Translations under genes and position numbers: made by a program
In this document: piece after piece, positions 1 to 54,981 of the stretch
Layout of the letters: the number at the start of each line of letters is the position of its first letter
How positions within the stretch are numbered: the stretch's first letter is position 1
Notes under the pieces: model-generated
Seen by the model: the letters and a program-made list of their open reading frames with translations, nothing else
Databases searched by the model: none
What the model was told of the DNA's origin: nothing
Source of the DNA: a virus
Lineage: Duplodnaviria; Heunggongvirae; Uroviricota; Caudoviricetes
Length of the DNA stretch: 54,981 nt
Virus record (IMG/VR): IMGVR_UViG_2875697941_000003
Strand: one strand, 5' to 3'

Positions 1-316
1 TATAATAAACTTACTTTTTTATCATTTTTCCACTTTAACAACATTTTGCTCCACTTTTCCACGANCAAACAACTTGAAATCTGGTTAAAATAACACGCAA
101 CACTATTCTTCTTCCTTGAGTCCGCCCGGAACTCGAAAAACAAACCGAGTTAAAGCCATTTTTCACAAAATCGATTTTGGGTCTCACCAAAATTACGGGG
201 TTGCATACGCATTCGTTTATTTTCGAACGTGTACATACAAATATGCACAAAAATAATCANAATTATTTTCTGAGATGCATTATGATATGAACACCAATTT
301 CGTATAGAGTCTCACT

Positions 317-907
317 ATGTCTCGAATTTTTGCTTACTGTCGGATATCAACGCTGGATCAGACCANCGAAAATCAACGCCGGGAAATCGAAAGTGCAGGT
401 TTTAAAATCAAACCTCAGCAAATAATCGAAGAACACATTAGCGGCTCAGCAGCAACCAGTGAGCGTCCTGGTTTTAACCGGTTGCTTGCTCGCCTGAAAT
501 GTGGTGATCAATTGATTGTGACAAAACTGGATCGCCTTGGTTGTAATGCAATGGATATCAGGAAAACAGTGGAACAACTGACCGAAACAGGTATCAGAGT
601 GCATTGCTTAGCATTGGNNGGCATTGACCTGACCAGTCCAACAGGAAAAATGATGATGCANGTAATTTCAGCAGTCGCTGAATTTGAACGAGACCTTTTA
701 CTTGAACGCACTCATTCCGGGATAGTAAGAGCCCGCGGCGCAGGGAAACGTTTTGGTCGACCACCTGTGTTAAATGAAGAACAGAAACAGGTGGTATTCG
801 AACGAATTAAGTCAGGTGTAAGTATAAGTGCCATTGCCCGGGAATTCAAAACCTCGCGGCAAACCATTTTAAGAGCCAAAGCAAAACTTCAGACACCTGA
901 CATATAA
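317..907 (+). CDS. pinR: Serine recombinase / DNA invertase (Pin/Gin/Hin family, PinR-like), 196 aa
   Basis: N-terminal catalytic motif YCRISTLDQ with the nucleophilic Ser, C-terminal HTH; sits next to tail-fibre genes as in Rac/e14; four N bases lie inside the ORF. Confidence 0.85.
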
Positions 908-925
908 AAAATAATCTCGGTGTGA

Positions 926-1204
926 GATGCTTTACGTCTTCCAAGCCCCCTTCCTTGCCGTAAATGGAAAGATACATCTAATTATAGAATTTATATGTTT
1001 TACCCTACGGCAGTGCTGGCCATTCAATATCCTGTGCAGTTGACGTATCAACACNNNNNNNNNNNNNNNNNNNNNGATGCTTTACGTCTTCCAAGCCCCC
1101 TTCCTTGCCGTAAATGGAAAGATACATCTAATTATAGAATTTATATGTTTTACCCTACGGCAGTGCTGGCCATTCAATATCCTGTGCAGTTGACGTATCA
1201 ACAC
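926..1204. repeat. Exact 129-bp tandem duplication (926-1054 and 1076-1204) split by a 21-N gap; probable assembly artifact
   Basis: Identical flanks on both sides of N run 1055-1075. Confidence 0.7.
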
Positions 1205-1880
1205 GGTTCAGCAATACCCGATACTTTTTCCATGCTTCCAGCAACGAGATTTCTTCCTCCGTTGCAATTTCCAGATCTGCAGCATCCTGAAGCGGCGCAA
1301 TATGCTCACTGGCTACCTGCATCAGGTTGTTTTTTGTTTCTTCCGCCTCCCGGATCCGGAACAGTTTTTCTGCTTCCGTATCCTTCACCCAGGCTGTGCC
1401 GTTCCACTTCTGATATTCCCCTCCCGGCGATAACCAGGTAACATTTTCCGGTAACGGACCGAGTTCAGAAATAAATAACGCGTCGCCGGAAGCCACGTCA
1501 TAGACGGTTTTTCCCCGATGATCTTCAACGAGATGCCACGATGCCTCATCACTGTTGAAAACAGCCACGAAGCCTGCCGGAATATCTGGCGGTGCAATAT
1601 CGGTACTGTTTGCTGGCAGACCTGTATGAGGCGGAATATATGCGTCACCTTCACCAATAAATTCATTAGTTCCGGCCAGCAGATTATAAATTTTTATGGT
1701 CCGTGGTTGTTCACTCATTCTGAATGCCANNNNNNNNNNNNNNNNNNNNNCGGTACTGTTTGCTGGCAGACCTGTATGAGGCGGAATATATGCGTCACCT
1801 TCACCAATAAATTCATTAGTTCCGGCCAGCAGATTATAAATTTTTATGGTCCGTGGTTGTTCACTCATTCTGAATGCCAT
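1155..1880 (-). CDS. tfaR: Tail fibre assembly protein (Tfa family); ORF inflated by an N-gap duplication
   Basis: Lambda Tfa-like N-terminus [24 protein letters not shown]... appears twice in the ORF because of the 1601-1879 duplication; lies directly downstream of the side tail fibre gene. Confidence 0.75.
1601..1879. repeat. Exact 129-bp tandem duplication (1601-1729 and 1751-1879) split by a 21-N gap; probable assembly artifact
   Basis: Identical flanks around N run 1730-1750. Confidence 0.7.
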
Positions 1881-4800
1881 TATGCAAGCCTCACAATATA
1901 GTTAAATGCGATGTTTTTGACGGTGTTTTCCGCNTTACCAGCAGCGTTAACGGTGATGGTGTGTCCATGTGAACCAATCGCAACGGAGTGCGTATGAGCA
2001 CCAATACCGACAGTATGCGCGTGTGCACCTGCAGATGCTGCTGTGCCGGACAGTGANTGGCTATGATTACCATCTGTACTGGTATTNGCTAACCACCCCG
2101 TAGACATACCTACTGAGCCTTGTACACCCCAGGTATTTTGACCTGAGCTTGTATAACCATATTGATAAGTATCTTTAAAAACACTGGGGTTAAATCGACG
2201 GCCATCTCTATGGCTGTGATTACCAGCTGCATTCGTGCTGCCACNNNNNNNNNNNNNNNNNNNNNAGCCTTGTACACCCCAGGTATTTTGACCTGAGCTT
2301 GTATAACCATATTGATAAGTATCTTTAAAAACACTGGGGTTAAATCGACGGCCATCTCTATGGCTGTGATTACCAGCTGCATTCGTGCTGCCACTTAAAC
2401 TATGAGTATGCGCACCAGTGTTATTCGTGGATTTAGTGCCGTAATCAAACGATGATGTGGTTTTCGTACCCAAATCCGTACTGGATACGCTGGCGCTGTG
2501 GGTGTGCGATTTAATGCCGTCCTGTTCCTGAGACAATACGGCACGACCACTGGCGGGCTTGCCCTTAATCGTCCAGCCACGCATATCAGGGATCACGCCT
2601 GACGGATAAGCGGCTGCAAGTTTCGGGTAAGCAGATTTGTCAAAAGTCTGCCCCTGCATCAGGGCATAACCAGACGGAACGGTATCTGATGGCCACGGGA
2701 TTGGTGCGCCGACTGGGTAGCTTTCTGGTGGAAGATTTTTCGAGGTATAAACTTCTGCCCAGTCTTCCTCAAAACCATAACCGTCTCTTGAAGAACGGTA
2801 GAACAGACCACCATTTCTGTAATGCGCCTTCATCTGCAGGGTCCGGCAACTTCCGACTCCGGTATAGAAGTTAACCAGAATATAGCTGTCGCCAGAGCGG
2901 GTGACATTGTAAGCGCCTGATTCGGCATTCCAGGGAACGCCACCATCCGCATCGGCATATGTATCCGTTGCCCTTCTGGCAAAAGCAGCCACATGCGCGG
3001 CGGTTAAAGTAATATCTTTTGAACCATCAAACTCAACCCCAGAAACCAGTCTTGGCGTTTGCAGCTTTGTTGCTGTCAATGCGTTACCGTTCAGACTTGC
3101 AGACAGCTTGGTTCCAATAACCAGTTCGCCGGTTGCGTTATCAATAGCAAACGGTCTTAATGTATTCCATCCACCATAAACATCACCTTGATTGGTAAGC
3201 AGCAGGTAAGTTTTAGCGCCATCATTACGCCATAATGCCCCATACTCCCCACCTATCATTCGAATCTGATTACCACCACGCGCTACAATTTCGTCTGTGG
3301 CAAAAAGTTTTTTGCACGACAAGTTATCGTTAACGATTAACGAATGAGACTCATAAAAACCACGCCCACTCTTAAAATCAAGGATAACGTCCGCCGCGAT
3401 ACATTCAGTCGCTGGATTTGTTGCCCCAAACTTATAGGTCGTATCATTAACAACGAGATCAGCACCAGGTGCGGATATTGACAGGCCATCTTCGATAAAC
3501 GCAAAAACAGGGAAAGCAGCGCCATCAACATAGAACACAGAGCGCAAATCATCGCCCTTATTACTCATCATTATTGAGTGGATGGCTCGTTCATTGTTTT
3601 GATATTGCCAGAACATTCCATAAGCATAACGCCCCCTGTCAGTCCAGCCACCAGGCATAACAAATCCGTTAAACTCGCAGTTATTCATCGGATCGCCTGC
3701 GGTTCGCGTTGCCGTGGTGATAATGACCCTTGATGCCAGTTCGCTTACTGAGCCAGCAGAACGCATAACAACAACAGGGTAATATTTTCCAGATGTTGCA
3801 CCTGCAGGAGCGTTAACCCGCACATAACGCATACCACGCTTATCAGCAAAGTCTGTTTTACTGACCGCGTTAATGTTGTTCAGGAAGCGTCCCTTATCGG
3901 GTATATCAGCGCCGTTCTGGTCTTTCTGCAGACGTTTCTCTGCATTGTCATAGGCTGATTTTACTGCCTTTGGCGTTGCCGCCAGCGTTTCAGACGTGCT
4001 GTTGGTCGCGCTGCTTAGCTGGATTATCCCTTTCTGTGCTGTCGTTGCATCCTGTGCGGTGTATTTCCCGTTAGCCAGGTCATACGCGGCCTTAACGGCT
4101 TTTGGCGTTGCCGCCAGTGACTCGGAAGTGCTATTGGTCGCACTGCTGAGCTGTACTATCCCCTTTTTCGTCGTGCTCGCATCCTCAAGCGCCACGGCGG
4201 ATGCAATATCCTCTGCCCGTTTTGCCGCTGTCTCAGCGCGCGTTGCCGCGGATTCCGCCGTACTTTTGCTCTGAGCTGCCGCCGTCGCACTGCCAGCTGC
4301 CTCTGTCGCCTTCGTGGATGCCGTCGTGGCGCTGCCCTTCGCTGCGGACGCTTGTCTGGTCGCCTCATCTTTTGAAGCAGACGCAGATGATGCCGATGAC
4401 GCCGCCGAACTGGCGGACGATGCGGCAGCCGTTTTTGAGGATTCTGCGCTGGTTTCCGACGCTTTCGCGTTCGTCTCGGATGTCTTCGCTGCGGAAGCAG
4501 ACCTCGCTGCTGCGCTGGCCTGTACAGCGGCTTCGCCAGCCTTCGTTGTGGCTGTTGAAGCGGACGATGCAGCACTTTCTGCCGATTTTCCGGCGGCGGT
4601 GGCACTGGCTGAGGCCTGCCCGGCACTTGTTGACGCGGCACTGGCAGACGACGCAGCCGCTGTTTTTGAGCCTGCCGCAGCTGAGGCACTCTGTCCCGCT
4701 GCCGTTTCAGAAGACCTGGCGTTTGTCTCAGACGTCTTTGCCGCCTTCGCGGAATTGCCTGCCGCCGTTGCCGAGGAAGCGGCACTACTGGCGCTTGATG

Positions 4801-5560
4801 ATGCGTTCGTTTCTGATGATTTCGCTGCCTCTTTTGAGGCCGCCGCATCCCGGGCTGAGGTGGCAGCTTCTGACGCTTTCGTGGTCGCGGTGGATGCTGA
4901 AGTGGCTGCTGATTGTTGTGACGCTGCCGCATTCGTTTCTGACGTTTTTGCCGCAGCGGCACTGGTGGCCGCCGCGCTTTTTGAGGACTCTGCAGCGGCA
5001 GCACTTTTTGATGCTTCAGTGGCCTTTGCTGATGCCGTTCCTGCGCTGGAAGACGCTGACTGAGCCGACGAAGCGGCCTGTCCGGCTGACGTGCTGGCTG
5101 CGCGTGCTGAGCCTGCAGCATCAGTCGCATGGGTTGCCGCCTCACGGGCAGATGTGCCGGCATCGCCGGCTGACTTCTTCGCGGCTGCCGTGTTCTGTGC
5201 CACTGCGGACGCGTTACGCGCCACCTCTTCCACCATCAGTTCAAAACGGCGCAGTGCCTCTGGCCGGACATCATCCTCCGTCATTGCACCGAGGAAATCA
5301 TTCAGTGTGCCCGGCTTTGAGTCCTCATATACGGTGATAATCCCGGCGTGTGACGGCGGGAATCCCTCCACCAACAGACTGACGCTGTACTGACCATACT
5401 CGACGTCCATTGTGTAACGCCCGGCTTCATCCGGGTTTTCTGAGGCCACTGTGTTCACCACCACCGTGGTGCTGTTGCGCCTGGCCTTTAGCTGAATGGT
5501 GCAGTTTTGTATCGGCTTACCTGCGCCATCTTTCAGTACACCTGAAATCCGTACTGCCAT
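1880..5560 (-). CDS. stfR: Side tail fibre protein (Stf-like): lambda-Stf-like N-terminus, Ala/Ser-rich repeat shaft, His-rich distal repeats
   Basis: N-terminus [38 protein letters not shown] matches lambda Stf; C-terminal [15 protein letters not shown]...[11 protein letters not shown]; contains N-gap duplication 2116-2394 and single Ns. Confidence 0.85.
2116..2394. repeat. Exact 129-bp tandem duplication (2116-2244 and 2266-2394) split by a 21-N gap; probable assembly artifact
   Basis: Identical flanks around N run 2245-2265. Confidence 0.7.
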
Positions 5561-5571
5561 ATTCCCCCCAC

Positions 5572-5598
5572 AAAAAAGCCCGCCTGAACCGGCGGGCT
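5572..5598 (-). terminator. Rho-independent terminator downstream of lom
   Basis: Minus-strand hairpin AGCCCGCC-GGTTCA-GGCGGGCT followed by TTTTTTGTGG. Confidence 0.75.
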
Positions 5599-5624
5599 GT
5601 CATAACACTGTGTTACCTGGCTAA

Positions 5625-6224
5625 TCAGAATTTATAACCGACACCAACGATGAAACTGTTGGTACGCCAGTCACCGCTGCCGGAGCCTTCATAAGCGACG
5701 TCAACGGCCACGGATTCGGTCGGGTTAAACTGCACGCCAGCTCCCCACGCCAGAGAGGTGTTACTGTGGCGAGCGTCATCACTTCCGGTCAGCACGTCGT
5801 GCGTTTTTCCCTTGTTGTCAGTTACGCGGAGATAATCCCCGGAAAAAGTCGACACACGGCTGTAAGCCACGCCTGCCATCGCATACGCGCTGAACCATTC
5901 ATTCACGCGTACAGACGGCCCCGCCATCACGCTGAACCAGCGGTTACGCACGGAATCTTCATGCCAGCGGGTATCGCTGTAACGGGTAAGCTGGCGATTC
6001 TTGTCTCCTGCATAGCTGAACGACGTCACCATCCCCAGTGTGTCCGTAAACTCATAACGGTATTTCACGTTAATCCCGTTCAGATCATCACTGCCGGGAA
6101 CGTTCGTCCGGGCATGAAGATACCCCGCGCTCAGCGTGGACTGATGTTCAGACGCCCATACAGGCGCACCGGATACGGCCAGACAAATGGCTGCGGACAA
6201 AATGGCTGCACAAACTTTACGCAT
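5625..6224 (-). CDS. lomR: Outer membrane beta-barrel protein Lom (Ail/Lom family), 199 aa
   Basis: Signal peptide, aromatic C-terminal residue (GYKF), lambda-Lom-like sequence and position between J and stf. Confidence 0.85.
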
Positions 6225-6248
6225 AATTACCTCTCGCTTTTCTGCAAT

Positions 6249-6273
6249 AAAAAAGGCGCCATTTCTGGCGCCC
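6249..6273 (-). terminator. Rho-independent terminator between J and lom
   Basis: Minus-strand hairpin GGGCGCC-AGAAAT-GGCGCC followed by TTTTTTATTG. Confidence 0.7.
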
Positions 6274-6291
6274 GTATATGGGTTATAAAAT

Positions 6292-9200
6292 TCAGCTGAT
6301 ACTGATGCCTGCGGTGGCTTTCTTCATCACCACAACCAGCAAATCGCTGATACTTGCTGTGGGATACCAGTCATTTACCAGCCATGCTGACACCGAAAAC
6401 TCCAGCGTCATGTGGCCGTGACCAGCTGGCATATCAATAACACCACTGTAAATCAGCGTATTATCCAGCGCGGTACGGTTATAAATTTCAGCACCATTTT
6501 TCTTCACTATCAGGCGGCATGAGGAGTAAATATCAGTATGCTCTCTCTCATGTTTAGCACCGCTGAATGCCACCGCCGGAATAACAATCTGCCGGTCAAA
6601 CGGCTGATCGTCATAAATCCTGACGGTAATGGTCCCTGATGGCCACCGCTCCGGTGCCCGGGAGTCCCGCGGGAAAGCCTTACCCACTGTTTTGACAATA
6701 TCGCCTTCAATCTGGTTGGCTGACAGTTTCCCTTTAATCTGACAGTTCTCATTTATCGTAACGTTGTTGAGCGTCCCGGCGTTCGCATTCACACTGCCAC
6801 TGATATCTGCATTTTTAGCGGTCAGCTTTCCGTCCGGTGTCATGGAAAATGCAGGAGGATTACCGCCGCTGGTAATGGTGGGAGCCGTCAGATATTTCAG
6901 GAACACTTCATTCATGAATATCTGATCACCCTGACCAACAAACATCGGTTTTGTGTTGCCATTTGCAGGATTAATCATCGCAATCCTGTCTGCCGCCAGC
7001 AGCACCTGACTCTGCATGCCGTCGGGGGTGTTCTCAATACCGGCACCGATACCCGCAATATAAAGGCGTCCGTCCTGCATCTGCTGCAGCTTCACAGCCC
7101 ACATGCTGTTCAGATTATTATTTGTATCAACCTGAACCTTCTGTATCTGCTGGATCGCTGCACTCTGGTCTTCCAGTTTCTTATTGACGGTCTGTGTGAT
7201 TTCATTGCTGACATCCGTAATGGACGTCCTGATTTCAGCCAGGTCAGGCGCAAGCTGACCGTTATCAATCTGCGTCCACAGCTCCTGAGCCAGATGGGTT
7301 TTCCCTATCTCGCCTTTGAAAAAATCCAGATAGCCGGATGCGTCATCACTCGGCTGACCAACAGCCTCCACGAATGCCGATTTGCCAACGGTGTTCACAC
7401 TGCGAACGTAAAAATAATAATTATGGCCCGGCCTGATATTGATACTGGCGGCTATCCAGTACAGCGCCGTACCAAGATAGCGGGCTGTGGTTTCAACCTG
7501 CCTGATATCCGCAATCCGCTTTTCCGAGAACCAGAACTCAAACTGTACCGTCGGGTCATAAACGGCAAGATGCGGCGTGGCGGTTATCTGAAAATAGCCC
7601 GGCGTCAGCTCAAGCCGCGACGGCACTGCAGGTGCGGCAATCCGGAACGATACCGATGCCGGATCGCCCTGCTGCCCCCACGCATTTACCGCCCGGACTG
7701 TCAGCCTGTAGTTCCCTGGCGCCAGCTGCGTGAAGCGGTATGTGGTTTCCGTCGTCCGGGCCGTGCTGACCAGCCGCTCACTGCCGTCATCCGCTGCCAC
7801 GGTCAGGCGAAGCAGGAAGCTCACGCCCTTCACCACCTTCGGCGTGTCCCAGCGCGCCAGCACCTGATATTCCCCGCTGTCTGCGGTGACTTCGGCGGTC
7901 AGGTGCTGCACCGCTGGCGGCGTGACACCATTCACCGTGCCGCTCTGGTCGCCGTCAAAGTGCGCCCCGTTATCCACGATGGCTTCTTTTTCCGGTACAT
8001 GCTGCACGGCAGTGATGGCATACGTGCCGTCATCGTTCTCACGGATACTCACACAGCGGAACAGGCGCTGGCGCAGCGTCGGCAGCTTCAGCCCCCACAC
8101 ACTGTATTCTGCAACGCCGTCAGGAACCCGGTTCACTTTCACCTTAAGTCCGTCGGTGACGGACTGAACCTCCACGCTGACCGGATTACCACTTCCGTCA
8201 ACCAGGCTTATCAGCGTGGTACCGGAGGATGGCAGCGTGATTTCACGGTCGAGCGTCAGCGTCCGGGTCTGGCTGTTCACCGCCAGCACGCGACCACCGG
8301 TGCTGATACCGGCATAGTCATCATCGCAGATTTCAATGACATCCCCCGGTACATGGCGAAGCCCTTCCGCACCCACGCTGAAGTCCACGGTCTGCGTCTC
8401 CAGCAGTTCCGTTTTAATCAGCCACAGCCCGGCGCGGTGTGCCTGCCCCCGGCTGGTACAGCCAAAGGCATCCATCTTCGTGACATTACGACCGTAACGG
8501 GCAATGGCCTGCGTATCTTCAACAAGCTCTGTCGCCGTCTCCCAGCCGTTGTCCGGGTCAATCCAGTTCACCTCAACGGCATTATGGCGGTCCTTCAGGG
8601 CGCTGAAGCTGTAGCGGAACGGCGCGCCATCATCCGGCATCACCACATTACTGCGGTTATAGGTCCACACCTTATCCGACGGTCGGTCCTGCNNNNNNNN
8701 NNNNNNNNNNNNNCAGTTCACCTCAACGGCATTATGGCGGTCCTTCAGGGCGCTGAAGCTGTAGCGGAACGGCGCGCCATCATCCGGCATCACCACATTA
8801 CTGCGGTTATAGGTCCACACCTTATCCGACGGTCGGTCCTGCACGAACGTCAGCGTCTGCCCGTTCCATACCGGCATACAGCGCATCGCCGAGCAGAAAT
8901 CACTGAGCACATCCCACGCCTTGCGCTGTGTGGTCAGGTACGCATTACAGGTGATGCGCGGCTCCGTGCCGCCAAAGCCGTCCGGCACTGACTGGTCGCA
9001 GTACTGGCCGATGACATACAGCGCCCATTTGTCCACATCCGCCGCACCAAGACGTTTCCCCANNNNNNNNNNNNNNNNNNNNNTCAGGTACGCATTACAG
9101 GTGATGCGCGGCTCCGTGCCGCCAAAGCCGTCCGGCACTGACTGGTCGCAGTACTGGCCGATGACATACAGCGCCCATTTGTCCACATCCGCCGCACCAA

Positions 9201-10207
9201 GACGTTTCCCCATGCCGTAGCGTGGATGGGTCAGCATATCCCACAGACACCAGGCCATGTTATTGCTGTATGCTGGCTTAAACGTTCCGTCCCAGATACC
9301 GCTGTATTGCCGAGTCTGCGGGTTATAGTTCGACGGCACCTGCAGAATACGCCCGCGCAGATGATAATTACGGCTCACCTGCTGGCTGCCGAACTGCTCC
9401 GAATCCACCTGTACGCCGACCAGTGCCGTGTTCGGGTAGCACTGTTTCACATCGATGATTTCGGTGTATGACGACCAGAGCGTTTTGTTCTGCAGCTGGT
9501 CTGTGGTGCTGTCCGGCGTCATCCTGCGCATCCGGATATTGAACGGGCGCGGCGGCAGGTTACCCACCACCACCGATGCCAGATACTGCGAGGTGGTTTT
9601 GCCTTTAATGGTGATGTCTTTTTCCGTCACCCAGCCACCATTACGCTGTATCTGAACCAGCAGGCGGACTTCCGACGGATTCCGGTCCCCCTTTGAGGTG
9701 GTTTCCACCAGTGCCTGCACACCGAAGGTAAAGCGCAGACGGTCGATGTTTGCCTTTTTCCGTCACCCAGCCACCATTACGCTGTATCTGAACCAGCAGG
9801 CGGACTTCCGACGGATTCCGGTCCCCCTTTGAGGTGGTTTCCACCAGTGCCTGCACACCGAAGGTAAAGCGCAGACGGTCGATGTTTGCCGACGTGATGG
9901 TCCTGGTAATCGGCGTGTCGTACTTCACTTCCGTACCCAGCACCGTCTCGGAGCCGGAGGATTCAAATCCCTCCGGCGGTGTCTGCTCCTGCTCACCGGC
10001 CCGGAACACCACCGTGACGCCGGATATATTGGTATTCCCCTCACTGTCCAGCACCGGCGTACTGTTCAGCAGCACGCTTTTTAATCCGTCCACCGGACCT
10101 TCAACCGGCCCTTCGCTGATGGCATCGATCACACTCAGCAGCTGCGTGGACTTCAGGTTGTCCTTCGCTTCGCGCGGGGTATGCCCCTTACTGCTGCCTT
10201 TACCCAT
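6292..10207 (-). CDS. Tail tip / host-specificity protein J (central tail fibre); frame broken in this sequence by duplications
   Basis: Lambda-J-like sequence throughout; ORFs 6292-9720 and 9641-10207 are two pieces of one gene split by the 136-bp tandem duplication at 9619-9890; two N-gap duplications also lie inside. Confidence 0.85.
8564..8842. repeat. Exact 129-bp tandem duplication split by a 21-N gap (Ns 8693-8713); probable assembly artifact
   Basis: Identical flanks on both sides of the N run. Confidence 0.7.
8934..9212. repeat. Exact 129-bp tandem duplication split by a 21-N gap (Ns 9063-9083); probable assembly artifact
   Basis: Identical flanks on both sides of the N run. Confidence 0.7.
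9619..9890. repeat. 136-bp perfect tandem duplication without Ns (9619-9754 and 9755-9890) inside J; shifts the frame
   Basis: Direct comparison of the two copies; 136 is not a multiple of 3. Confidence 0.7.
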
Positions 10208-10267
10208 TCGTCATGCTCCATAAACGATAAAACCGCCCGGAGGCGGTTTCACATAAAACATTTTGCA

Positions 10268-10909
10268 TCAGCGACCAATCACCACAACCTGACCACCATC
10301 CCCTTCGTCTGCCGTGCTGATCTCCTGAGAAACCACGCGTGACCCCACGCGCATTTCACCGTACAGAACCGGCAGAACATTGCCCTGGGCAACCATGTTA
10401 TCCAGTGAAGAAAAATAGGTATTCTGTTTGCCGTTATCCGTTGTCTGTGTGCGGGGGGTTTTGGGTTTAGGGGCCAGCATCTGTGCAACACCGCCAAGCG
10501 TCATACTGGCACCGAGAGAAAACAGCAGATTACTCGCCATAATTCCTACCCCCGGCATCCATATAGCAACCGCCATAACAGCCGCCCCCAGCACAGCCTG
10601 AAACACACCGCCACTTTTGGCTCCTGCCAGACGCGGCACGATATGGATCACGGCACCATTTTCCAGCGGCTCATTAAGACGGGCAGACAATTCGGTTTCA
10701 CCTGCATCACGCCCGGCAATCCGTACCTGATACCAGCCGTCGCTCAGTTTCTGACGAAATGCCGGGATCTGCATGGCCAGCGCCCGGATGGCTTCGGACC
10801 CCGTTTTCACTCGAAGGTCGATGCGGCGGCCAAATCGTTGTAAATCCCCGTAAAGGCAGATGCGTGCCATGCCCGGTGACGCCAGAGGGAGTGTGTGCGT
10901 CGCTGCCAT
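10268..10909 (-). CDS. Tail assembly protein I
   Basis: Lambda-I-like sequence with C-terminal hydrophobic segment; position between K and J. Confidence 0.8.
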   Translation of the reverse strand: MAATHTLPLASPGMARICLYGDLQRFGRRIDLRVKTGSEAIRALAMQIPAFRQKLSDGWYQVRIAGRDAGETELSARLNEPLENGAVIHIVPRLAGAKSGGVFQAVLGAAVMAVAIWMPGVGIMASNLLFSLGASMTLGGVAQMLAPKPKTPRTQTTDNGKQNTYFSSLDNMVAQGNVLPVLYGEMRVGSRVVSQEISTADEGDGGQVVVIGR

Positions 10910-11153
10910 TTGTCGGTGTACCTCTCTCGTTTGCTCAGTTGTTCAGGAATATGGTGCAGCAGCTCGCTGTCACCACAGTAAATGGCGGCATGATTCGGCA
11001 CCGATGAACCAAAACAGCACGGAGTGTGTGCGTCGCTGCCATTTGTCGGTGTACCTCTCTCGTTTGCTCAGTTGTTCAGGAATATGGTGCAGCAGCTCGC
11101 TGTCACCACAGTAAATGGCGGCATGATTCGGCACCGATGAACCAAAACAGCAC
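10888..11153. repeat. 133-bp perfect tandem duplication without Ns (10888-11020 and 11021-11153) at the K/I junction; shifts the frame
   Basis: Direct comparison of the two copies. Confidence 0.7.
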
Positions 11154-11683
11154 AGCAGCACATCGCCCGGCTGCGCCGCTGACAACGGCACCTGATACAG
11201 CCCTGTGGCCTCCAGATTATCCAGATAGAGATTCTGACCGTTACGCCACCAGTCATCCCCGCGATGAAAATCCGGCATCTCAATTCCCGCCAGATGGTAA
11301 GCGTCCCGGAACAGCGTGTAACAGTCCGTTACCCCGTGCTCAAAGCGCCGCCCGGTGAGATGCGGCACACAGCGGAATTTATGAATCGCCCCCCGGCAGA
11401 CCAGCCACCACGGCAAATCACTCTGTACCTGCAGCCGCCGGTCGGCCTCACTCAGCCAGGGCAGACCACCGGGGTGGCTGTGGACCAGCGCCACAATCTC
11501 TCTCTGCATTTCTGCACTCAGCCAGTCCTCCGGCGACATCCGGAAATACTCCTCCGGCTCACCGGAGATATTCACGCAGGGAAAATATCTTTCCTCCTCC
11601 GGCGTTCTCACCACGAAGCCGCACGACTCCGCTGGCGCACATCGCCGGGCGTGCGCCAGAATCGCTGATTCTGTCTCTGTCAT
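10970..11683 (-). CDS. Tail assembly protein K (MPN/JAB plus NlpC/P60-like); C-terminus displaced by the 133-bp duplication
   Basis: Lambda-K-like sequence including HSHPGG motif; the authentic C-terminus continues in ORF 10807-11001. Confidence 0.8.
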   Translation of the reverse strand: MTETESAILAHARRCAPAESCGFVVRTPEEERYFPCVNISGEPEEYFRMSPEDWLSAEMQREIVALVHSHPGGLPWLSEADRRLQVQSDLPWWLVCRGAIHKFRCVPHLTGRRFEHGVTDCYTLFRDAYHLAGIEMPDFHRGDDWWRNGQNLYLDNLEATGLYQVPLSAAQPGDVLLCCFGSSVPNHAAIYCGDSELLHHIPEQLSKRERYTDKWQRRTHSVLFWFIGAESCRHLLW

Positions 11684-11688
11684 GGGAT

Positions 11689-12387
11689 TTACTGCGAAAG
11701 TTTGTTAATGGAAAGGAAGCTGCCAAAGTTGCCGACATTATTGCGAAACTTACAGCCACTCAGGCATTTGCTGCATTTATCCTTCGTGATATCGGACGTC
11801 GGCTGGTCATATTCATCCGCGACCGCCGGACCGCTATAACCGCACTCATCGCCGCGATAGGTCCAGGTGCAGGTGTTGGCCAGCATGATACGTCCCGGAA
11901 AAACAGCGCCATCCGTTTCAGTCGGCGTGGACAGTACAAAAGAGGCACTGACCGCGCTCAGTTCGCTGCACTGCTCGATGCGCCAGCGGCTGATCACCTC
12001 CTGCTCCGGATCGGCTTCGCTGTTTCCGTTGACGAAGTTCACCGCATCCAGAAAGCGGGCGTAAACCTTACGCCGGACCACCGTTCCGCCGACCAGACTC
12101 TGCAGATCTTCCGCCATCCCGGTGATCATGCCGTGCAGGTTAGAGACCGTCAGTGTCGGACGGGCAGCACTGCCCTTGCCGTTCATCTCAAATCCACTCC
12201 CCTGAATGGGATAGGCCTGATACTGCCGACTCTGCCAGGTGACAGACTCACCTTTTTCGTTCTGCTCATTACAGAAAAAGTAGCGATCCCCGCCTACCTC
12301 GGTCAGGTCGATTTCCCAGAGCACCACGCTGGCCGACTGCTCCGCACGAATGCATTCATTCAGCGTTTCCTGTTGTATGTCCTGCAT
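11689..12387 (-). CDS. Tail tip protein L
   Basis: Lambda-L-like sequence, C-terminal Cys cluster, gene order. Confidence 0.8.
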   Translation of the reverse strand: MQDIQQETLNECIRAEQSASVVLWEIDLTEVGGDRYFFCNEQNEKGESVTWQSRQYQAYPIQGSGFEMNGKGSAARPTLTVSNLHGMITGMAEDLQSLVGGTVVRRKVYARFLDAVNFVNGNSEADPEQEVISRWRIEQCSELSAVSASFVLSTPTETDGAVFPGRIMLANTCTWTYRGDECGYSGPAVADEYDQPTSDITKDKCSKCLSGCKFRNNVGNFGSFLSINKLSQ

Positions 12388-12725
12388 CAGATCACCACTT
12401 CGTCAAACTGACACGAAAAATCGGTATAGGTGATATGTTCTGTCGCTGACCACGTTCGACACACCACTCTGATTTTTCTGTTAATACCCGGCGGGCGCCA
12501 AAAAAAAGATTTATAGCCTTCATGCCGGGCTAAAAATTTTTCAAATGAATCACGTTCATTCGCCTCAACTTTGAAATCACAGGTGAAAACGCGCAGAGAA
12601 TGATTAAGTCCATTTGGACTTCGTTGCTCATAACCATCGCCAAATCTTACAGTTTTTATCGATGGTTTATTTTCTGTTTTCATTCCATCCTCTGGTAACC
12701 AGTGAAATTCTTCCGTATTAGCCAC
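12387..12725 (-). CDS. Minor tail protein M
   Basis: Lambda-M-like ([10 protein letters not shown]... / FDEVVI C-terminus); position between H and L. Confidence 0.8.
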
Positions 12726-15700
12726 TTAACATTCCCCCATCACGTCGCATATTTAACAGATTGCCCTGCACCCGCTGATCAACCATCCCCATAAGTGCTT
12801 TTATTGCCTGAGGGCCAATCTCTCCATTCTGGCCGTCATTTTGAATAGTGATTTGGTATACAGGGGCATAGGTAATATCTCCGCCTCCATTACCACTTTT
12901 ACTATTAATAGCTCTGACACCAAGAGAACCATCGGAAGTTCGTGTTAATGGCATAATGGCTTCCGGTCCAGCCTCACCAAAAACACCAGCCCCTTTTGCA
13001 AAAGCAAAAAATTGCGGGGAATCATAAATACCGTTCGAATACGTGCTCAATGACGGAGACTCATAAACACCGCCCTTTGCATTCGGAATAAATTTACTAA
13101 TAGCACTCCCGATAGTTCCTAAAATCCCCCCAGAAGAACTGTTACTAATGCTGTCGAAAATCCCAGTAATTGAAGCCTTTAATGCTATTCGACTAAGATC
13201 CGAAATCACGGAAGTAGCGAAAGAACGAAAATTTGCCTTGCCTGTCGTGACAAAATCACCCAGCGCATCGGTCATCCCATCAAACATCTGAGTCGTGGTT
13301 GATTTTATCTGCTCACTGATATCCTTAGTGTCATCCAGCCAGTTATTGAATCCCTGGGAGGCACCACTAACCCAGTCTCCTGCCTGAATATCGAGCTGCT
13401 CGTTTTTCTGTCTGACAATTTCTTTTTCCCGTTCCAGAGCATCATTCAGAGCCTGCATTTTCTCTTGAAAAACATGATCTGACATTCCACGGGATTTATC
13501 TGCATAGTCACGTTCAAGTTGCAGACGCTGATTGTTATATCCATGTTCAATCCGCAGTAATTCCTGCTGGCGTTGCTGATTTTTATCGCCAACCCCATAA
13601 CCAGCAATCTGAATATCATACCCCTGCTGACGATTATCAATCGAAGCCTGCAATGAATCACGCCATGCTGTTATTTCGGCGGATTCCTTGATTAGCCTGT
13701 TATTTTTTTCAATCGCAACATTTTTCTCCATCAACGTGGTTATTTCTTCCCGGTGTAAGAGAAGCGATTTCTGATCCTGGGTTAATTTCGATGATGGTCG
13801 TGACTCTAGGTCGGCAATCCGCTGACGCCACTTAACCAGTTCCTGTTCAGAGGAACTTAATTTAACGGTCAACTCAGCTTGTGAACTTAGTAACGCATTC
13901 TGTTGATTCAGATGATCAATCATTCGTTGGGCTGCATCATCAGAATAATCTTTCGCCTTTGGTTGCTTTGGATCTTTATAACGCTCATTTATTTGAGCGA
14001 TAAGATTATTATATTCTTCCTTTGAATACTGATTCTTTAGCTTTTCCAGTTTTGCAAGTTCACTAGCTCTCTGCTGCTCCCGGGTCTGATATTGTTTTGA
14101 AAAGGCATCTGCTCTCTGTCTGAGTTCAATTCCTTCCTGTTGTCGCTTGTTGTAATCGTTTATTGATGAATTTAGTACGTCCTGAGCAATTTTTTCTGCT
14201 TGAAGTACGCCCAATTGCTGCTTTAATCGTGCCAGCCTTTTATTTTGAGCTCCGCCATCTCCAATGCCACCTAACCCGAAAACTCCGGATCGGGTATTTT
14301 TTTCTATTTCATCAATTTGACGGAGAACATCTGAGATTTTTTGATCAAGGGAGGCCTCACGGCCAATATCCAGCATGGAATCCCATGCCCATTTTGCGGA
14401 GTCTGCGACAGCTTTCCATGCAGTCTCAAGATAACCAAGATTTTCTTTAATCTGGTTGGTGCGCTGGATCATTGAGGATGAGTATTCTTCTGTCGCAATG
14501 CGGGCGGCCTCCTGCTGGTTCCCTTCATCCTGTAGCGCCTTAATCTGGTTATAAGTCGCAAGTGTCAGAAAATGGTACTGATCATTAAGTTTTGATATGG
14601 CACTGACAGGATCCTTTGCAATTTCATTGAAGTCATTAACCAGTTGTTCGGTTGATATTCCTGTTACTTCGCTCGTTTTTACTATCGCTGTCGTCACTTG
14701 CTCCAGCGAACTGCTCGCTACCTTTCCCGAACGCACAAGCTGATTTAATACTGCCGCCGCAGCACCAGTTGTCGAATCAGCCGCATTCCCGGCACGTTGA
14801 GCTAAATCGCCCAATTGCCCGCTGGTTGTCCCCAACTGATTTCCGGTAAGAATAAGAGATTTATTAAATTCGTCCTGCTCCTGAGAGCCTTTATAGTAAG
14901 CCAGTCCTAAGACCCCAACGGCTGCTGCGGCCAGGGTAAAAGGATTAATTAATCCCAGCACATAAGAACCTACCCCTTTGATCGCCGGGCCAATCCCACC
15001 GAACATATCTTTTAGCTGGCCGCCCTGCTGCATTAACACCATAAATGGCGACTGACCAGTGGACAACCCAACAACAATATCCGTCATTTGTGCAGGCAAC
15101 ATGCGCATAGCAAAAGCCGTTTGTTTTGCCGACATTCCGGTTTTGCTTAATTGTGATTGAGTAACCTCAAGCTCACTCCGCATAGCACGAAGTTTTCCAG
15201 AAAGCTCCTCATACATTTCAGGAGAAAGCATCCCCTTAGCTTTTGCTTCATTGAGCTGTTTCTGTTGTTCTACCAGACGATTAAAAGCAGTTCCGACAGG
15301 ATCAAGTTGAGCAATCAGACGTTGCAAAGCAACAACCTGTTCATCATGCGCTTTTGCTGCTTCTCGCTCTGCCTGAGCCTCTCCGGTAAGCTCTCGCCGT
15401 GTTTCCTGTATTTTTCGGCTATAATTCTCAAACTGAGAACCATTTATTTTCCCGGATGCAAACGCAGCATTAAGTTCATCATGCTGTTGTTCAAGATTTC
15501 TTAGCGCCGCAGCCAGAGGGTCGATCTTGTCCAGCATTCTTTGAAAGGCCTGAGCCTGCGCTTCCTGCTGGGCGGCAGCAAGTTTTCCGGCCTTCTCGGC
15601 TTCTCTCTGCGCTTGCGCAACCCCGCTCAATTCCTCTGTGGTTTCATTAAGTTTACGGACAAGAAATTCATATTCTTCTTTATCAATAAGCCCTTTATCG

Positions 15701-15951
15701 AAAAATTTCTTTAATTCAGAATAGCGTCGACCGACAGTATCAATTGCGGCACCAACTGGATCAATAGCTGCTTTTAATTTTGCGAGCGCGTTCTTCTCAT
15801 CTTCTGTTGCCTTAGTCACTTTCCCTGCGCTATTTGCAGCAGTTTCCCCAGCCTGCGTCATTTTGACTAATGAGGAGGTCAGATTGTCAGCATTATTTTT
15901 CGCTCCAGTGCTATCAATAATTATTGCGAGACGCGAGGTTTGCTCTGCCAT
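12718..15951 (-). CDS. Tail tape measure protein (H-like), 1077 aa
   Basis: Length, coiled-coil-rich composition, position between G/GT and M. Confidence 0.85.
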
Positions 15952-16116
15952 TTATTAAAACTCCTGACAACAAAAAACCCACCGCGAAGTGGGTTTCAGG
16001 CGACATAATAGTAGATATAGCGATTACGAGGCCACGCAATGCTTTTCTCCAGGAGCATCATCGATTTAATTAAAGACACCATCACATCTCTGTAACAGAG
16101 TGTACGTAATTAACAA

Positions 16117-16886
16117 CTACACACACTGCTCCTGAAAATACTGGTCATCCAGTGCAAAGATCACTGCTTCAAATTCATCGCGCTCAATCAATACCGGATG
16201 AGTGGCTAAATATTCATTTATCTCTGTCAGAGATAAAGGCAAAGGCACCCCAGCCATTCCAGCATAACGTCGGGCACGGGATATTACCGAATAGGCGTAC
16301 AACAACTCCTTAAGCACCGGGTCTATTTCTGGTTCCGGTATCGGTGGCAACCTGAGTTTTTCTCGCTTCCATCTTGCCTTTTCCCCCCTTTCTCCCCCGA
16401 ACTCCGATAACCACCGCTGGGCAGCTATGGCTTTTTTATCGTATCCTGCTTCTGCTGCTCTTTACCCTGGGCGATGCTGGCTGCTTCTGCAAGGATCTGC
16501 CAGTACAACTCTGGATTCTGCTTAAGCAGCGCGATCCCTCGTTCTGCCGTATATTCCAGTGCAACCTCAACACCATTAACCAGTTCACCAACCCCTTTCC
16601 AGTCTTTCAGCAGATAACGAGCGGCATTATCAATGAGTAAATCATCAACAGAATCCACCTCGGAAACCTTTGAAATATCAAACTCCTTCGTTCCGACGTG
16701 CAAACTGGCATCCATTTTCTCAATGTGGCGACGGATTAATGCATTACGGGAGCGATACTGATCGTTATCGCTGCTTGCCACCAACAGTTTTAACCCGTCT
16801 ACAGGTTTTAAGTCCTTCATTGGCGTAAACCAGCGTTCTCCACCAATGATAATTTTCTGATTAAGAATAAACATCCATAACCTCAT
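16117..16886 (-). CDS. Tail assembly chaperone G and G-T fusion made by -1 programmed frameshift (G = 16425-16886; T extension to 16117)
   Basis: Two overlapping ORFs between major tail and tape measure genes; T frame is -1 relative to G and open from the slippery site to 16117. Confidence 0.7.
16431..16437 (-). promoter_or_regulatory. Slippery heptamer A AAA AAG for the -1 frameshift, one codon before the G stop
   Basis: Minus-strand sequence ATA AAA AAG CCA TAG; after a -1 slip the frame reads AAA AAA GCC ATA GCT... with no stop until 16117. Confidence 0.65.
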
Positions 16887-16934
16887 TCAATGCGTCCCCC
16901 TGTAGGGCAGTACCACAGGAGGAATAACGGAAAA

Positions 16935-17897
16935 TCAACTAATCGCCTCAGCACTGGCTTTTGCGATCACGGCAGCCGGGGAATTTTTTTTTCTGGTTAT
17001 CGTAGGTGCTTCATCTGCTGCGGTAATGCTCAATTGAACCTGGATAATGTCGCTATTACCCCCATCAGGCCATTCACCTGACACCTGAACCTTCGGGAAA
17101 CTGAAAGTGTATGCCCCCTCTCCATTCGAAAGCGTGAAGCTGAACGGAACTGTTTCTCCAGTCAGTGTTTTACTCCAGATTTCCCACGCGGCTTTAGACC
17201 ATGAAAGCGTCACCGTACCGGACGGTGTAAAAGTAGTCGGAATATTTGCTCCTGCATAAGGCGAGCCAGTCCCGATACAACGCTGTGTCTGGAGTTTGTT
17301 ATCGAACTGAATATCAAAACTGTCGATACAAAAACCGTTACCTCCGGCAACACCATTCAGGCTTACTGCTGAAACCTCCTTAAACGAATAACGTAGCTTT
17401 CCTGCACTATCCACAGGTTCGCCTTTGATAAAATTCGTATCATCGGCCTTTGATTCCCAGTCCAGTCCGGCAAAGGTTACGGTCGCTGTAATATCGCCGT
17501 CGTTAGGGATCTGCATTTTCCATGAGCCAACCTGCGCTCCTCTGACGACAGAGGCAATTCCGACATCGGACGCATAGGTCGCCAGAGAAAATGTTATTCG
17601 CTCATTCCCCATTGTCAGAGAATCGCCTGACCATTCCGCGCCGAAACAGGATGCAAGAAAATCATCATGTTGACCCCAGCGAAATTTGGTACCAACATCA
17701 CCGCCGACATCCACAGTGCCAGGCGTCGCCCCCTGAGCCATCCGGGAGCCACCAATCTCATTATTTTCGCCTTTATTCTGGGTGGGTTTTACTCCCCAGC
17801 TTGTGCGTTTTAATAAACTCCAGTCACCACTTGCTGGCGTAGTGCCTGCAACCGTCTCCCGGATAAATGCCGAGATAACCTTTGCACCTGAACTCAC
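16935..17897 (-). CDS. Major tail tube protein (V-like), 320 aa
   Basis: Position upstream of G/GT, size, Ig-like C-terminal region. Confidence 0.6.
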   Translation of the reverse strand: MSSGAKVISAFIRETVAGTTPASGDWSLLKRTSWGVKPTQNKGENNEIGGSRMAQGATPGTVDVGGDVGTKFRWGQHDDFLASCFGAEWSGDSLTMGNERITFSLATYASDVGIASVVRGAQVGSWKMQIPNDGDITATVTFAGLDWESKADDTNFIKGEPVDSAGKLRYSFKEVSAVSLNGVAGGNGFCIDSFDIQFDNKLQTQRCIGTGSPYAGANIPTTFTPSGTVTLSWSKAAWEIWSKTLTGETVPFSFTLSNGEGAYTFSFPKVQVSGEWPDGGNSDIIQVQLSITAADEAPTITRKKNSPAAVIAKASAEAIS

Positions 17898-17923
17898 AGG
17901 AGCCTCCTATGTCATTAATTGCG

Positions 17924-18316
17924 CTAGAGCGCGCGATATGGAATTTGAAGATTAAGCTGGAACCAGCCATTCTTTTCGCCAACGGCTATTGAGGAAACAG
18001 CCTGGTAACTGAGACGATCGTCATCCTGAAACTCAAACAGTTCCCGCAATTTATCGGCTGTCTCAGTAATGAGTTTTGAACCAGAACCTGCGGGGACAAA
18101 TAACTGAATAATGATTATCCCCGTGCGATAAACAATCGGCCCCGCGCCAATTTCATTAACTCCAGCCTGCCCGGGAATATTACTTAACCGCGCCCAGATT
18201 AACTTACCGGAAGGATCGAACGTTGGCGCGTTCGGATACAATACGTCTTTTCCATCAATAATCGTCTGTGCCGTCATTCTGGAAATAACCGTATTTCTGA
18301 TTTCAGTAAACGTCAT
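17924..18316 (-). CDS. Tail terminator / tail completion protein (U-like)
   Basis: Size and position between head-tail joining genes and major tail gene. Confidence 0.5.
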   Translation of the reverse strand: MTFTEIRNTVISRMTAQTIIDGKDVLYPNAPTFDPSGKLIWARLSNIPGQAGVNEIGAGPIVYRTGIIIIQLFVPAGSGSKLITETADKLRELFEFQDDDRLSYQAVSSIAVGEKNGWFQLNLQIPYRAL

Positions 18317-18693
18317 TTGTAAGCCTGTAAAACACCATGAAAAGCGTTGGCATACACGCCAGTTGGCGCTTGTTGTGAATGACCGTTTTCAAGAGCCTCT
18401 GCATAAGGAAGGTTATTCTGGATATAAATAACTCCGTAATTTGCAGCTTTCGAAATAACCCCGATCCCACGCTGAACAGCAATCGTACCGTTCGGATCCA
18501 CGTTATCAGATATACCAAAATCGGGATGCTGTAACGACACCAGGTTGTTATTTCTGAAACGTCCGGTATCAACCGGAGCAGCAATATCAATAGCAGTAAG
18601 AATCTGAATAGCGATGTAGCGAATCTTCAGCCCTACATCTTCCTCAATCATCCCGGCAAATATTGACGGTTCTATATCCCATGCCTTTGCCAT
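18313..18693 (-). CDS. Head-tail joining protein (Z-like / HK97 gp10-like)
   Basis: Size and position; overlaps neighbours by 4 nt. Confidence 0.5.
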   Translation of the reverse strand: MAKAWDIEPSIFAGMIEEDVGLKIRYIAIQILTAIDIAAPVDTGRFRNNNLVSLQHPDFGISDNVDPNGTIAVQRGIGVISKAANYGVIYIQNNLPYAEALENGHSQQAPTGVYANAFHGVLQAYK

Positions 18694-19077
18694 TTACGCT
18701 CTCCTTAACTGGATAGAGTAAACTGATGCGGAAGGATCTACACTTGCTGTAATTACCTCGTATCGTTGTAACTGCCTTGATACAGGATCATAAATCTCAA
18801 TAATATGGTCGACAGCTGGTTTATCCGTAACCTCGCATACCAGAGCGGTTAATTTAAGGTCACCATGCAAAATATTAATCCCATCAATTCTGCCCAGCTT
18901 ATAACGTGTCAACACGCCTCGCCCGGTATAGATTGCGGTGGATTCGCCGCCAGTTTCCGTCACAGGATCCCAGTGCCGGTGCGTAACGTAAGAACCAGAA
19001 AAATCACTCACGGCGTCCGCTAAATCCTCATCAAAAGCAGCGGCAACCTCTGACTGAATCTCTTCACGAAGCCCCAT
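18694..19077 (-). CDS. Head-tail connector / head closure protein
   Basis: Size and position in the head-tail joining block. Confidence 0.45.
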   Translation of the reverse strand: MGLREEIQSEVAAAFDEDLADAVSDFSGSYVTHRHWDPVTETGGESTAIYTGRGVLTRYKLGRIDGINILHGDLKLTALVCEVTDKPAVDHIIEIYDPVSRQLQRYEVITASVDPSASVYSIQLRRA

Positions 19078-19472
19078 TATCCCCCCCTCACAACCCTGAC
19101 TTGTGAGCGACTAAGTCCGTACGGTTTCAGCAGTGCTATCGCAAGCTGTAAATCGGGTTCAAGCAATGCAGTGCTGTTTGCTGGCAACTCAGAAAATGAT
19201 TTCGATACACTGACCCCGTCAGCCGACACGGCTTTACTGATAACAACGCCAGAATCATTTTTCTGCTGAAACAACTTACCGAATGAGGCAATTCTGGCTG
19301 CATATGCTCCCGCAAGTTTTACCTCTTCCGGAATACGGGATGGGTTAATTTTCAGGTTGAAGCCATTAAGCCAGGCATTAGCCATTAAAACAGCTTTATT
19401 TTTAGCGTTCTCACTCGTCCAGGCGTTCCCAAACGCATTATCAACGTCATCACAGGTCACGTAAGTGATCAT
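19077..19472 (-). CDS. Head-tail adaptor / DNA-stabilisation protein
   Basis: Size and position downstream of the major capsid gene. Confidence 0.45.
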   Translation of the reverse strand: MITYVTCDDVDNAFGNAWTSENAKNKAVLMANAWLNGFNLKINPSRIPEEVKLAGAYAARIASFGKLFQQKNDSGVVISKAVSADGVSVSKSFSELPANSTALLEPDLQLAIALLKPYGLSRSQVRVVRGG

Positions 19473-19475
19473 GTG

Positions 19476-19652
19476 TTACTCCTGAGTTTTCCAGCCCATA
19501 GCCTTCCAGTTGTCAACTTCATCAGGATGAACATTAGCGATAGTTGGTGCGCCGGGAAACATCTGATAATCGGTCACCATAACCACTAACTCAATTTGCG
19601 TTTTTTGTGCGGCTTCACGCTGTGCTCTTTGCTCTTTAGTTAATCCGGCCAT
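19476..19652 (-). CDS. Small hypothetical protein (58 aa) between capsid and head-tail genes
   Basis: ATG preceded by GGGGGG RBS; stop lies 3 nt before the next gene start; below the ORF-track length cutoff. Confidence 0.45.
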   Translation of the reverse strand: MAGLTKEQRAQREAAQKTQIELVVMVTDYQMFPGAPTIANVHPDEVDNWKAMGWKTQE

Positions 19653-19661
19653 ATGCCCCCC

Positions 19662-19684
19662 ATTAAAAATGGGGCCGAAGCCCC
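19662..19684 (-). terminator. Putative partial terminator / attenuator downstream of the major capsid gene
   Basis: Minus-strand hairpin GGGGC-TTCG-GCCCC followed by ATTTTTAAT, directly upstream of the next RBS. Confidence 0.4.
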
Positions 19685-19694
19685 GTTTGAATGT

Positions 19695-20834
19695 TTAACC
19701 AAGAATCAGACAACCATGTGCCGGCTTCACTGATGAAACACCCCATGCCAGTCCAACTTCATAGCGCACCTGGCGATACTGACGATACAGTGCAATCTGG
19801 AACGTAATCCCTGAAATCGGGTCCGTAACATTCATTACATCATCAGCATTATCGCCACCTTCCGGCATTGCCGGAGTACGGGATGCCAGCAGAAACGCGT
19901 TGCGATCAAACGCCATATTTGCCGTAAAGGCCCCAACAACTGTGATGGCAGTATCATCGGCCAGATCCTGACGCAGTCCGGGCGCTGCAAGAGTAATCAG
20001 ATTGCTGGTCGCTGCTGCCACAACATACTGATTCGGATCACCAGCGAACGTAACAATCTGACCTGCAGAAATACTCCCCGAACCAGTATCAATGGAAATA
20101 AGAACATCGCCTTCTTTTTTCTCTCCATTCACGAGATAACCAGTTGCAGCAACCTTTGGCGCTCGTTTCACACCTGCCGAACTGTGAATATTGAATCCCT
20201 CCAGACGCCCCAACACGCCCTCACGCAGTAGCTGTTCAGTGCCGGATTCATTCACTTTAAACAATACAGACTGTTTTCCGCGCAAATTAGCAATGGCAGT
20301 GGAGCCAAGCACCATCTGCAGATCGGTTGTCGGTGCGCCGTTATCCTCCAGAACCTGACGAGCCAGAGCAGCATCAGAAAGATCATCTTTAACACCAAAC
20401 GGCGTTGTCCCTGCGGTTCCCACGGCGCGGGAAGCACCGAAATACAACGCACCAAGATCAGCCTCAACCTCGTTTGCAAGGGCGCGAAAAGCCTGCTTGA
20501 ACTGATCAGCCAGAATGGTGTTGTAAGTCCCTGAAGGGCCAAGAGCCAGTTGTTCTTCACCATTCCATTTAACCGGTGCCATTTTGGATTTAGTAATTTT
20601 TACATCAACAGTGCCAATATTTTGATCACCGGTATTCGGAGCTGACGGCCCCGGTACGATATCTTCGGTTTTCGCCTCAGGCGCAACTGGCGCGGTTACC
20701 GTCTGATCTTTTGCTGCGGCGTCAGCTTTTACGTTTTTTGCTACCGCAGGGATAAAACCTACCTGCTCACGGGATACAACATCCAGGGCGGTATAAATAG
20801 TCGGGATCAACCCGGTCAGGGTATTTCCAGCCAT
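19695..20834 (-). CDS. Major capsid protein (start taken at internal ATG with AAGGA RBS)
   Basis: Size ~380 aa, position after scaffold gene; ORF track extends to 20927 but RBS supports 20834. Confidence 0.7.
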   Translation of the reverse strand: MAGNTLTGLIPTIYTALDVVSREQVGFIPAVAKNVKADAAAKDQTVTAPVAPEAKTEDIVPGPSAPNTGDQNIGTVDVKITKSKMAPVKWNGEEQLALGPSGTYNTILADQFKQAFRALANEVEADLGALYFGASRAVGTAGTTPFGVKDDLSDAALARQVLEDNGAPTTDLQMVLGSTAIANLRGKQSVLFKVNESGTEQLLREGVLGRLEGFNIHSSAGVKRAPKVAATGYLVNGEKKEGDVLISIDTGSGSISAGQIVTFAGDPNQYVVAAATSNLITLAAPGLRQDLADDTAITVVGAFTANMAFDRNAFLLASRTPAMPEGGDNADDVMNVTDPISGITFQIALYRQYRQVRYEVGLAWGVSSVKPAHGCLILG

Positions 20835-20932
20835 AATTAAATATTCCTTAAAAATTTGCGTAATTGTGAATAGATGGAGTAATGAGCTATCCAGCCCTGA
20901 CACCAGCTCCCATCCGGAAGCTGACAAATGTG

Positions 20933-21697
20933 TTAATCAACGATTGTGATACCGTCTTTCAATGCGTTTTGCTTACCTGCAACATCCAGTGCATCAAAAG
21001 CAGAGCGTTTCATCGTTTTCTGACCAATATCATGCTGTGTCGGACGGGAGCCGCCGCCATTGTTGCCACTGGCTTTCAGGATGTAGTCTTTCTGAGGGTA
21101 ATTTTCGACAAGGAACTCCAGCGCCTCATCAAACTGCGCCAGTTCGCCAGGCTTCGCGCGGGAATAAATTTTGTTGCCGGAAGCGTCATAAGCAACGATC
21201 TTCCCTTCTTCCACTTTGAATGCCTGCCCGAAGCGGGCTTGTAATAAATCTGCCGGGATCGCAATTTTATCGGCAATATATTTTGAACCCGCAAAACTAC
21301 CGCCAATCATAGAATCGTAAAGCTGCGTCTCCAGCATCTGAGAGCGTTGCTTTTCTTCATCTAATTGCTGCTGAAAATTTTTCGTAATTTCTGCCTTAAC
21401 CTGGTCAACCTGTCCCGCATCGATCAGCTTTTTCTGGTCGATTTTTAACAGCATTTCCAGTGCCTCGATCGCCTTCTTCGGGTCTTCGATAGCGGCAAAC
21501 TTAGCCAGTTTTTCCTCTGCAGCTTCTTTAGCCAGGCGATGATTTTTTGCCTCGCCATTAAGCTCTGTAATTTTTTTTATCGCCAGCGGTGCATCGAAGC
21601 CGATTTCTTTACCATCGTCGTGCACATAAACTGGCAGGCCAGCAGTATCAATTTCTGCGTATTGTTTTCCGTTAATCTCGACCGTTTTCAGTTTCAT
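20933..21697 (-). CDS. Capsid scaffolding protein (putative)
   Basis: Charged, helix-rich protein directly upstream of the major capsid gene. Confidence 0.55.
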   Translation of the reverse strand: MKLKTVEINGKQYAEIDTAGLPVYVHDDGKEIGFDAPLAIKKITELNGEAKNHRLAKEAAEEKLAKFAAIEDPKKAIEALEMLLKIDQKKLIDAGQVDQVKAEITKNFQQQLDEEKQRSQMLETQLYDSMIGGSFAGSKYIADKIAIPADLLQARFGQAFKVEEGKIVAYDASGNKIYSRAKPGELAQFDEALEFLVENYPQKDYILKASGNNGGGSRPTQHDIGQKTMKRSAFDALDVAGKQNALKDGITIVD

Positions 21698-21801
21698 ATT
21701 AGTACCTGGTTTAAGTCTTCCGACAGTTACGCTGCTCACCATCCGGATCGCAGCAATAAAAAAGGCCACCCGAAGGTAGCCTGTTGTAATAAATGATTTA
21801 T

Positions 21802-22917
21802 TTAAATCCCTGCTTTTCTGAATACCTGTGCATCACGCTCACGGAGTTGCTTCAGCGTCAGCCATTCGCCTTTATCGGTGTAAAATTCATCTGGCGACAT
21901 ACCGCCATCCCGAATCAGCTTTGCCCGGGTTTCCCCCACAATCTGTTTTTGTCTGGTGTAAGGCTGACGCAAAAACCATTCCCTGTAGGTTGTATCTCCG
22001 GCCACCACGCCATCCATGCTGGCCCGCTCAGCCGGGGAAATATCACGAACATCAATACCCAGTTCCTTCGCTGATTTCAGAATGAACGTTTCCGTTGAGC
22101 GGCAGCAGAAATGAATTTTTCCCGGCCCATGCAAATAAGGCACACTGTGACCTACAGGTTTATTATCCAGCGTATATTTGAGGCGATCCCTGATTCGACA
22201 TTGTGGCGTAGTACGATTATCAAGCGTTGATAACCATTGCTTACCCTTAATCAAATCATTATTCGCGCTGGCAAAACTCTCACGGGCAGTAGCAGCAAGA
22301 TGTCCAACCGCTGTTTTTGCAATGCTGGCCGCATTAGCCCGGCTCATCTGCAATGCACCATCCTGAAATCCCTTGCTGACATGTCCCCGAATTTTTCTTG
22401 CGATCTGCTCATTGGTATCCCCCAGCAAAAAACCCTGACGCACCGTATTTGTTATGCGTCTGAGCCGATCCGCCTCAAGATCCAAGGCCCACTCACTGAG
22501 CAGTCGTCCCTGGAATGGTCGCGCCATTGCAGCGGCGTAAAGTGCATCAGAAGATATACCAACCAGAGGGTGAACATCAGCAACAAAATCAGGTAGCAGA
22601 GAATCAAACAGACTTAACTGATAACCAGCCTCATAAATTGCCAGCTCGTTCAGCTCTCCGGAGAGACTGGTAAACATGCTGTTAATAGCAGCGCGGTTAA
22701 CCTCTCTGACACTCGCCAGAAGTGACTCCAGGCGCGTAACGGTAAAACTACCAGGATCGAGGCTGTCCAGTGCTACCAGCAGGCGAGCTGTAAGCTCCGC
22801 ATCGCTGTCATTCAGTATTTTCACCATTCTGGCAGCCACACCAGTGCTATAGCGGGATATCCAGACTGCATGAGCAATTGATTCATCACGCAGCCGTTCA
22901 TTCACGGTTTGCATCAT
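21802..22917 (-). CDS. Head morphogenesis protein (minor head protein, SPP1 gp7 / Mu F-like)
   Basis: Position directly downstream of portal; size; sequence resembles this family. Confidence 0.6.
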   Translation of the reverse strand: MMQTVNERLRDESIAHAVWISRYSTGVAARMVKILNDSDAELTARLLVALDSLDPGSFTVTRLESLLASVREVNRAAINSMFTSLSGELNELAIYEAGYQLSLFDSLLPDFVADVHPLVGISSDALYAAAMARPFQGRLLSEWALDLEADRLRRITNTVRQGFLLGDTNEQIARKIRGHVSKGFQDGALQMSRANAASIAKTAVGHLAATARESFASANNDLIKGKQWLSTLDNRTTPQCRIRDRLKYTLDNKPVGHSVPYLHGPGKIHFCCRSTETFILKSAKELGIDVRDISPAERASMDGVVAGDTTYREWFLRQPYTRQKQIVGETRAKLIRDGGMSPDEFYTDKGEWLTLKQLRERDAQVFRKAGI

Positions 22918-24304
22918 TGATTTCCATCAACATTACACTCTGATTTTTTAATTCATCGATCACATCCTCTGGACGGGAATCCTGATCGATAAATTTCAAC
23001 GCCTGCAACACCCGAACCGCATCAATCTGACGTATATCACCGCCCTGACGCAATGACTGAACAGCCAGCGCGGAGGATGAGTCAAACACCTGGGCAGATA
23101 CATCCAGTTCAGTGCGCACATCCACATTGCCACCGCAACTCTCTCCGCTCCATTCCGCCATTATCTGGAGAATATTATCGAGGGCATCTTCGAGGGAGTT
23201 CGCCATTGTATAAAGCGGCGAGTGTTCCTGCATCCGCTCTTCATTAGTCTGATCAACAGATTTGGTGGATGTATTTTCAGCCCGCAGAAGTTTAGCGCCG
23301 GCATGACGCATCTGATTTTCCAGCTTCTCAAGTGATGTTTCGCCAGATTCTATCGCTGCGCCACTATGTTCAACATATTCGAGGCCATTTTTTGTTCTGT
23401 CCTCAAAAATCGTAGCCGTGGATGCACCAACCGTCAGTTCTTCATTCCTGTCCAGCCCGTAGGCCACCAGCAATGGAACGCGGGCAACATGAAGAATATT
23501 GTCCTGCTCGCTCTGGCTTTGCCAGTGCTTGATATTCAGCAAGCCAAGATTAAGCAATGGCGGTGTACCACGCATAAACCCTGTTTTCTTCGTATACAGT
23601 GTTACCAGAGGAATATCATCACGGCTGGTATTCCATGACTCATGAAGCATCCAGACAGATTCGCCATTAGTACCTTCGCTGCGTCGATAAATTTCTACTC
23701 GACGGGGCATAATATGGCGGATCTGCTCCACCTTCTTCTGCCCGAAATCATCACCATCAATAATGATGACCTCTTTTATACGCAAATCAGTGAGAACAAC
23801 TTTCCCTTTTTCAACTTTCGATTTCCATCCAATAACCTGGCGTGGATTCAGCATCGTAACGTACGGGCGACCACCGGCCGCGTTTTCATCGGCTTTTGTC
23901 CGAATCTCGTTCATATCCGTTCGTGGATAGTCCACCAGCGCATGTGCCACACCATACTGAAATGCGAGACTGAAAAATTGCTGCGCCCACACATCCAGTC
24001 GGCTCCCCTCCATGTCGATATTTTCTGCATATTCCCTGATTTTTTCCGGCGTTTCCTCACTCAATACTGTCGGCTCTGCAAATATGCGCCCAATATTTTG
24101 TTTGATGCTTTCTTCATACACAGGAAGTAACGTAGCCACAGACAGGCGTTTTTTATAAGCGTCTTCATCTTCATTAGGCCATTTGGGGAGATAATTTTCC
24201 CCCTGCCTGCGCATTTCAAGCGTACCGCCCATCAATGCGTCGTTAATATCCCACGCCTCCAGCATATCGTTATAGTCGAGGTTGGGTGTTGATATATCAG
24301 CCAT
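22898..24304 (-). CDS. Portal protein
   Basis: 468 aa, directly downstream of terminase large subunit. Confidence 0.7.
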   Translation of the reverse strand: MADISTPNLDYNDMLEAWDINDALMGGTLEMRRQGENYLPKWPNEDEDAYKKRLSVATLLPVYEESIKQNIGRIFAEPTVLSEETPEKIREYAENIDMEGSRLDVWAQQFFSLAFQYGVAHALVDYPRTDMNEIRTKADENAAGGRPYVTMLNPRQVIGWKSKVEKGKVVLTDLRIKEVIIIDGDDFGQKKVEQIRHIMPRRVEIYRRSEGTNGESVWMLHESWNTSRDDIPLVTLYTKKTGFMRGTPPLLNLGLLNIKHWQSQSEQDNILHVARVPLLVAYGLDRNEELTVGASTATIFEDRTKNGLEYVEHSGAAIESGETSLEKLENQMRHAGAKLLRAENTSTKSVDQTNEERMQEHSPLYTMANSLEDALDNILQIMAEWSGESCGGNVDVRTELDVSAQVFDSSSALAVQSLRQGGDIRQIDAVRVLQALKFIDQDSRPEDVIDELKNQSVMLMEINDANRE

Positions 24305-24306
24305 AA

Positions 24307-25617
24307 TTAAATCCGAAGTGATGTGACTCTTCCGGTCGGTTTGACAATAGGGAATTGCTTAACGATGAAATAACCTCCGGCATCATTCGGGTGATCATTG
24401 CCAGATTTTTTATCAGGCTCCCCCTTATCATCCCAGATCTGTTGCTCCAGAGATTCGGCATATACCGGACAACGCTTCACATTAACTTTATAGCGACGCT
24501 CACCATTGGCATTGCAGAACATTGCATTCATTGAGTTAACGCGATCTTTTACTGGCGGGTTCGAGCTGTTCACCACAACGTTAAAACCTGCCTGCTTAAG
24601 CTGGGCTATATCCGTCGTACTTGCGTTACTTGATTTTCTGGAATCTCCGGAAGCATCTGGATAAATATAAATCTCCCTCACTTTCCGGTAATCATGCCCG
24701 TCATACAGCCAGAAGCGTTCTTTAATGAGGCGGATCATATCCGGCGTATCGTAGGCATTGATGATTTCAGTTACCGCACATGGAAGCCCCAAACGCAGCA
24801 CATGGACGATTCCCGCCATCTTTCCAACGTTAAAATCCATCCCAATATAAATCGGCTCCCCTGGCTGCTCCACTTCTTCGCAATTATTCAGTTTCCGGTC
24901 AAACTGATGGTAAACAGTACCACTTGTCAGGTTAGTAAACCGTCCTAGAAGATAGGCTTTAATCAGCTCTGGAGGGTATGATTCAAGAAGTGAAGGAATG
25001 TAATCTGCTGGCAGGTTCTTTTCATTATCGAAAGTAGATGCCTGCACCAGACCATACAGTGAGGCCAGCTCTGTTTTTTCACGCACGGCTTTAACAAACT
25101 GCTCGTAGACAAATTTGAATCCTTCCGGCGTGGTTGTAACGTCAATACCGTTGCGAAGTCCATCAATCTTATAACGCATACGCGCAATTATCTTGCGCCA
25201 CGCCGTTCTGGCTTTTTCCTTCGGCAAAATGTCCAGTTCATCCACCAGCGCATTACCAATTTTGAAACCGACGATCGTTTGTGGCTTCTCCATCGATCTG
25301 CAGATAGTGGTTCCCCGATACTGGCGTCCGTAATAAAAGTGAACCTCTTTATTTCCCTCATTAATTTTTACGTTCAATCCCCAGTCAGCAGCAACTTCTT
25401 CCACTGTAGGGTAAAAAATATCGCGAATTTGGGGATACGTTGGCGCAAAATATCCCTGATTTATACCTGGATGCTCCCAAATCCCCTTGCATATGCCGCC
25501 ACACCCAACCCATGTTTTGCCCGAGCCAAAACCAGCAATATAGGCTTTAAATTTATGGGGCATTGAAAGAAATCGCGCCTGAGGCACATTAAGCGTCGGA
25601 GAGATCATCTTCATCAC
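24307..25617 (-). CDS. Terminase large subunit
   Basis: Walker A-like GFGSGKT near N-terminus, acidic nuclease-type C-terminal half, ~436 aa, position. Confidence 0.85.
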   Translation of the reverse strand: MMKMISPTLNVPQARFLSMPHKFKAYIAGFGSGKTWVGCGGICKGIWEHPGINQGYFAPTYPQIRDIFYPTVEEVAADWGLNVKINEGNKEVHFYYGRQYRGTTICRSMEKPQTIVGFKIGNALVDELDILPKEKARTAWRKIIARMRYKIDGLRNGIDVTTTPEGFKFVYEQFVKAVREKTELASLYGLVQASTFDNEKNLPADYIPSLLESYPPELIKAYLLGRFTNLTSGTVYHQFDRKLNNCEEVEQPGEPIYIGMDFNVGKMAGIVHVLRLGLPCAVTEIINAYDTPDMIRLIKERFWLYDGHDYRKVREIYIYPDASGDSRKSSNASTTDIAQLKQAGFNVVVNSSNPPVKDRVNSMNAMFCNANGERRYKVNVKRCPVYAESLEQQIWDDKGEPDKKSGNDHPNDAGGYFIVKQFPIVKPTGRVTSLRI

Positions 25618-26683
25618 TCCTTAATCTGGCATCAACCACATTAATATTGATCGCCACAGGCTGGGGATGTTCATTATCCTCCACCGTTTCGATCTCTTTG
25701 CGCAGCTTCTGGTTCTCTATTCTGCGCCGTTCAATTTCCAGTTCCTGTAGCCGCTTATCTGCACATAATGCCCCGCCAGCAGAAAGCAAACGCAACAATT
25801 CACGCCGGGCGGCAGCCTTATCCTCCAGCAGGATCTCAACACCGTATTTTCCGAGCTTTGACCCTGCATATAATTGCCGCGCATCCCCATCAAGCAGTGT
25901 GGTATCAGCCATATAAAGCTGTCCTGTTCCCTCACCGCAGCACTTCGGGCAATCAGGATTGGGTATGGCGTTATCAACAAAGCCGAGGCCTCCATATTCC
26001 GGCTCGGGTTTACCATCTCTGGAGGCCTGTGCCGCAGCCTTATCGAATTCTGCAATATCACGCCACTGGTAGAGATGATTCTCGCCCCAGCAATAACGGC
26101 AGTTAACACGGCGAAATTGTGCCAACTGATTGGGGTCGGCCTGGACAATGGCCATCAACTGGCTCACCAGTAAATCCAGGTCTGCGGTATAGCGTTTCTG
26201 GTACTGATTGCGGAAGTAGCTGATAGCACGATAAACCCTGGCATTTCTAAGCATACGGCTGGCGTTGCTGTTAGCTGTCGCACCTTGCCCCTCATAACCA
26301 GCCAGTCGGTATGCCTCTGTCGGCTTTTTCCCCTGAGCAACCAACATGGCGAATTTTGCCTGCTGGTCAGAAATACCGAATTCATCGGGGCAGAACGAAA
26401 TTTCTTCCGTGTCCCCCTCAATCAGGAGTGCATCGGATACAGCCTTTTTTTTCTGAGATTTTCCGTTCTGCCTTTGCGCAGTCTGCGCAGTTTTTTTTCG
26501 CGCACTTTTTTGCGCAGTTTTGCGCATTTCTTTCTGCGCATTTTTCGGAGTTTTTTTGATGTAACGACGGGCTGTTGCGTAGTTCAGTCCCCTTGCTTCA
26601 CACCATGCCACCGGAGATATACCGGAGCGGGTGTATTCAGCAATATACTCCTGCTGCAACGCCCCCCAGTCCGGTCTGCTCAT
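25589..26683 (-). CDS. Terminase small subunit with extra N-terminal HTH and a Cys-rich (CxxC...CxxCC) region
   Basis: Terminase_2-type motif FAMLVAQGKKPTEAYRLAGY...ASRMLRNARV; directly upstream of TerL. Confidence 0.65.
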   Translation of the reverse strand: MSRPDWGALQQEYIAEYTRSGISPVAWCEARGLNYATARRYIKKTPKNAQKEMRKTAQKSARKKTAQTAQRQNGKSQKKKAVSDALLIEGDTEEISFCPDEFGISDQQAKFAMLVAQGKKPTEAYRLAGYEGQGATANSNASRMLRNARVYRAISYFRNQYQKRYTADLDLLVSQLMAIVQADPNQLAQFRRVNCRYCWGENHLYQWRDIAEFDKAAAQASRDGKPEPEYGGLGFVDNAIPNPDCPKCCGEGTGQLYMADTTLLDGDARQLYAGSKLGKYGVEILLEDKAAARRELLRLLSAGGALCADKRLQELEIERRRIENQKLRKEIETVEDNEHPQPVAININVVDARLRSDEDDLSDA

Positions 26684-26686
26684 CAG

Positions 26687-26938
26687 TTAGTCCTGATTTT
26701 TATCCACCCTGAGTAGTTCGCGCAGAGCAAAGGCATCCCCTTTTCTGGCAAGCTTAAACAATGCCGCTCGTAACTCGGCTTCACCTTTCGCTCTGCCCTT
26801 ACGGATGGCCGCATAAAAATCTGTCATTGCTTCCCGATTTTCTTTCAGTCGGTTCAGATCAACATCCAGAACGTCAGCGATTTGTTGTGCAGTCATCCGG
26901 CACGCTGCCAGAGACTCGACTTTCGAATACGGAATCAT
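26687..26938 (-). CDS. Small HTH-like hypothetical protein coupled to terminase small subunit
   Basis: Stop codon 4 nt from the TerS start; HTH-like segment TAQQIADVLDVDLNRL. Confidence 0.45.
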   Translation of the reverse strand: MIPYSKVESLAACRMTAQQIADVLDVDLNRLKENREAMTDFYAAIRKGRAKGEAELRAALFKLARKGDAFALRELLRVDKNQD

Positions 26939-27830
26939 TTGTCACCCCCATTGATATGCAGGGTGTCTTCTTCCTGTATTTTTCGTGAAGGATTTTTACT
27001 GCAGCGTTGTTCCAGGTGACCTGATGGTGAATGCGTTTATGGCTGGCACCCATCAGTGAGATTTTTACGCACGACGGCGAATACATGACGGAGTAAAAAC
27101 TTTTAACGTAGGTTCCGGAATCCAGATACAGCTCGGTCATTCCGCCGCTGTTTTTCTGCGTCTGTTTCTGCCCTAACTGGACAGCACCGATCGTCATAAA
27201 CAATTCACCACAGCGACCGAGATTCGTGTACGTATTCACATCCTCGTTAATGCGCCCCATGAATGAGAACGGTCGATCAACCGAACAGATAAAGCTGTTC
27301 ATTGCCTTGCGTTTCACCCACGAAGCATGGCCGCCATTGTCACCAAGAAAATCCCCGCCCTGCGACATAGCGATGGAAAGCGCGGGTATTGATTCGTAAT
27401 ACGCCAGCATTTCAGAAAGGATCGCATCCAGTTTCCTTATCGGGAAATAGGCCTGGTCATAGTTGCGATCCACCCGAAACTGGAACTCGTGATAATCATC
27501 ATCGAGCTGAATGAAGTATTTACACCCGACCAGTTTTGCCAGGTCGAAACAGGCATTACGGGCGTAAAAAATTGAGCGGCGATCACCAAAATTATCGGCT
27601 TCGTCAAAACGACTGGCAATATCGGCTTTGGAAAATACCAGCACCTGTTCACCAAATTCAGCCATGTACTGATGCCGTGTCTTATCTTCATCATCAACAA
27701 CGATAAAAATTTTCCCGGTATAGCCAGCACGACGCAACGTCCGGTAAGTCAGAACTTTGTCCGGTCGCCCGTGAGTCAGAATAAAGGCGCAAAAATCATC
27801 ACGCATATTCCTCCTCCTCCTCCCCGCCAT
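26874..27830 (-). CDS. GT-A fold (GT2-like) glycosyltransferase-like protein, soluble, ~310 aa
   Basis: FIVVDDEDK and ARNACFDLAKLVGCKYFIQLDDDY resemble the GT2 xDD and DxD signature regions; no transmembrane segments. Confidence 0.5.
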   Translation of the reverse strand: MAGRRRRNMRDDFCAFILTHGRPDKVLTYRTLRRAGYTGKIFIVVDDEDKTRHQYMAEFGEQVLVFSKADIASRFDEADNFGDRRSIFYARNACFDLAKLVGCKYFIQLDDDYHEFQFRVDRNYDQAYFPIRKLDAILSEMLAYYESIPALSIAMSQGGDFLGDNGGHASWVKRKAMNSFICSVDRPFSFMGRINEDVNTYTNLGRCGELFMTIGAVQLGQKQTQKNSGGMTELYLDSGTYVKSFYSVMYSPSCVKISLMGASHKRIHHQVTWNNAAVKILHEKYRKKTPCISMGVTNDSVFESRVSGSVPDDCTTNR

Positions 27831-28593
27831 GCATGATCTCCACCATGCGCTGCGTCATTCGGACAAATCCATTTTCAATAGCCTGCTGATAATCAATGAT
27901 CACCAGCGCCGACTCCTCGAAAAGGCACTGAATTTCAGCGGGGGCATGAGCGTAATAGTCCGCAATTCTGCTGAAATTAAACACTGTGTGACGTTCTGCC
28001 GCACACAGGAGGAATTTCTCAATATCAGGATCAAGGGACGCCGAACGTATCCGGCTGATCAGCTCCTGAGTTTTCGTATCGTCGTACAGTTCACTGATAT
28101 CCGGTTTACCGCCCGACGGCTCATAAACAGGCGTATCAATTTTCGTCGTATACGGCTCCTCCTCATTTCCTGTACCGGGCAAAACATCCGTCAACAGTTC
28201 ATCAATTTCTGTCGGGATGAAGCCTGTCAGGGAGACATCAAAATCAGCATTGATTAGGTCCGACAGCTCCATCCGCAACAGATCTTCATCCCAGCCAGCA
28301 TTCATCGGCAGGCGATTATCTGCCAGGCGGTACGCCTTTTTCTGCTCATCCGTCAGGCCAGACAGAACAATGACCGGAACAGAATCCATTTTGAGCATTT
28401 CAGCCGCCATAACACGACCGTGACCCGCAATAATTTCGCCCTTTTCGTCAATCAGCACCGGATTAGTCCAGCCGAATTGCTTAATACTTTCTACCAGTTG
28501 TGCCACCTGCTCAGGGCTGTGCGTCCTGGCGTTGTGCGCATACGGTGACAATTCTTGTAATGGGCGATAGACTATCTTTAATTTCTCGCTCAT
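27799..28593 (-). CDS. ParB-like nuclease domain protein (ParB/Srx N-terminal domain), 264 aa
   Basis: ParB box-like motif IIAGHGRVMAA in the N-terminal domain; acidic C-terminal tail. Confidence 0.7.
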   Translation of the reverse strand: MSEKLKIVYRPLQELSPYAHNARTHSPEQVAQLVESIKQFGWTNPVLIDEKGEIIAGHGRVMAAEMLKMDSVPVIVLSGLTDEQKKAYRLADNRLPMNAGWDEDLLRMELSDLINADFDVSLTGFIPTEIDELLTDVLPGTGNEEEPYTTKIDTPVYEPSGGKPDISELYDDTKTQELISRIRSASLDPDIEKFLLCAAERHTVFNFSRIADYYAHAPAEIQCLFEESALVIIDYQQAIENGFVRMTQRMVEIMHGGEEEEEYA

Positions 28594-28610
28594 ACAGCCT
28601 TGCTTTATGA

Positions 28611-28644
28611 ATAAAACGCACCCCAGCAGCCAGTGCTACTGGGG
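28611..28644 (-). terminator. Possible terminator downstream of trkG
   Basis: Minus-strand hairpin CCCCAG-12 nt loop-CTGGGG followed by TGCGTTTTATTCAT. Confidence 0.35.
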
Positions 28645-28730
28645 ACGGAGGGGTTGCTGGTAAAGTTAGGTATTGGATCAATGAGTGAGTCAACATAATA
28701 TTAAACTCACAATTATAAATCAGCCATATA

Positions 28731-30188
28731 TTAGGAGCGCCAAAAAAAACCTGAAAACAATATAATAACAGGATAAATTTCAAGGCGACCAAGAATCATA
28801 GCTATGCACATTAAACATTTTGCAATGTCATTAAGCACTCCGAATGACGATGCAGTAGCCCCAAAACCTAATCCCATATTATTAATACATGCAGCCACTG
28901 TTGCAAATGATGTAAGAAAATCATATCCCATACCATTTAACACCAGTATAAAAAACACCGTGAAGAGAGTATAAAGAAAAAAGAAACTCCATACAGACCT
29001 CATTACACGATCTGTAACTATCTTCCCTCCTACATTTACACTCAACAACGCTCTGGGATGAGAAAGCTGATTTATCTCATGTTTGCTTTGTTTGAAAAGT
29101 ATAAGAAATCGAAGTGACTTAATTCCACCACAAGTTGAACCTATACATCCCCCAAAGAAACTTGACAACAGCAAAAACACTATCGTGTGCGTGGGCCAAC
29201 TTGCATAATCCTGCGTAGCTAAACCATTATCAGTGAGCATGGAGCTGGCAAGAAAAAACGAATGAATAAAACTTCCATGCAAGTCATACATACCTATATG
29301 CCAGACCTGGAAAGAGGTAACAATGATCACCCCTAAGGCTATTAACAGAAAGAAACGAAGTTCAATATCTCTGATTAAAGGTTTTATCGTTTTCCTGCTA
29401 ATAACAATATACCAAAGAGTGAAGTTGAAAGCCGATAGCAGGGAAAAAGAACCAGCCACCAGCTCAACCAAATAGTTATTAAAATATCCGATACTCTCGC
29501 TATGAGTTGAGAAACCACCAAGCGAAACTGTGGAAATCCCGTGACAAATAGCATCAAACAAAGGCATTCCTGCAAGTCTATAACAGACAATACAAGCAAT
29601 ACCTAATAAAGAATAAGTTATCCACAGTGTCCGTGACGTATCGGCCAGGCGGGGAGTGAGTTTGTCATCCTTAAATGGCCCCGGCATTTCTGACTGATAA
29701 AGCTTTGCACCACCAATACCCAATAATGGCAATACAGCAACCGCCAGAACAATAACTCCTAAACCACCTATAAAATTTAACTGTGACCGATAGTACAAAT
29801 ATGCCCGAGGTAATGAACTAACATCATCAATTACAGTTGCTCCTGTTGTTGTTATTCCAGAAACCCCTTCAAACAGAGCATCAATGAACGTTAAATTAAG
29901 TTCTGAGTCAATCCATAAAGGGAATGCACTAATAACAGAAAACAAAATCCAAAACATTACAATTATAATAAACCCATCACGGGTACGTAATTGAATGCCA
30001 GATTTCTTAGTTGTATACCACGCTCCGCCACCAATGCAAAAAAATATAACGAAAGTTATAAAGAAAACGAACAGGCTTTTTTCTTTATAAAACAATGCTA
30101 CAACCATTGGTGGCAACATTGAAAGACTATAGAGCCAAACCAGGAACCCACACATATGAGTAACAACTCTTACATGAGATGTATTCAT
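28731..30188 (-). CDS. trkG: Trk-system K+ uptake protein TrkG (TrkH/TrkG family), prophage-borne
   Basis: Sequence MNTSHVRVVTHMCGFLVWLYSLSMLPP... recognised as K-12 Rac TrkG; multi-pass membrane protein. Confidence 0.9.
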   Translation of the reverse strand: MNTSHVRVVTHMCGFLVWLYSLSMLPPMVVALFYKEKSLFVFFITFVIFFCIGGGAWYTTKKSGIQLRTRDGFIIIVMFWILFSVISAFPLWIDSELNLTFIDALFEGVSGITTTGATVIDDVSSLPRAYLYYRSQLNFIGGLGVIVLAVAVLPLLGIGGAKLYQSEMPGPFKDDKLTPRLADTSRTLWITYSLLGIACIVCYRLAGMPLFDAICHGISTVSLGGFSTHSESIGYFNNYLVELVAGSFSLLSAFNFTLWYIVISRKTIKPLIRDIELRFFLLIALGVIIVTSFQVWHIGMYDLHGSFIHSFFLASSMLTDNGLATQDYASWPTHTIVFLLLSSFFGGCIGSTCGGIKSLRFLILFKQSKHEINQLSHPRALLSVNVGGKIVTDRVMRSVWSFFFLYTLFTVFFILVLNGMGYDFLTSFATVAACINNMGLGFGATASSFGVLNDIAKCLMCIAMILGRLEIYPVIILFSGFFWRS

Positions 30189-30325
30189 ATCTAAATATTC
30201 TTTCAATTATAACCACCTTGCTGCAATATTATGATTATACTGTATAAAATTTAACTCCTCTTAGATCTTACTTCACTGTTCCTTATGAAACAATCATCAA
30301 AATGAATCATATTGTAGTTAAGATT

Positions 30326-30802
30326 TTACTTTAAACACTGCTCGGTTATGTATTGCTGAGCACCTTCAAGTTGGGCCTGCATCATTACCAGTCGTTCCCG
30401 GAGGGTGAAATAATCCCGTTCAGCGGTGTCTGCCAGTCGGGGGGAGGCTGCATTATCCACGCCGGAGGCGGTGGTGGCTTCACGCACTGACTGACAGACT
30501 GCTTTGATGTGCAACCGACGACGACCAGCGGCAACATCATCACGCAGAACATCATTTTCAGCTTTCGCATCAGCTAACTCCTTCGTGTATTTTGCATCGA
30601 GCGCAGCAACATCACGCTGACGCATCTGCATGTCAGTAATTGCCGCGTTCGCCAGCTTCAGTTCTCTGGCATTTTTGTCGCGCTGTTCTTTGTAGGCGAT
30701 GGCGTTATCACGGTAATGATTAACACCCCATGACAGGCAGACGACGATGCAGATAACCAGAGCGGAGATAATCGCGGTTACTCTGTTCATTGCTGACCCC
30801 AC
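30326..30802 (-). CDS. Spanin inner-membrane subunit Rz (i-spanin)
   Basis: Near-identical to lambda Rz (N-terminal TM, coiled coil). Confidence 0.9.
30385..30570 (-). CDS. rzoR: Spanin outer-membrane lipoprotein Rz1 (o-spanin), nested in +1 frame inside Rz
   Basis: [23 protein letters not shown]... lipobox plus PPPPP stretch, lambda Rz1-like. Confidence 0.85.
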
Positions 30803-31200
30803 AAACAGATTTCACGCTCAATCTCACGACGAGTCATGAGACCTTTCCATTGCTTACCGCCAGCATATGTCCAGCGACGTAGCTGATCACATGCGCCTTT
30901 GATATCGCCCTGGTTTATTTTGCGAAGAAGCGTCGATGTTCTGAAATTGCCAGCACCCACGTTGTAAACGAATGAGTANTTCGTGTATTTTGCATCGAGC
31001 GCAGCAACATCACGCTGACGCATCTGCATGTCAGTAATTGCCGCGTTCGCCAGCTTCAGTTCTCTGGCATTTTTGTCGCGCTGGGCTTTGTAGGTAATGG
31101 CGTTATCACGGTAATGATTAACAGCCCATGACAGGCAGACGATGATGCAGATAACCAGAGCGGAGATAATCGCGGTTACTCTGTTCATTGCTGACCCCAC
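30787..31200 (-). other. Chimeric duplicate segment: Rz N-terminus (73 codons), single N at 30979, then endolysin C-terminus; probable misassembly
   Basis: ORF translation switches from Rz sequence to R sequence at the N; the copy differs from the full Rz by a few substitutions. Confidence 0.6.
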
Positions 31201-31679
31201 AAACAGATTTCACGCTCAATCTCACGACGAGTCATGAGACCTTTCCATTGCTTACCGCCAGCATATGTCCAGCGACGTAGCTGATCACATGCGCCTTTGA
31301 TATCGCCCTGGTTTATTTTGCGAAGAAGCGTCGATGTTCTGAAATTGCCAGCACCCACGTTGTAAACGAATGAGTAAAGAGCGCCGCGCGTTGTTTCCGG
31401 TATATCGACTTNGATGTACGGGTTAATTTGTCTGGCGACNGTGGCAAGGTCTTTATTCAAGAGTGNTTTGCATTCTGCTTTGGTATACGTTTTACCGAGC
31501 ATGATGTCTTTTCCTGTATGCCCGTGACATACAGTCCATACACCAACAATATCTTTGTATGGTATGTAGCTGACACCTTCCAGACCATCGTTACCACTTG
31601 GGCCAGTGATTAACACTGATGCTATAGCAATTGCTCCGCCACCAATAGCAGCAACGGCTTTTCGTAATGATGGAGGCAT
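31185..31679 (-). CDS. SAR endolysin (phage 21 R21-type, T4-lysozyme-like muramidase with N-terminal signal-anchor-release domain)
   Basis: N-terminus [26 protein letters not shown] (Gly/Ala-rich SAR TM) and C-terminal lysozyme sequence match R21; three internal Ns. Confidence 0.85.
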
Positions 31680-32080
31680 TATTCACCTCTCGCAGCCTTG
31701 CGCTTATCTTCTTTAATCTTGAAATAAAGGTTTGTCAGGTACGTCAGCAGGCCAAATACCAGGCTACCCAGCACACCTATTGCTGCCCACTGTGAGGGCG
31801 TGACTTTATCGAGCAGCTGTAAAAACCAGTAACCGGCACTACCTGCTGANTTATTCAAGAGTGTTTTGCATTCTGCTTTGGTATACGTTTTACCGAGCAT
31901 GATGTCTTTTCCTGTATGCCCGTGACATACAGTCCATACACCAACAATATCTTTGTATGGTATGTAGCTGACACCTTCCAGACCATCGTTACCACTTGGG
32001 CCAGTGATTAACACTGATGCTATAGCAATTGCTCCGCCACCAATAGCAGCAGCAACGACTTTTCGTAATGATGGAGGCAT
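31679..32080 (-). other. Chimeric duplicate segment: endolysin N-terminus (76 codons), single N at 31850, then pinholin C-terminus; probable misassembly
   Basis: ORF translation switches from R to S sequence at the N; copies differ by substitutions (VVAAA vs AVAA; LLDKV vs LLDRV). Confidence 0.6.
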
Positions 32081-32295
32081 TATTCACCTCTCGCAGCCTT
32101 GCGCTTATCTTCTTTAATCTTGAAATAAAGGTTTGTCAGGTACGTCAGCAGGCCAAATACCAGACTACCCAGCACACCGATTGCAGCCCACTGTGACGGA
32201 GTTACTCTATCGAGCAACTGTAAAAACCAGTAGCCAGCACTGCCTGCGGAGGTGCCGTAGGCAATGCCTGTTGAAATTTTGTCCATGGATTTCAT
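32080..32295 (-). CDS. Pinholin S21-type (class II holin) with dual-start motif
   Basis: [26 protein letters not shown]... matches phage 21 S21; two Met codons (32295 and 32286) behind a strong SD GGAGGTGA. Confidence 0.85.
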
Positions 32296-32396
32296 AGCCT
32301 CACCTCCGCACGGAACGGATGGCATAGTTATTATGTGTAGGCTTTCAGACACATCAATCAGAGCCTTAATTGATATATATGCTGGAGACGATGCAA

Positions 32397-32421
32397 TATA
32401 AAAAGCTCGCCGTAGCGAGCT
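32397..32421 (-). terminator. Rho-independent terminator between lipoprotein morons and the lysis cassette
   Basis: Minus-strand hairpin AGCTCGC-TACG-GCGAGCT followed by TTTTTATATTG. Confidence 0.6.
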
Positions 32422-32546
32422 AATAAAATGTATTTCTCTGATATTATGTTTATTTGTATTAGCTCAGACTTGACATCACAGGTTTCGTATATAGAACATC
32501 ATCAAATCTGTCAGTTTGCTATGAATGAGATATAGTAATTGAAGAG

Positions 32547-32942
32547 CTAACCTCGCATGTCAAAGCCAGATTTCTGAAAATCTCTGTAGACTTCCGGATT
32601 GTTGAAGGCCGGAAATTTGGCTTTATGAGCTGCGGACTTTATCGCTTCGCAATAGGCTTTATCACCGTTACTGGTAGATATTTTTAACGCCGTGCCATCC
32701 TGAGAGAATTCCATATGCAACCTGCATTTTTTCCCTTTCCAGTTATGCGGCTCATCAAGTTTGGCATTAATTGCAGCTCTGATTCCCCGCGCTTGCGCCC
32801 CCCATTCATCCTGATCATCCCAGCGTCCTGAACTGCAACTACCTGTAGCAGTAGTTTTGTGGCAATCTGAAGGGTGTAAAGGTGTGCATCCCGCAACAAA
32901 ACCGACCCAAAAAGTCAACATAACGATTTTCTTTAATCCCAC
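32547..32942 (-). CDS. Lipoprotein with TolA C-terminal domain (TolA-III)-like region, paralog 1
   Basis: Signal peptide plus lipobox VAGC; C-terminal region aligns with TolA domain III and with paralog 2 (conserved Cys pair, DG, F..D motif). Confidence 0.65.
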   Translation of the reverse strand: MGLKKIVMLTFWVGFVAGCTPLHPSDCHKTTATGSCSSGRWDDQDEWGAQARGIRAAINAKLDEPHNWKGKKCRLHMEFSQDGTALKISTSNGDKAYCEAIKSAAHKAKFPAFNNPEVYRDFQKSGFDMRG

Positions 32943-33092
32943 TTCTTGCTCCTCAATCCATTAAAATCTCAGCAATAGTAGTTGTTACGTCCGCCACTGG
33001 CTCAGAGCTGACTATCCGCTAAATTTAGCTCAGTGCCGTAGCTGTGTCAGAACAAACCTAAGCCGAAACCGTTTATTACAAAACAATAAATA

Positions 33093-33521
33093 TCAGGGTT
33101 TAAAATCCAGCACCCCATTTTGAAATACTTTATATACTTCCGGCGAAGGGGGGGCAGGTATATCAGCATTCTTTATCGCATTCATCGCTTCACGACATAA
33201 ATCGAGGTCTCCACTTTCTCTTTTAACCTCCAGTAGAAGGCCATTCGGGGCCATATGCATTCTCAGTGTACACTCTTTTCCTGAATACTTACTCGCATCC
33301 CCGAACTGTTTTTCGATGGCGCTCTTGATTTGATGGGCATACAGACGGATATCCTCACTAACATCAGAAGTACGTTCAGATGAACTCACATACTGTGTCT
33401 CTATTGCTTTATCGGAGTAATATGATGTACGGTCATGATAATTTGTCGATACAGCATCAGTGCACCCGATAATAATCCCACTAATAATCAACGTAAGAAT
33501 TGATGCGCTACGAAAACCCAT
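33093..33521 (-). CDS. Lipoprotein with TolA C-terminal domain (TolA-III)-like region, paralog 2
   Basis: Signal peptide plus lipobox IIGC; C-terminus QIKSAIEKQFGDASKYSGKECTLRMHMAPNGLLLEVK...PEVYKVFQNGVLDFKP closely resembles E. coli TolA C-terminus; own SD GAGGAA and TATATATAAT -10-like box upstream. Confidence 0.7.
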   Translation of the reverse strand: MGFRSASILTLIISGIIIGCTDAVSTNYHDRTSYYSDKAIETQYVSSSERTSDVSEDIRLYAHQIKSAIEKQFGDASKYSGKECTLRMHMAPNGLLLEVKRESGDLDLCREAMNAIKNADIPAPPSPEVYKVFQNGVLDFKP

Positions 33522-34107
33522 TTTTCCTCACATATGTCATATAGTAAAGGATTATATATACCGTTGTTTTGGACGCTCAAACAGCGAATCAGATCAAATA
33601 AAACGCACATTTGTTAACATTTACACAAAGTCTGCGTGGGATATTCTGAAAGAATATCCATAATGTGGAGAGAATCTATTGAAGTGCATGGTGCCGGGTG
33701 CCTCCCGGTGAACAAAATGTTCGTGATACCTGTCGGCGACAGAAAAGGTTAATGGTATCACCCCACCGCACAGGGGGATTCACCATGCAGGAGTTTTCTT
33801 AGCAAACTCACTGCGCGCCCGGCAACTCCCAACCACATAAAATGCGGAGTTTGTGGTATTTATGCATATAACTCGCAGGAATTATCTTAAAAAACTGATG
33901 TCGATCCGGATTAAAAAGAAGCAGGTCATCATCAGATGACTGGAAAAAAGGAAAAAAAATACTCATCATACAGTTTTGATTGCAGGGATGAGCCTGCTAT
34001 GCACAATATGCAGAATATAAGCAAGATAAAAATATGCAGGCATATTATTTCGGATTTTGTTATTAACACAACCTTTTTAATAATCATTTGGCATACAATA
34101 AACCAGT

Positions 34108-34133
34108 CCAAAAAGAACCGCCTAAACAGGCGG
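34108..34133 (-). terminator. Rho-independent terminator on the late-transcript strand
   Basis: Minus-strand hairpin CCGCCT-GTTT-AGGCGG followed by TTCTTTTTGG. Confidence 0.6.
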
Positions 34134-34404
34134 TTGGTCAATACAAAGGATGCTTCGTCTTTATTATAGTAATCTGAGGCGTCGGGTGTCTTGTATCAGA
34201 CAACATATTGTCCCGCTAAACAGCGAATTACAAACCACCCTGCAATGATCTCTCATCTCATTTTATATGAGTTGACGACATCAGGATAACGCATCATCAG
34301 CCCCTGCCAAGAAATATCAAAACTCCCGCCAGCAATGTGTTATCACAATATTGTAAAAAAAACACAGCACCGAAACTATAACTGGTCTCTGTTATAATTT
34401 GGAG

Positions 34405-34482
34405 CAGAAAGACCAGTTGCCCAACTAGCAGCATTCTCCCCTGCTTTCCTGACGTAAAAAAACCGCATTAAGCGGTTTTTTT
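34405..34482 (+). ncRNA. Candidate small RNA (~80 nt) antisense to the late leader region
   Basis: Extended -10 TGTTATAAT at 34390-34398, internal hairpin AGCAG...CTGCT, ends at the 34456-34482 terminator; no ORF. Confidence 0.3.
34456..34482. terminator. Bidirectional rho-independent terminator ~80-100 nt downstream of the Q-like gene (tR'-like)
   Basis: AAAAAAACCGC-ATTAA-GCGGTTTTTTT: symmetric A-tract/stem/T-tract. Confidence 0.75.
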
Positions 34483-34562
34483 ACGATGTCCATGTCTGCA
34501 ATCCGCCTCGCGATACAGCTGTGCGAAGCATAGCAAAATTGAAGCAGTTTATACGTAAGAAA

Positions 34563-35105
34563 TCAAGCCATTTTCTCAGCAAATGATTCACGCATGGGAA
34601 TATATAGGGCATACTCAGCAACAGCTAACCAATTAGCAATCCGTTTTTCGCATGTGCTAAAACACCACTCTGGGTGTCCATCATTTAGCAATTCAGCCAT
34701 TTTGCGCTTAGTCATCCCCCGCCCTTCATAGCGTTGCCGGAGAATGCAAATCAATCCTGGATGCTCTGCCAGCACCTCACTTATGACTCGATCAATACAT
34801 AACGCCTCTGCATCAGTACAATGCGCCAGCCAGCTCTTTTGCTTGCCGTTGATCATCTCTCGCAAAAACGCTTCCAGCTCAGCTTTCTCTATTCCCGCTT
34901 TTTTCATTCTACGCAGGGCTTCATTAATGGCTGTTTTCGTCAGTTTTTTGGATGCCAACAACTGATTGAACATATTCCCTGACCTGCCACCGCCAATATA
35001 CGACCAGCGCCCCCACATACGTAGTTTTCCCTGAATCCAGACACTTTCCAGCGTGGTGAGGCGAAGGTGTTCTCCGCTTTTTCCTGTATTCGTTGGGTAA
35101 ATCAT
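34563..35105 (-). CDS. Putative late-gene antiterminator (Q-like) by position
   Basis: Last gene of the nin block, followed by terminator and late/lysis genes; family not confirmed from sequence. Confidence 0.45.
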   Translation of the reverse strand: MIYPTNTGKSGEHLRLTTLESVWIQGKLRMWGRWSYIGGGRSGNMFNQLLASKKLTKTAINEALRRMKKAGIEKAELEAFLREMINGKQKSWLAHCTDAEALCIDRVISEVLAEHPGLICILRQRYEGRGMTKRKMAELLNDGHPEWCFSTCEKRIANWLAVAEYALYIPMRESFAEKMA

Positions 35106-35392
35106 AAATGACCTTTCTTTCTCCAGATTTCTTGTGTGCGAAAAACCCCTTCAGCATGCATCAGGCGCAATTCTTCTTTGGTGTAATCGCTGGTTTTTAC
35201 CCGCCCGTCGATTAGATCGTGGCATGAGCTACAGGCTATCGCCGCCTGCATATCGTGTGGTTTTGTCGCTGTTCCGCACGTCCCCGCCAGCCTGTAATGC
35301 GCCAGCACAGAGGTTTCGGGATTGTGATTGCAGTAGCCAGGGATTCTGATCTGGCACATCTGGCCTTTAGCCGCTTTACGTAAATTCACCAT
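35102..35392 (-). CDS. Nin-region protein, YbcO-like (DUF1364, Cys-rich putative nuclease)
   Basis: Resembles DLP12 YbcO as I recall it (CQIRIPGYCNHNPETSVLAH...ACSSCHD). Confidence 0.65.
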   Translation of the reverse strand: MVNLRKAAKGQMCQIRIPGYCNHNPETSVLAHYRLAGTCGTATKPHDMQAAIACSSCHDLIDGRVKTSDYTKEELRLMHAEGVFRTQEIWRKKGHL

Positions 35393-35991
35393 TACGCAAA
35401 CTCCAGTAGTTGTGCGGCCACATTTTCAACTTCCTCCTGAGAGGAGAATTTACGAAACAGAATCCAGTTCCACAGCACATTCAGTACAGATTTATAAACC
35501 TGCTGAAACTCGACTTCGTCCATATTCGCAAAAGCGATGGATTTTGCCCGACGCCCACGGCTACCGTCCGGATAAATATGCTCGGTGTAAAATCCGGCCT
35601 GAATGGTTACCCACTCGCGGAAAGCCTCAAACGACTTTAGCAACGCCGTATCCCGGGTTCTACGAGTCGCAACGGTGTTAAGGTATTGCTCTGCGGCATC
35701 ACTCAGGGCTGGCGTGTGTTCCCGACCAACTGATTCGCACAGGTAATCAACGAAACCAGACAGCAGTTCTCGTTCGCGAGGCGTGATCGCCCCACCGACC
35801 GGAGTCCAGTAATCGAATCCCAGTTGCAGGAGTTTGAAAAAACGCTTGTGGAATGCGTAGTTACGCACACGCTTAAAGTCTGCGTGTATCCACTCACCTA
35901 TTTTGATTTGATGCAGAAAATCGCAACTCTCCGGCGTCGCCGGGAGAAGTAAACCAGAAGAAGTTTGTTTGACCAGTTGTATATGCGCCAT
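35392..35991 (-). CDS. Nin-region hypothetical protein (DUF1367-like)
   Basis: Position and size typical of lambdoid nin-region genes. Confidence 0.5.
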   Translation of the reverse strand: MAHIQLVKQTSSGLLLPATPESCDFLHQIKIGEWIHADFKRVRNYAFHKRFFKLLQLGFDYWTPVGGAITPRERELLSGFVDYLCESVGREHTPALSDAAEQYLNTVATRRTRDTALLKSFEAFREWVTIQAGFYTEHIYPDGSRGRRAKSIAFANMDEVEFQQVYKSVLNVLWNWILFRKFSSQEEVENVAAQLLEFA

Positions 35992-36271
35992 TTCTCAATC
36001 TCTCGATGGCGCAGCGCAGCAGATGCCAGTTGTTCAGGCTGACGAATAAAGTATAAATAAACTGGCTATGGTGTAAAGCCCCACATAGCATGAACAAACA
36101 CTACATATCAAATAGCTGGTACAAGGATAGAAATACGACATTTATTATTAAAAACGATTAGATAAATTACATTTTAATGTTATGCAAAAGTTCTTTTTTA
36201 TCATAACATTTCAATAAAAGCATTACAGATGCAATCATCCCGTCATCATCAATTATTTAAGGTGGTTAAAC

Positions 36272-36358
36272 ATGGAAAATAACAAGTTCGCACATCTCGC
36301 TCCTTTTTTATCCGTAATCCTTTTCGCTTGTTGTTTTATATGGGCATTATTTTTATAA
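36272..36358 (+). CDS. Small hydrophobic peptide (28 aa, MENNKFAHLAPFLSVILFACCFIWALFL); candidate small membrane protein or type I toxin
   Basis: Strong SD AAGGTGG 6 nt upstream of ATG; single predicted TM; sits in an AT-rich intergenic region. Confidence 0.3.
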   Translation: MENNKFAHLAPFLSVILFACCFIWALFL

Positions 36359-36804
36359 AGTAGCCACATGATAAGTTGCTGGAATCATATTTCCCACTCA
36401 AGTCATTAACATTTGATAAGATATATCTAAAAGGACGCCTTTACATTATTTATGTGTATATAATTTATTTATATACACAGTAAAGGTATCCTGGGAAAAT
36501 ATTTATCGTTAAAAAATACATCATAAATAATTAAGCTGAAATTTCAGAACACAACTAATACACACAATAAGGTTCAGTAACAATAATCTATGTGGACTAC
36601 ATCGAGATTTTTTGATTAAACTTTAATAACTTATTCCTAACACACAGAATGCATAAACTAAAAGTAAAACAAATAGTTATACGAAAAACAACCATATTTA
36701 TTATATCTTCTCCTCTAATCAACATATCAATTATGTGTTTCATAACAGCTTGACATAACCCTCAAAAACACGCATTTATAATGCATGTTTTTGATGAGGT
36801 GGTT

Positions 36805-37143
36805 ATGACACACAAGAGAATTCCTAAAGATTGGGTAATCAAACGCTCAACTCCGTTCTTCACAAAAGAGAACGTACCTTCAGCGTTATTAACACATCAT
36901 AATACAGCAGCAGGTGTTTTTGGGCAGTTGTGCGTAATGGAAGGCACTGTAACATATTATGGTTTTACTGATGAGAATGCTACTGAACCGGAGATAAAAG
37001 TAGTCATTAATGCTGGCGCTTTTGCAACAAGCCCACCACAATACTGGCACCGTGTTGAACTAAGCGATGATGCTCAGTTTAATATTAACTTTTGGGTCGC
37101 TCCAGACTTCTCGGGCGAAAAAGTCTATAGCACCAAAAAATAG
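36805..37143 (+). CDS. Hypothetical protein (~113 aa), first gene of the cargo island
   Basis: ORF with GAGGTGG SD before internal ATG at 36805; no phage-like features. Confidence 0.5.
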   Translation: MTHKRIPKDWVIKRSTPFFTKENVPSALLTHHNTAAGVFGQLCVMEGTVTYYGFTDENATEPEIKVVINAGAFATSPPQYWHRVELSDDAQFNINFWVAPDFSGEKVYSTKK

Positions 37144-37866
37144 ATGATCATATTAAAAATGCTTTAACAGTCAGACCCGGCAGGGCTATCCCCGACGGGT
37201 CTCATTTTTGTAAATATATTGGTTCTACATTGACAGGAGACTTCAACCATAAGAAGTAATCTGAATACTTGAGCAATAAATTTACTTAAGATTAATGAGC
37301 GCACCTTGCCGGACAAAGATAAACCAAGGTAACACCTTTTTTCTAGCCAGTATGTAATCAATCAGAAAGCCGCTCCATAAGAACAACAGCAAGACAATAA
37401 ATTGCCATTACAGCCGCAATAGCTAGCGCACATTTGAGAACCAGCACGACAACCTCCTGTATTGGACGTACACCAGTTCTGATAAATATGAGGCTGTCTC
37501 ATCATTGATTCAATATAACTATTGGGTATAGTTTCTGTGATTTTGTTCTGTAGAAATGGAACACAACAACCAGTCACCACCAGCACTTCTTTAAATACGC
37601 CAAGTCCGACGCAAGCTAACCTTCTAGTCCGCTTTGAGCGAGGAGCGGACCAAACCCGGCCAACTGACTCTTAAAGGGGCCGCAGGAATTTTTCGTCTGA
37701 ACTTTCGAAGCTCCTCTCCCTGAAGACAGAAAACTTCTGTGTGCTGTGGGAATATTGAATCTTTGCCTTAGATATAAATAATTTTATCCCGCCTGAAGTT
37801 TACATTATTTTATTTATCTGTTTTTCTAAATCAGACTGCACTCCTTACTTAAATCAGGAGCCAGTC

Positions 37867-39066
37867 ATGCCATTTGTTATTTATGTGTTTACTATCAGTG
37901 CCTTTGCGCTCGGACTCGCGGAATTTGTCCCCATTGGGCTGACAGACGTTATGGCTCAGGGGTTGTGTGTGGGTGTGGAGCAGACCGGGGCAGCGGTTAC
38001 AACCTATGCACTGGGGGCAACGTTCGCGGCACCCGTACTGTCTGCGCTGACAGCAAGCTGGAGCCGGAAAAATGTAATGCTTACAACTGCCGTTGTGTTT
38101 ACTGCCGGTAGTCTGGCGGCCGCGTTTGCAGCCACATTACCTCAGCTCCTGTTAGCGCGGTTCATTGCTGGTCTGGGACACGGCCTGTTTCTGGCTGCGG
38201 CATCCAGTACCGCAGCTCGTCTTGCTGGACCGGGTAAAGCAGGCAGAGCGGTGGCTGTGGTATTTGGTGGCTTTACTCTGGCGATGGCAATCGGCGTACC
38301 GCTGAGTACATGGTTGGGGGGGGTGGTCTCATGGCGTCCAGTTCTCGGCGCTATTGCCGCTTTTGGCGCGTTCGGATTCCTTGGACTGTTGTTCGGTATG
38401 AAAGATCCCGTACGCAGCGTGCCCGGTGAACATAGTGACTCAGCAATGCAGAATATCGGCATGCTGTTTAACCGTAAGTTGCTGGCCGGCGCGCTGGTTA
38501 CGGTGCTGGCGTATGCAGGCTCGTTTACGGATTACACCTTTATCGCACCTATTCTGACGCAGGTGACAGGGGTTACCGGAGCAACGGTGAGTCTGTTTAT
38601 GCTGGTTTACGGTATTACAGCTGCGGTAGGTAATATTCTTGGTGGGAAACTTACCGACAGCATGGGGGTTAATCGTGCCAATATACTCATCATTAGCGGC
38701 ATTGTTGTTGTCGTGCTTGGTATGTGGCTGCTGTCATCCTCACCGGTGAGCATGGGCATTCTGGTTGCGCTGCTGGGTATGGTGACATTTGCCGCAGTGC
38801 CGGCACTGCAGGCCCGTCTGATTGGTGTCGCTGAGCAACATGCTCCTCATGCGCATGGTGTTGCTGCCGGCCTGAATATTGCGGGCTTCAACTCAGGTAT
38901 AGCGCTGGGATCAGTACTGGGCAGCATTACTATAAGCCACGCCGGTATCGTGTATACCGGTATCAGCGGTGCGATTGTTTCTCTGCTCGGCCTGCTGTTG
39001 CTGCTTGCACAAATCCGTCGCAGCCACAGTCGTAAATTTCAACAGGTTAAAATCGTAGGCCAGTAA
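37867..39066 (+). CDS. MFS transporter (12-TM), 399 aa
   Basis: Hydrophobic multi-pass sequence with MFS-like architecture. Confidence 0.8.
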   Translation: MPFVIYVFTISAFALGLAEFVPIGLTDVMAQGLCVGVEQTGAAVTTYALGATFAAPVLSALTASWSRKNVMLTTAVVFTAGSLAAAFAATLPQLLLARFIAGLGHGLFLAAASSTAARLAGPGKAGRAVAVVFGGFTLAMAIGVPLSTWLGGVVSWRPVLGAIAAFGAFGFLGLLFGMKDPVRSVPGEHSDSAMQNIGMLFNRKLLAGALVTVLAYAGSFTDYTFIAPILTQVTGVTGATVSLFMLVYGITAAVGNILGGKLTDSMGVNRANILIISGIVVVVLGMWLLSSSPVSMGILVALLGMVTFAAVPALQARLIGVAEQHAPHAHGVAAGLNIAGFNSGIALGSVLGSITISHAGIVYTGISGAIVSLLGLLLLLAQIRRSHSRKFQQVKIVGQ

Positions 39067-39077
39067 AGGGAGGTTAT

Positions 39078-39770
39078 ATGCTTACCCGTGAAAATATGCT
39101 TAATGGCACATTTGTCAGGGTGCATGAAGCGCTGCTCCCGGCGAATATGCTCTGGGACGCTGAAAAAATACGCGCATCAATGAACTCTACTCTGGAGGAG
39201 CGCCCGACGGGTGCTCCTGTCTGGATATTTGCCTACGGGTCATTGATGTGGAATCCCGTGCTGGCGATTGAAGAAATGCAACGGGCCCGTCTGAAAGGAT
39301 GGCAGCGCAGTTTCTGCATTCGTTTGATATCCGGACGAGCGACTCCTGATGTCCCCGGCAGGATGTTATCGCTCGACGAAGGTGGAATTACCGAAGGTAT
39401 TGCGTTCAGACTGCCGGAATCGACTCTTATTAATGAGCTGGAAATTGTCTGGACGCGCGAGATGATAACCGGTCTTTACCGTCCGGTCTGGGCAGACGTT
39501 TCGCTAGGAAACGGTAAGGAAATTCAGGCGCTGGCTTTCGTATCAGACAGACTGCATCCGCATTATGAACAGGACAATCTTACAGCGACCGTAGCGTTGA
39601 GCATCGCATCTGCCCGTGGAGACATTGGCACGAATGCAGATTATGTATGGAAACTGCAGGCCACTCTGGGTGCGTTGGGAATACGGGATGATTACGTGAG
39701 TGAACTGGCCCTTGCTCTGCATGAGGCTCCCTGTAACGATAAACTTCATCAGCGAGGCGCTTCACTATGA
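39078..39770 (+). CDS. ChaC-like gamma-glutamyl cyclotransferase family protein
   Basis: Conserved AYGSLMWNP motif and overall similarity to E. coli ChaC, but clearly a distinct paralog. Confidence 0.75.
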   Translation: MLTRENMLNGTFVRVHEALLPANMLWDAEKIRASMNSTLEERPTGAPVWIFAYGSLMWNPVLAIEEMQRARLKGWQRSFCIRLISGRATPDVPGRMLSLDEGGITEGIAFRLPESTLINELEIVWTREMITGLYRPVWADVSLGNGKEIQALAFVSDRLHPHYEQDNLTATVALSIASARGDIGTNADYVWKLQATLGALGIRDDYVSELALALHEAPCNDKLHQRGASL

Positions 39771-40648
39771 GCCATCTGAGCCATCTGCGAACGTTTCTTG
39801 AGGCCTATCGCTCTGGCTCCTTTTCAAAGGCGGCAGAACTACTGGGCATCACTCAGCCCGCGGCGTCACAGCATATCCAGTCTCTTGAGACTCTGGTTGG
39901 TAAGCGTCTGTTTATCAGGCAGGCCAGAGGCGTGACGGCAACCGAAGCTGCGGATGAGCTTGCCCGCTCAGTTTCACCCTTCATTGATGGTCTGGAAGAA
40001 AAGCTGTCCTCTTTCCGGTCAGGCTCTGTACGTGGGGGAACAATTAATCTGGCAGGACCGCCAGATTTTATTCATTCCCGGCTTGGGACAGTAATGGCTC
40101 CACTAATGAAGGAGGGGTATCGCCTACGCTTTCATACCGGCAATAAGCAACGTATTTATTCCCTTTTGCATGACGGGAGCGCCGATCTCGCTGTTACCGC
40201 ATCTATGCCTGATGACCGTCTGTACGGCTATGCACATCTACTGACTGAACGCATGCTCCTTGTTCATGCTCCCGCCATGTCAGAGATCATCGGATCAGAA
40301 CCTGGTGCTGAAACGCTTGCCTCATTACCGCTGATTGCTTATGACGAAGAGTTGCCACTGATTAGAGCGCTCTGGGCCTCCATTTTTCAGAGAGCCCCTG
40401 AGATGCAGGCTACATTCACCATTCCGGATTTACGTATTATCCGCGACTTGGTCTGTGACGGCCACGGGTGGACAGTGCTGCCGGATTATCACTGTGACAA
40501 TGACCTGAAAAGTGGTCGCCTGATTTCAGTGACACCTGCAGACCTCGCTCCGACTAATCATCTTTATCTGGTCTGGAACAAAAGGACGGCTAATAACAGC
40601 CGAACCGCCTATGTTCGGGATTACATTCTTAAAACGTTTCCGCGTTGA
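39767..40648 (+). CDS. LysR-family transcriptional regulator
   Basis: N-terminal HTH (HLRTFLEAYRSGSFSKAAELLGITQPAASQHIQSLE) plus LysR substrate-binding region; 293 aa. Confidence 0.85.
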   Translation: MSHLSHLRTFLEAYRSGSFSKAAELLGITQPAASQHIQSLETLVGKRLFIRQARGVTATEAADELARSVSPFIDGLEEKLSSFRSGSVRGGTINLAGPPDFIHSRLGTVMAPLMKEGYRLRFHTGNKQRIYSLLHDGSADLAVTASMPDDRLYGYAHLLTERMLLVHAPAMSEIIGSEPGAETLASLPLIAYDEELPLIRALWASIFQRAPEMQATFTIPDLRIIRDLVCDGHGWTVLPDYHCDNDLKSGRLISVTPADLAPTNHLYLVWNKRTANNSRTAYVRDYILKTFPR

Positions 40649-40778
40649 TGTTTGAAACGGATGATTGGCGATGCGTATCATAAGTTACGTATGTCCGCTT
40701 CTGGCACAAAGCAGACGCCCACTCTCACGCGAATGCTTTGCCCTTGACTTGCCAACAACCGTATCGCTTGCTCCGCAA

Positions 40779-42071
40779 CTATGGTTTTTTATTAGAATCT
40801 TCGCCACTAAATAAATTATAATAAATTGATTTTATTAGATATCTGTCAGAATCTATATGGTCAGCACGAGTAGCATGCTCTAATGTTTCAAATGCTAGGG
40901 TTTGTGCGGCTTCAGCAAAAATTCCAGGCCAACCCTTACTCAGCATCGACAGTCCTTTAAGTACCCTTATCTGAATTTCCCTCATACTGGCACCATCGCG
41001 CGCAACAGGTGAGAAAAAGTCTTCAAGTAGATCGTTATTCTGAAGTGGTGCAACATGTACAGAAGGATATTTCACTTCTATTTCATCAGATTTATTCTGC
41101 GCGTAAGCGGAAAGTATACGTACACCTCTGCCAATGACATCAATGGCGGTTCCAGGATCGTTCACTGCGGGGGAAAGGGCTCGGCAGGCTATTTCGGCCA
41201 TGACGCTAAGACAAAATCGGGGGTCCTGAGCAAATGAACGTACATCCGAGACAATAATCGTCTCAAGTAAATCGGTGCTGATTGATGACTCCTGGCCCTG
41301 ACTCAGGTACAAAACTGGCGTGGACGGATGTATGAAACTGCCCGGCTGCGCCACGAGGTATACATGACGGGGATCATTGGTCAGCAGCTTGCTGAGTTTC
41401 ACCATATCAACATATTCAACATAGCCAATCTTTTTCGGATAAACTGCAACCGTTCCTTTCGGCTGTTCATTGTTCTCAAGCCATGGATATCCGCCGAGAC
41501 AGGGATTTCTTGCTCTCGCAATAAATGTTTCGATGGCCGCCTGTTCTACTTTTGCCGTTGTCTCACCAACCCTCCCCAGAGAGGTCAAATGCTGTATCCA
41601 GCGAAGCAATGTGATGAGGATTAAGGCAATGACAACCAGTGTTACAATGAATAAAATGACTCTCCCCCTTTCTCCATAAGCTCCCATATTGAGGGCAATA
41701 ATCCCTACCAGACTGAAGAGAAAAGAACCGATGAAGGTGGCCAGTACATTTTGTGTGGTGACGTCTTCAACAACTAAACGAGTAGCTCTGGGAGTCACAT
41801 TAGTAGTGGCTGAACCGTAGGCTGTGACCATGATGCTCAGCGAAAATGTGGTCACTGCCAGCATACTCGATGCCAGTATGTTCAGAATGTTATCGACTGC
41901 TTCCGCACCAACCTTCACGGAAACCGACTCAGGTATCATTGATTTAAAAAGAATTGATAAAAGGGCCGTTATTATTGCGACAATTGCGAATAACGTTGCC
42001 CTGAACCATAGTTTTTTAAATGTCTGCTTCAGCATCCATTTCCAGCGTGAAATCATTCTGCATTCCCTCAT
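40779..42071 (-). CDS. DUF2254-type membrane protein (430 aa)
   Basis: N-terminal multi-TM region followed by soluble domain; family call from memory only. Confidence 0.5.
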   Translation of the reverse strand: MRECRMISRWKWMLKQTFKKLWFRATLFAIVAIITALLSILFKSMIPESVSVKVGAEAVDNILNILASSMLAVTTFSLSIMVTAYGSATTNVTPRATRLVVEDVTTQNVLATFIGSFLFSLVGIIALNMGAYGERGRVILFIVTLVVIALILITLLRWIQHLTSLGRVGETTAKVEQAAIETFIARARNPCLGGYPWLENNEQPKGTVAVYPKKIGYVEYVDMVKLSKLLTNDPRHVYLVAQPGSFIHPSTPVLYLSQGQESSISTDLLETIIVSDVRSFAQDPRFCLSVMAEIACRALSPAVNDPGTAIDVIGRGVRILSAYAQNKSDEIEVKYPSVHVAPLQNNDLLEDFFSPVARDGASMREIQIRVLKGLSMLSKGWPGIFAEAAQTLAFETLEHATRADHIDSDRYLIKSIYYNLFSGEDSNKKP

Positions 42072-42119
42072 ATTGCAGCCGGGATAAATAAATGCCGCCT
42101 CTGTGGCGGCATGTTGCTG

Positions 42120-44123
42120 TTAACGAACCAGATGCAGGAAGTGCAGGTGTTTTTCGTACTGGTCCAGTATGTCATTAATCAGCTGTTCCTGATTCCAGCC
42201 CATTACATCATAATTTTGGCCGCCCTCTTTGAGATAGACTTCAGCGCGATAATATCGATGTTGTTCACTCTGCTGCTCATCATTATCCAGCGCAGCGAGC
42301 GCGAAGGTCGGTGAGTTATACCCGCGAAGCCTCACTTCATATATATAATTCAGCTCGTTGCCCAAATCGACTTCAAGGCGAATACGATCCTCGGCGGCGT
42401 CACTGATGTGGCTTATCGTTCCCTGCTTGTTAAGTTCCTCCTGAACCAGCGTCATGGCGGGTTGGATAATGTCGTCCATAAAACGTTTCACAAGAGAGCG
42501 CTTCGGCAAATACGCGATATTGCGTAACCTTCTCTGCCAGGGAATTGGGTTACGTGCAGCCGTAGGAGCAATAGTCGCCATGCTAAGGCTTTCACGCTTG
42601 GTCAAATCCCGACGCAGGGCTTTTAACAGTCCGTATATGGATATTAATAAGATAACTGAGAAGGGCAATGCACTCGCTATCGTTACGGTTTGCAACGCAC
42701 TCAGCCCCCCTGCGATCAGCAGGGCAATAGCAACAACGCCCATGAGCGATGCCCAGAAAATTCGCTGCCAGACGGGCGTGTTTGCCACCCCACCTGATGC
42801 CAGAGTATCCACAACCATTGCCCCCGAATCAGCAGACGTTACAAAGAAGACGATGACCATCGCCATTGCAATGAATGACAGCACGGAAGAGAACGGGAAA
42901 TGCTCCAGGAAATTAAACAGGGCAAGCGCAACATCCTGCTGAACGGTATTGGCGAGGTCAGTGGCGCCCTGGTTCATGATGAGATAGATGGCGCTGTTTC
43001 CAAACACCGTCATCCACATGAGCGTAAAGCCGGCGGGAACAAACAACACGCCAGTCACGAACTCACGAATTGTCCTGCCGCGGGAAACGCGTGCAATGAA
43101 CATACCTACAAACGGCGACCATGAAAGCCACCATCCCCAGTATAATAATGTCCAGCCCCCCAGCCAGTTGCTCGACTTGGGTTCATACGCGTAAAGGTTG
43201 AACGTTTTACTCACCAGTTCCGACAGATAACCACCCGTATTTTCCACAAATGACTTCAGCAGAAGCACAGTGGGACCCAGGCACAAGACCAGCGCCAGGA
43301 GCAACACCGCCAGGCCCAGATTAAGCTCAGACAGGATGCGTATTCCCTTGTCCAGGCCGGACACCACCGAAATCGTCGCTAACCCCGTGATGACCACGAT
43401 CAAAATGACCTGTACCGTTTCATTGATGGGCACGCCGAAAAGATGGTTCAAACCGGCATTCACCTGCAATACACCGTAACCCAGCGATGTTGCAACGCCA
43501 AAGACAGTGCCTATCACGGCGAAGATATCAACCGCGTGGCCTATAGGCCCGTAAATGCGATCGCCGATAATGGGATAGAGCGCAGAACGCAGCGTTAAAG
43601 GCAGACCGTGACGGTAACTGAAAAAGGCCAGAATCAGCGCCACGATGGCATAAATTGCCCATGCGTGCAGACCCCAGTGGAAGAACGTCAGGCGCATGGC
43701 TTCCTTCGCTGCCGCAACGGTCTCTGGAGTGCCGACAGGTGGCGAAAGATAATGCATCACAGGTTCGGCAACGCCAAAGAACATCAGGCCGATCCCCATC
43801 CCTGCCGAAAAAAGCATCGCGAACCAGGAGTGGTAGCTGAAATCAGGCTGCGCATGGTCTGGGCCCAGCTTTATATCACCGTAACGTGAGAGTCCAAGGA
43901 ACGTGACGCTCAGTAAAATCAGGGCCACAGCAAGTATGTAGAACCAGCTGGCATTCGTGAAGATTTGTTGCTGAAGTAGTTTAAAATTTTTGTCGGCGAC
44001 ATCCGGGAATACGGCGGCAAAGGCGACAAGAAGGAAAATTAGCAAAGCAGATGTAAAGAATACCGCTTTGTTAATCTGGCTTGTAGACTTCTTTGGGGTT
44101 GTATCATTTTCACTCATAATCAT
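42120..44123 (-). CDS. BCCT-family transporter, BetT-like (choline/betaine/carnitine), 667 aa
   Basis: Shares blocks with E. coli BetT (WSPFVG.F.ARVSRGRTIR.FV; ILDQYE.HL.F.HL) but is a paralog. Confidence 0.85.
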   Translation of the reverse strand: MIMSENDTTPKKSTSQINKAVFFTSALLIFLLVAFAAVFPDVADKNFKLLQQQIFTNASWFYILAVALILLSVTFLGLSRYGDIKLGPDHAQPDFSYHSWFAMLFSAGMGIGLMFFGVAEPVMHYLSPPVGTPETVAAAKEAMRLTFFHWGLHAWAIYAIVALILAFFSYRHGLPLTLRSALYPIIGDRIYGPIGHAVDIFAVIGTVFGVATSLGYGVLQVNAGLNHLFGVPINETVQVILIVVITGLATISVVSGLDKGIRILSELNLGLAVLLLALVLCLGPTVLLLKSFVENTGGYLSELVSKTFNLYAYEPKSSNWLGGWTLLYWGWWLSWSPFVGMFIARVSRGRTIREFVTGVLFVPAGFTLMWMTVFGNSAIYLIMNQGATDLANTVQQDVALALFNFLEHFPFSSVLSFIAMAMVIVFFVTSADSGAMVVDTLASGGVANTPVWQRIFWASLMGVVAIALLIAGGLSALQTVTIASALPFSVILLISIYGLLKALRRDLTKRESLSMATIAPTAARNPIPWQRRLRNIAYLPKRSLVKRFMDDIIQPAMTLVQEELNKQGTISHISDAAEDRIRLEVDLGNELNYIYEVRLRGYNSPTFALAALDNDEQQSEQHRYYRAEVYLKEGGQNYDVMGWNQEQLINDILDQYEKHLHFLHLVR

Positions 44124-44457
44124 TTATTCCATTAATTAAATCCGCACTGGATAGAAGGTACTACCTCTCACAGAGTAGCAAAGTTCAACTGGCTATGCGG
44201 GGTTAATCGGAATGCATGGTGGAATGAGTGCCGATACAAATCATCCTATATTCTAAGGAGTTTTAAGTTACTCAGCCTGCCAATTACTGGGGCATTTAAT
44301 TTGTATGATCTGTATCAAAGCTGGGATATAAGTTAAGTGAAGTATATTAGGCACGAATTACCAGCGTCTGCTCTTGGCACAAAGCGGACAACCACGCTAG
44401 CTCTACCCTGTGCCACAAAATGTCAATTTGCATCTGAACTAATGCACTTTAATCTCG

Positions 44458-44880
44458 TCACTTCAATAAATACCGAACATCCCCCTGATAAAACGACAAT
44501 ATGCGCTGCATAACTTCGCTCTTCCGGCACTCGCGACAGATTATGTTTAGGCGACTGTCGTAGCGACGTATTTCTCCGTCAGGTAATGACCAGATAAGGT
44601 CCGGATCAACCACAACCGGTTTCTTCAGCTTTGCCCTCGATAATTTTTTGCGGGCATTTTGCCAGTCTTTACGAGCCTGTTCAGACGGGAATAACCCGTA
44701 GCCAGAATTGTATACATCGCCACTGGCAACCAGCTCTCTGGCCAGAACGCTCATCAGATATCTTGTTGCCCCAGTTTTAGCTTCCAGTTGTCGTAACGTC
44801 TCGCGCCCACTCTGGCGTACGAGTTCAAGAACCTGCCCTTTAATTTTTTCCCGCTCTTCTTGTGTAAAAACTTTTGCCAC
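44458..44880 (-). CDS. Hypothetical early-region protein (140 aa)
   Basis: ORF directly downstream of the replication gene. Confidence 0.5.
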   Translation of the reverse strand: MAKVFTQEEREKIKGQVLELVRQSGRETLRQLEAKTGATRYLMSVLARELVASGDVYNSGYGLFPSEQARKDWQNARKKLSRAKLKKPVVVDPDLIWSLPDGEIRRYDSRLNIICRECRKSEVMQRILSFYQGDVRYLLK

Positions 44881-44920
44881 AAGCCCTCCTGAAAATTACC
44901 TCATGACCAGAAATTAACAC

Positions 44921-45997
44921 TTACCCCCTGAAGCCCGGCGGAATTTCGTTATCCGGTTCAGAAATATGATTCACACAACGTTGGTTGTTCGTGCCGCTTA
45001 CCGGGAGCAACCAGGGGTTCTCAAAATTCCGGTCCGGTCCAAAAAACGTCGTCGCTCGCTGAACAAATTCCGTTCCCGTTTTCCCGGTAGCCGCCAAGTA
45101 TCTTGCGTAACGCCTCACGCCATCCAGCATGGCCTCTGGTGGCACCCCCTCGCGTAATCTGGCCTTCCAGGCACTGAAAGCGGATTTCTTCGGGTTTGCC
45201 CCAGCACGCAACGGGTACTCCCGCCAGACCTGTTCGAACACATCCGGATAATCCACTCGTCCCACAGACTGCCCGGTGTTTTCCGGGACTACCCGATCGG
45301 CTTCCCGCTGAATGGCGGAATCGGCTTCGGGCTGCTGCAGTTGGTGTGATTGCTCCGGCCTTGCGGTCATCACCTGCTGCACAGCGCCCGAATCGGCTTT
45401 CAGCGCATACGCTGAATCGGCTTCCGGTGTCGTGCCTGCTGGCTGACCAAGATTGACGGTCTGAACATCCCCTGCCTGGTTCGTGGCGTTTTTTACGCCA
45501 TGGACCATAGTGTTTTGATCTTCTTGATCTGTATCTTTATCTGTATCTTTATCTGTCGTGACTCGTCGTGACATATGCGTGACATTTCGTGACGCGCCGT
45601 GACAATCGCCATTTTGTTCCCGCTTTCTTTCCCTCTCTCGCTGCGCCCTCTTGCGCTCTGCAGGAGATTTTGCGGTTTGCGAAATATTGCCGTTGTCCTC
45701 TTTAAGCACCTGGCGTTTTTCCCATCCAGTGATTAAATCACCATCAAGTACCCGCCCCTGCATCGTCTGCAAAATTGAATCAATTACCTCTTCTGTCACG
45801 TCGAGCGCACTTGCCAAATCTTCTGTCGTGACCTCAATGTGACCTCGCGTGACATTTCGTGACGCGCTCACCAGGAGGTGGATATACACTGCCATCACTG
45901 TTGCAATTGGCTGCCCTGACACCCTGGCAATTGTTCGCCACTTAGGGTCATTTGGCATGTCATGCCATAATCTGAGCCAGGCGTTAGCCATACTCAC
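44921..45997 (-). CDS. Putative replication initiation protein (O-like), with iteron repeats inside the ORF
   Basis: Position after Cro-like/YdaT-like genes; embedded CGTGAC iterons. Confidence 0.55.
   Translation of the reverse strand: MSMANAWLRLWHDMPNDPKWRTIARVSGQPIATVMAVYIHLLVSASRNVTRGHIEVTTEDLASALDVTEEVIDSILQTMQGRVLDGDLITGWEKRQVLKEDNGNISQTAKSPAERKRAQRERERKREQNGDCHGASRNVTHMSRRVTTDKDTDKDTDQEDQNTMVHGVKNATNQAGDVQTVNLGQPAGTTPEADSAYALKADSGAVQQVMTARPEQSHQLQQPEADSAIQREADRVVPENTGQSVGRVDYPDVFEQVWREYPLRAGANPKKSAFSAWKARLREGVPPEAMLDGVRRYARYLAATGKTGTEFVQRATTFFGPDRNFENPWLLPVSGTNNQRCVNHISEPDNEIPPGFRG
45552..45603. repeat. Iteron cluster A: five CGTGAC repeats at 10-11 bp spacing (45557, 45567, 45578, 45588, 45598)
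   Basis: Direct count in sequence; spacing is not a multiple of 3, so it is DNA-level periodicity. Confidence 0.6.
45795..45863. repeat. Iteron cluster B: CGTGAC/TGTGAC repeats at 45827, 45838, 45848, 45858 plus an inverted GTCACG at 45795
   Basis: Direct count; shares TCTGTCGTGAC and GACATTTCGTGACGCGC blocks with cluster A. Confidence 0.6.
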
Positions 45998-46062
45998 CTC
46001 TTTTGATACCGAATCTTTTTACTCACAAATTGCCGGAAGCGATCCGGTATGAATATTGCGAG

Positions 46063-46488
46063 TCAATGCACAGCCACAATATTTCCTGCAGGGCCACCAC
46101 GATTCATCTGGTTGAAACCAGCGATCGCCACTGCGACAAAATCATCAGCGTCTCTCACCAGTCGTTCCCGCGTCTCCACTAGTTCCCGAAAATAGGCTGA
46201 GCTATGACTGCGCATTCGGGCCACCAGCAGAGGTGGCATTGCTTTTTCGATAGCTGGTAACAACGCCTGAATTTTTTTAACCGCATCAGGGGTGTCTTTC
46301 TCCACCCAGCGGAAAATTTTCTGAGTATTGCGAGCCAGGGCTTCCGGATGGCTGTCGTCATACAGTTCCGGGAACGTCATTCCCAGCTCGAAATACGCTT
46401 TGGTAATTTTCGCAGCCGGTACTTTTTCGCCGTCCGGATGCGCCCAGGCATTCATCGCCATGCGGATGTGTTCATGCTTGATTTTCAT
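46063..46488 (-). CDS. YdaT-like early-region protein (141 aa) by position and size
   Basis: Second gene of the rightward early operon after the Cro-like gene, as ydaT in K-12 Rac. Confidence 0.5.
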   Translation of the reverse strand: MKIKHEHIRMAMNAWAHPDGEKVPAAKITKAYFELGMTFPELYDDSHPEALARNTQKIFRWVEKDTPDAVKKIQALLPAIEKAMPPLLVARMRSHSSAYFRELVETRERLVRDADDFVAVAIAGFNQMNRGGPAGNIVAVH

Positions 46489-46739
46489 GAATCAACTCCC
46501 ATCAGCTTTTTCGTAGTAGTTTTATTCCTGCCAATAGTTAAAATTGCATCGGCAGAAAATAATCCGTTTGATTCAAGAGCGATTTTTTCAGCGTAATTTG
46601 TTTCGCCGGTATATTCTGTGCGAGGCAATTTTCCGTTATCCATCCATTTATAGATTGCTCTTTGGCTGACACCACAAACGTCGGCCACAACAGCAACGCG
46701 AACAGTTTTGATTACATCTTCAAGTGTTTTCTGGTTCAT
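46485..46739 (-). CDS. Cro/YdaS-like HTH protein (start taken at ATG with SD GAGGGTG)
   Basis: HTH-like segment VVADVCGVSQRAIYKWM; divergent from the repressor gene. Confidence 0.6.
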   Translation of the reverse strand: MNQKTLEDVIKTVRVAVVADVCGVSQRAIYKWMDNGKLPRTEYTGETNYAEKIALESNGLFSADAILTIGRNKTTTKKLMGVDS

Positions 46740-46750
46740 ATCACCCTCAC

Positions 46751-46795
46751 AATGTGAACTTTGAGTACATGCTATAACAGAACTGACAGTACATT
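46751..46795. promoter_or_regulatory. Putative operator/promoter region between divergent repressor and Cro-like genes
   Basis: AGTACAT(T) motifs at 46764-46770 and 46788-46795 plus related AATGTGAACT, in a 79-bp divergent intergenic region. Confidence 0.4.
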
Positions 46796-46818
46796 CAAGA
46801 GCGAATATCATTGAACTT

Positions 46819-47238
46819 ATGGTTCATGAAGATAAAGCGCGTAAAGAGTTCGCCAGTAGGCTTGCGCTAGCCTGTGAAAACGCTGGTTATGAACAACATG
46901 GAAGGCAGGCAGAAATTGCCCGTCGAATGAAATTAACACCAAAAGCGGTTAGCAAATGGTTTAATGGCGAAACAATTCCTCGCCGGGAGAAATTAAGGGA
47001 ATTAGCAACACTAATAGGAACAACACCAACCTACCTTTTGGGAGAGGATACAGAAGAAAGTGGACAGGTACGTTTCTATCAGGAGTTAAATCCAAGACAA
47101 AAAATCATCATTGACCTTCTGGACGAGCTCCCTGACAGTGAGACAGATGAACTTTTAAAAACTCTTGAAGAGAAAAAACAGAAGTACAATGCAATTTACG
47201 AAGAGTTAGCACGAAAGAAAAAACAAAAAGCCTCTTAA
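46819..47238 (+). CDS. Prophage repressor-like HTH protein (RacR-like position), 139 aa
   Basis: XRE-type HTH with Lys-rich coiled C-terminus; divergent from Cro-like gene. Confidence 0.65.
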   Translation: MVHEDKARKEFASRLALACENAGYEQHGRQAEIARRMKLTPKAVSKWFNGETIPRREKLRELATLIGTTPTYLLGEDTEESGQVRFYQELNPRQKIIIDLLDELPDSETDELLKTLEEKKQKYNAIYEELARKKKQKAS

Positions 47239-47302
47239 ACCAGCATAAATCCGGTAGCGCCTTCCTCCGGGTTTGTGCTTCACTTTATCCCATCTCATTT
47301 TT

Positions 47303-47356
47303 TTACACATAAAATGTACTAAATGTACTTTACAACAATGAACACAAAGTACATTA
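47303..47356 (+). promoter_or_regulatory. Putative early-left promoter/operator (pL analogue)
   Basis: Tandem AAATGTACT AAATGTACT (47312-47329) and inverted AGTACATT (47349-47356) overlapping TTTACA / TACATT promoter-like boxes. Confidence 0.4.
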
Positions 47357-47524
47357 TATGCCTGCCACCCACCCCGCCCCACAGAATGCAGGGCAATACT
47401 TCGAGTTACCAGGCAGTGGTCAGGGGTTAAGTAGCCAGCCCGAGGCGTAAGAACATGACGGCGGGATTCAAATTTTGCAGTGCAGCAGTTAGTTCCGCCA
47501 CCCGGCGTTAAGGGGAGAGATAAG

Positions 47525-47659
47525 ATGGTGCATTACGAAGTAGTTCAGTATTTGATGGATTGTTGCGGTATCACTTACAACCAGGCTGTGCAGGCTTTAC
47601 GCAGCAACGACTGGGATCTCTGGCAGGCAGAAGTCGCTATACGTAGCAACAAGATGTGA
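47525..47659 (+). CDS. ydaG: Small protein YdaG-like (44 aa)
   Basis: ATG with SD AGGGGAGAG; size, order and orientation match K-12 Rac ydaG. Confidence 0.5.
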   Translation: MVHYEVVQYLMDCCGITYNQAVQALRSNDWDLWQAEVAIRSNKM

Positions 47660-47669
47660 GATTCGCAAA

Positions 47670-47825
47670 ATGCAAAAAATCGACCTCGGCAACAACGAAT
47701 CCCTGGTGTGCGGCGTGTTCCCCAACCAGGATGGAACGTTCACTGCCATGACGTATACCAAAAGCAAAACATTTAAAACCGAAACTGGTGCGCGCCGATG
47801 GTTGGAGAAGCACACAGTAAGCTAA
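47670..47825 (+). CDS. ydaF: Small protein YdaF-like (51 aa)
   Basis: Size, order and orientation match K-12 Rac ydaF. Confidence 0.45.
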   Translation: MQKIDLGNNESLVCGVFPNQDGTFTAMTYTKSKTFKTETGARRWLEKHTVS

Positions 47826-48310
47826 CGATTAAAACGTCTACTCCTGCTGTTCCAGAATAACTTCATAAAATGGGAGTATTTTTCGGTGACGAGATAATAA
47901 GAACAGTTTGCGCTATCACTCTGATGTTGAATGATGCCCTTCCGTTCTAATTTTTTCATAACCGGGTTACGGCAAGGAGAAGTGATAATAAGATTTCCTG
48001 TTTTAAGGAAATCTTTAAATACAGCGATTTCTTTCTCAGATAAACGAAGCAATACTCGTTGCTCTGGTAGTAATGAATAATGCTTTTGAATATGTGCTCG
48101 CAATCTTGAGAAGGAAATGGCGACCACGAAAGAAAAGGCAAAAACGATAATCTGAAAGAGCCAAGGTATTTCAGTATAAGCATTGAATGCGACAGTAAAC
48201 TCTTTCGGTATCAGCCAGAGAGTGAGACCAAAAATGATAATCGTATACATAAGTCTTTCGAGTGGCTCGTTAGCAAAAAGTTTCAACAATGGAGTAAATA
48301 CATCCAACAT
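47822..48310 (-). CDS. sieB: Superinfection exclusion protein B (SieB), 162 aa
   Basis: Membrane protein MLDVFTPLLKLFANEPLERLMYTIIIFGLTLWLIP...; position and size as Rac sieB. Confidence 0.75.
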   Translation of the reverse strand: MLDVFTPLLKLFANEPLERLMYTIIIFGLTLWLIPKEFTVAFNAYTEIPWLFQIIVFAFSFVVAISFSRLRAHIQKHYSLLPEQRVLLRLSEKEIAVFKDFLKTGNLIITSPCRNPVMKKLERKGIIQHQSDSANCSYYLVTEKYSHFMKLFWNSRSRRFNR

Positions 48311-48751
48311 ATCAATAACTCTCAACTGTAAGGGTATTGAAATGTTAACACAAACTCTCGCTGTAGGGGTATAGCCGAGACCACCGAAGCCCGGAGGTGG
48401 TGAAATAAAACCGGGCACAACACGAAGGCGCATTTCCGATATCCATAAAGAGTCGGTCTTGTCTGTTAAATTTAAATGGAGGGAGTGCGCCTCCGGTTGT
48501 AAATAACGACATTGCTGTGTGTAGTCCTGGCGGCATCAGTTTTTTTCTTGAAGTTCGGCTGATGTCCGCCCTTTTTAAAGTGAATTTTGTGATGCGGTGA
48601 ATGCGGCTAAGCGCACGTGGCACAGTTAAAAGTCATGTTAGTCCTTATTGGTTTGGGTGGGAAAGCCGACTGTAATTGTTAACTGGTTGCAGTCACCTGG
48701 AGGCACCAGACACCGCATCAACAAAGTTCATTTGTAAAAATGGAGATAATT

Positions 48752-48973
48752 ATGATTGCACATCACTTCGGAACTGATGAAATACCACGTCAGTGTGTGA
48801 CTCCTGGCGATTATGTTCTTCATGAAGGCCGGACATATATTGCCTCGGCAAACAATATTAAAAAGCGAAAACTATATATTCGTAACCTGACCACAAAAAC
48901 ATTCATTACTGACCGCATGATTAAAGTCTTCCTCGGTCGTGATGGTTTACCTGTAAAGGCGGAGTCATGGTGA
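48752..48973 (+). CDS. kilR: Killing protein KilR (FtsZ inhibitor), 73 aa
   Basis: Sequence [35 protein letters not shown]... recognised as Rac KilR. Confidence 0.75.
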
Positions 48974-49143
48974 TGACTAAGAAAATAAAATGTGCTTACC
49001 ACCTTTGCAAAAAAGACGTTGAAGAAAGCAAAGCTATTGAAAGAATGCTTCACTTCATGCACGGGATTTTATCAAAAGACGAACCGAGAAAATATTGCAG
49101 TGAAGCTTGTGCCGAAAAAGACCAGATGGCACATGAACTTTAA
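48973..49143 (+). CDS. ydaE: Small Cys-containing protein YdaE (56 aa)
   Basis: Start overlaps kilR stop (TGATG); KIKCAYHLCKK...KYCSEAC; below the ORF-track cutoff. Confidence 0.6.
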   Translation: MTKKIKCAYHLCKKDVEESKAIERMLHFMHGILSKDEPRKYCSEACAEKDQMAHEL

Positions 49144-49217
49144 TTAATTGACTATTCGAAACTGAATTTATGCCAGAAATGGCAGGTATTCGCTCAACCT
49201 TAATTAAGGAGAAAAAC

Positions 49218-49493
49218 ATGATTACCAATTATGAAGCCACTGTTGTAACTACCGATGACATTGTTCACGAGGTGAATCTGGAAGGAAAGCGCATTGGCTA
49301 CGTAATTAAAACAGAAAATAAAGAAACCCCATTCACTGTGGTTGATATCGATGGTCCATCAGGCAACGTAAAAACACTTGATGAAGGTGTCAAAAAAATG
49401 TGCCTGGTGCATATCGGAAAGAATCTGCCCGCAGAAAAAAAAGCCGAATTTCTGGCAACTCTAATTGCAATGAAATTAAAAGGTGAAATCTGA
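49218..49493 (+). CDS. racC: RacC protein (91 aa)
   Basis: MITNYEATVVTTDD...; directly upstream of recE. Confidence 0.7.
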   Translation: MITNYEATVVTTDDIVHEVNLEGKRIGYVIKTENKETPFTVVDIDGPSGNVKTLDEGVKKMCLVHIGKNLPAEKKAEFLATLIAMKLKGEI

Positions 49494-49594
49494 AAGAAAT
49501 AGCCTGCGTATGGCGCAGGCTATGAACAGTGTGTATCCGGCAAGATCATTCACTGAACAAAACGAATTTTAATCTGAGTTGAGGTTAAAAAACA

Positions 49595-52195
49595 ATGAGC
49601 ACAAAACCACTCTTCCTGTTACGGAAAGCGAAAAAATCATCCGGTGAACCTGACGTCGTCCTGTGGGCAAGCAACGATTTTGAATCGACCTGTGCCACTC
49701 TGGACTACCTGATCGTTAAGTCAGGTAAAAAACTGAGCAGCTATTTTAAAGCTGTTGCCACGAATTTTCCTGTCGTTAATGACCTGCCCGCTGAAGGTGA
49801 GATCGATTTTACCTGGAGTGAACGCTATCAACTCAGCAAAGACTCCATGACATGGGAACTAAAACCGGGAGCAGCACCAGACAACGCTCACTATCAAGGC
49901 AATACCAACGTCAACGGCGAAGACATGACTGAGATTGAGGAGAATATGCTACTCCCAATTTCTGGCCAGGAACTGCCCATTCGTTGGCTTGCTCAACACG
50001 GCAGCGAAAAACCGGTAACGCACGTTTCACGCGACGGACTCCAGGCATTACACATTGCTCGAGCTGAAGAACTACCGGCTGTTACTGCCCTGGCTGTTTC
50101 CCACAAAACCAGCCTGCTCGACCCGCTGGAAATTCGCGAACTCCACAAACTGGTTCGTGACACTGACAAAGTTTTCCCTAATCCTGGTAATTCAAACCTG
50201 GGACTGATAACTGCTTTTTTCGAAGCATACCTGAACGCTGACTACACCGATCGAGGACTGCTGACAAAAGAGTGGATGAAGGGTAATCGTGTTTCACACA
50301 TCACTTGCACGGCTTCCGGTGCTAATGCTGGCGGCGGAAACCTCACCGATCGCGGCGAAGGTTTCGTACACGATCTGACGTCACTGGCGCGCGACGTAGC
50401 CACTGGCGTACTGGCCCGTTCAATGGATCTGGACATCTATAACCTTCATCCGGCACACGCTAAACGCATTGAGGAAATTATCGCTGAAAATAAACCGCCC
50501 TTTTCTGTTTTCCGCGACAAATTCATCACCATGCCTGGCGGGCTGGATTATTCCCGCGCCATCGTGGTTGCGTCCGTAAAAGAAGCACCAATTGGGATCG
50601 AGGTCATCCCCGCGCACGTCACTGAATATCTGAACAAAGTACTGACTGAAACCGATCATGCCAACCCTGATCCGGAAATCGTGGATATTGCCTGCGGTCG
50701 CTCCTCTGCCCCGATGCCGCAGCGAGTAACAGAAGAAGGAAAACAGGATGATGAAGAAAAACCGCAACCATCTGGAACAACGGCAGTTGAACAGGGAGAG
50801 GCTGAAACAATGGAACCGGACGCAACTGAACATCATCAGGACACGCAGCCGCTGGATGCTCAGTCACAGGTAAATTCTGTTGATGCGAAATATCAGGAAC
50901 TGCGGGCAGAACTCCATGAAGCCCGGAAAAACATTCCATCAAAAAATCCTGTCGATGCCGATAAATTGCTTGCTGCATCACGTGGTGAATTTGTTGACGG
51001 AATTAGCGACCCGAACGATCCGAAATGGGTAAAGGGGATCCAGACTCGCGATTGTGTGTACCAGAACCAGCCAGAAACGGAAAAAACCAGCCCAGATATG
51101 AATCAACCTGAGCCAGTAGTGCAACAGGAACCGGAAATAGCCTGCAATGCCTGCGGCCAGACTGGCGGGGATAACTGCCCTGACTGTGGTGCGGTGATGG
51201 GCGACGCAACATACCAGGAAACATTCGATGAAGAGAGTCAGGTTGAAGCTAAGGAAAATGATCCGGAGGAAATGGAAGGCGCTGAACATCCGCACAATGA
51301 GAATGCTGGCAGCGATCCGCATCGCGATTGCAGTGATGAAACTGGCGAAGTCGCAGATCCCGTAATCGTAGAAGACATAGAGCCAGGTATTTATTACGGA
51401 ATTTCGAATGAGAATTACCACGCGGGTCCCGGTATCAGTAAGTCTCAGCTCGATGACATTGCTGATACTCCGGCACTATATTTGTGGCGTAAAAATGCCC
51501 CCGTGGACACCACAAAGACAAAAACGCTCGATTTAGGAACTGCTTTCCACTGCCGGGTACTTGAACCGGAAGAATTCAGTAACCGCTTTATCGTAGCACC
51601 TGAATTTAACCGCCGTACAAACGCCGGAAAAGAAGAAGAGAAAGCGTTTCTGATGGAATGCGCAAGCACAGGAAAAACGGTTATCACTGCGGAAGAAGGC
51701 CGGAAAATTGAACTCATGTATCAAAGCGTTATGGCTTTGCCGCTGGGGCAATGGCTTGTTGAAAGCGCCGGACACGCTGAATCATCAATTTACTGGGAAG
51801 ATCCTGAAACAGGAATTTTGTGTCGGTGCCGTCCGGACAAAATTATCCCTGAATTTCACTGGATCATGGACGTGAAAACTACGGCGGATATTCAACGATT
51901 CAAAACCGCTTATTACGACTACCGCTATCACGTTCAGGATGCGTTCTACAGTGACGGTTATGAAGCACAGTTTGGAGTGCAGCCAACTTTCGTTTTTCTG
52001 GTTGCCAGCACAACTATTGAATGCGGACGTTATCCGGTTGAAATTTTCATGATGGGCGAAGAAGCAAAACTGGCAGGTCAACAGGAATATCACCGCAATC
52101 TGCGAACCCTGTCTGACTGCCTGAATACCGATGAATGGCCAGCTATTAAGACATTATCACTGCCCCGCTGGGCTAAGGAATATGCAAATGACTAA
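49595..52195 (+). CDS. recE: Exodeoxyribonuclease VIII (RecE), 866 aa
   Basis: Full-length match to K-12 RecE as recalled ([24 protein letters not shown]...RWAKEYAND). Confidence 0.95.
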
Positions 52196-52997
52196 GCAAC
52201 CACCAATCGCAAAAGCCGATCTGCAAAAAACTCAGGGAAACCGTGCACCAGCAGCAGTTAAAAATAGCGACGTGATTAGTTTTATTAACCAGCCATCAAT
52301 GAAAGAGCAACTGGCAGCAGCTCTTCCACGCCATATGACGGCTGAACGTATGATCCGTATCGCCACCACAGAAATTCGTAAAGTTCCGGCGTTAGGAAAC
52401 TGTGACACTATGAGTTTTGTCAGTGCGATCGTACAGTGTTCACAGCTCGGACTTGAGCCAGGTAGCGCCCTCGGTCATGCATATTTACTGCCTTTTGGTA
52501 ATAAAAACGAAAAGAGCGGTAAAAAGAACGTTCAGCTAATCATTGGCTATCGCGGCATGATTGATCTGGCTCGCCGTTCTGGTCAAATCGCCAGCCTGTC
52601 AGCCCGTGTTGTCCGTGAAGGTGACGAGTTTAGCTTCGAATTTGGCCTTGATGAAAAGTTAATACACCGCCCGGGAGAAAACGAAGATGCCCCGGTTACC
52701 CACGTCTATGCTGTCGCAAGACTGAAAGACGGAGGTACTCAGTTTGAAGTTATGACGCGCAAACAGATTGAGCTGGTGCGCAGCCTGAGTAAAGCTGGTA
52801 ATAACGGGCCGTGGGTAACTCACTGGGAAGAAATGGCAAAGAAAACGGCTATTCGTCGCCTGTTCAAATATCTGCCCGTATCAATTGAGATCCAGCGTGC
52901 AGTATCAATGGATGAAAAGGAACCACTGACAATCGATCCTGCAGATTCCTCTGTATTAACCGGGGAATACAGTGTAATCGATAATTCAGAGGAATAA
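52188..52997 (+). CDS. recT: Recombination protein RecT (single-strand annealing), 269 aa
   Basis: [22 protein letters not shown]...; start overlaps recE stop. Confidence 0.95.
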
Positions 52998-53053
52998 TTC
53001 AGCCTGGCGGTGTAATGCACCGCCAACTTGAAATATTTTTTATGAGAAAAATT

Positions 53054-53248
53054 ATGAGATATGACAATGTTAAACCATGTCCATTTTGTGGTTGTCCATC
53101 AGTAACGGTGAAAGCCATTTCAGGATATTACCGAGCGAAGTGTAACGGATGCGAATCCCGAACCGGTTATGGTGGAAGTGAAAAAGAAGCACTCGAAAGA
53201 TGGAATAAACGAACCACTGGAAATAATAATGGAGGTGTTCATGTATAA
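53054..53248 (+). CDS. ralR: RalR / Lar restriction-alleviation protein (64 aa, Cys-rich)
   Basis: MRYDNVKPCPFCGCPSVTVKAISGYYRAKCNGCESR...; position between recT and ydaC. Confidence 0.75.
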   Translation: MRYDNVKPCPFCGCPSVTVKAISGYYRAKCNGCESRTGYGGSEKEALERWNKRTTGNNNGGVHV

Positions 53249-53450
53249 AATTACCGCCACTATTGAAAAGGAAGGTGGCACTCCTACTAACTGGACAAGA
53301 TATTCAAAATCTAAACTAACGAAATCAGAATGCGAAAAAATGCTCTCAGGTAAAAAAGAAGCAGGCGTTTCCAGAGAGCAGAAAGTAAAACTGATAAATT
53401 TTAATTGCGAGAAACTTCAGTCCTCGAGAATTGCATTGTATTCAAATTAA
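53241..53450 (+). CDS. ydaC: YdaC-like protein (69 aa)
   Basis: ATG with GGAGGTG SD; size and order as in Rac. Confidence 0.6.
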   Translation: MYKITATIEKEGGTPTNWTRYSKSKLTKSECEKMLSGKKEAGVSREQKVKLINFNCEKLQSSRIALYSN

Positions 53451-53528
53451 AACTTCATAGCTGATTATTAATAATCAACATCGGGCGTCAATTTCAGTCT
53501 AACATTGGCGCCTGCCAGAGGTGATGCG

Positions 53529-53744
53529 ATGGCACAAGTAATCTTTAATGAAGAGTGGATGGTTGAATACGGCCTGATGCTTCGCACTGGTCTGGGGGCC
53601 AGACAAATTGAAGCATACCGCCAGAACTGTTGGGTGGAGGGCTTCCACTTCAAACGAGTATCTCCTTTAGGTAAGCCAGACAGCAAACGAGGGATTATCT
53701 GGTACAACTATCCAAAGATAAATCAGTTTATCAAAGACTCATGA
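53529..53744 (+). CDS. xisR: Excisionase (Xis / AlpA-like), 71 aa
   Basis: Small HTH protein directly upstream of the integrase; stop overlaps int start. Confidence 0.75.
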
Positions 53745-53745
53745 T

Positions 53746-54981
53746 ATGTCTAAATTACCAACAGGTGTCGAGATTAGAGGTAGATACATTCGCATCTGGT
53801 TCATGTTTCGAGGAAAACGATGTCGGGAAACATTAAAAGGCTGGGAGATTACAAACAGTAATATTAAAAAGGCCGGAAATTTAAGAGCGCTGATAGTTCA
53901 TGAAATAAACTCCGGTGAATTTGAGTATTTAAGACGTTTTCCCCAGTCCAGCACTGGGGCAAAAATGGTGACAACGAGAGTCATAAAAACGTTCGGAGAG
54001 CTTTGTGATATCTGGACAAAAATTAAAGAGACAGAGTTAACAACAAACACAATGAAGAAAACGAAATCACAATTAAAAACACTCAGAATAATAATTTGTG
54101 AAAGTACCCCGATATCACATATTCGTTATAGCGATATCTTAAACTACCGGAATGAACTGCTGCATGGAGAAACGCTTTACCTGGATAATCCAAGATCCAA
54201 CAAAAAAGGAAGAACCGTGCGCACAGTTGATAACTATATCGCCCTGCTCTGTTCGCTGTTGCGTTTTGCGTATCAGTCGGGATTTATATCAACCAAACCA
54301 TTTGAAGGAGTAAAAAAATTACAGCGAAACAGAATAAAGCCTGATCCGTTATCTAAAACAGAATTCAATGCATTAATGGAAAGTGAAAAAGGACAGAGCC
54401 AGAACTTGTGGAAATTTGCCGTTTACTCAGGACTTCGTCACGGGGAACTGGCAGCTCTGGCGTGGGAGGATGTGGATCTCGAAAAGGGAATAGTGAATGT
54501 CAGAAGAAACCTGACGATACTTGATATGTTCGGTCCCCCAAAAACAAATGCCGGGATCCGAACAGTAACACTACTGCAGCCTGCTCTTGAAGCACTGAAG
54601 GAGCAATACAAACTGACCGGGCATCATCGCAAAAGCGAAATCACCTTTTATCATCGGGAGTACGGCAGAACCGAAAAGCAAAAACTGCATTTTGTTTTCA
54701 TGCCCAGGGTGTGTAACGGAAAACAAAAACCTTATTACTCGGTAAGCAGTTTGGGGGCAAGGTGGAATGCAGCAGTAAAACGTGCTGGTATTCGCCGCCG
54801 TAATCCGTACCATACGCGGCATACTTTTGCCTGCTGGCTGTTGACGGCAGGAGCGAACCCGGCATTTATAGCCAGCCAAATGGGGCATGAAACTGCGCAG
54901 ATGGTGTATGAAATTTACGGTATGTGGATTGATGACATGAACGACGAACAGATAGCCATGTTGAATGCGCGGTTATCGTAG
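53746..54981 (+). CDS. intR: Tyrosine site-specific integrase (phage integrase family), 411 aa
   Basis: C-terminal catalytic region with conserved R, HxxR and Y (NPYHTRHTFA...MGHETAQMVYEIYG); stop codon is the last three bases of the window. Confidence 0.9.
   Translation: MSKLPTGVEIRGRYIRIWFMFRGKRCRETLKGWEITNSNIKKAGNLRALIVHEINSGEFEYLRRFPQSSTGAKMVTTRVIKTFGELCDIWTKIKETELTTNTMKKTKSQLKTLRIIICESTPISHIRYSDILNYRNELLHGETLYLDNPRSNKKGRTVRTVDNYIALLCSLLRFAYQSGFISTKPFEGVKKLQRNRIKPDPLSKTEFNALMESEKGQSQNLWKFAVYSGLRHGELAALAWEDVDLEKGIVNVRRNLTILDMFGPPKTNAGIRTVTLLQPALEALKEQYKLTGHHRKSEITFYHREYGRTEKQKLHFVFMPRVCNGKQKPYYSVSSLGARWNAAVKRAGIRRRNPYHTRHTFACWLLTAGANPAFIASQMGHETAQMVYEIYGMWIDDMNDEQIAMLNARLS

Follow-up and report, generated by a model that had tools for sequence, protein, structure and literature searches.

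Two adjacent minus-strand genes in a 54,981-nucleotide stretch of virus DNA (IMG/VR record IMGVR_UViG_2875697941_000003, Caudoviricetes; the whole stretch is called the window below) encode predicted prolipoproteins, ORF A and ORF B, each of which ends in a domain with the sequence signature and predicted fold of the C-terminal domain III of E. coli TolA (TolA-III). Docking on TolA-III is an obligatory step in the entry of group A colicins, klebicins and cloacins and of all Ff- and If1-type filamentous phages. We tentatively read ORF A and ORF B, at a strength that stops a little short of probable, as membrane-anchored TolA-III decoys directed against Tol-dependent bacteriocins and filamentous phages. 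The TolA_C similarity as such is not new, since these genes already carry labels from Pfam, PGAP and RAST; the database labels ‘TolA’ and tolA pseudogene are wrong, and thousands of entries misname ORF A in one of these two ways. Such genes are mentioned merely in passing in the literature (PMC6854850, PMC10269471), and our full-text searches found no functional study of prophage or plasmid TolA-III lipoproteins and no report of a colicin or phage phenotype for them.

ORF A, ORF B and their TolA-III domains

The two genes and their putative ribosome-binding sites, the latter read from the sequence, are as follows.

33521..33093, minus strand: ORF A, 142 aa, ATG start, predicted TolA-III prolipoprotein
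33525..33529, minus strand: Shine-Dalgarno-like GAGGA, 5' of the ORF A ATG
32942..32547, minus strand: ORF B, 131 aa, GTG start, predicted TolA-III prolipoprotein
32949..32954, minus strand: Shine-Dalgarno GAGGAG, 6 nt 5' of the ORF B GTG

An earlier note on this DNA had placed two ORFs here, each with a signal peptide and lipobox, and both the exact boundaries and the motifs were recovered. As read from the sequence, the N-terminus of ORF A is MGFRSASILTLIISGIIIGC followed by TD, with the lipobox IIGC and Cys20, and its lipoprotein signal is comprised of an n-region MGFR, then SASILTLIISGII, then IGC; that of ORF B is MGLKKIVMLTFWVGFVAGC followed by TP, with the lipobox VAGC and Cys19, and has the segments MGLKK, IVMLTFWVGF and VAGC. 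Both putative signals are built like those of bacterial lipoproteins, with a positively charged n-region, a hydrophobic h-region and a lipobox ([LVI][ASTVI][GAS]C), and in alignment the lipobox motif is kept within both the ORF A and the ORF B families. Residue +2 is Thr in both proteins and in A-family members, and Ala, Ser, Gly or Thr in the B family; both proteins are predicted to be lipidated and, by the +2 rule, sorted to the outer membrane. In ORF A the signal peptide is followed by a Cys-free disordered tether of ~30 residues and then by the TolA-III domain (residues ~51-142), which ends in LDFKP. The domain of ORF B (residues ~45-131, C-terminal end FDMRG) is a divergent TolA-III, and the linker that precedes it, PLHPSxCHKTTATGSCSSGRWDDQDEWG with a Cys-x9-Cys pair, is as conserved as the domain itself.

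Both proteins match Pfam PF06519 (TolA_C) well above the cut-off of 25 bits, ORF A with an E-value of 2.4e-23 (82.6 bits) and ORF B with 1.3e-14 (54.6 bits). Residues 55-142 of ORF A align with E. coli TolA 334-421 free of gaps to the last residue, at 60.5% identity, and ORF A matches the sequences of PDB entries 1s62, 3qdp, 2x9a and 1tol at E ~5e-28. The identity values for ORF B are 34% against TolA-III and 28% against ORF A. AlphaFold models place both proteins in the alpha/beta fold of TolA-III, a three-stranded sheet on helices, and superpose on the solved structures with an rmsd of 0.6 Å over 88 residues for ORF A (2x9a_B, TM 0.96) and 1.1 Å over 86 residues for ORF B (3qdp, TM 0.92); the pLDDT of both models is ~90 across the TolA-III domain, and the 25-30-residue linkers are low-confidence. 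Cysteines matching the C363 and C388 disulfide pair of TolA are invariant in all aligned members, the bond itself being predicted. Profile search and superposition of the predicted models therefore bear out the similarity proposed in the earlier note, and the TolA sequence quoted there is accurate.

The docking determinants of TolA have been mapped experimentally (PMC4339652), and residues D418 and K420 of its β3 strand are needed for binding of g3p-N1, ColN and TolB (PMC4339652, PMC7391070). The g3p of If1 (I pili) and that of Ff (F pili) both dock on TolA-III (structures 2x9a and 1tol). ORF A keeps Y340, I344 and I348 and a β3 sequence, LDFKP, identical to TolA 417-421, and the ColA box of TolA, 375-LLDIKP-380, reads LLEVKR; at the corresponding sites ORF B has Q in place of Y340, a ColA box ALKIST and a β3 FDMRG. 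The C-terminal β3 strand (L417-D418-F419-K420) and Y340 are accordingly present in ORF A and absent from ORF B, and the earlier claim that both C-termini resemble TolA-III stands for the domain in each, but the two proteins are not equivalent, as ORF B is without the docking determinants.

Neither protein is TolA proper. Domains I and II of TolA were not found in ORF A or ORF B, with just the last ~95 TolA-model positions matched, and both proteins are without the TolQR-coupling N-terminal anchor and the long helical domain II. Against NF007065, the full-length TolA model with a cut-off of 213 bits, ORF A scores 107.8 and ORF B 53.7 bits, the match covering model positions ~293-386 of 387 only. 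ORF A owes its database name ‘TolA’ to TIGR02794, whose cut-off it passes (75.6 against 59.45) on the C-terminal 98 positions alone. Compared with E. coli TolA-III (~325-421; 1S62, 1TOL, 2X9A, 3QDP/3QDR), the two proteins have the same Pfam domain, fold and disulfide cysteines; unlike TolA, they carry a signal peptide, lipobox and short tether instead of the transmembrane domain I that couples to TolQR and the helical domain II. With domains I and II replaced in this way, the head is predicted to hang from the outer membrane and to transduce no force, whereas TolA itself reaches up from the inner membrane.

Related lipoproteins and the selection on them

Homologues of ORF B with 84-88% amino acid identity occur alone on I-complex and pO157 plasmids and on Enterobacter, Citrobacter and Serratia chromosomes. 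On the I-complex carriers (IncK2/Z, IncI1/B/O) the homologue lies 67 nt after the relaxase gene nikB, and the Serratia homologue adjoins a GmrSD_N/HEPN pair. The plasmid homologues have ATG where ORF B has GTG, and the DNA likeness of ORF B to its plasmid and chromosomal homologues begins ~30 nt upstream of the start codon. The pair had been described as phage-borne morons, which is correct for the prophage cassette but too narrow for ORF B, given its stand-alone copies on conjugative plasmids and on the chromosomes of other genera. As these copies lie outside any lysis cassette, the function would operate in living cells.

The dN/dS for ORF B is 0.04-0.13 at dS 0.45-1.06, and that for the ORF A domain is 0.26. 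By these sequence comparisons ORF B is clearly under strong purifying selection, and the genes are kept by selection, not decaying. Among 1.84 billion representatives, the best full-length TolA sequences are at most 37% identical to ORF B, for which reason we rejected a recent capture of a known tolA as its origin. A recent tandem duplication giving rise to ORF A and ORF B was likewise rejected, as they are 28% identical and fall into different lineages of a neighbour-joining sketch, in which the TolA sequences are partial because the E. coli TolA-III search returned mostly fragments and the word-index search with ORF A no full-length TolA.

The TolA-III-lipoprotein architecture recurs, as a lipobox-like motif is present in 52 of the 72 short representatives (100-170 aa) found with ORF B. 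TolA-III genes are carried by about 1300 of 72,556 plasmids. Further TolA-III lipoproteins are encoded by Klebsiella plasmids, namely a ColRNAI bacteriocin plasmid (123 aa) and an IncF plasmid (144 aa), by Serratia (137-147 aa) and by Enterobacter bugandensis (121 aa). Like ORF A and ORF B, these proteins have a lipobox, a short linker and a TolA-III domain, here ending in L[DE]F[KRAQ]P or LDFRL; unlike them, they form separate lineages with 31-58% identity over the domain. IncF carriers of such genes include pO157 and Klebsiella IncFIB/FII plasmids, and the Klebsiella IncF gene comes after a thioredoxin-fold gene that has a weak, sub-threshold TraF-family match. On one Klebsiella bacteriocin plasmid, a TolA-III lipoprotein and a periplasmic TonB C-domain with a signal peptide are encoded beside a colicin-like tRNase.

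Possible roles as decoys, Tol-Pal modulators or binders of another ligand

In the mechanism that we propose, both genes would encode periplasmic lipoproteins presenting a free TolA-III, devoid of the membrane anchor and long helical domain II of TolA. The preproteins would be exported by Sec, lipidated at Cys20 (ORF A) or Cys19 (ORF B) and, since neither has Asp at +2, delivered by Lol to the inner leaflet of the outer membrane. There the 25-30-residue tether would keep the TolA-III head at the point at which the N1 domain of filamentous-phage pIII and the translocation domains of colicins first enter the periplasm, and the head would capture these ligands by β-strand addition, as TolA does. 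Because the head is uncoupled from the TolQR motor, a captured ligand would not be pulled in and import would abort, leaving the carrier cell tolerant to group A bacteriocins and resistant to TolA-dependent filamentous phages. The affinity of ColN for TolA is 1 µM and that of TolA for TolB is 40 µM (PMC4339652); with a ~40-fold tighter binding of TolA by parasite ligands than by TolB, a modest dose of decoy could protect the cell while Tol-Pal is not fully disabled. The decoy reading fits ORF A best, as ORF A closely mimics E. coli TolA-III, and ORF B would probably work likewise, but on other ligands or on a wider range of them.

The decoy reading, in which ligand binding and phenotype are conjectural, is plausible and has laboratory precedent. 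Free periplasmic TolA-III is said to have made E. coli colicin-tolerant and leaky in the hands of Levengood-Freyermuth, Click and Webster in 1993. Such constructs are like ORF A and ORF B in that the head is uncoupled from TolQR and the logic is dominant-negative; they differ in being soluble, overexpressed and artificial, whereas ORF A and ORF B are natural, predicted to be lipid-anchored, diverged, selected and carried by mobile elements. In cells infected by filamentous phages, pIII occupies TolA, and colicin tolerance and superinfection resistance follow. The same interaction between g3p N1 and TolA-III would be used to close the Tol route in both cases, but with inverted logic: the target of pIII is the receptor, which it blocks, and that of ORF A and ORF B would be the ligand, sequestered by a mimic of the receptor. 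Llp of T5, Cor of phi80 and N15, and TraT of F are likewise small lipoproteins of phages or plasmids, and these block entry at the envelope; in contrast to the proposed decoys, none is known to copy a domain of the host import machinery, Llp and Cor inactivating the FhuA receptor and TraT acting at the surface. PHROG and PADLOC searches detected no sequence relation of ORF A or ORF B to Llp, Cor or TraT; PADLOC gave no match to either protein at E <= 1, and both have full-length matches (ORF A, E 1.6e-62; ORF B, E 6.7e-65) to PHROG 5772, a family that carries no functional annotation. The BFVD viral structure library returned no match to the TolA-III fold.

The decoy reading also draws support from the identity of the carriers, as I-complex, IncF and bacteriocin plasmids are elements whose hosts meet TolA-dependent parasites, and the pairing of a TolA-III lipoprotein with a TonB C-domain would cover both import routes. 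A wider proposal, possible though doubtful, is that mobile elements of Enterobacterales carry a widespread, so far overlooked immunity layer made of uncoupled TolA-III and TonB-C heads, which would abort the Tol- or Ton-dependent import of bacteriocins and of pilus-specific filamentous phages. TolA-III would be used there as an outer-membrane lipoprotein and the TonB C-domain, on some bacteriocin plasmids, as a soluble periplasmic protein; the prophage pair would be one example of it, with ORF A as a mimic of E. coli TolA and ORF B as the representative of a pan-enterobacterial lineage that is older and has a ligand range of its own. If the proposal is true, the susceptibility of natural strains to colicins and filamentous phages would depend in large part on this hidden layer.

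Several observations weigh against the decoy reading. The docking determinants of TolA are missing from ORF B, whose selection pattern across genera is housekeeping-like, with no sign of an arms race or of host tracking, and the conservation of its linker suggests a specific partner, which a decoy does not need. The lone promoter match upstream of the pair comes from a scan at background level, PADLOC has no model for such proteins, and our literature searches yielded no paper with such a phenotype. Competition for TolB is also to be expected from a free TolA-III head, and with it a fitness cost in the form of tol-like leakiness.

The same competition could instead be the purpose of the genes. 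The anchored heads may be Tol-Pal modulators that capture the TolB N-terminus or another TolA-III partner and damp Pal mobilisation, with the element benefiting from altered outer-membrane stability, vesiculation or permeability and any colicin or phage tolerance being at most a side effect. The β3 site kept by ORF A is the TolB binding site, and modulation of TolB-Pal or TolB-TolA has been proposed to regulate vesicle production (reviewed in PMC7391070). The conservation of ORF B across Escherichia, Citrobacter, Enterobacter, Serratia and Klebsiella is easier to reconcile with a conserved host partner than with invaders that evolve fast, its Cys-x9-Cys linker points to a further specific contact, and it exists as a stand-alone chromosomal gene. 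Yet ORF B is without the β3 motif that TolB would use, a tol-like phenotype is costly, and the affinity of TolA for TolB is weak at 40-200 µM (PMC4339652, PMC7391070), so that effective competition would need a high copy number. Moreover, a block on import better explains the presence on bacteriocin plasmids and pilus-bearing plasmids and the partnership with a TonB C-domain, and we consider modulation somewhat unlikely. Should it nonetheless be correct, these would be the first natural Tol-Pal regulators borne by mobile elements.

Alternatively, and mainly for ORF B, the TolA-III/TonB-C fold may have been reused outside Tol as a generic module for β-strand capture, the candidate ligands being a conjugation or pilus component, a periplasmic toxin of contact-dependent systems or an outer-membrane protein plug. 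β-strand addition is promiscuous (PMC4339652), the docking edges of ORF B differ from those of TolA yet are kept within its own family (FDMRG), and two of the plasmid contexts described above, the relaxase gene on I-complex plasmids and the thioredoxin-fold gene with its sub-threshold TraF-family match in Klebsiella IncF, are compatible with a conjugation-related ligand. On the other hand, the same gene is found in phages and on chromosomes that have no conjugation genes, and nothing points to any particular alternative ligand; we regard this possibility as unlikely.

If ORF A and ORF B are decoys, they would help to explain the colicin tolerance of many wild E. coli with intact receptors and Tol genes, and conjugative plasmids could use them to offset the cost of pili that filamentous phages exploit. 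Decoys would also be relevant to bacteriocin and phage therapeutics and to phage display in non-K-12 hosts, and would provide a clean case of a mobile element re-anchoring the ligand-binding head of a host machine as a dominant-negative.

The cassette between Q and the lysis genes

The pair lies in the late region of the prophage, among the following features.

34563..35105, minus strand: Q-like late antiterminator (DUF1133 + Phage_antitermQ), upstream of the pair
33632..33818, minus strand: match to the Rfam sRNA family STnc100 (86.6 bits, gathering score 47), between the Q gene and ORF A
33551..33580, minus strand: sigma-70-like TTGAGC-18-TATAAT, 10-of-12 consensus, ending 30 nt upstream of the ORF A start
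32396..32421, minus strand: terminator-like hairpin AGCUCGC-UACG-GCGAGCU + UUUUUAU, between ORF B and the holin gene
32080..32352, minus strand: P21-type holin, the first lysis gene downstream of the pair
32079..33712, no strand: mosaic module of ORF A, ORF B, flanking signals and holin, 99% identical to phage mEp460_ev081

Lysozyme and Rz genes follow beyond the holin, and a 61-aa ORF embedded in the Rz frame (30385-30570) has a lipoprotein, proline-rich Rz1-like sequence, which suggests that the prophage encodes a full spanin pair. The site proposed in the earlier note, between Q and the lysis genes, is thus the correct one, and its analogy with the stx site is borne out by a 66%-identical variant of ORF A that occupies the exact stx position in 933W-like late regions, with a nanS-like gene close downstream. 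Unlike in Stx phages, no tRNAs were found between Q and the pair. The terminator that had been proposed after the pair is convincing as a sequence feature, with a predicted fold of -13 kcal/mol (z -4.1; 0 of 200 shuffles equally stable). The promoter-like site 5' of ORF A, which lies within the module common to mEp460_ev081, is a consensus match only, as the promoter scan overall did not rise above shuffles (11 found against 7.5 ± 2.9), which leaves the expression in the lysogen proposed in the earlier note a conjecture. The STnc100 match is possibly a leader RNA of the late region; its 3' hairpin is AT-rich here and is not followed by a U-run. The GC content is 0.42 in the cassette, 0.40 in the adjoining spacer between Q and ORF A and 0.478 in the window.

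What the window has in common with mEp460_ev081 is limited to 32079-33712, the Q genes being different (an 822-bp Q in that phage, the DUF1133 Q here), a pattern that agrees with the moron-like behaviour previously proposed and fits presence or absence of the cassette between related phages. ORF A is present in tandem at 79 of the 80 IMG/VR loci that bear ORF B, this window's Q at just 44-45 of them. Of 5426 complete E. coli genomes, 773 (14%) carry an identical pair, and a UPEC comparison counts the cassette, with a length of 1355 bp, among the phage-associated variable regions (PMC6854850).

ORF A and ORF B lead the genes that follow Q and would be transcribed late in the lytic cycle anyway, a timing that counts against the decoy reading in so far as it suits a role in lysis or the envelope equally well. 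The proteins might then be accessory factors made only in lytic growth as the first Q-dependent late genes, titrating Tol-Pal to weaken the outer membrane so that the cell lyses sooner or more fully, or is closed to superinfection while it dies. The position of the pair, on one strand with Q and holin-lysozyme-Rz and directly between them, and the inclusion of the holin in the same mosaic module, are in keeping with this; but a terminator separates the pair from the holin, Rz and its putative Rz1 partner are already in place, the plasmid and chromosomal homologues of ORF B have no lysis genes nearby, and many lambdoid phages lyse without the cassette, which is present in only 1 of the 50,697 phage records of INPHARED. 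We therefore consider such a role improbable.

It is barely credible that the genes are non-functional debris, with ORF A a tolA fragment from illegitimate recombination and ORF B a decaying duplicate: PGAP does flag ORF A as ‘incomplete; missing N-terminus’ in RefSeq genomes, but each ORF has gained a start codon, Shine-Dalgarno sequence, signal peptide and lipobox of its own, the same architecture is seen in several independent lineages, the exact ORF A sequence occurs on at least 1000 contigs, and pseudogene status was rejected on the strength of the clear purifying selection and of ORFs that are intact in 78-80 of 80 IMG/VR loci (ORF A at 142 aa in 78). An apparent duplication of lysis genes in the window was rejected as biology, as it consists of two contig overlaps of 397 bp that were left unmerged, with a single N splitting each.

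Two lipoprotein genes with a TolA domain III

The earlier note's observation of tandem lipoprotein genes with a C-terminal domain like domain III of TolA (TolA-III) is confirmed overall, in coordinates, lipoboxes, TolA_C match and fold. The coordinates fit exactly two minus-strand ORFs:

33521..33093, minus strand: ORF A, 142 aa, ATG start, N-terminus MGFRSASILTLIISGIIIGC followed by TD
32942..32547, minus strand: ORF B, 131 aa, GTG start, N-terminus MGLKKIVMLTFWVGFVAGC followed by TP

Both proteins begin, as proposed, with a signal peptide in which a charged n-region, a hydrophobic core and a canonical lipobox are seen. GAGGA lies upstream of ORF A, and the Shine-Dalgarno sequence reported earlier is borne out as GAGGAG-N6 upstream of ORF B (both read from sequence). 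At the same locus (comparison extract L006, 9148-9954), RefSeq/PGAP begins ORF B at Met8, with loss of the signal peptide's charged n-region; we favour the GTG start over this shorter call, as plasmid homologues have ATG at that codon position.

The domain of both proteins is bona fide TolA-III. Profile searches with Pfam TolA_C give E 2.4e-23 for ORF A and E 1.3e-14 for ORF B, and AlphaFold models, with pLDDT of ~90 across the domain and <50 for the first 38-50 residues, superpose on solved TolA-III structures at 0.6 Å (ORF A on 2x9a_B, TM 0.96) and 1.1 Å (ORF B on 3qdp, TM 0.92); these matches uphold the likeness to the TolA C-terminus described in the earlier note. ORF A residues 55-142 align without gaps to E. 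coli TolA 334-421, through to the final residue, at 60.5% identity; ORF B shares 34% identity with TolA-III and 28% with ORF A, and both retain the two cysteines of TolA's disulfide. A neighbour-joining sketch places the ORF A domain nearest to TolA-III of E. coli (59%) and Klebsiella (56%), with 47-48% identity to that of Yersinia, Pantoea and Serratia, and no genuine TolA in that tree exceeds 33% identity to ORF B.

Neither protein is TolA: domains I and II and a full-length equivalog score were checked, and none was found. The TolA membrane anchor and helical domain II are absent from both, and equivalog models match over their last ~95 positions only. ORF A nevertheless scores above the TIGR02794 cut-off despite this partial match, which explains both its database name, 'cell envelope integrity protein TolA', carried by the exact sequence on at least 1000 contigs elsewhere, and the occasional RefSeq flag, seen in PGAP at L006 9148-9954, of a tolA pseudogene ('missing N-terminus'). 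Both labels are wrong. The two proteins fall in PHROG 5772, a family without known function; PADLOC defence models did not match either ORF, and the BFVD viral structure library yielded no TolA-III fold.

Position and modularity of the cassette

The pair lies, as the earlier note had it, between Q and the lysis genes:

35105..34563, minus strand: Q-like antiterminator (DUF1133 + Phage_antitermQ)
34486..34448, minus strand: strong symmetric hairpin terminator just past the Q stop codon, A and U runs at its flanks, -19.7 kcal/mol
34192..34104, minus strand: AT-rich spacer ~270 nt beyond the first hairpin, with promoter-like AAGACA-18-TATAAT, then hairpin and U-run
33818..33632, minus strand: match to Rfam sRNA family STnc100 (RF02076), between Q gene and ORF A, 86.6 bits (gathering score 47)
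33580..33551, minus strand: sigma-70-like site TTGAGC-18-TATAAT
minus strand: ORF A, 150-nt spacer, ORF B
32421..32404, minus strand: hairpin and U-run 3' of ORF B, -13 kcal/mol, z -4.1
downstream of this hairpin, minus strand: P21-type holin, then lysozyme, Rz and trkG

The hairpin 3' of ORF B matches the terminator described earlier. The -10 box holds as a description; since the promoter scan overall does not exceed shuffled sequence (11 sites versus 7.5 ± 2.9), a promoter before the pair is a lead only. The promoter-like site and hairpin at 34192..34104 are a candidate pR'/tR' pair for this Q type, and the STnc100 match is possibly a late-region leader RNA; its 3' hairpin is AT-rich and lacks a U-run, and a mosaic-module boundary (33712) falls inside it. 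GC content is 0.42 in the cassette, slightly under the window's 0.478.

The cassette is modular. Window 32079-33712, comprising the pair, its signals and the holin, is all that is shared with phage mEp460_ev081 (99% identity), where the Q gene differs. Of 80 IMG/VR loci bearing a 99%-identical ORF B, ORF A stands in tandem in 79, and the window's Q is found in only 44-45. An ORF A variant of 66% identity is found on its own in a late region of 933W type, ordered Q(PF03589), TfpB, AraC-type regulator, TolA-III lipoprotein, nanS-like esterase, DUF1378, DUF826, holin; on Stx phage maps, stx occupies that slot. The ORF A family is narrow (E. coli and Shigella), and the exact cassette occurs in 773 of the 5426 complete E. 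coli genomes and in just 1 of 50,697 phage records.

Immediately after the lysis genes comes the trkG potassium-transporter gene (28731-30206, minus strand), an arrangement also present in the Rac prophage; past ~36.4 kb lie a hokD-like gene and genes of the chromosome, and the prophage takes up about the first 36 kb of the window. Direct duplications of 397 bp occur twice, at 30582-31376 (98.5% identity, split by a single N at 30979) and 31453-32247 (96%, split by a single N at 31850). They look like unmerged contig overlaps, through which lysozyme, Rz and holin are seemingly doubled and chimeric ORFs arise (30787-31200, 31679-32080); in a finished genome carrying the same prophage, these lysis genes are single-copy.

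ORF B homologues and the recurring architecture

Outside phages, ORF B homologues with 84-88% amino-acid identity occur in several settings. They are found on about 600 plasmids; on conjugative plasmids of the I-complex (IncK2/Z, IncI1/B/O), where the gene begins 67 nt past that of the relaxase, nikB; and on pO157, in the psiB-psiA-hok leading region. They also stand alone in unrelated neighbourhoods on Enterobacter, Citrobacter and Serratia chromosomes. On a Serratia marcescens contig (extract L098, 5001-7736) the homologue follows nrdD-nrdG and immediately precedes GmrSD_N (DUF262-type) and HEPN-domain genes, in what looks like a defence island.

Across contexts, DNA similarity ends at the ORF edges, and dS of 0.45-1.06 with dN/dS of 0.04-0.13, linker included, indicates that ORF B is old, tightly constrained and placed in many kinds of element. 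Its linker (residues 20-45; PLHPSxCHKTTATGSCSSGRWDDQDEWG, Cys-x9-Cys) equals the domain in conservation (dN/dS 0.02-0.10), and the Cys pair is kept in relatives down to ~37% identity, which suggests another functional element, unexplained by any current model. ORF A evolves faster, with dN/dS of 0.26 in the domain and 0.5 in its Cys-free linker.

An exhaustive representative search with ORF B returned 130 relatives, 72 of them 100-170 aa long, and 52 of these 72 carry a lipobox-like motif. The same build of lipobox, linker and TolA-III recurs in further lineages closer to genuine TolA: Serratia proteins of 137-147 aa, a 121-aa Enterobacter bugandensis protein, a 144-aa protein of Klebsiella IncFIB/FII plasmids and a 123-aa protein of 10-kb Klebsiella ColRNAI plasmids. 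The IncFIB/FII protein, from a conjugative F-type plasmid (Klebsiella pneumoniae NZ_CP070426.1; extract L104, 4229-5258), has lipobox ITAC and lies directly after a thioredoxin-fold gene. On the ColRNAI plasmids (for instance Klebsiella pneumoniae NZ_CP107306.1; extract L004, 2541-3274) the TolA-III gene (lipobox LTAC) overlaps one for a 121-aa TonB_C protein with a cleavable signal peptide, and beside the two is a gene for a colicin-like tRNase bacteriocin; the TolA-III and TonB_C proteins are candidate decoys for the Tol and Ton import routes. These "TolA" and "TolB family" genes have been mentioned without comment (PMC10269471).

Docking sites and candidate functions

On TolA, beta3 (A415-K420) gains an extra strand when it binds g3p-N1, colicin N or the TolB N-terminus, and the substitutions D418P and K420P eliminate binding and cause a full tol phenotype; a helix with Y340, I344 and I348 also contributes, and the colicin A site occupies the opposite edge, 375-LLDIKP-380 (PMC4339652, PMC7391070).

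Docking sites compared with E. coli TolA
Helix 334-349: ORF A 11/16 identical, with Y340, I344 and I348 kept; ORF B 4/16 identical, with Y340 replaced by Q
ColA box 375-380: TolA LLDIKP; ORF A LLEVKR; ORF B ALKIST
beta3 C-terminus: TolA LDFKP; ORF A LDFKP (identical); ORF B FDMRG

In every lineage nearer TolA the C-terminal strand resembles that of TolA, reading L[DE]F[KRAQ]P or, for the IncF protein of Klebsiella, LDFRL; the B family retains its own motif.

We tentatively favour the reading that ORF A and ORF B act as anchored decoys that abort import. Both proteins would be exported and then lipidated, Thr at +2 would direct them to the inner leaflet of the outer membrane, and a 25-30-residue tether would place the TolA-III head where colicin T-domains and pIII-N1 emerge. 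The head would capture these by strand addition and, having no domains I and II, would not couple to TolQR, so that import would stall. Free periplasmic TolA-III reportedly renders cells colicin-tolerant and leaky (Levengood-Freyermuth et al. 1993). Solved g3p-TolA complexes exist for If1 and Ff phages (2x9a, 1tol), and the carriers fit the decoy model, in that I- and F-type plasmids show the pili these phages use; both import routes would be covered on those bacteriocin plasmids where a TolA-III lipoprotein is accompanied by a TonB C-domain in the periplasm. Given TolA affinities of 1 µM for ColN and 40 µM for TolB (PMC4339652), parasite ligands should be titrated preferentially. As TolB bound by ColE9 exposes its N-terminus for TolA (review PMC7391070), E-type colicin-TolB complexes could also be trapped.

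The earlier note had offered both a decoy and a Tol-Pal role; its interpretation is partly supported, in the TolA-III domain, the position between Q and the lysis genes and the terminator, with either role still a proposal. Modulation of Tol-Pal, in which the heads capture TolB or another host partner, would suit the housekeeping-like conservation of ORF B across genera and its conserved linker; the weak TolB affinity, an expected cost and the altered beta3 of ORF B make it somewhat doubtful. The promiscuous strand-capture fold might instead serve another ligand, chiefly in ORF B, an unlikely reading for which positive evidence of any particular alternative is absent. A helper role in late lysis would accord with the location after Q and is improbable, given that homologues of ORF B are located well away from any lysis genes and that a terminator lies between the pair and the holin. 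Pseudogene debris is scarcely credible for intact ORFs with acquired signal peptides, purifying selection and independent lineages of the same build.

The TolA domain annotation or similarity itself is already public; the architecture, its spread over prophages, plasmids and chromosomes, the ORF A-ORF B split and the decoy reading are undescribed in the literature searched, in which we found no functional study of these lipoproteins. The gene is common enough to matter, and the decoy hypothesis stays a prediction from sequence and models. In proposed function the closest likeness is to the entry-blocking mobile-element lipoproteins Llp, Cor and TraT, to which ORF A and ORF B are unrelated in sequence; unlike these, the decoys would mimic a host import head rather than inactivate a receptor.

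Follow-up and report, generated by a model that had tools for sequence, protein, structure and literature searches.

The region between the Q-like gene and the lysis genes of the prophage analyzed here is probably the regulatory head of its late operon, i.e., a classical lambdoid cassette in which a Q gene is followed by a pR' promoter, a pause and Q-loading site, a tR' terminator and the late genes. The window, i.e., the whole stretch of 54,981 nucleotides that was analyzed, is an E. coli Rac-type lambdoid prophage. The hairpin after the Q-like gene is most likely an ordinary stop signal that is overridden to switch on the lysis genes, and the feature as a whole reads as an ordinary control region of a late operon. 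Observed directly were the sequence features, the extent to which they are conserved and linked to the Q-like gene, and the family assignment of its product.

The segment 33500-35200 was found with 100% identity in many E. coli chromosomes, where it is located close to trkG. All genes of the neighborhood relevant here are encoded on the minus strand. The genes for a DUF1367 protein (35991-35392) and a YbcO/DUF1364 protein (35392-35102) are followed by the DUF1133 Q-like antiterminator gene (35105-34563, 180 aa), which is the last gene ahead of the late/lysis region. A leader of about 1 kb separates it from the first of two genes with a TolA C-terminal domain (33521-33093 and 32942-32547), and the phage-21-type (P21-type) holin gene (32352-32080) and the lysozyme and lysis protein genes come next. 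Thus, the late (lysis) genes lie downstream of the DUF1133 gene on the same strand. Farther along the same leader an STnc100-family RNA element was detected (33632-33818, minus strand; Rfam RF02076, 86.6 bits versus a gathering score of 47). When the whole window was searched with Rfam at gathering thresholds, STnc100, RalA (53247-53425) and IS009 were the sole matches.

The product of the DUF1133 gene matched its Pfam family at 7e-107, and it passed the cut-off of the Phage_antitermQ model (PF06530) by a narrow margin (26.4 bits versus 26). A family profile was built from ten DUF1133 members, and it matched the solved Q21 structures 6p18/6jnx with E=1.3e-4 in two collinear stretches. The AlphaFold model of the protein was poor (pLDDT 58), and a Foldseek comparison with the PDB was without any fold match, and, thus, the relationship to Q21 rests on weak sequence-profile evidence. 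In some records the DUF1133 family is annotated as antitermination protein Q, and a survey called it "Q antiterminator" on HHpred evidence (PMC8136144). In E. coli and Salmonella, homologues with 83-88% identity to the protein of the window are encoded directly ahead of isrK, and the IsrK paper reported this position for antQ of Gifsy-1 (PMC4825925). Because the Pfam result, the Q21 profile match, the HHpred survey and the antQ-like position agree, the label "Q-like" is reasonable for this gene. By Pfam and profile, a Q-family antiterminator gene is therefore located directly upstream of the terminator described next.

The stop codon of the Q-like gene is located at 34565-34563, and an earlier note on this DNA had placed a terminator at 34456-34482, about 80-100 nt beyond it. 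This was confirmed. The sequence AAAAAAACCGCATTAAGCGGTTTTTTT was found exactly at 34456-34482, i.e., 81-107 nt beyond the stop on the minus strand, and it is the core of the perfect palindrome GTAAAAAAACCGC-ATTAA-GCGGTTTTTTTAC (34454-34484), which has 13-nt arms, a 5-nt loop, and A7 and T7 tracts and is denoted terminator A. It is symmetric on both strands, and on either strand a GC-rich hairpin with an A-tract on the 5' side and a T-tract on the 3' side is predicted, as in bidirectional intrinsic terminators. Folding gave the hairpin on both strands (minus strand, 71 nt, -27.1 kcal/mol, z -4.6; plus strand, 83 nt, -29.8 kcal/mol, z -6.7). Because it is palindromic, terminator A should also halt plus-strand transcription before this can run antisense into the Q-like gene. 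A scan with a terminator consensus did not call terminator A, since the A and T tracts lengthen the stem and consume the T tail. Across the 5-kb neighborhood neither terminator-like sites (5 found versus 4.2 expected) nor promoter-like sites (15 found versus 12.4 expected) were enriched; terminator A and a further terminator in the leader, terminator B (see below), stand above chance because they are conserved in related prophages. Full-text literature searches with the terminator and block sequences found no paper.

The conservation of terminator A was analyzed with 35 DUF1133 loci (one genome per species, 52-100% amino acid identity), 31 of which were distinct. The genera include Escherichia, Salmonella, Citrobacter, Klebsiella, Enterobacter, Raoultella, Kluyvera, Buttiauxella, Pluralibacter and Phytobacter. 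A hairpin followed by a T-tract was present within 130 nt of the stop codon in 28 of the 31 distinct loci, usually at a distance of 64-115 nt. The background was formed by the remaining windows of these loci, of which 127 of 931 (13.6%) were positive, which corresponds to a binomial p of about 2e-21, a value that overstates the independence of the loci because they are related. An intrinsic terminator shortly downstream of a putative promoter is therefore present in the window and in 28 of the 31 relatives. The stems were mostly identical (CCCGC/GCGGG) across the family, so that covariation evidence is slight, and A-rich 5' flanks of the hairpin were frequent with or without an antisense promoter. 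A few relatives were without the cassette, namely Rac-SA53 and the loci L017 and L020; in Rac-SA53 the DNA downstream of Q was unlike that of the window, and the record carries no regulatory annotation. In two further loci (L011 and L015) an isrK/C4 module replaces the cassette. The proposal of the earlier note that terminator A is a tR'-like site was thus supported by its distance from the stop codon, by its family-wide occurrence with DUF1133 and by a conserved sigma-70-type hexamer that precedes it, and it is better founded than the note could show.

This hexamer is part of a conserved non-coding block on the minus strand (34562-34501), which is a putative pR'-like region with Q-loading and pause determinants. 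The block was about 90% identical beside DUF1133 genes whose downstream DNA is otherwise unrelated. It contains the hexamer TATGCT (34532-34527), preceded by a TG at 34535-34534 (TGcTATGCT, 34535-34527), and GCTTCAATT at 34545-34537, and a TTGATT at 34566-34561 overlaps the Q-like stop codon. In 28 loci a TA-N-(G/C)-CT hexamer was found in a fixed register with invariant T1, A2 and T6, and the TG two bases upstream was present in about 20 of the 28. The three invariant positions are those on which recognition by sigma-70 region 2 depends most. In most DUF1133 loci the spacing of hexamer and terminator corresponds to a predicted RNA of 50-64 nt. Conservation extends into the initial transcribed region, with a recurrent TA about 8-12 nt past the hexamer, and a conserved TTGnnn...GCTTNAATT is located upstream of the hexamer; to read a pause element or a Q-binding element into them is guesswork from the sequence. 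No -35 element was recognizable at 16-18 nt from TATGCT, which is why the block was not flagged by a two-hexamer promoter scan, and no Q-binding repeats were identified with confidence.

The boundaries of the block were revealed by comparison with prophages that encode Q proteins with 93-96% identity. In EC190486, WP5-S17 and phage 683R6 the downstream DNA is common to the window only from 34600 to 34501-34504, and beyond this position it is unrelated. More distant relatives share only 34532-34507, i.e., the hexamer and about 20 nt, which is the most widely shared core. A Q protein requires a cognate site at its promoter (Yin et al.). As the block is the only candidate that travels with the Q gene, any Q-specific site must be in or beside it.

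The promoter function of the block is suggested by these features, and its elements can be read in two registers. TGcTATGCT might be an extended -10 element with a start near 34520, in which case the pause element would lie farther in. Alternatively, the promoter might be TTGATT-17-TTCAAT and TATGCT the pause element, as in the lambda geometry: a conserved TTG-containing hexamer (TTGATT here, TTGCAA in most relatives) precedes TATGCT by 28 nt, and 17 nt separate it from a T-T-N-A-A-T motif, which reads TTCAAT in the window. The latter register is disfavored because its -10 element has a key second position that varies among relatives (G, A or C). The sequence is nevertheless compatible with either assignment of the -10 and pause roles. 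In either register the first terminator met would be terminator A, and the RNA is predicted to be about 65-76 nt long.

From these features we infer promoter activity, a start site, pausing and Q-dependent read-through in the following way. RNA polymerase with sigma-70 would start within the block on the minus strand at the extended -10-like TGcTATGCT, with a start near 34520, or it would start near 34531 with TATGCT acting as a sigma-dependent pause element. Without Q, transcription would end at terminator A (34482-34456) and yield an RNA of about 65-75 nt, an analogue of lambda 6S RNA and StxS. The predicted short leader RNA (34522-34456, minus strand) has a length of about 65 nt, or about 76 nt if the start is near 34531, and its predicted fold consists of a 5' hairpin and the terminator (-27.1 kcal/mol, z -4.6). 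In the presence of the Q-like protein, this would load at the block, and the polymerase would pass terminators A and B, STnc100 and the TolA-like genes and reach the holin and lysozyme genes. If this reading is true, the region is a standard lambdoid late switch, and it represents a branch of Q proteins that has received little study (DUF1133, AntQ-type). A candidate Q-utilization site for this branch would then be delimited by the hexamer with its invariant positions, by the conservation of the initial transcribed region and by the terminator distance of 50-64 nt, all of which recur across many enterobacterial genera. A constitutive prophage RNA of about 65 nt would also be predicted, of the kind that became the regulator StxS in Stx phages.

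Terminator B is the second terminator of the leader. The earlier note had located it on the minus strand at 34108-34133; it is real, and the upper coordinate was 2 nt short. It reads AACCGCC-TGTTTA-GGCGGTT followed by CTTTTTGG (34135-34108, minus strand), i.e., a stem AACCGCC/GGCGGTT at 34116-34135 with a 6-nt loop and a tail that extends to 34108. About 28 nt upstream of the stem the scan matched AAGACA-18-TATAAT, with a -10-like TATAAT at 34168-34163 (minus strand). The prophage leaders of SK6988, E. ruysiae and EC190486 retain the stem with other loops; in three other loci the hexamer is kept as TATAAT, TACAAT or AACAAT, and the -35 is not conserved. In E. ruysiae and EC190486 the core arrangement of CACCCGACGCCTC, the hexamer, about 28 nt, AACCGCC-loop-GGCGGTT and a T-run was found in late leaders downstream of tRNA genes. 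A separate mosaic block extends from about 34191 to 33820; it was 84% identical in a prophage remnant beside iraM that has no Q gene, and most prophages with the Q type of the window are without the terminator B module. A search for the element in phage records retrieved two records only, with uninformative context. As judged from this distribution, terminator B is real and belongs to a separate leader module that has its own -10-like hexamer and is independent of the Q block. Its role may be that of a further terminator in the leader, to be crossed by the Q-modified polymerase, or it may mark the end of a tiny RNA of about 50 nt. The "two terminators in series" of the earlier note thus both exist and lie on the late strand, but they are about 320 nt apart and part of separate mosaic modules.

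The plus strand opposite the leader contains the extended -10 element that the earlier note had proposed as the promoter of an antisense RNA. TGTTATAAT is indeed present at 34390-34398 as a perfect match, in DNA with a G+C content of 38% (AT-rich), and it is the single perfect match in the window. Shuffled sequences are expected to contain 1.81 +/- 1.33 matches, and at least one match was present in 85 of 100 shuffles, and, thus, TGTTATAAT alone is not beyond chance. No -35 element was found for it in the AGCACCGAAAC region. The geometry of a transcript of about 80 nt was also reproduced, as a prediction only: a start near 34404-34405 would give an RNA of 78-79 nt that ends at the T-tract (hypothetical 79-nt RNA, 34404-34482) and has a predicted 5' hairpin. 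The plus-strand fold is dominated by the shared terminator. One arm of a conserved inverted repeat (YTATAAC-N8-GTTATAG) overlaps with the motif, and on the minus strand the repeat forms the conserved 21-mer TATAACAGAGACCAGTTATAG (34396-34376). The 21-mer recurred without any change in 59 IMG/VR contigs, and its flanks were of only two kinds. The first is the type of the window, whose copies all share at least 99% identity and therefore give no indication of selection. The second is an AST217-type prophage, in which the repeat follows a tRNA-Gly. The 21-mer is included in a segment of about 125 nt (34399-34275), which is 73% identical overall to the AST217-type locus and contains a perfectly conserved 25-mer. 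The AST217-type context reads TGTTATAGT, which is still a good extended -10, and no terminator follows there on the motif strand. The relatives RM9975 and O157:H7 keep the block and terminator A and diverge beyond 34403, and the motif is absent from them. Of 27 relatives, 4 had an antisense TGnTAnnnT at most 130 nt from the terminator, which is about the chance rate, and no equivalent antisense unit was found in related prophages. Permissive Rfam scans of the region gave only sub-threshold, terminator-driven matches (isrK, OrzO-P, AgrB and amino-acid operon leaders), and the four Northern probes, or their complements, for the Pas sRNAs of EPEC (PasA, PasB, PasC and PasD) were unmatched in the whole window with up to five substitutions allowed.

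Several other explanations of the region have to be weighed against the late switch. One assigns terminator A to the 3' end of the early-right (nin/Q) operon and regards TATAAT (34168-34163) and terminator B as the Q-dependent unit, which would produce an RNA of about 50 nt. The scan score of AAGACA/18-nt spacer/TATAAT (10/12), the position of terminator B about 28 nt past TATAAT, the conservation of the pair in three other prophage leaders and the missing -35 of the block beside Q are all in accordance with this. However, the module is missing from most prophages with a near-identical Q (L005, L002 and L003), it occurs in SK6988 without a nearby Q gene, and its -35 is not conserved. In addition, a plain terminator at an operon end needs neither the spacing of about 50-64 nt nor an invariant hexamer that is kept across genera, and this explanation is therefore unlikely. 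It is similarly improbable that TGTTATAAT drives a plus-strand RNA of about 79 nt that ends at the bidirectional terminator and modulates the late genes, either as a cis-antisense RNA to the leader or by pairing with the short pR' RNA via the 27-nt terminator. A perfect TGnTATAAT can act without a -35 and is the only one in 55 kb, terminator A lies 58 nt beyond the -10 and is perfectly symmetric, with a T7 tract on the plus strand, the predicted RNA resembles many small RNAs in that a stem-loop at its 5' end is followed by an unpaired stretch and the terminator, and a good TGTTATAGT is retained in the only other context of the inverted repeat. But about 1.8 such motifs are expected in the window by chance, the motif is lost in relatives (RM9975 and O157) that have retained the block and terminator A, the AST217-type context has no terminator on the motif strand, and antisense TGnTAnnnT motifs near the terminator occur at about the chance rate (4/27). 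The plus-strand Rfam matches were also far below threshold and driven by the terminator. The antisense small RNA of the earlier note, which was to modulate late expression, was therefore not upheld: the motif is at chance level, it is lost in the closest diverged relatives that keep terminator A, and nothing beyond it supports a selected regulatory antisense RNA. TGTTATAAT may fire on the plus strand, and this would most likely be incidental.

Two more specific versions of an antisense RNA are less probable still. In the first, the palindrome at 34376-34398 is a portable promoter for the plus-strand RNA of about 79 nt, which would be convergent with the pR' RNA (27-nt 3' overlap) and would also pair with the read-through leader, and either would set the threshold or the leakiness of Q-dependent late/lysis expression; this is quite unlikely. 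An antisense RNA, if real, would be a modest addition to phage regulation. In the second, the RNA belongs to a type I toxin-antitoxin-like pair and covers the ribosome-binding site and start codon of a hydrophobic 45-aa peptide (34434-34297, minus strand), whose ORF begins directly after terminator A. The plus-strand RNA would carry CAUUCUCCC, which is complementary to GGGAGAAUG, i.e., the ribosome-binding site and start codon. In the minimum free energy fold this stretch is mostly base-paired or in a small internal loop and not in a hairpin loop. With Rfam, OrzO-P (RF02083) and AgrB (RF02891), which are type I antitoxin RNAs, were matched only weakly, with 20.4 bits versus a threshold of 60 and 21.7 bits versus 40, respectively. 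Furthermore, the frame is broken by a 4-nt indel in the AST217-type segment, where the start codon lies outside the conserved part, a polymorphism of 7 versus 8 T inside the ORF occurs in 5 of 61 copies, the spacing between the Shine-Dalgarno sequence and the ATG is about 1-2 nt, and the ORF is not called in the RefSeq annotation. The 45-aa ORF that an antisense RNA would cover lacks conservation, which leaves the RNA without a supported target start codon. The toxin-antitoxin reading was rejected owing to the lack of coding conservation and the sub-threshold Rfam scores, and it is extremely unlikely.

Comparison with known systems places the proposed late switch next to the lambdoid Q/pR'/tR' cassettes. 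The canonical Q cassette consists of a Q gene, a promoter, a sigma-dependent pause element, a terminator and the late genes (Yin et al.), and short pR'-tR' RNAs have been described for lambda, 21, phi80, 82, P22 and Stx phages (PMC7547250). Likewise, the window contains a Q-family gene, an adjoining promoter-like block with a hexamer of the sigma-70 region 2 type, a terminator within about 100 nt and lysis genes on the same strand, and a short terminated RNA is predicted for the lysogen as in lambdoid cassettes. In contrast to these, Q is a DUF1133 protein distant from Q21 (E=1.3e-4), and the putative promoter has no -35 and may be of the extended -10 type. The predicted RNA of about 65 nt is also shorter than lambda 6S RNA, which has a length of 194 nt. 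Terminator A resembles bidirectional intrinsic terminators in its palindrome with 13-nt arms, its A7 and T7 tracts and a hairpin that is predicted to be equally strong on both strands, but no convergent plus-strand gene is present here, and the only candidate is the hypothetical 79-nt RNA. This RNA would be similar in idea to paQ and oop of lambda, i.e., a phage antisense RNA near Q that dampens late functions. In lambda, paQ is located within Q and yields an RNA complementary to the Q mRNA; oop is also an antisense RNA of lambda. In contrast to paQ, the candidate promoter is downstream of Q, and the plus-strand RNA could pair only with the leader, because it would stop at terminator A before Q.

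Two phage RNAs are the closest counterparts of the predicted leader RNA. StxS is a short late-promoter RNA that ends at tR', is encoded directly after Q and is co-inherited with the Q allele (PMC7547250), and the block and terminator A are likewise linked to Q. However, no sequence similarity to StxS was seen, and StxS goes together with a 144-aa Q of a different family. IsrK of Gifsy-1 (RF01394) is an RNA of about 77 nt with its own promoter, a Rho-independent terminator and partial read-through downstream (PMC4825925), and it adjoins a DUF1133-type gene in related loci. With the isrK model the window scored 20.1 bits on the plus strand (34401-34482) and 20.0 bits on the minus strand (34456-34529), versus a gathering score of 50. 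The true isrK genes in L011 and L015 scored 75.6 and 67.1 bits, respectively, and are located directly after the DUF1133 gene. Their promoter reads TTGACT-17-CTATAT, and downstream of them lie a C4 antisense RNA and its a1/b1 target sites, which form a P1 immI-type module; none of this was found in the window. Homology to isrK was therefore rejected, as the window scored about 20 bits and the true isrK loci have a different promoter and the C4/immI module. The predicted RNA of the window is thus a positional analogue of IsrK and not a member of its family.

The Q-like gene (DUF1133 family) is shorter in the window than in most relatives, i.e., it stops 8-12 codons earlier and encodes 180 aa instead of 187-192 aa. 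The stretch from its stop codon onwards (34536-34566, minus strand) was compared with the loci L016-L041. The DNA that codes for the C-terminus in most of them is non-coding in the window, yet the TTGnnn and GCTTNAATT motifs are still present. The retention of these motifs in non-coding DNA suggests a constraint at the DNA level, e.g., a promoter or a Q-binding site.

Directly after the conserved non-coding block that follows the DUF1133 gene, two of the relatives (L026 and L033) contain two strong intrinsic terminators in tandem, which are spaced by about 30 nt and are situated about 55-110 nt past the DUF1133 stop. This arrangement represents true "terminators in series", and it is present in some relatives. 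In the late leader of the window, a -10-like hexamer and terminator B form a small, conserved unit (34108-34191, minus strand) with a spacing of about 28 nt. The unit is kept in several prophage late leaders, e.g., in L004 (2312-2394), L010 (3356-3437), and L007 (2501-2590), and it could be a source of an RNA of about 50 nt. It matched neither any Rfam family nor the published Northern probes for the EPEC sRNAs PasA, PasB, PasC, and PasD.

The late leader also contains a conserved inverted repeat, YTATAAC-N8-GTTATAG (core 34376-34396, minus strand), each arm of which includes a -10-like hexamer when read on its own strand. The repeat is part of a segment of about 125 nt (34275-34399, minus strand) that is common to the window and to an unrelated prophage type, in which it is located after tRNA-Gly. 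The exact 21-mer was found in 59 IMG/VR contigs.

Two full-length Rfam matches were found on the minus strand of the window, i.e., RalA (53247-53425, 225 bits), which serves as the antitoxin RNA in the Rac RalR/RalA system, and IS009 (1189-1387, 221 bits). Where a true isrK is present, in E. coli and Salmonella (L011 2575-2776, L015 2588-2768), a C4 antisense RNA directly follows it, and a 184-aa DUF1133 gene occupies the antQ position. In L011, isrK also overlaps a1/b1 C4 target sites. Based on the C4 RNA and these sites, the isrK locus looks like an immI-type (c4/ant) immunity module of phage P1 positioned after Q.

Of the bases in the window, 119 are ambiguous; they comprise five runs of 21 N near 1055-9083 and single N at scattered positions. 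In addition, part of the holin/lysozyme region is present twice, as a direct repeat of about 230 nt (31453-31690 and 31851-32090). This repeat is probably an assembly artefact, because essD and rrrD are each single and contiguous in identical reference genomes.

Shortly before the first TolA-like gene, the late leader contains an Rfam match to STnc100 (33632-33818, minus strand, 86.6 bits). In the family consensus the 3' hairpin is followed by a U-tract, but in this copy CACGCAG comes after the hairpin (GGATATTC...GAATATCC), which thus may not act as a terminator here. The first TolA-like gene is preceded by the promoter-like sequence TTGAGC-18-TATAAT (33580-33551). The two TolA-like genes (33093-33521 and 32547-32942, minus strand) are paralogous, and their small protein products each carry a TolA C-terminal domain. 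The pair is flanked by the Q-like gene and the holin gene, a position that is occupied in lambdoid phages by cargo genes, e.g., stx or LT-II.

Follow-up and report, generated by a model that had tools for sequence, protein, structure and literature searches.

We propose that positions 37627-44389 of the window (the whole 54,981-nucleotide stretch of viral DNA analysed here) constitute a cassette slot of a Rac-like lambdoid prophage, in which two independently acquired cassettes are stacked and cargo is exchanged at conserved 24-bp sites, with a candidate enzyme and a putative route of filling; we put the probability of this reading at roughly 0.6. A sequence-only reading of the same DNA had described 36000-44450 as a single insertion of about 7.5 kb. 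After comparison with prophages, plasmids and chromosomes, the region consists instead of three separately acquired modules with backbone DNA in between (Table 1).

Table 1. Features of the slot and of the adjoining prophage DNA, in window positions.
Feature	Position	Strand	Basis
DUF1367 gene, backbone, nin-like side of the slot, head of the nin-like block	35392..35991	-	ORF list; RefSeq annotation of the identical strain; common to the 042, TW01221 and NJS001 prophages
AT-rich intergenic backbone DNA, GC 0.33	35992..36359	.	Homology to TW01221 (97.8%) and 042 (85.5%) reaches 36359
Small ORF, 28 aa, hydrophobic	36263-36349	+	Translation; within the 35992..36359 backbone spacer
DUF1971 module, in place of the hokD/sok locus of sister prophages	36360..37342	+	Pfam; TW01221 comparison
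DUF1971 gene	36781-37143 (RefSeq start 36805)	+	Pfam DUF1971, 2.6e-26
Backbone segment	37343..37626	-	98.8% identical in TW01221, which carries hokD, not DUF1971
Cysteine-rich small ORF in the backbone segment	37362-37586	-	Translation
S1, TCGCTC class, left boundary of the slot: GTCCGCTCC-TCGCTC-AAAGCGGAC on the minus strand	37627..37650	-	PWM score 40.2
Cassette 1, apparently a single operon	37651..40692	+	Pfam; homology to Enterobacter/Pantoea chromosomes
MFS transporter (MFS_1)	37867-39066	+	Pfam
ChaC-like gamma-glutamylcyclotransferase	39078-39770	+	Pfam ChaC, 2.6e-35
LysR regulator	39767-40648	+	Pfam
S2, TGGCAC class, junction of the two cassettes: GTCCGCTTC-TGGCAC-AAAGCAGAC	40693..40716	+	PWM scan
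Cassette 2	40717..44365	-	Pfam; plasmid and Tn6062 comparisons
DUF2254 membrane protein	40779-42071	-	Pfam
BCCT transporter BetU	42120-44123	-	Pfam BCCT, 7e-199, residues 21-506
S3, TGGCAC class, right boundary of the slot: GTCTGCTCT-TGGCAC-AAAGCGGAC	44366..44389	+	PWM scan
DUF977 gene, backbone, replication side of the slot	44458..44880	-	ORF list and RefSeq annotation
Replisome-organiser-like gene, beyond DUF977	44921-45997	-	Flank of the slot

All six genes listed in the sequence-only reading (DUF1971, MFS_1, ChaC, LysR, DUF2254 and BCCT) were recovered by Pfam, contiguous and at the places given there. As had also been proposed, they are accessory non-phage cargo whose place, between the replication module and the nin-like one, is variable in content, and they are missing from most related prophages: the same position is occupied by hokD and queH in 042, by hokD and hypothetical genes in NJS001, and by hokD and an IS1 deletion in TW01221. 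The record annotation of EC0430, a 100% identical strain, describes a Rac-like prophage at ttcA with recET, kilR, sieB, trkG and intR. K-12 Rac indeed has nothing at this position, but only since the whole slot was deleted together with the nin-like genes and the Q-like gene, rzpR following directly after ydaW. The same gene arrangement was found in Rac-like prophages at ttcA in about 280-298 of 5,426 complete E. coli genomes, and in a Shigella flexneri chromosome with 97.4% identity over 15 kb. A misjoin of non-contiguous DNA during assembly, the caveat attached to the original island, has nothing in its favour and a negligible probability, because the identical 9.5-kb arrangement is unbroken in 280 complete genomes of many sources and sequencing projects, each holding at least 80% of 35500-45000 in a single piece.

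The AT-rich spacers noticed earlier do exist (GC is 0.30 in 36000-36800 and 0.40 in 44100-44450, compared with a window average of 0.478), but the true boundaries are the three conserved 24-bp sites. The comparison with related Rac-like prophages that had been suggested placed the limits of insertion at 36360 and at these sites. Non-backbone DNA thus begins not at 36000 but at 36360, since 35992-36359 is common to the 042 and TW01221 prophages; backbone DNA (37343-37650) also lies inside what had been taken as an unbroken foreign block, and the boundary on the right is the site at 44366-44389. The DUF1971 module (GC 0.344) is bounded by no 24-bp site. TW01221 has 459 bp carrying hokD between the same two breakpoints, and DNA about 94% identical to the module is present in phages vB_EcoS-666R9, 673R7 and 613R10; by these comparisons the module appears as a separate replacement of the hokD locus, made without 24-bp sites. 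Homologues of the two backbone genes that face the slot, the cysteine-rich ORF and DUF977, were detected in 25 and 27, respectively, of 120 site-bearing viral loci.

The consensus of the site, GTCYGCTYY-TSGCWC-RRAGCRGAC, has inverted arms of 9 bp on both sides of a 6-bp centre that is asymmetric. Scored with a matrix derived from the site family, the window sites reach 38-40, and 20 shuffles of the window gave no match of 14 or higher. Among 133 unique sites, centre positions 10 and 13 are only C..T (74 sites) or G..A (59 sites); the centre exists in two forms only, TCGCTC and TGGCAC. S1 and S3 form a 37-nt inverted pair, and 196 of 205 facing site pairs are heterotypic: a slot has a TCGCTC-type site at one end and a TGGCAC-type site at the other, the two being inverted relative to each other. 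The right arm of S2 and the DNA after it are constant in four different left contexts (cluster R4), and in the 042 prophage the homology to the window begins at 44367, where it carries its own copy of the site beside queH. The 24-bp site is not known to resemble dif, cer or psi.

For cassette 1, the stretch 37754-40651 shows 84-87% DNA identity to chromosomal DNA of Enterobacter sp. BIGb0383 and of Pantoea rwandensis, where the genes follow one another in the same order, and the MFS, ChaC and LysR proteins are 96, 89 and 91% identical to their counterparts there. The ChaC-like protein gave no equivalog match in NCBIfam; by family names, the operon probably serves the transport and cleavage of a gamma-glutamyl compound, and the link once drawn to glutathione metabolism has the family name ChaC as its sole basis. 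The chromosomal homology, together with the cargo GC of 0.48-0.52, which is unlike that of the AT-rich spacers, would suit an ordinary moron or island, that is, one foreign block that illegitimate recombination or aberrant excision brought in, in one step, from a donor resembling Enterobacter or Klebsiella, as the sequence-only reading had implied (the lambdoid moron concept is reportedly that of Juhala, 2000). We regard such an origin as very improbable. The donor-like Enterobacter and Pantoea chromosomes carry the trio only, with neither an adjacent DUF2254-betU pair nor any 24-bp site, and this pair moves separately on plasmids, its ends lying inside S2 and S3. A sister prophage (L057, strain 10035210-2) carries two unrelated genes instead of cassette 1 between S1 and S2, its homology to the window ending at 37650 and restarting at 40691, with the same cassette 2; TW01221 has hokD for DUF1971 and yet retains the start of cassette 1. 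The parts therefore have separate histories.

The BCCT gene of cassette 2, previously labelled BetT-like, is betU and not betT: its product is 97.9% identical to BetU of Tn6062, the neighbouring DUF2254 protein is 98.4% identical, and order and spacing of the two genes are the same. BetU scored 752 bits against the NCBIfam BetT subfamily (cut-off 695), and a primer of Holt 2011 matches exactly at 40789-40808. Tn6062 is located on IncHI1 plasmids of S. Typhi H58, and its two genes gave growth in 0.8 M NaCl (Holt 2011, PMC3139670). BetU is betaine-specific and BetT choline-specific (PMC4411257), and a choline assay in a betT mutant, as once recommended, would therefore be the wrong test. The suspected link to osmoprotection is upheld by the identity to the Tn6062 protein, and we infer that BetU here imports glycine betaine and proline betaine and raises salt tolerance together with DUF2254, as demonstrated for the Tn6062 allele.

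On IncY, IncFIA and IncHI1A plasmids of E. coli, Klebsiella and Enterobacter, DNA 99.9% identical to the window extends over exactly 40691-44390, and these copies differ from the window only in the left arm of S2 and in the DNA past S3. Cassette 2 is also found, about 94% identical, at another chromosomal locus, the genomes concerned being among the 1,557 records with an identity of 90-95%. Arrival of betU by transposition would have precedents in Tn6062 (IS1-DUF2254-betU-IS1 in S. Typhi IncHI1 plasmids) and in the chromosomal betU locus of E24377A, flanked by IS3 copies, and IS1 has been active in this very slot in TW01221. There is little chance, however, that it explains the window, where no IS1 sequence is present anywhere and the shared DNA ends at 24-bp sites and not at IS ends. 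The prophage-borne unit extends beyond Tn6062 at both ends and has the 24-bp sites as its limits; copies bounded by IS elements are cut short within the unit (window 40783-44188 and 40697-44226) and so look secondary, and E24377A retains a degenerate copy of S2.

Across more than 240 phage and metagenome loci, the homology between genomes is interrupted exactly at the site. When 3-kb segments around 163 sites were compared all against all, 1,323 of 1,608 internal alignment starts fell within -10 to +9 of the site start. Where the same cargo end is joined to different backbones (15 pairs), site positions 0-14 are identical in 12 pairs and positions 15-23 in only 2; where the backbone is the same and the cargo differs (236 pairs), 224 pairs agree at all of positions 15-23, but only 18 at positions 0-8. 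A variant centre, TCACTC, goes with its cargo into two different backbones. The left arm and the centre thus travel with the cargo while the right arm stays with the backbone, so that strands would always be exchanged at the same place, where the centre meets the right arm. Transfers that are clearly independent and carry informative markers are few, about 10 cargo ends having been found in two or more backbones; the fixed switch point could partly be the place of the longest run of identity between two diverged sites.

The variable Z/fun locus of P2 was reportedly described by Nilsson, Karlsson and Haggard-Ljungquist in 2004 (in Mol Biol Evol 21:1), and is said to have been recognized as a defence hotspot by Vassallo in 2022 and by Egorov and Atkinson in 2024. 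P2 carries GTCCGCTTT-TGGCAC-AGAGTGGAC beside gene G and a degenerate TCGCTC site beside FI, with fun(Z) in between; with the same matrix these score 31.6 and 17.5, compared with 38-40 for the window sites. In a P2-like prophage (L152) the slot lies between G-like and FI-like tail genes, and in another locus (L086) the betU end is joined directly to the site on the G side in a P2-like phage. According to a review, inverted repeats on both sides of fun allow site-specific recombination (PMC8987985, citing Nilsson 2004). Inverted repeats belonging to this sequence family also enclose the window cargo, and phages that are otherwise homologous carry different cargo, the breakpoints coinciding with the repeats. 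The same sites bound the P2-like Z/fun hotspot, other lambdoid slots, plasmid segments and chromosomal islands. P2 and the window share an inverted heterotypic site pair with variable cargo between conserved phage genes, and identical cassettes occur in P2-like and lambdoid slot types; they differ in location (between the tail genes G and FI in P2, between DUF977 on the replication side and the hokD/DUF1367 side in the Rac-like lambdoid window) and in content, the window slot holding two stacked cassettes with transport and metabolism cargo instead of phage defence. Elsewhere, the site-bounded slots carry genes for TIR, HEPN, reverse transcriptase, SMODS and ThiF, RelA/SpoT and the PADLOC candidate families PDC-S15 and PDC-S39, and this cargo is mostly anti-phage defence.

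Stacked cassettes meet at a 66-bp composite junction, in which a TCGCTC site is followed after about 18 bp by an inverted TGGCAC site. The gap length peaks at 18 bp (98 cases), 15 bp (34) and 16 bp (28), the pattern used for the metagenome search itself limiting the gap to 15-18 bp, and arrays contain up to about five composite junctions per 10 kb. The betU unit lacks the full form of a stacked cassette, as neither a recognisable TCGCTC partner site nor the 18-bp spacer is present beside S2. Two TGGCAC sites in direct orientation, S2 and S3, enclose it. On the simplest account, DUF2254-betU would have come in as a circle, through one crossover with the TGGCAC site at which the MFS-ChaC-LysR cassette ended at the time. 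A search of viral and metagenome contigs did not detect the junction predicted for a betU circle or tandem, GTCTGCTCT-TGGCAC-AAAGCAGAC together with its flanks.

A small tyrosine recombinase of about 200 aa, consisting of the catalytic domain only (Pfam Phage_integrase PF00589, 2.1e-17, residues 37-186; weak matches to XerD and XerA in PDB), is the candidate for the enzyme acting on the 24-bp sites, on the ground of guilt by association. Among 14 loci with copies at least 86% identical, a site lies near the gene in 13, in 8 of which there is a site on each side. Wherever sites were seen, the gene has the same polarity, in three slot types and in a non-phage island of CFT073, and a degenerate site is located 34-57 bp upstream of its start codon. 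In metagenome loci picked only for the composite junction, the gene is present at 93% identity or higher in 10 of 120 (0.9 Mb), compared with 848 of 5,426 whole E. coli genomes. The window, searched by tblastn, contains no such recombinase, its only tyrosine recombinase being intR at the prophage end; no recombinase gene within about 7 kb of the sites is shared across backbone types, and most homologues of the candidate at 55-66% identity lack such sites in their vicinity. Alternatively, the gene may simply belong to the cargo. It is itself carried in some cassettes, and its product, as the probable catalyst, would act in trans on those without it, such as the two in the window.

The absence of a recombinase gene common to the sites across backbones, together with that of a betU circle junction in viral or metagenome contigs, would be expected if the palindromes served primarily another role, such as a regulatory or insulating protein-binding site at module borders, and cargo were swapped by RecA, RecET or Red through the short homology that these sites provide, with no dedicated recombinase. 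The window phage encodes RecE and RecT; for RecET and Red, a few tens of bases of homology suffice. Arm positions 3 and 20, which pair with each other, show independent variation (CG 70, CA 37, TG 18, TA 8), which fits protein half-sites rather than a selected hairpin. We nevertheless consider this explanation unlikely, although less remote than capture in one step or transposition. P2-like phages, several lambdoid backbones, plasmids and chromosomal islands have nothing else in common around the sites, yet they share the same 24 bp, the two centre classes and the fixed inverted heterotypic layout; one switch point is found in all informative cases, and the arrays are enriched in the gene for the small tyrosine recombinase. 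The composite junctions with their fixed spacer of 15-18 bp are predicted by single-crossover integration of circles, not by double homologous exchange.

Site-specific cassette exchange of this kind resembles integrons in several respects: promoter-independent modular cassettes in stacked arrays end in imperfect palindromes, the 66-bp composite (two inverted simple sites with a 15-18-bp spacer) is similar to attC in layout, and single-crossover integration of circles, with an Xer-like tyrosine recombinase as the candidate enzyme, would explain the arrays. It differs in that the intI-attI-Pc platform is missing from the window system, the candidate recombinase is encoded inside cassettes and reaches only 17 bits against the NCBIfam integron-integrase models (cut-offs 265-435), and the cassettes have two different ends in slots with inverted bounding sites. 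The attC sites have the core GTTRRRY and the boxes R'', L'', L' and R', and are conserved in structure instead of sequence; unlike these, the 24-bp site is strongly conserved in sequence and has neither this core nor these boxes. The cargo of sedentary chromosomal integrons is rich in defence genes, as in these cassettes (bioRxiv 10.1101/2024.07.02.601686). The pdif modules of Acinetobacter plasmids, where XerC/XerD sites flank resistance genes, are likewise small, have inverted sites of arm, 6 bp and arm, and occur in many unrelated replicons without a recombinase gene of their own; the system described here differs in its arms of 9 bp against 11 bp, its two centre classes and its hosts, phages of Enterobacteriaceae. 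Within the window, trkG (28731-30206) is also a host-benefit transporter gene in a Rac-type prophage, but the whole-window scan detected no 24-bp sites around it, and it behaves as fixed Rac cargo and not as an exchangeable cassette. BetU of uropathogenic E. coli is said to have been described by Ly in 2004, who reportedly already paired trkG and betU as laterally acquired osmoregulatory genes.

A wider proposal, to which we give somewhat less than an even chance, is that temperate enterobacterial phages of unrelated families (P2-like and several lambdoid types), plasmids and chromosomal islands share one integrase-in-cassette system. Cassettes with two different ends, of the TCGCTC and TGGCAC classes, would be excised as circles with a 66-bp composite site and inserted at homotypic sites by the tyrosine recombinase of about 200 aa, 'autonomous' cassettes that encode it mobilising 'non-autonomous' ones in trans. 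If true, this would be how phage defence hotspots such as Z/fun are filled and reshuffled, and how betU passed between plasmids and the Rac prophage of the window; the shared sites make the exchange of cargo among phages, plasmids and chromosomes testable.

In this lambdoid prophage, DUF1971 stands in for hokD, and a recombination slot of the Z/fun type holds two cassettes, one of which carries the known osmoprotectant importer BetU; as genes the cargo is ordinary, and it is the site system that is of interest. The window is a Rac-like prophage at ttcA with its phage genes on the minus strand, and 35500-45000 is 100% identical to E. coli EC0430, whose record annotates recET, kilR, sieB, a ydaT-like gene, DUF977, DUF1367, DUF1364, DUF1133, lysis genes, trkG and intR around the region. 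All six genes listed in the sequence-only reading (DUF1971, MFS, ChaC, LysR, DUF2254 and BCCT) were found above the Pfam thresholds, and the two spacers described as AT-rich have a GC content of 0.30 and 0.40 against 0.478 for the window. The cargo is accessory, as had been proposed, but pairwise comparison with sister prophages resolved the supposed single island into a modular mosaic of three modules. Of 5,426 complete E. coli genomes, 280 carry the full arrangement in one piece and 297 its inner 6.5 kb; the arrangement also occurs on a Shigella flexneri chromosome. It is therefore no misjoin, nor is it universal. An equivalent is missing from K-12 Rac, as was stated, but only because ydaW runs directly into rzpR there, the entire slot together with the nin-like and Q-like genes having been deleted.

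The module boundaries were taken from the pairwise comparison of the window with sister prophages. Backbone homology extends to 36359; the DUF1971 module replaces 459 bp with hokD; 37343-37823 is common to the window and TW01221, in which IS1 deleted the equivalent of 37824-44518; and homology to strain 042 restarts at 44367. TW01221 itself carries hokD at the place of DUF1971. In its record (L002, NZ_CP074725), IS1A at 5749-6446 stands exactly at the cassette 1 start, and all up to the 3' part of DUF977, including site S3, is absent, which suggests that IS1 activity deleted both cassettes.

Features of the window and content of the same position in sister prophages
Feature	Position	Strand	Sequence or content
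DUF1971 module	36360-37342		DUF1971
Cassette 1	37651-40692		MFS-ChaC-LysR
Cassette 2	40717-44365		DUF2254-betU
S1	37627-37650	-, inverted copy	GTCCGCTCC-TCGCTC-AAAGCGGAC
S2	40693-40716	+	GTCCGCTTC-TGGCAC-AAAGCAGAC
S3	44366-44389	+	GTCTGCTCT-TGGCAC-AAAGCGGAC
Degenerate fourth site	32989-33012	+	GTCCGCCACTGGCTCAGAGCTGAC, mixed centre TGGCTC
TolA-like accessory genes	32547-32942, 33093-33521	-, -	
trkG	28731-30206	-	GC ~0.39
28-aa hydrophobic ORF	36263-36349	+	MENNKFAHLAPFLSVILFACCFIWALFL
Small backbone ORF adjoining S1	37362-37586	-	C-terminal 46 residues cysteine-rich (...NWCTSNTGGCRAGSQMCASYCGCNGNLLSCCCSYGAAF)
CGTGAC repeat cluster	45550-45870		
Strain 042	same position		hokD + queH
NJS001	same position		hokD + hypothetical genes
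TW01221	same position		hokD, then IS1

The DNA shared with plasmids ends in two near-identical sequences, S2 and S3, which together with S1 are copies of a 24-bp site consisting of a left arm (positions 0-8), a 6-bp centre and a right arm (positions 15-23). On alignment, the decisive comparison for site-bounded modules came from E. coli 10035210-2, in whose copy of the prophage DUF1971 is followed by two unrelated genes and then DUF2254-betU: homology to the window ends at 37650, the end of S1, and restarts at 40691, at S2, and an extra site lies between the two extra genes. In the 042 prophage, too, a copy of the site adjoins queH, precisely at the homology restart. The right arm of S2 is constant with DUF2254 while its left arm varies with the left neighbour (four contexts), and the left arm of S3 is constant with betU while its right arm is that of the recipient, AAAGCGGAC in Rac-type and AGAGCGGAC in P2-type backbones. 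IS remnants were sought at the cassette junctions, and an origin of the sites from them was rejected because none was found there.

Several other features of the prophage were noted. The degenerate fourth site sits between the two TolA-like genes, downstream of the Q-like gene, and could be what is left of a further cassette slot; its matrix score is 22, and shuffles gave none of 14 or higher. No 24-bp sites surround trkG, a classic Rac cargo gene. The repeat cluster lies inside a replisome-organiser-like gene and resembles origin iterons. The 28-aa ORF, whose AT-rich backbone surroundings border the hokD locus of sister prophages, looks from its sequence like a small membrane peptide or type I toxin. 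The small ORF adjoining S1 had no match in Pfam or NCBIfam, and homologues were present in 25 of 120 site-bearing viral loci among the matches listed. A promoter scan gave 14 matches against 13.2 expected.

For cassette 1, chromosomes of Enterobacter sp. BIGb0383 and Pantoea rwandensis match 37754-40651 at 84-87% identity and carry the same three genes in the same order (96, 89 and 91% protein identity); no 24-bp sites were found downstream of LysR on the donor-like Enterobacter, Pantoea and Klebsiella chromosomes. Among NCBIfam models the closest, for Cmx/CmrA-type efflux and ArgP/LysG-type regulators, all fall far short of the cut-off, and the putative functions of these genes are assigned by family names only. 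For cassette 2, 40691-44390 is 99.8-99.9% identical to DNA on IncY, IncFIA and IncHI1A plasmids of E. coli, Klebsiella and Enterobacter; the identity is ~93% for a large part of the 1,267 matching Klebsiella plasmids and ~94% at a separate IS-flanked chromosomal locus, the 90-95% identity band comprising 1,557 E. coli records. Judged from these sequence comparisons, the history of cassette 2 differs from that of MFS-ChaC-LysR.

An S. Typhi IncHI1 plasmid carries IS1-DUF2254-BCCT-IS1, the Tn6062 of Holt et al. 2011, whose two genes permit growth in 0.8 M NaCl and in which SPAP0106 was named betU (PMC3139670). The DUF2254 and BCCT proteins of the window are 98.4% and 97.9% identical to the Tn6062 pair, and the BCCT gene, which had been called BetT-like because the NCBI model names the protein BetT, is therefore betU; BetU is described as betaine-specific and BetT as choline-specific (PMC4411257). 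One primer of Holt et al. 2011 matches exactly at 40789-40808; the second, IS1056-04, had no match in the window at up to 3 mismatches, and by eye aligns with 5 mismatches at 44170-44191, a position that predicts an amplicon of 3,403 bp vs 3,405 bp reported. One and the same 11-kb segment was observed on pPO125 (IncY; L005), a K. pneumoniae IncFIA plasmid (L055) and an E. cloacae IncHI1A plasmid (L056), three different incompatibility types. With IS26 on one side and ISKpn19-qnrS1 on the other, it has the order site, 269-aa protein, small integrase, 476-aa protein, site, DUF2254-betU, site, relB; it appears to be a phage-type cassette array captured by a resistance region.

A pattern scan of viral contigs gave at least 120 loci and, among the matches listed, 133 unique site contexts, with the centre TCGCTC in 74 and TGGCAC in 59 of these and, rarely, with a point variant (e.g. 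TCACTC). At the two variable centre positions the forms were never mixed among the 133 listed contexts, and the two centre classes look incompatible. One side of the site is variable cargo, commonly with A or AA just before the site on this flank, and the other side is conserved backbone; when the surrounding 3 kb were compared all-against-all, 1,323 of 1,608 internal alignment starts fell within 10 bases of the site start. Each slot has a site of either class pointing inward, and facing site pairs are heterotypic in 196 of 205 cases. With a position matrix, we identified at least 79 slots and at least 60 distinct cargos in the 120 viral loci listed. The median cassette length is 1.3 kb (interquartile range 0.9-2.1 kb). 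Representative cargos carry TIR, HEPN, reverse-transcriptase, SMODS with ThiF-like E1, RelA/SpoT, FRG and NUDIX with HAD domains, or match the PADLOC candidate defence families PDC-S15, PDC-S39 and Hp1/Hp2, indicating that the slot of the window is a defence-type hotspot, occupied here by transport and metabolic cassettes. On the viral contig L136 (IMGVR_UViG_3300031419_000378, 1429-10238), site-bounded cassettes adjoin two tyrosine-recombinase-like ORFs of 335 and 707 aa, and a site stands directly before an apparent arsenic-resistance operon (by eye, from ORF starts), which suggests that the sites also border resistance cargo.

A selected hairpin, in RNA or DNA, and a terminator were considered as explanations for the sites. 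Positions 3 and 20, which are related by the symmetry of the arms, vary independently, paired arm positions do not covary and no T-run accompanies the sites; folding energies are no better than those of shuffles (z -2.0 to +1.2), and an Rfam scan of 35800-44700 at E ≤5 returned only a chance miRNA match, on which a known RNA family was rejected. A hairpin or terminator is therefore unlikely.

The point of exchange was located from the arms. The right arm is invariant within one backbone class, and the left arm plus centre is invariant within one cargo class and carried into other backbones: among 15 pairs with the same cargo end in different backbones, positions 0-14 are identical in 12 and positions 15-23 in 2, and among 236 pairs with the same backbone and different cargo, positions 0-8 are identical in 18 and positions 15-23 in 224. 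The variant centre TCACTC accompanies its cargo into two backbones. This pattern indicates exchange at or just after the centre. Stacked cassettes meet in a composite junction of a TCGCTC site, 15-18 bp and an inverted TGGCAC site (~30 distinct examples), with gap lengths that peak at 18, 15 and 16 bp, a distribution partly imposed by the metagenome pattern, which allowed only gaps of 15-18 bp. A metagenome scan for the composite alone gave at least 120 loci, with arrays of up to ~5 junctions in 10 kb and some contigs of 0.5-1.3 Mb among the matches listed. We propose that a circular cassette would carry a 66-bp composite junction, and that one crossover between the composite and a homotypic resident site would produce arrays as observed. 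Homologous recombination at these short sequences, e.g. by the phage's own RecET, is a less likely alternative, and leaves unexplained the conservation of the sites across unrelated replicons, the two centre classes and the composite junction. Cassette 2 is a partial exception to the stacked layout, being flanked by two direct TGGCAC sites with no recognisable TCGCTC partner adjoining S2; the predicted betU circle or tandem junction, GTCTGCTCT-TGGCAC-AAAGCAGAC, had no match in viral or metagenome contigs.

No recombinase gene common to all backbones was found within ~7 kb of the sites. A candidate enzyme for site-specific exchange was found in the cassette adjoining betU on plasmids, a 202-aa protein (e.g. 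WP_001752951) consisting only of a tyrosine recombinase catalytic domain. For copies at least 86% identical, a site is near the gene in 13 of 14 loci examined and sites lie on both sides in 8; wherever sites are visible the polarity is constant (TGGCAC, gene, TCGCTC), also in a non-phage island of CFT073. The gene neighbours differ, and the slots are Rac-type, of another lambdoid type, and P2 Z/fun. A degenerate site lies 34-57 bp upstream of the recombinase start codon. Of 5,426 complete E. coli genomes, 848 have the gene, and it occurs in 10 of the 120 listed metagenome loci (0.9 Mb) chosen only by the composite junction. From this association we infer that the protein may act on the 24-bp sites, though it could be cargo instead. 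The window has no homologue, and any action on its cassettes would therefore be in trans. A group of 63% identical integrase homologues has a TTCCGTT...AACGGAA palindrome upstream, and three viral contigs (L202, L203, L206) with 60-62% identical homologues carry 2-3 copies per locus of a different, 28-nt palindrome family, GTCCCACC-N12-GGTGGGAC, spaced by ~200 bp and 3.5-5 kb away from the integrase homologue. The 28-nt family may have a role in other hosts analogous to that of the 24-bp sites, and the palindromes of both groups hint at co-variation of the site with distant integrase homologues.

The slot that separates the tail-fibre assembly and tail sheath genes of P2-like phages, as in the P2-like prophage L152, forms one of the backbone pairs. 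In P2, fun(Z) has a good TGGCAC site on one side and a degenerate TCGCTC site on the other; identical cassettes occur in Rac-type and P2-type slots, and the betU end adjoins the G-side site of a P2-like prophage before IS2 interrupts. Z/fun is a recognised defence hotspot, and as summarised from Nilsson et al. in a 2022 review, fun is flanked by inverted repeats enabling site-specific recombination (PMC8987985), so that, going by that summary, the repeats were already known in the P2 context. The literature covered, in which Nilsson et al. was represented by this summary, gave no account of the sites in lambdoid phages, the centre classes, the composite junction or the enzyme. The site system is only partly described in the literature, and the mechanism proposed for it is concrete and testable.

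Defence-rich phage hotspots are well documented, and on the exchange of their cargo Rousset 2022 offered only speculation about cos ends. The present work supplies a 24-bp site with a fixed switch point and two centre classes, along with a composite junction and a candidate minimal recombinase, and these together make the question testable in a simple plasmid assay. Since the sites mark cassette borders precisely, they are usable for mining unknown defence genes (at least 60 cargos in the 120 listed loci). The Z/fun repeats are not P2-specific, being a common currency of P2-like and lambdoid phages, resistance plasmids and genomic islands, and the site system would explain why betU is 99.9% identical in a Rac prophage and in IncY, IncF and IncHI plasmids that carry qnrS1; as an osmotolerance determinant, betU has been implicated in the success of the H58 plasmids of S. 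Typhi.

Follow-up and report, generated by a model that had tools for sequence, protein, structure and literature searches.

Short direct repeats are found inside the replication gene of a prophage contained in the 54,981-bp stretch of DNA analysed here (the window), and they raise the question of whether this gene carries the very origin at which its own product would start replication. A preliminary description of the window had proposed such an arrangement, likening it to that of phage lambda and suggesting a correspondence with the origin of the Rac prophage.

The initiator gene and its prophage setting

The prophage is of the Rac type, is located at ttcA, and carries intR, xisR, rcbA, ralR, recT, recE, racC, kilR, and sieB. 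The repressor gene (46819 to 47238, plus strand) comes after sieB, and diverging from it are a cro-like gene, a ydaT-like gene, the gene encoding the 358-residue protein considered here, a DUF977 gene, and then cargo transporters. The gene downstream of the initiator gene is thus of the DUF977/Ren-like type, with no P-type helicase loader gene in that place, and no phage loader or helicase gene was found adjacent to the initiator gene. An identical CI-Cro-YdaT-Rep-DUF977 module is found in the complete genome of Tritos, an isolated phage, where a helicase or loader gene is likewise absent nearby. Among 5426 complete E. coli genomes, at least 328 harbor most of the 2.9-kb module; the initiator module is likewise carried by temperate phages that have been isolated and by prophages from many Proteobacteria.

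The replication initiator ("replisome organizer") gene spans positions 44921 to 45997 on the minus strand and encodes 358 residues from a GTG at 45997; the RefSeq version, which has 356 residues from an ATG at 45991 (WP_001262393.1), is labelled "hypothetical protein." Residues 3 to 358 match positions 1 to 356 of the 356 in the profile of PHROG 3729 (phrog_3729, "replication initiation protein") with an E value of 2.1e-257, and homologs of the 358-residue protein are named "phage replisome organizer" by NCBI. Since residues 1 to 165 and 200 to 358 are matched by separate PHROG families, the protein is modular. A search against Pfam and NCBIfam profiles returned no family above threshold (E ≤ 0.01 for Pfam). 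The subthreshold matches were PF09681 (Phage_rep_org_N), with 15.9 bits against a cutoff of 23.3 and residues 7 to 125 aligned to positions 1 to 119 of 121, and TIGR01714, with 14.1 against a cutoff of 49.8; these scores suggest that the protein is at best a distant relative of the Phage_rep_org_N organizers.

The N-terminal domain (N-domain; residues 1 to 100, encoded at 45698 to 45997 on the minus strand) is a winged helix, for which the N-terminal domain of DnaD (DnaD-NTD) is the closest structure in superposition, and a basic helix of residues 112 to 129 is encoded at 45611 to 45664. In the full-length model, residues 134 to 247 are disordered, a small helical domain occupies residues ~250 to 317, and the tail is again disordered. 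The C-terminal domain (C-domain) is modelled with moderate confidence (pLDDT of about 70 to 80), and the search for its homologs yielded mostly partial or frameshifted E. coli fragments. The C-terminal 24 residues (GTNNQRCVNHISEPDNEIPPGFRG, encoded at 44924 to 44995 on the minus strand) strongly resemble the C-terminal tail of DnaT from E. coli (PDB 6aep, E value of 0.003; also 2ru8 and 9zbt). The last 21 to 24 residues alone match, and no homology was found over the N- and C-terminal domains of DnaT.

Two phased arrays and an adjoining AT-rich block

Ten sites are found within the gene, namely, eight exact direct copies of CGTGAC, one TGTGAC variant, and one inverted copy; the preliminary description had placed these copies correctly but had counted nine. 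On the coding (minus) strand the motif reads GTCACG. Array 1, or the linker array (45552 to 45603, minus strand), which we propose to contain the core iterons, is made of five GTCACG copies, whose plus-strand CGTGAC sequences start at 45557, 45567, 45578, 45588, and 45598 (spacing of 10, 11, 10, and 10 bp); it encodes residues 132 to 149, where the predicted disordered linker begins. Array 2 (45827 to 45863, minus strand), for which we propose a role as auxiliary initiator sites, is made of three GTCACG copies and one GTCACA (CGTGAC at 45827, 45848, and 45858 and TGTGAC at 45838 on the plus strand, with spacing of 11, 10, and 10 bp); it encodes residues 45 to 57, corresponding to the end of helix 31 to 47 and the loop before helix 58 to 65 of the N-domain. 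The single inverted copy is located at 45795 to 45800 (plus strand), within codons for Asp-Val-Thr at gene position +198, and is also present in about half of the loci of the GTCACG class, a conservation which hints only weakly at a role. The arrays have an exact 11-mer, TCTGTCGTGAC, in common (45552 and 45822), as well as a longer exact match of 21 nt, GCGTGACATTTCGTGACGCGC (45577 and 45847), the two copies being exactly 270 bp apart in both cases. The two clusters about 270 bp apart, their 10- to 11-bp spacing, and their longer shared blocks are therefore as first described.

With five copies in 52 nt, array 1 is the densest nontrivial hexamer cluster within the window, and in 100 random windows generated with a first-order Markov model a hexamer cluster never exceeded three copies. 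Shuffling of synonymous codons with the protein kept fixed (5000 trials) gave 1.47 ± 1.02 GTCACG copies and a maximum of 5, versus the 8 observed, a count reached by none of the 5000 shuffles. Moreover, the copies occur in frames 2,0,1,0 and 1,2,0,2,0, i.e., in all three reading frames. The use of all three frames and the failure of the shuffles to attain the observed count rule out protein coding as the cause of the arrays; the preliminary description had argued the same, correctly, from the 10- to 11-bp period. A peptide repeat with the DNA repeats as its by-product is thus excluded, and we find it barely credible, more generally, that the repeats reflect either such coding or a recent local duplication devoid of function at the DNA level. 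The exact 21-nt and 11-nt duplicates lying 270 bp apart could indeed derive from duplication or gene conversion, and "SRNVT" is present in the peptides encoded by both arrays; yet the linker peptide varies between species while the DNA hexamer and its spacing are kept, and the arrangement is maintained from Enterobacteria to Acidobacteria.

No further cluster of the motif was detected elsewhere in the 55-kb window, no DnaA boxes were found in or near the gene, and a scan for promoter and terminator consensus sequences remained at background level. A separate candidate pac array, consisting of TGCGCA repeats, is located inside the small-terminase gene of the window.

Directly downstream of array 1 in gene orientation is a 44-bp AT- and purine-rich block (45508 to 45551, minus strand), which features ACAGATAAAGAT units and two GATC sites and is proposed here as the DNA-unwinding element (DUE). 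The sequence right after the array is ACAGATAAAGATACAGATAAAGATACAGATCAAGAAGATC, with a 12-nt tandem present three times, and the GC content of the gene has its minimum, 0.32, at 45500 to 45549. Like array 1, the block encodes predicted disordered linker. Opposite the iterons, it is flanked by an inverted repeat (45477 to 45507) with a 13-bp stem and a 5-nt loop. A parallel between this inverted repeat and a palindrome flanking the AT tract of lambda was considered and dropped, as no such palindrome was confirmed in the literature searched.

Arrays, N-domain, and AT-rich block across species

Variation within E. coli was inspected in 81 closely related prophage copies, obtained as 98 to 99% identical hits when viral contigs were scanned with the N-domain. 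The architecture of four plus five sites is present in 76 of them. In the linker array, 1 of 30 hexamer positions is variable versus 6 of 17 spacer positions (Fisher P = 0.006), and the ACAGATAAAGAT unit occurs in two to five copies. Between species, bases next to the hexamer have an information content of 0.1 to 0.7 bits, to be compared with 2.0 bits for the hexamer that are so by construction. A 21-bp in-frame insertion (two units, seven residues), as in locus L092, is found inside array 2 in E. albertii and in some E. coli, so that the array-2 loop tolerates seven additional residues.

For the comparison between species we used one genome per species, which gave 62 loci from Gamma-, Beta-, and Alphaproteobacteria, Acidobacteria, and others, anchored on codon 1. 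The linker array, with its 10-bp spacing, is present in most loci at approximately +340 to +440, and at least two phased copies were found in 53 of 65 loci in the whole panel. In most loci and classes, the motif of the linker array recurs in a further array at +135 to +170, that is, in the same codons as array 2; exceptions are L088, L129, L135, L144, L147, L148, and L151, where array 2 is absent. The motif always has the form xxxACG(C/A), the triplet that defines the class being GTC, nGA, GTA, GTG, or ACT. The distance between array 1 and array 2 varies from 240 to 350 bp among the loci, which leads us to reject a conserved helical phasing between the two arrays.

Across about 60 loci from Proteobacteria, Acidobacteria, and phages, the motif varies with the N-domain and not with the C-domain. 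Pseudomonas phage Marin has the N-domain alone in common with the window (69.5 to 73% identity) and a different downstream partner, a primase/helicase. Its gene carries two sets of four GTCACG copies, one where array 2 lies and one where array 1 lies, at 10-bp spacing, and the linker array is followed by CTAGATAAAGATACAGAAGAAGAG, i.e., the same AGATAAAGATACAGA block. Since the peptide encoded by the Marin linker array is unlike that of the window, the conservation is at the DNA level. Conversely, Shigella phage 75/02 has the C-domain alone in common (63.7%), and GTCACG does not occur in its gene. More distant N-domains are accompanied by other motifs: CGAACGC in the same layout in a spring-water podovirus and a metagenomic phage (L005 and L087), GTAACGCA in the same layout in L090, and GTGACGCA in L088. 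These data bear on whether the sites are read by some other protein, for instance, the terminase (at a pac site), a partition protein, a CII/YdaT-like protein, the DUF977 product, or a host factor such as DnaA. We deem this most unlikely, because the motif follows the N-domain through wholly different gene neighborhoods and changes with the N-domain class. It is true that periodic short repeats within genes also mark pac sites and that the neighboring genes encode DNA-binding proteins, but the pac candidate of the window is the TGCGCA array of the small-terminase gene, and DnaA boxes are absent near the sites.

The covariation was also examined by a grouping test in which the class was assigned from the linker array alone and residues 44 to 61 were masked. 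Identity between N-domains was 0.653 within motif classes versus 0.600 between them, a difference reached in 0 of 2000 label permutations, in a test that ignores shared ancestry. The residues that best track the motif class are 47 to 58 and 102 to 112. The motif and the N-domain are physically linked and would be inherited together even without interacting, and their covariation is for this reason confounded by shared ancestry. The array-2 loop (residues 47 to 58) was considered as the determinant of specificity, which is unlikely, since L129, L144, and L151 have the same linker motif and no array 2 but different loops. As the nGA-ACG loci without array 2 have other loop peptides, it is rather the DNA motif that, where array 2 exists, appears to dictate the loop.

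The AT-rich block is conserved as well. In 54 of 55 loci, the AT content over the 50 nt that follow the final linker site exceeds that of the gene (mean of 65% versus 46%), and this stretch is also purine-rich on the coding strand (70% versus 57% for the gene). The block that follows the array usually reads (C/A)NAGATAAAGATA(A/C)AGA, that is, a conserved AGATAAAGATA block which is present irrespective of the iteron class. The anatomy of the locus, the statistical excess of the motif, its conservation at the DNA level, its covariation with the N-domain, and the conserved AT block are direct observations.

They also bear on the alternative that the sites bind the initiator but serve chiefly regulation, as a roadblock for autoregulation or by handcuffing for copy control, while the true unwinding site lies elsewhere. 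Two separated arrays of one motif, one of them in the 5' part of the gene and dispensable in some classes, would fit such a function, and in iteron plasmids control arrays apart from the origin are known. What makes this alternative unlikely, in our opinion, is that a near-universal array abuts a conserved AT-rich block of the kind that typifies unwinding elements, that the 55-kb window contains no other cluster of the motif, and that the layout is like that of in-gene origins already characterized (PMC5737612, PMC3349717). Array 2 by itself may have a regulatory role, which would be compatible with an origin at array 1, whereas the same role for all sites is unlikely.

Comparison with known origins and a model for initiation

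Overall, the comparison between loci lends strong support to the central proposal, namely, that the sites are initiator-binding iterons of an origin lying within the initiator gene. According to our analysis, the two arrays are likely to be iterons for the N-domain of the product of the gene in which they lie and, together with the AT block, to represent the vegetative origin of the prophage. Array 1 and the AT block probably form the core of this origin, with array 2 providing auxiliary initiator sites.

In plasmids, iterons typically have a length of 17 to 22 bp and do not lie in the rep gene, and they are usually accompanied by DnaA boxes. Unlike those of iteron plasmids with a winged-helix Rep, the sites of the window measure 6 to 8 bp and lie within the gene, with no DnaA box near. 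The likeness originally proposed is with ori-lambda, in which four 18- to 19-bp iterons adjoin an AT-rich tract of 38 bp, all of it inside gene O; the O genes of lambda and Stx phages contain four to six such iterons, which are imperfect palindromes (PMC3349717, PMC7466680). As in ori-lambda, the putative origin is located mid-gene, in the codons of a linker that joins an N-terminal DNA-binding domain to a C-terminal domain with a proposed role in recruitment, its iterons are directly joined to an AT-rich tract that lies downstream in gene orientation, their number varies with matching in-frame peptide insertions, and an early promoter in a lambdoid immunity region drives the gene. The likeness to lambda therefore holds for the layout within the gene and for the AT block but not for the protein, the iterons, or the loader. 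The window protein, which has no Pfam match and a DnaD-NTD-like fold, is not homologous to O; in place of imperfect palindromes there are 6- to 8-bp direct repeats every 10 to 11 bp with uninformative 4- to 5-bp spacers; a second array in the codons of the DNA-binding domain and a DnaT-like tail are additional; and the next gene is of the DUF977 type instead of encoding a P-type loader.

In phage SPP1, the origin oriL lies in gene 38 and combines repeats with an AT-rich DUE, a 356-bp fragment being sufficient in vitro, and the organizer G38P, which is without an AAA+ domain, binds direct repeats (PMC5737612, PMC6316719). Compared by description, the window resembles this system in having a replisome organizer with a putative origin in its own gene and direct repeats beside an AT-rich candidate DUE. 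The two differ in that SPP1 encodes a loader and a helicase (G39P and G40P) and has a distant second origin, oriR, whereas the two arrays of the window are 230 to 270 bp apart within one gene. The putative origin of the window belongs to neither the lambda nor the SPP1 family; what sets it apart from both is its initiator fold, its very short direct sites recurring at each helical turn, the additional array in codons of the DNA-binding domain, and the lack of a phage loader gene.

The correspondence with the Rac origin was upheld only in part. The presence of intR, recET, kilR, and sieB at ttcA does identify a Rac-type prophage, and the initiator gene occupies the same slot as in K-12 Rac, following the repressor, cro-like, and ydaT-like genes and preceding a DUF977-type gene. 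Moreover, in K-12 ydaU, too, short direct repeats lie in the linker, after which come ATAAAGATACAGATAAAGATC and a C-rich stretch; the K-12 protein ends in IPPGFRG, as in the window. Nevertheless, the N-domain of K-12 YdaU belongs to DUF1376 and has no similarity to that of the window protein, which has no DUF1376 hit; in a BLASTP comparison of the two proteins, the tail and the DKDTDKD block alone align. The ydaU repeats are of the TGTTCA type with irregular spacing of 12 to 33 bp and without a GTCACG cluster, and YdaU is followed by the DnaC-like YdaV. Because the replication module differs from that of K-12 Rac, in which oriJ was defined, the putative origin of the window is not oriJ, for which no sequence-level position was found in the literature searched; it would be equivalent in function and lies at the corresponding map position, but it is a different origin.

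The shared tail and AT block in K-12 YdaU, next to an unrelated (DUF1376) N-domain, are also an argument for regarding the repeats and the AGATAAAGATA block as recombination or module-junction sequences, kept for the shuffling of N- and C-modules in mosaic phages and not as an origin. Such modules have clearly been swapped between phages, and recombinant or duplicated forms that arose through the 21-nt repeat are present in databases. We hold this explanation to be very unlikely, given that it accounts neither for the strict 10-bp phasing nor for the invariance of the hexamer next to free spacers nor for class motifs that match across the two arrays. Junction and origin roles are, in any case, not mutually exclusive.

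If the arrays and the AT block are the origin, as we favor, initiation could proceed along the following lines, where binding, unwinding, looping, and helicase recruitment are steps that we infer. Early leftward transcription from the immunity region, through the cro-like, ydaT-like, and rep genes, would provide the 358-residue initiator, the N-domain of which would line up head to tail on the GTCACG sites. Recurring once per helical turn, the sites would all be exposed on one face of the DNA. Filled linker sites (45552 to 45603) would then promote the opening of the adjacent AGATAAAGATA block (45508 to 45551). The four sites located 230 to 270 bp upstream in the codons of the N-domain, plus the inverted one, would supply additional bound initiator, and array 2 may in this way build a larger looped complex or tune initiation. 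Finally, the C-domain and the DnaT-like tail would recruit the helicase machinery of the host. As a helicase or loader gene is absent near the module, in Tritos included, the initiator presumably relies on host DnaB and DnaC, to which the tail is a candidate link, a suggestion taken solely from the 24 residues similar to DnaT. How DnaT itself connects to DnaB/DnaC is stated to be unknown in a 2026 structural paper on the preprimosome (PMC13377028).

A broader reading is put forward here tentatively, as a possibility to which we would assign somewhat less than even chances. The window would then be the type example of a widespread, so far undescribed class of origins in Proteobacteria and beyond, in which a DnaD-NTD-like winged-helix initiator acts on head-to-tail 6- to 8-bp xxxACG(C/A) sites, one per helical turn. 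A second array would lie in the codons of the DNA-binding domain itself, with the motif dictating the loop peptide and with specificity and sites being inherited together; the near-universal AGATAAAGATA unwinding block would be common even to unrelated N-domains such as that of YdaU; and a DnaT-mimicking tail would load host DnaB without a phage loader. In the searchable literature outside subscription journals, we found no description of the origin type of this initiator family and no binding, unwinding, or autonomous replication experiments on any of its members.

In-gene origins are a known arrangement, which is met here in a widespread initiator family for which we found no description of an origin, and our analysis defines candidate core iterons, a candidate unwinding element, and candidate auxiliary sites for an initiator that RefSeq calls a "hypothetical protein." The motif classes (GTC-, nGA-, GTA-, GTG-, and ACT-ACG) constitute a natural specificity-swap series for the reading of DNA by a small winged helix, and they would permit the prediction of such origins in new genomes. 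Likewise, the DnaT-like tail, being found on an initiator without a loader, may help in probing the DnaT-type links to DnaB/DnaC.

Repeats, AT-rich blocks, and GATC sites in K-12 ydaU

The K-12 MG1655 ydaU gene (locus L002) contains about six TGTTCA-type repeats followed by ATAAAGATACAGATAAAGATCTAAAAACAGATC and CCCCCCCTAAATCCCCCCC (L002 5470-5650, record ~1421470-1421650). It has a design in common with the window, where repeats, as putative iterons, are likewise followed by an AT block, and this part of ydaU is a likely site of oriJ of K-12 Rac. The AT-rich block of the window also features, at 45508-45535, two closely placed GATC (Dam) sites; a similar GATC pair is present in K-12 ydaU (L002 ~5617-5636), and several gammaproteobacterial loci carry a single AGATCT at the end of the AT block.

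Insertion and possible rearrangement at the repeat arrays

In some database proteins (P0019 and P0036), the peptide encoded by array 1, which occupies linker codons, runs straight into that of array 2, which occupies codons of the N-domain, a jump that indicates either tandem duplication or misassembly through the 21-nt repeat common to both arrays. Numerous database copies of the initiator, entered as "partial," end early or shift frame at the repeat region, and assemblies therefore frequently break there. Array 2 can also carry an internal in-frame 21-bp insertion of two repeat units (peptide TCHGVSL), found in the Escherichia albertii locus (L092) and in the homologous proteins P0016 to P0018, P0023, and P0030, where the sites gained lie within the loop of the winged-helix domain.

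Periodic array in the small-terminase gene

The window holds another periodic array, in which TGCGCA occurs about six times at 26470-26545 (26475, 26485, 26500 as CGCGCA, 26512, 26523, and 26537), with the copies set apart by T-tracts. This candidate pac site falls within the open reading frame 25589-26683 (-), a small-terminase gene (Pfam Terminase_2; phrog_51, E value of 6e-75).

Modular architecture of the initiator

In-frame AAGCCGAT repeats with spacings of 24, 72, and 24 (window ~45303-45423, minus strand; L004 2600-2713) specify repeated PEADSA peptides within the disordered linker of the window initiator. These are found in Shigella phage 75/02 too, and the repeats thus travel with the C-terminal module. 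In several N-domain homologues (P0041, P0060, P0061, P0070, P0100, P0103, and P0106), an HNH nuclease domain (PF01844/PF14279) is joined directly to the N-domain, replacing both linker and C-domain, and in L087, a locus of the CGAACGC class, a standalone HNH gene (2008-2508) is located directly upstream of the organizer gene. The last 24 residues of the window initiator, ending in SEPDNEIPPGFRG (44924-44995, minus strand), are a close match for the C-terminal tail of DnaT from E. coli, and K-12 YdaU ends in the same DnaT-like tail (L002 5921-5977) despite its unrelated N-domain. Through this tail, the window initiator may tap the host primosome.

Follow-up and report, generated by a model that had tools for sequence, protein, structure and literature searches.

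The closest described counterparts of the immunity region reported here are those of phage HK022, of the Rac prophage of E. coli K-12 and of CP-933P in E. coli O157:H7, with lambda as a further point of comparison. In the GenBank annotation of HK022 (X16093), from which we extracted operators and promoters together with that of HK75 (HM173637), oR1 and oR3 both read TGAACTTATGGTTCA, oR2 reads GGAACTGATAGTACA, oR3 covers the ATG of cI, and the pL -35 hexamer TTTACA has an oL site on either side. The citing text of PMC8053113, after Carlson and Little 1993, attributes to HK022 CI both cooperative binding at adjacent operators and OL-OR looping. In K-12 Rac, three TAGGC-N3-GCCTA sites are the footprinted RacR operators O1–O3, with O3 over the racR ATG (PMC9638921). 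In K-12 the Rac repressor is essential and keeps both arms actively repressed (PMC5700373; bioRxiv 10.64898/2026.09.06.749655), and its silencing, titration or depletion derepresses ydaG, ydaF, kilR, ydaE, racC, recET, ralR, xisR and intR (bioRxiv 10.64898/2026.09.06.749655; PMC11014345). The Rac recombination functions undergo zygotic induction, as PMC5917428 states in citing Low 1973. CP-933P encodes PaaR2, a short CI-like repressor lacking a peptidase domain (PMC8630535, PMC9986795), and both paaR2 and lambda cI are leaderless genes (PMC8630535).

The region studied lies in a window of 54,981 nucleotides (the whole stretch of DNA that was analysed) and matches the chromosome of E. coli MB49 at 100% identity, where it forms part of a Rac-type prophage remnant adjoining ttcA. 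The RefSeq gene order of the identical MB49 locus is intR, xisR, rcbA, ralR, recT, recE, racC, ydaE, kilR, sieB, ydaF, a small 'phage protein' (ydaG), the HTH repressor, a divergent HTH gene, ydaT, a gene for a 357-aa hypothetical protein and a DUF977 gene, after which the prophage ends and chromosomal genes follow; replication, lysis and structural genes are absent. Both the ttcA site and the gene series intR-xisR-ralR-recT-recE-racC-ydaE-kilR-sieB-ydaF that characterize Rac-type prophages are thus present. The arrangement is a common one: among 5426 complete E. coli genomes, 1028 carry a 661-bp module with an identity of 95% or more and 1047 carry it at 80% coverage or more, including EDL933 (O157:H7) in its Rac-like prophage. 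The regulatory genes and the YdaT box are as follows.

46819-47238, plus strand: immunity repressor, 139 aa, Pfam HTH_3
46485-46739, minus strand: Cro-like regulator, 84 aa, 59% identical to HK022 Cro (E 7e-33)
46063-46488, minus strand: ydaT gene (CII-equivalent), Pfam YdaT_toxin, 33% identical to K-12 YdaT
46478-46495: YdaT box TTGATTTTCATGAATCAA (minus/coding strand TTGATTCATGAAAATCAA), with the ydaT ATG within its spacer

An identical protein (100%), named 'CI repressor', is encoded by the isolated phage Tritos, and three vB_EcoS phages, among them vB_EcoS-673R7, have a CI that is 99.3% identical. Over its N-terminal ~100 residues the repressor shares 47.5% identity with HK022 CI (CI residues 4–102) and 60–71% with CI repressors of the S24 type from phages of Klebsiella, Citrobacter, Raoultella and Salmonella, and in an alignment the segment TPKA(V/I)SKWFNGE, which includes the recognition helix, is invariant across all of these proteins. 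The relationship ends with the DNA-binding domain: alignment to HK022-type CI stops before the S24 domain, and a Pfam search of the repressor returns no match to Peptidase_S24. The C-terminus consists instead of ~50 residues predicted to form a disordered linker and, as the AlphaFold model (pLDDT 83) shows, two helices, the two-helix domain being 37 aa in length. A PDB sequence search with the repressor gave only distant matches, to the N-terminal domains of P22 C2 and the 434 repressor; neither an HK022-type repressor nor the C-terminal domain was represented among the structures. Orthology to RacR was considered and rejected, as only 12 of 33 residues align with the K-12 protein. The divergent gene, which the original prediction had called ydaS, is a homologue of HK022 cro and has no significant similarity to K-12 YdaS. 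The ydaT assignment agrees with both the protein family and the presence of a YdaT box over the start codon. We note that this box is the sole zero-mismatch match to TTGATT-N6-AATCAA in the window, and that it matches the footprinted sites of CP-933P YdaT (PMC9986795) and K-12 YdaT (PMC11879457).

AGTACAT had been proposed from the sequence as a motif shared by the two sides of the repressor gene, and the copies near that gene are these.

46764-46770, plus strand: AGTACAT, 5' of the repressor gene
46788-46794, plus strand: AGTACAT, 5' of the repressor gene
47314-47320, minus strand: AGTACAT, 3' of the repressor gene
47323-47329, minus strand: AGTACAT, 3' of the repressor gene
47348-47354, plus strand: AGTACAT, 3' of the repressor gene

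Both copies expected in the divergent intergenic region (46740-46818, between the cro-like ATG at 46739 and the repressor ATG at 46819) are therefore present, and a repeat search also recovered the tandem pair and inverted copy that had been described 3' of the repressor gene, namely AAATGTACT at 47312-47320 and 47321-47329 and AAAGTACATT at 47346-47355. The same search returned a 16-nt direct-repeat family, GAACnnnnAGTACAT, which has three copies and is longer than AGTACAT. Counted on both strands, AGTACAT occurs 8 times across the 55-kb window, which is without significance (4.6 expected, with 8 or more in 10 of 100 shuffles); it is the clustering near the repressor gene, rather than the total number, that is informative. 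Because the bare count is not significant window-wide, we tested a palindromic pattern instead. GWAC-N5-GTWC has six exact matches in the window, where 1.78 are expected, and five of the six fall inside 46756-47352, for which simple arithmetic scaled from the window expectation gives ~0.02 per 600-bp stretch. The longer pattern TGWAC-N5-GTWCA has three exact and two one-mismatch sites near the repressor gene. The repeats that drew attention to this region are genuine, but on the evidence of these sequence patterns the operator unit is a 15-bp pseudo-palindrome, TG(A/T)AC-N5-GT(A/T)CA, of which AGTACAT is only half, and not the 7-mer or the tandem 9-mer. The five candidate operators are as follows.

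46755-46769: OR1-equivalent operator TGAACTTTGAGTACA, an exact TGWAC-N5-GTWCA match, overlapping the start region of the rightward (cro-like) promoter
46779-46793: OR2-equivalent operator AGAACTGACAGTACA, one mismatch to the 15-mer, in the pR spacer and abutting the pR -35
46812-46826: OR3-equivalent operator TGAACTTATGGTTCA, an exact 15-mer match with the same sequence as HK022 oR3/oR1, spanning the repressor start codon
47315-47329: OL2-equivalent operator TGTACTAAATGTACT, one mismatch, abutting the pL -35; HK022 has TGTACTATTGGTACT in the same place relative to TTTACA
47339-47353: OL1-equivalent operator TGAACACAAAGTACA, exact, in the pL spacer and overlapping the -10; HK022 has TGAACTTTAAGTACA

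The spacings are 24 and 33 bp 5' of the repressor gene and 24 bp 3' of it. The GWAC of OR1 begins at -63 from the repressor ATG, the same offset as HK022 oR1; OR2 follows at 24 bp and offset -39, the same as HK022 oR2, and contains the predicted PRM -35; OR3 lies 33 bp beyond OR2 at offset -6. The two AGTACAT-marked sites upstream of the repressor gene that were originally seen are real, but the third, over the repressor ATG, had been overlooked. The promoter-like boxes said to overlap the motifs are also found, and with the addition of a promoter for the divergent genes the candidate promoters are these.

46771-46798, minus strand: pR-like promoter for the cro-like and ydaT genes, -35 TTGAAT (46798-46793), 16-nt spacer, TGn-extended -10 TATAGC (46776-46771)
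46783-46811, plus strand: PRM-like promoter CTGACA-17-TATCAT, from a consensus scan (10/12), the best promoter-like match in the region
47329-47357, plus strand: pL-like promoter TTTACA-17-CATTAT, from a consensus scan, with hexamers placed as in annotated HK022 pL (TTTACA / CATCAT)

The position of the putative pR is deduced from its alignment with the annotated HK022 pR -35 and -10 together with our reading of the sequence; the consensus scan missed it because its -10 is without the final T. PRM is predicted to start at ~46818-46819, and its -35, inside OR2, is centred ~33 bp upstream of that start, so placed that the repressor bound at OR2 could act in either direction, activating or repressing its own promoter. 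The first start codon of the repressor ORF is at 46819. Since the best promoter match ends 7 nt 5' of the ATG and the ATG is preceded by no Shine-Dalgarno sequence, the repressor mRNA is predicted to be leaderless, for which paaR2 and lambda cI supply the analogy. At the putative pL, TTTACA occupies 47329-47334 and is bracketed by the OL pair, 24 bp apart.

Comparison with HK022 reveals extensive similarity in the operators and promoters. The operator consensus TG(A/T)AC-N5-GT(A/T)CA is common to both, the oR3 sequences are identical, the offsets of -63, -39 and -6 from the repressor ATG are shared with both HK022 and HK75 and recur in 12 further loci, the 24-bp OL pair brackets a TTTACA -35 in each, and the pR hexamers occupy equal positions; the pL hexamers are TTTACA / CATCAT in HK022 and TTTACA / CATTAT in the window. 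The cognate proteins correspond as well, through the homologous repressor DNA-binding domain (47.5%) and Cro (59%). By sequence, number, spacing, promoter interleaving and cognate DNA-binding domains, the window operators thus belong to the HK022 operator family. The module as a whole, as judged from its gene and site content, is not that of HK022. HK022 CI has an S24 domain for autocleavage and oligomerisation, the autocleavage being RecA-stimulated, whereas the window repressor has the two-helix C-terminus in its place. HK022 has O_FR downstream of cro, while no such site, allowing one mismatch, occurs at 46000-46755 of the window; the oL3 half-site is lost; nun and putL/putR of HK022 are absent, with the leader of the window not being alignable to putL and ydaG and ydaF lying downstream; and the position of cII is taken by ydaT.

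In these non-HK022 respects the whole module resembles the PaaR2-YdaS-YdaT switch of CP-933P and K-12 Rac. As in CP-933P, a short CI-like repressor without a peptidase domain is encoded opposite a divergent Cro-like gene followed by ydaT, the repressor gene is flanked on either side by operators that control PR/PRM and PL, its mRNA is leaderless (as predicted for the window), and a YdaT box TTGATT-N6-AATCAA, matched exactly in the window, sits at the cro-ydaT junction. CP-933P differs in having GTTTAGTAA-type operator repeats bound by PaaR2 and YdaS, with four 18-bp repeats in OR, and a paaA2-parE2 toxin-antitoxin pair 3' of the repressor gene that is absent from the window; PaaR2 was compared with the window repressor by its published description. 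K-12 Rac belongs to the same prophage family, with the same ttcA integration site, leftward genes and leader, and it has the same layout of three plus two operators built from its own motif, TAGGC-N3-GCCTA, with the third OR-side operator over the repressor ATG, two operators flanking the pL -35, and a YdaT box over the ydaT ATG. Its repressor and Cro-like proteins are nonetheless unrelated to those of the window, and its operator motif is different (PMC5700373, PMC9638921, PMC11879457). Lambda shares the divergent PR/PRM arrangement, adjacent operators ~24 bp apart centre to centre, a leaderless cI mRNA and an OL/pL region beyond the far side of the repressor gene, but its operator sequence is unrelated, its OR2-OR3 distance is 23 bp as opposed to 33 bp in the window, and the window has two clear OL sites where lambda has three, and neither an S24 domain nor an N/nut system.

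We compared the locus with others encoding repressors 40–100% identical to that of the window, from phages of E. coli, Salmonella, Raoultella, Klebsiella and Citrobacter and from metagenomes, the set of 15 loci also including HK022, HK75, Tritos and EDL933. As a contig scan with the repressor gave only one identical Shigella locus, the diversity in this set was drawn from protein-cluster look-ups and phage records. Sites at about -63 and -6 from the repressor ATG are common to the whole set of 15, and in 14 of the 15 a further one stands at -39; phage SI8, the most distant at 40% identity, has just two, at -62 and -6. In loci with downstream sequence, a pair of sites 24 bp apart is found 488 to 2765 bp 3', the distance varying with inserted genes, which in Salmonella encode a HigB-type toxin-antitoxin pair and in Raoultella and Klebsiella an AAA ATPase of 480 aa. 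Conservation is highest in the half-site columns (1.90 bits), lower in the N5 spacers (1.43 bits) and lowest in the other intergenic columns (1.07 bits). At OL2, GTAC-N5-GTAC is kept and N5 is variable, and at OL1 the half-sites are kept and the spacer is variable. EDL933 and L004 carry TGTACTTAAAGTACT at the position of the tandem AAATGTACT, retaining only GTAC-N5-GTAC, and Tritos also differs in the N5 segment of OL2 while keeping GTAC-N5-GTAC. The expectation that the motif would recur in relatives is thus borne out for the 15-bp operators, which are found in the 14 other loci, but not for the tandem AAATGTACT, which is not conserved. The K-12 Rac locus, with its unrelated RacR, served as a negative control and has none of the HK022-type sites.

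These comparisons bear directly on what the repeats are. Chance production in AT-rich intergenic DNA, an explanation in keeping with the bare 7-mer (8 copies for 4.6 expected, a number that 10 of 100 shuffles reach), deserves practically no credence: five of the six exact GWAC-N5-GTWC matches lie within 600 bp where ~0.02 would be expected, the spacings of 24, 33 and 24 bp are identical, and the sites are kept across genera while the sequence between them diverges, so that a chance origin is already refuted by the comparative data. The tandem 9-mer and the three-copy 16-nt family do emerge from a repeat search, and a direct repeat (AAATGTACT in tandem or GAACnnnnAGTACAT) could be the unit, bound head-to-tail by an excisionase-like factor, YdaT or a host factor. 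We find this very improbable in view of the N5 changes in EDL933, L004 and Tritos, which leave GTAC-N5-GTAC in place, of the true palindromes GAAC-N5-GTTC in relatives, and of the different box that YdaT has for itself at 46478-46495 (PMC9986795; PMC11879457). It is because of this box that YdaT was rejected as the binder of the AGTACAT sites.

A more serious concern is that the operators are homologous to those of HK022 but vestigial, with the repressor no longer made or the promoters dead in a remnant that is cut off after the DUF977 gene and has no replication, lysis or structural genes. We consider this unlikely, as the repressor, cro-like and ydaT ORFs are intact, the repressor is indistinguishable from that of an isolated phage (Tritos, 100% identity), the 661-bp module is maintained at 95% identity or better in 1028 of 5426 E. 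coli genomes, and the analogous K-12 repressor is essential and represses both arms (PMC5700373; bioRxiv 10.64898/2026.09.06.749655).

We therefore favour, at a probability of roughly 85%, the reading that the motif marks the operators of an HK022-type lambdoid immunity switch in a Rac-like prophage remnant at ttcA. The original prediction of an OR-like switch in the divergent region and of an OL/pL region 3' of the repressor gene is upheld by the HK022 homology and by conservation in the 14 related loci. In such a switch, dimers of the 139-aa repressor would bind the 15-bp TG(A/T)AC-N5-GT(A/T)CA sites through a helix-turn-helix like that of HK022 CI. Occupancy of OR1 and OR2, which cover the pR -10/start region and its spacer and -35, would silence the cro-like gene and ydaT, and from OR3, which covers the start codon, the repressor could regulate its own gene negatively. 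On the other side, OL2 and OL1 bracket the pL -35 and -10, and their occupancy would silence the leader, ydaG and ydaF, the shut-off probably extending to kilR-ydaE-racC-recET and beyond. The HK022-Cro-like protein would be expected to compete for the same sites, and YdaT would act elsewhere, at the YdaT box that spans the start codon of ydaT. Binding of the repressor to these sites, its cooperativity, OR-OL looping, the leaderless PRM transcript and the extent of the pL transcript are all proposed by analogy with the described systems. Cooperativity and looping may not be simply transferable, since the repressor is without the S24 domain that provides dimerisation and cooperativity in lambda and HK022 CI, and the switch could be partly vestigial, the element being a truncated prophage remnant. 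The leader and the genes downstream of pL are the same in the window as in K-12 Rac. Between pL and kilR, however, lie a DicF-like sRNA and sieB, which is encoded on the other strand, so that one transcript from pL through to int can be put forward only tentatively.

Judged by its sequence the feature is an ordinary lambdoid genetic switch of the long-known HK022 type, and our literature searches found no paper on this particular variant. It points to the protein and sites that would govern early gene expression in a Rac variant that is very common. Work on K-12 RacR is not transferable at the sequence level to these strains, because their repressor, Cro-like protein and operators are HK022-type. 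The repressor itself joins an HK022-type DNA-binding domain to a C-terminal domain predicted not to be SOS-cleavable, a combination from which one would expect cross-immunity between this prophage and HK022-like phages, and prophage maintenance that does not depend on SOS.

The sequence that follows pL can be considered separately.

47363-47524, plus strand: conserved leader at the head of the leftward operon, extending as far as the start codon of ydaG

From ~47363, just after the pL -10, K-12 Rac and several phages whose repressors are different have nearly the same sequence as the window. RNAalifold, applied to 21 and to 72 unique leader sequences, predicts a hairpin at the 5' end, whose 15-nt loop, CAAUACYUCGAGUUA, is conserved and in which several pairs change from GC to AU, and towards the 3' end a long stem, GAAC...GUUC, whose apex varies; we regard the structure as suggestive because the covarying pairs are few and many come from one clade. 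The single-sequence fold has a z-score of +0.85 and so carries no thermodynamic signal. An Rfam scan of 46000-49700 gave no family match in the leader, which says nothing about any likeness to put, since a control scan of HK022 and HK75 with Rfam returned no put family either. A literature search on putL and prophages yielded nothing on Rac. We offer as a speculation, and one that we think will probably prove wrong in this full form, that the leader (~160 nt, common to at least 12 cassettes and at the position of HK022 putL) is a put-like cis antitermination or processing element by which pL transcription in Rac/Qin-type phages, which lack N, gets as far as recET, xis and int, and that through the domain swap in the repressor roughly a fifth of E. 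coli genomes have SOS-blind immunity of the HK022 type, perhaps including cross-immunity to HK022-like phages.

A scan of viral contigs with a 19-mer from the leader found 120 loci, in which at least 12 different operator/-35 cassettes precede the common leader, each having a palindrome of its own in two copies that flank the -35. The classes include the HK022 type, the K-12 RacR type and a GTTTAG type resembling the CP-933P operators. This exchange of cassettes in front of a common leader independently locates pL and marks the flanking palindromes as immunity-specific operators. The locus thereby presents a clean natural case of immunity-cassette exchange at a fixed joint, the different immunity types exchanging sequence exactly up to the end of the pL -10.

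The leftward promoter-like element pL (47329-47357, + strand), with its two HK022-type operators (the OL pair) flanking the -35, is followed directly by a conserved segment:

Window 47363-47524: conserved leader, ~160 nt, immediately 3' of pL.

This leader is near-identical between K-12 Rac and many phages whose repressors are unrelated. Among the viral-contig loci sharing it (L027-L146), where 70 nt upstream were inspected, the same leader is preceded by at least 12 distinct pL cassettes. In every one of these the -35 hexamer has a cassette-specific palindrome on either side, giving two copies, and the mosaic joint lies directly after the -10. The leader is predicted to form a hairpin whose 15-nt loop is conserved and a long stem that varies at its apex, both with partial covariation support, and an Rfam scan of the segment matched no family. 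In HK022, putL sits at the position taken here by the leader.

A comparable arrangement is seen in K-12 Rac (L002), with two extra copies of the RacR operator motif downstream of racR:

L002 9631-9643 and 9656-9668 (MG1655 about 1419630-1419667): TAGGC-N3-GCCTA sites.

These flank a TTGACA -35 and form an OL-like pair. The text searched in PMC9638921 describes O1-O3, the footprinted RacR operators, in the racR-ydaS intergenic region and one half-site inside racR, and no other sites.

The repressor itself (gene 46819-47238) joins an HK022-CI-like DNA-binding domain to a predicted short two-helix C-terminal domain in place of an S24 peptidase. Since closely related repressors that share this N-terminal domain (P0021 and P0034) do have S24, this composition suggests a domain swap and control that would be SOS-independent. 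Located 3' of the gene is a putative weak terminator (47249-47280), in which AUCCGG, a 12-nt loop and CCGGGU are followed by UUUGUGCUU; a terminator scan called none at this position. Such a terminator would insulate OL/pL from transcripts initiated at the repressor promoter PRM.

We note that in some relatives inserted cargo genes separate the OL pair from the repressor gene (L007 3553-4220, L008 3588-4255 and L010 3808-5250). The cargo is a HigB-toxin/HTH-antitoxin pair in the Salmonella relatives and a 480-aa AAA_15/AAA_21 ATPase in those from Raoultella and Klebsiella, and its position is analogous to that of paaA2-parE2 in CP-933P and rexAB in lambda.

Three further features lie to either side of the switch:

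46478-46495: YdaT box, TTGATT-N6-AATCAA, exact match, whose spacer contains the ydaT ATG.
48516-48571, + strand: DicF-like RNA upstream of kilR (Rfam score 39 bits, under the gathering threshold of 48).
48573-48759, + strand: STnc100-like match upstream of kilR (Rfam 28 bits).

The box, the sole zero-mismatch occurrence of its pattern in the whole window, matches the sites at which YdaT has been footprinted in CP-933P (PMC9986795) and in K-12 Rac (PMC11879457). The K-12 annotation places the sRNA kilS in the area of the two RNA matches.

The prophage stops abruptly past a DUF977 gene (44123-44458), and a BCCT transporter gene comes next. Replication-helicase, lysis and structural genes are all absent from its gene content, and it is therefore a short remnant. 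The sixth exact match in the window to GWAC-N5-GTWC, the HK022-type operator core, is chromosomal and far from the prophage (33710-33722, GAACAAAATGTTC); this lone match is consistent with chance expectation.
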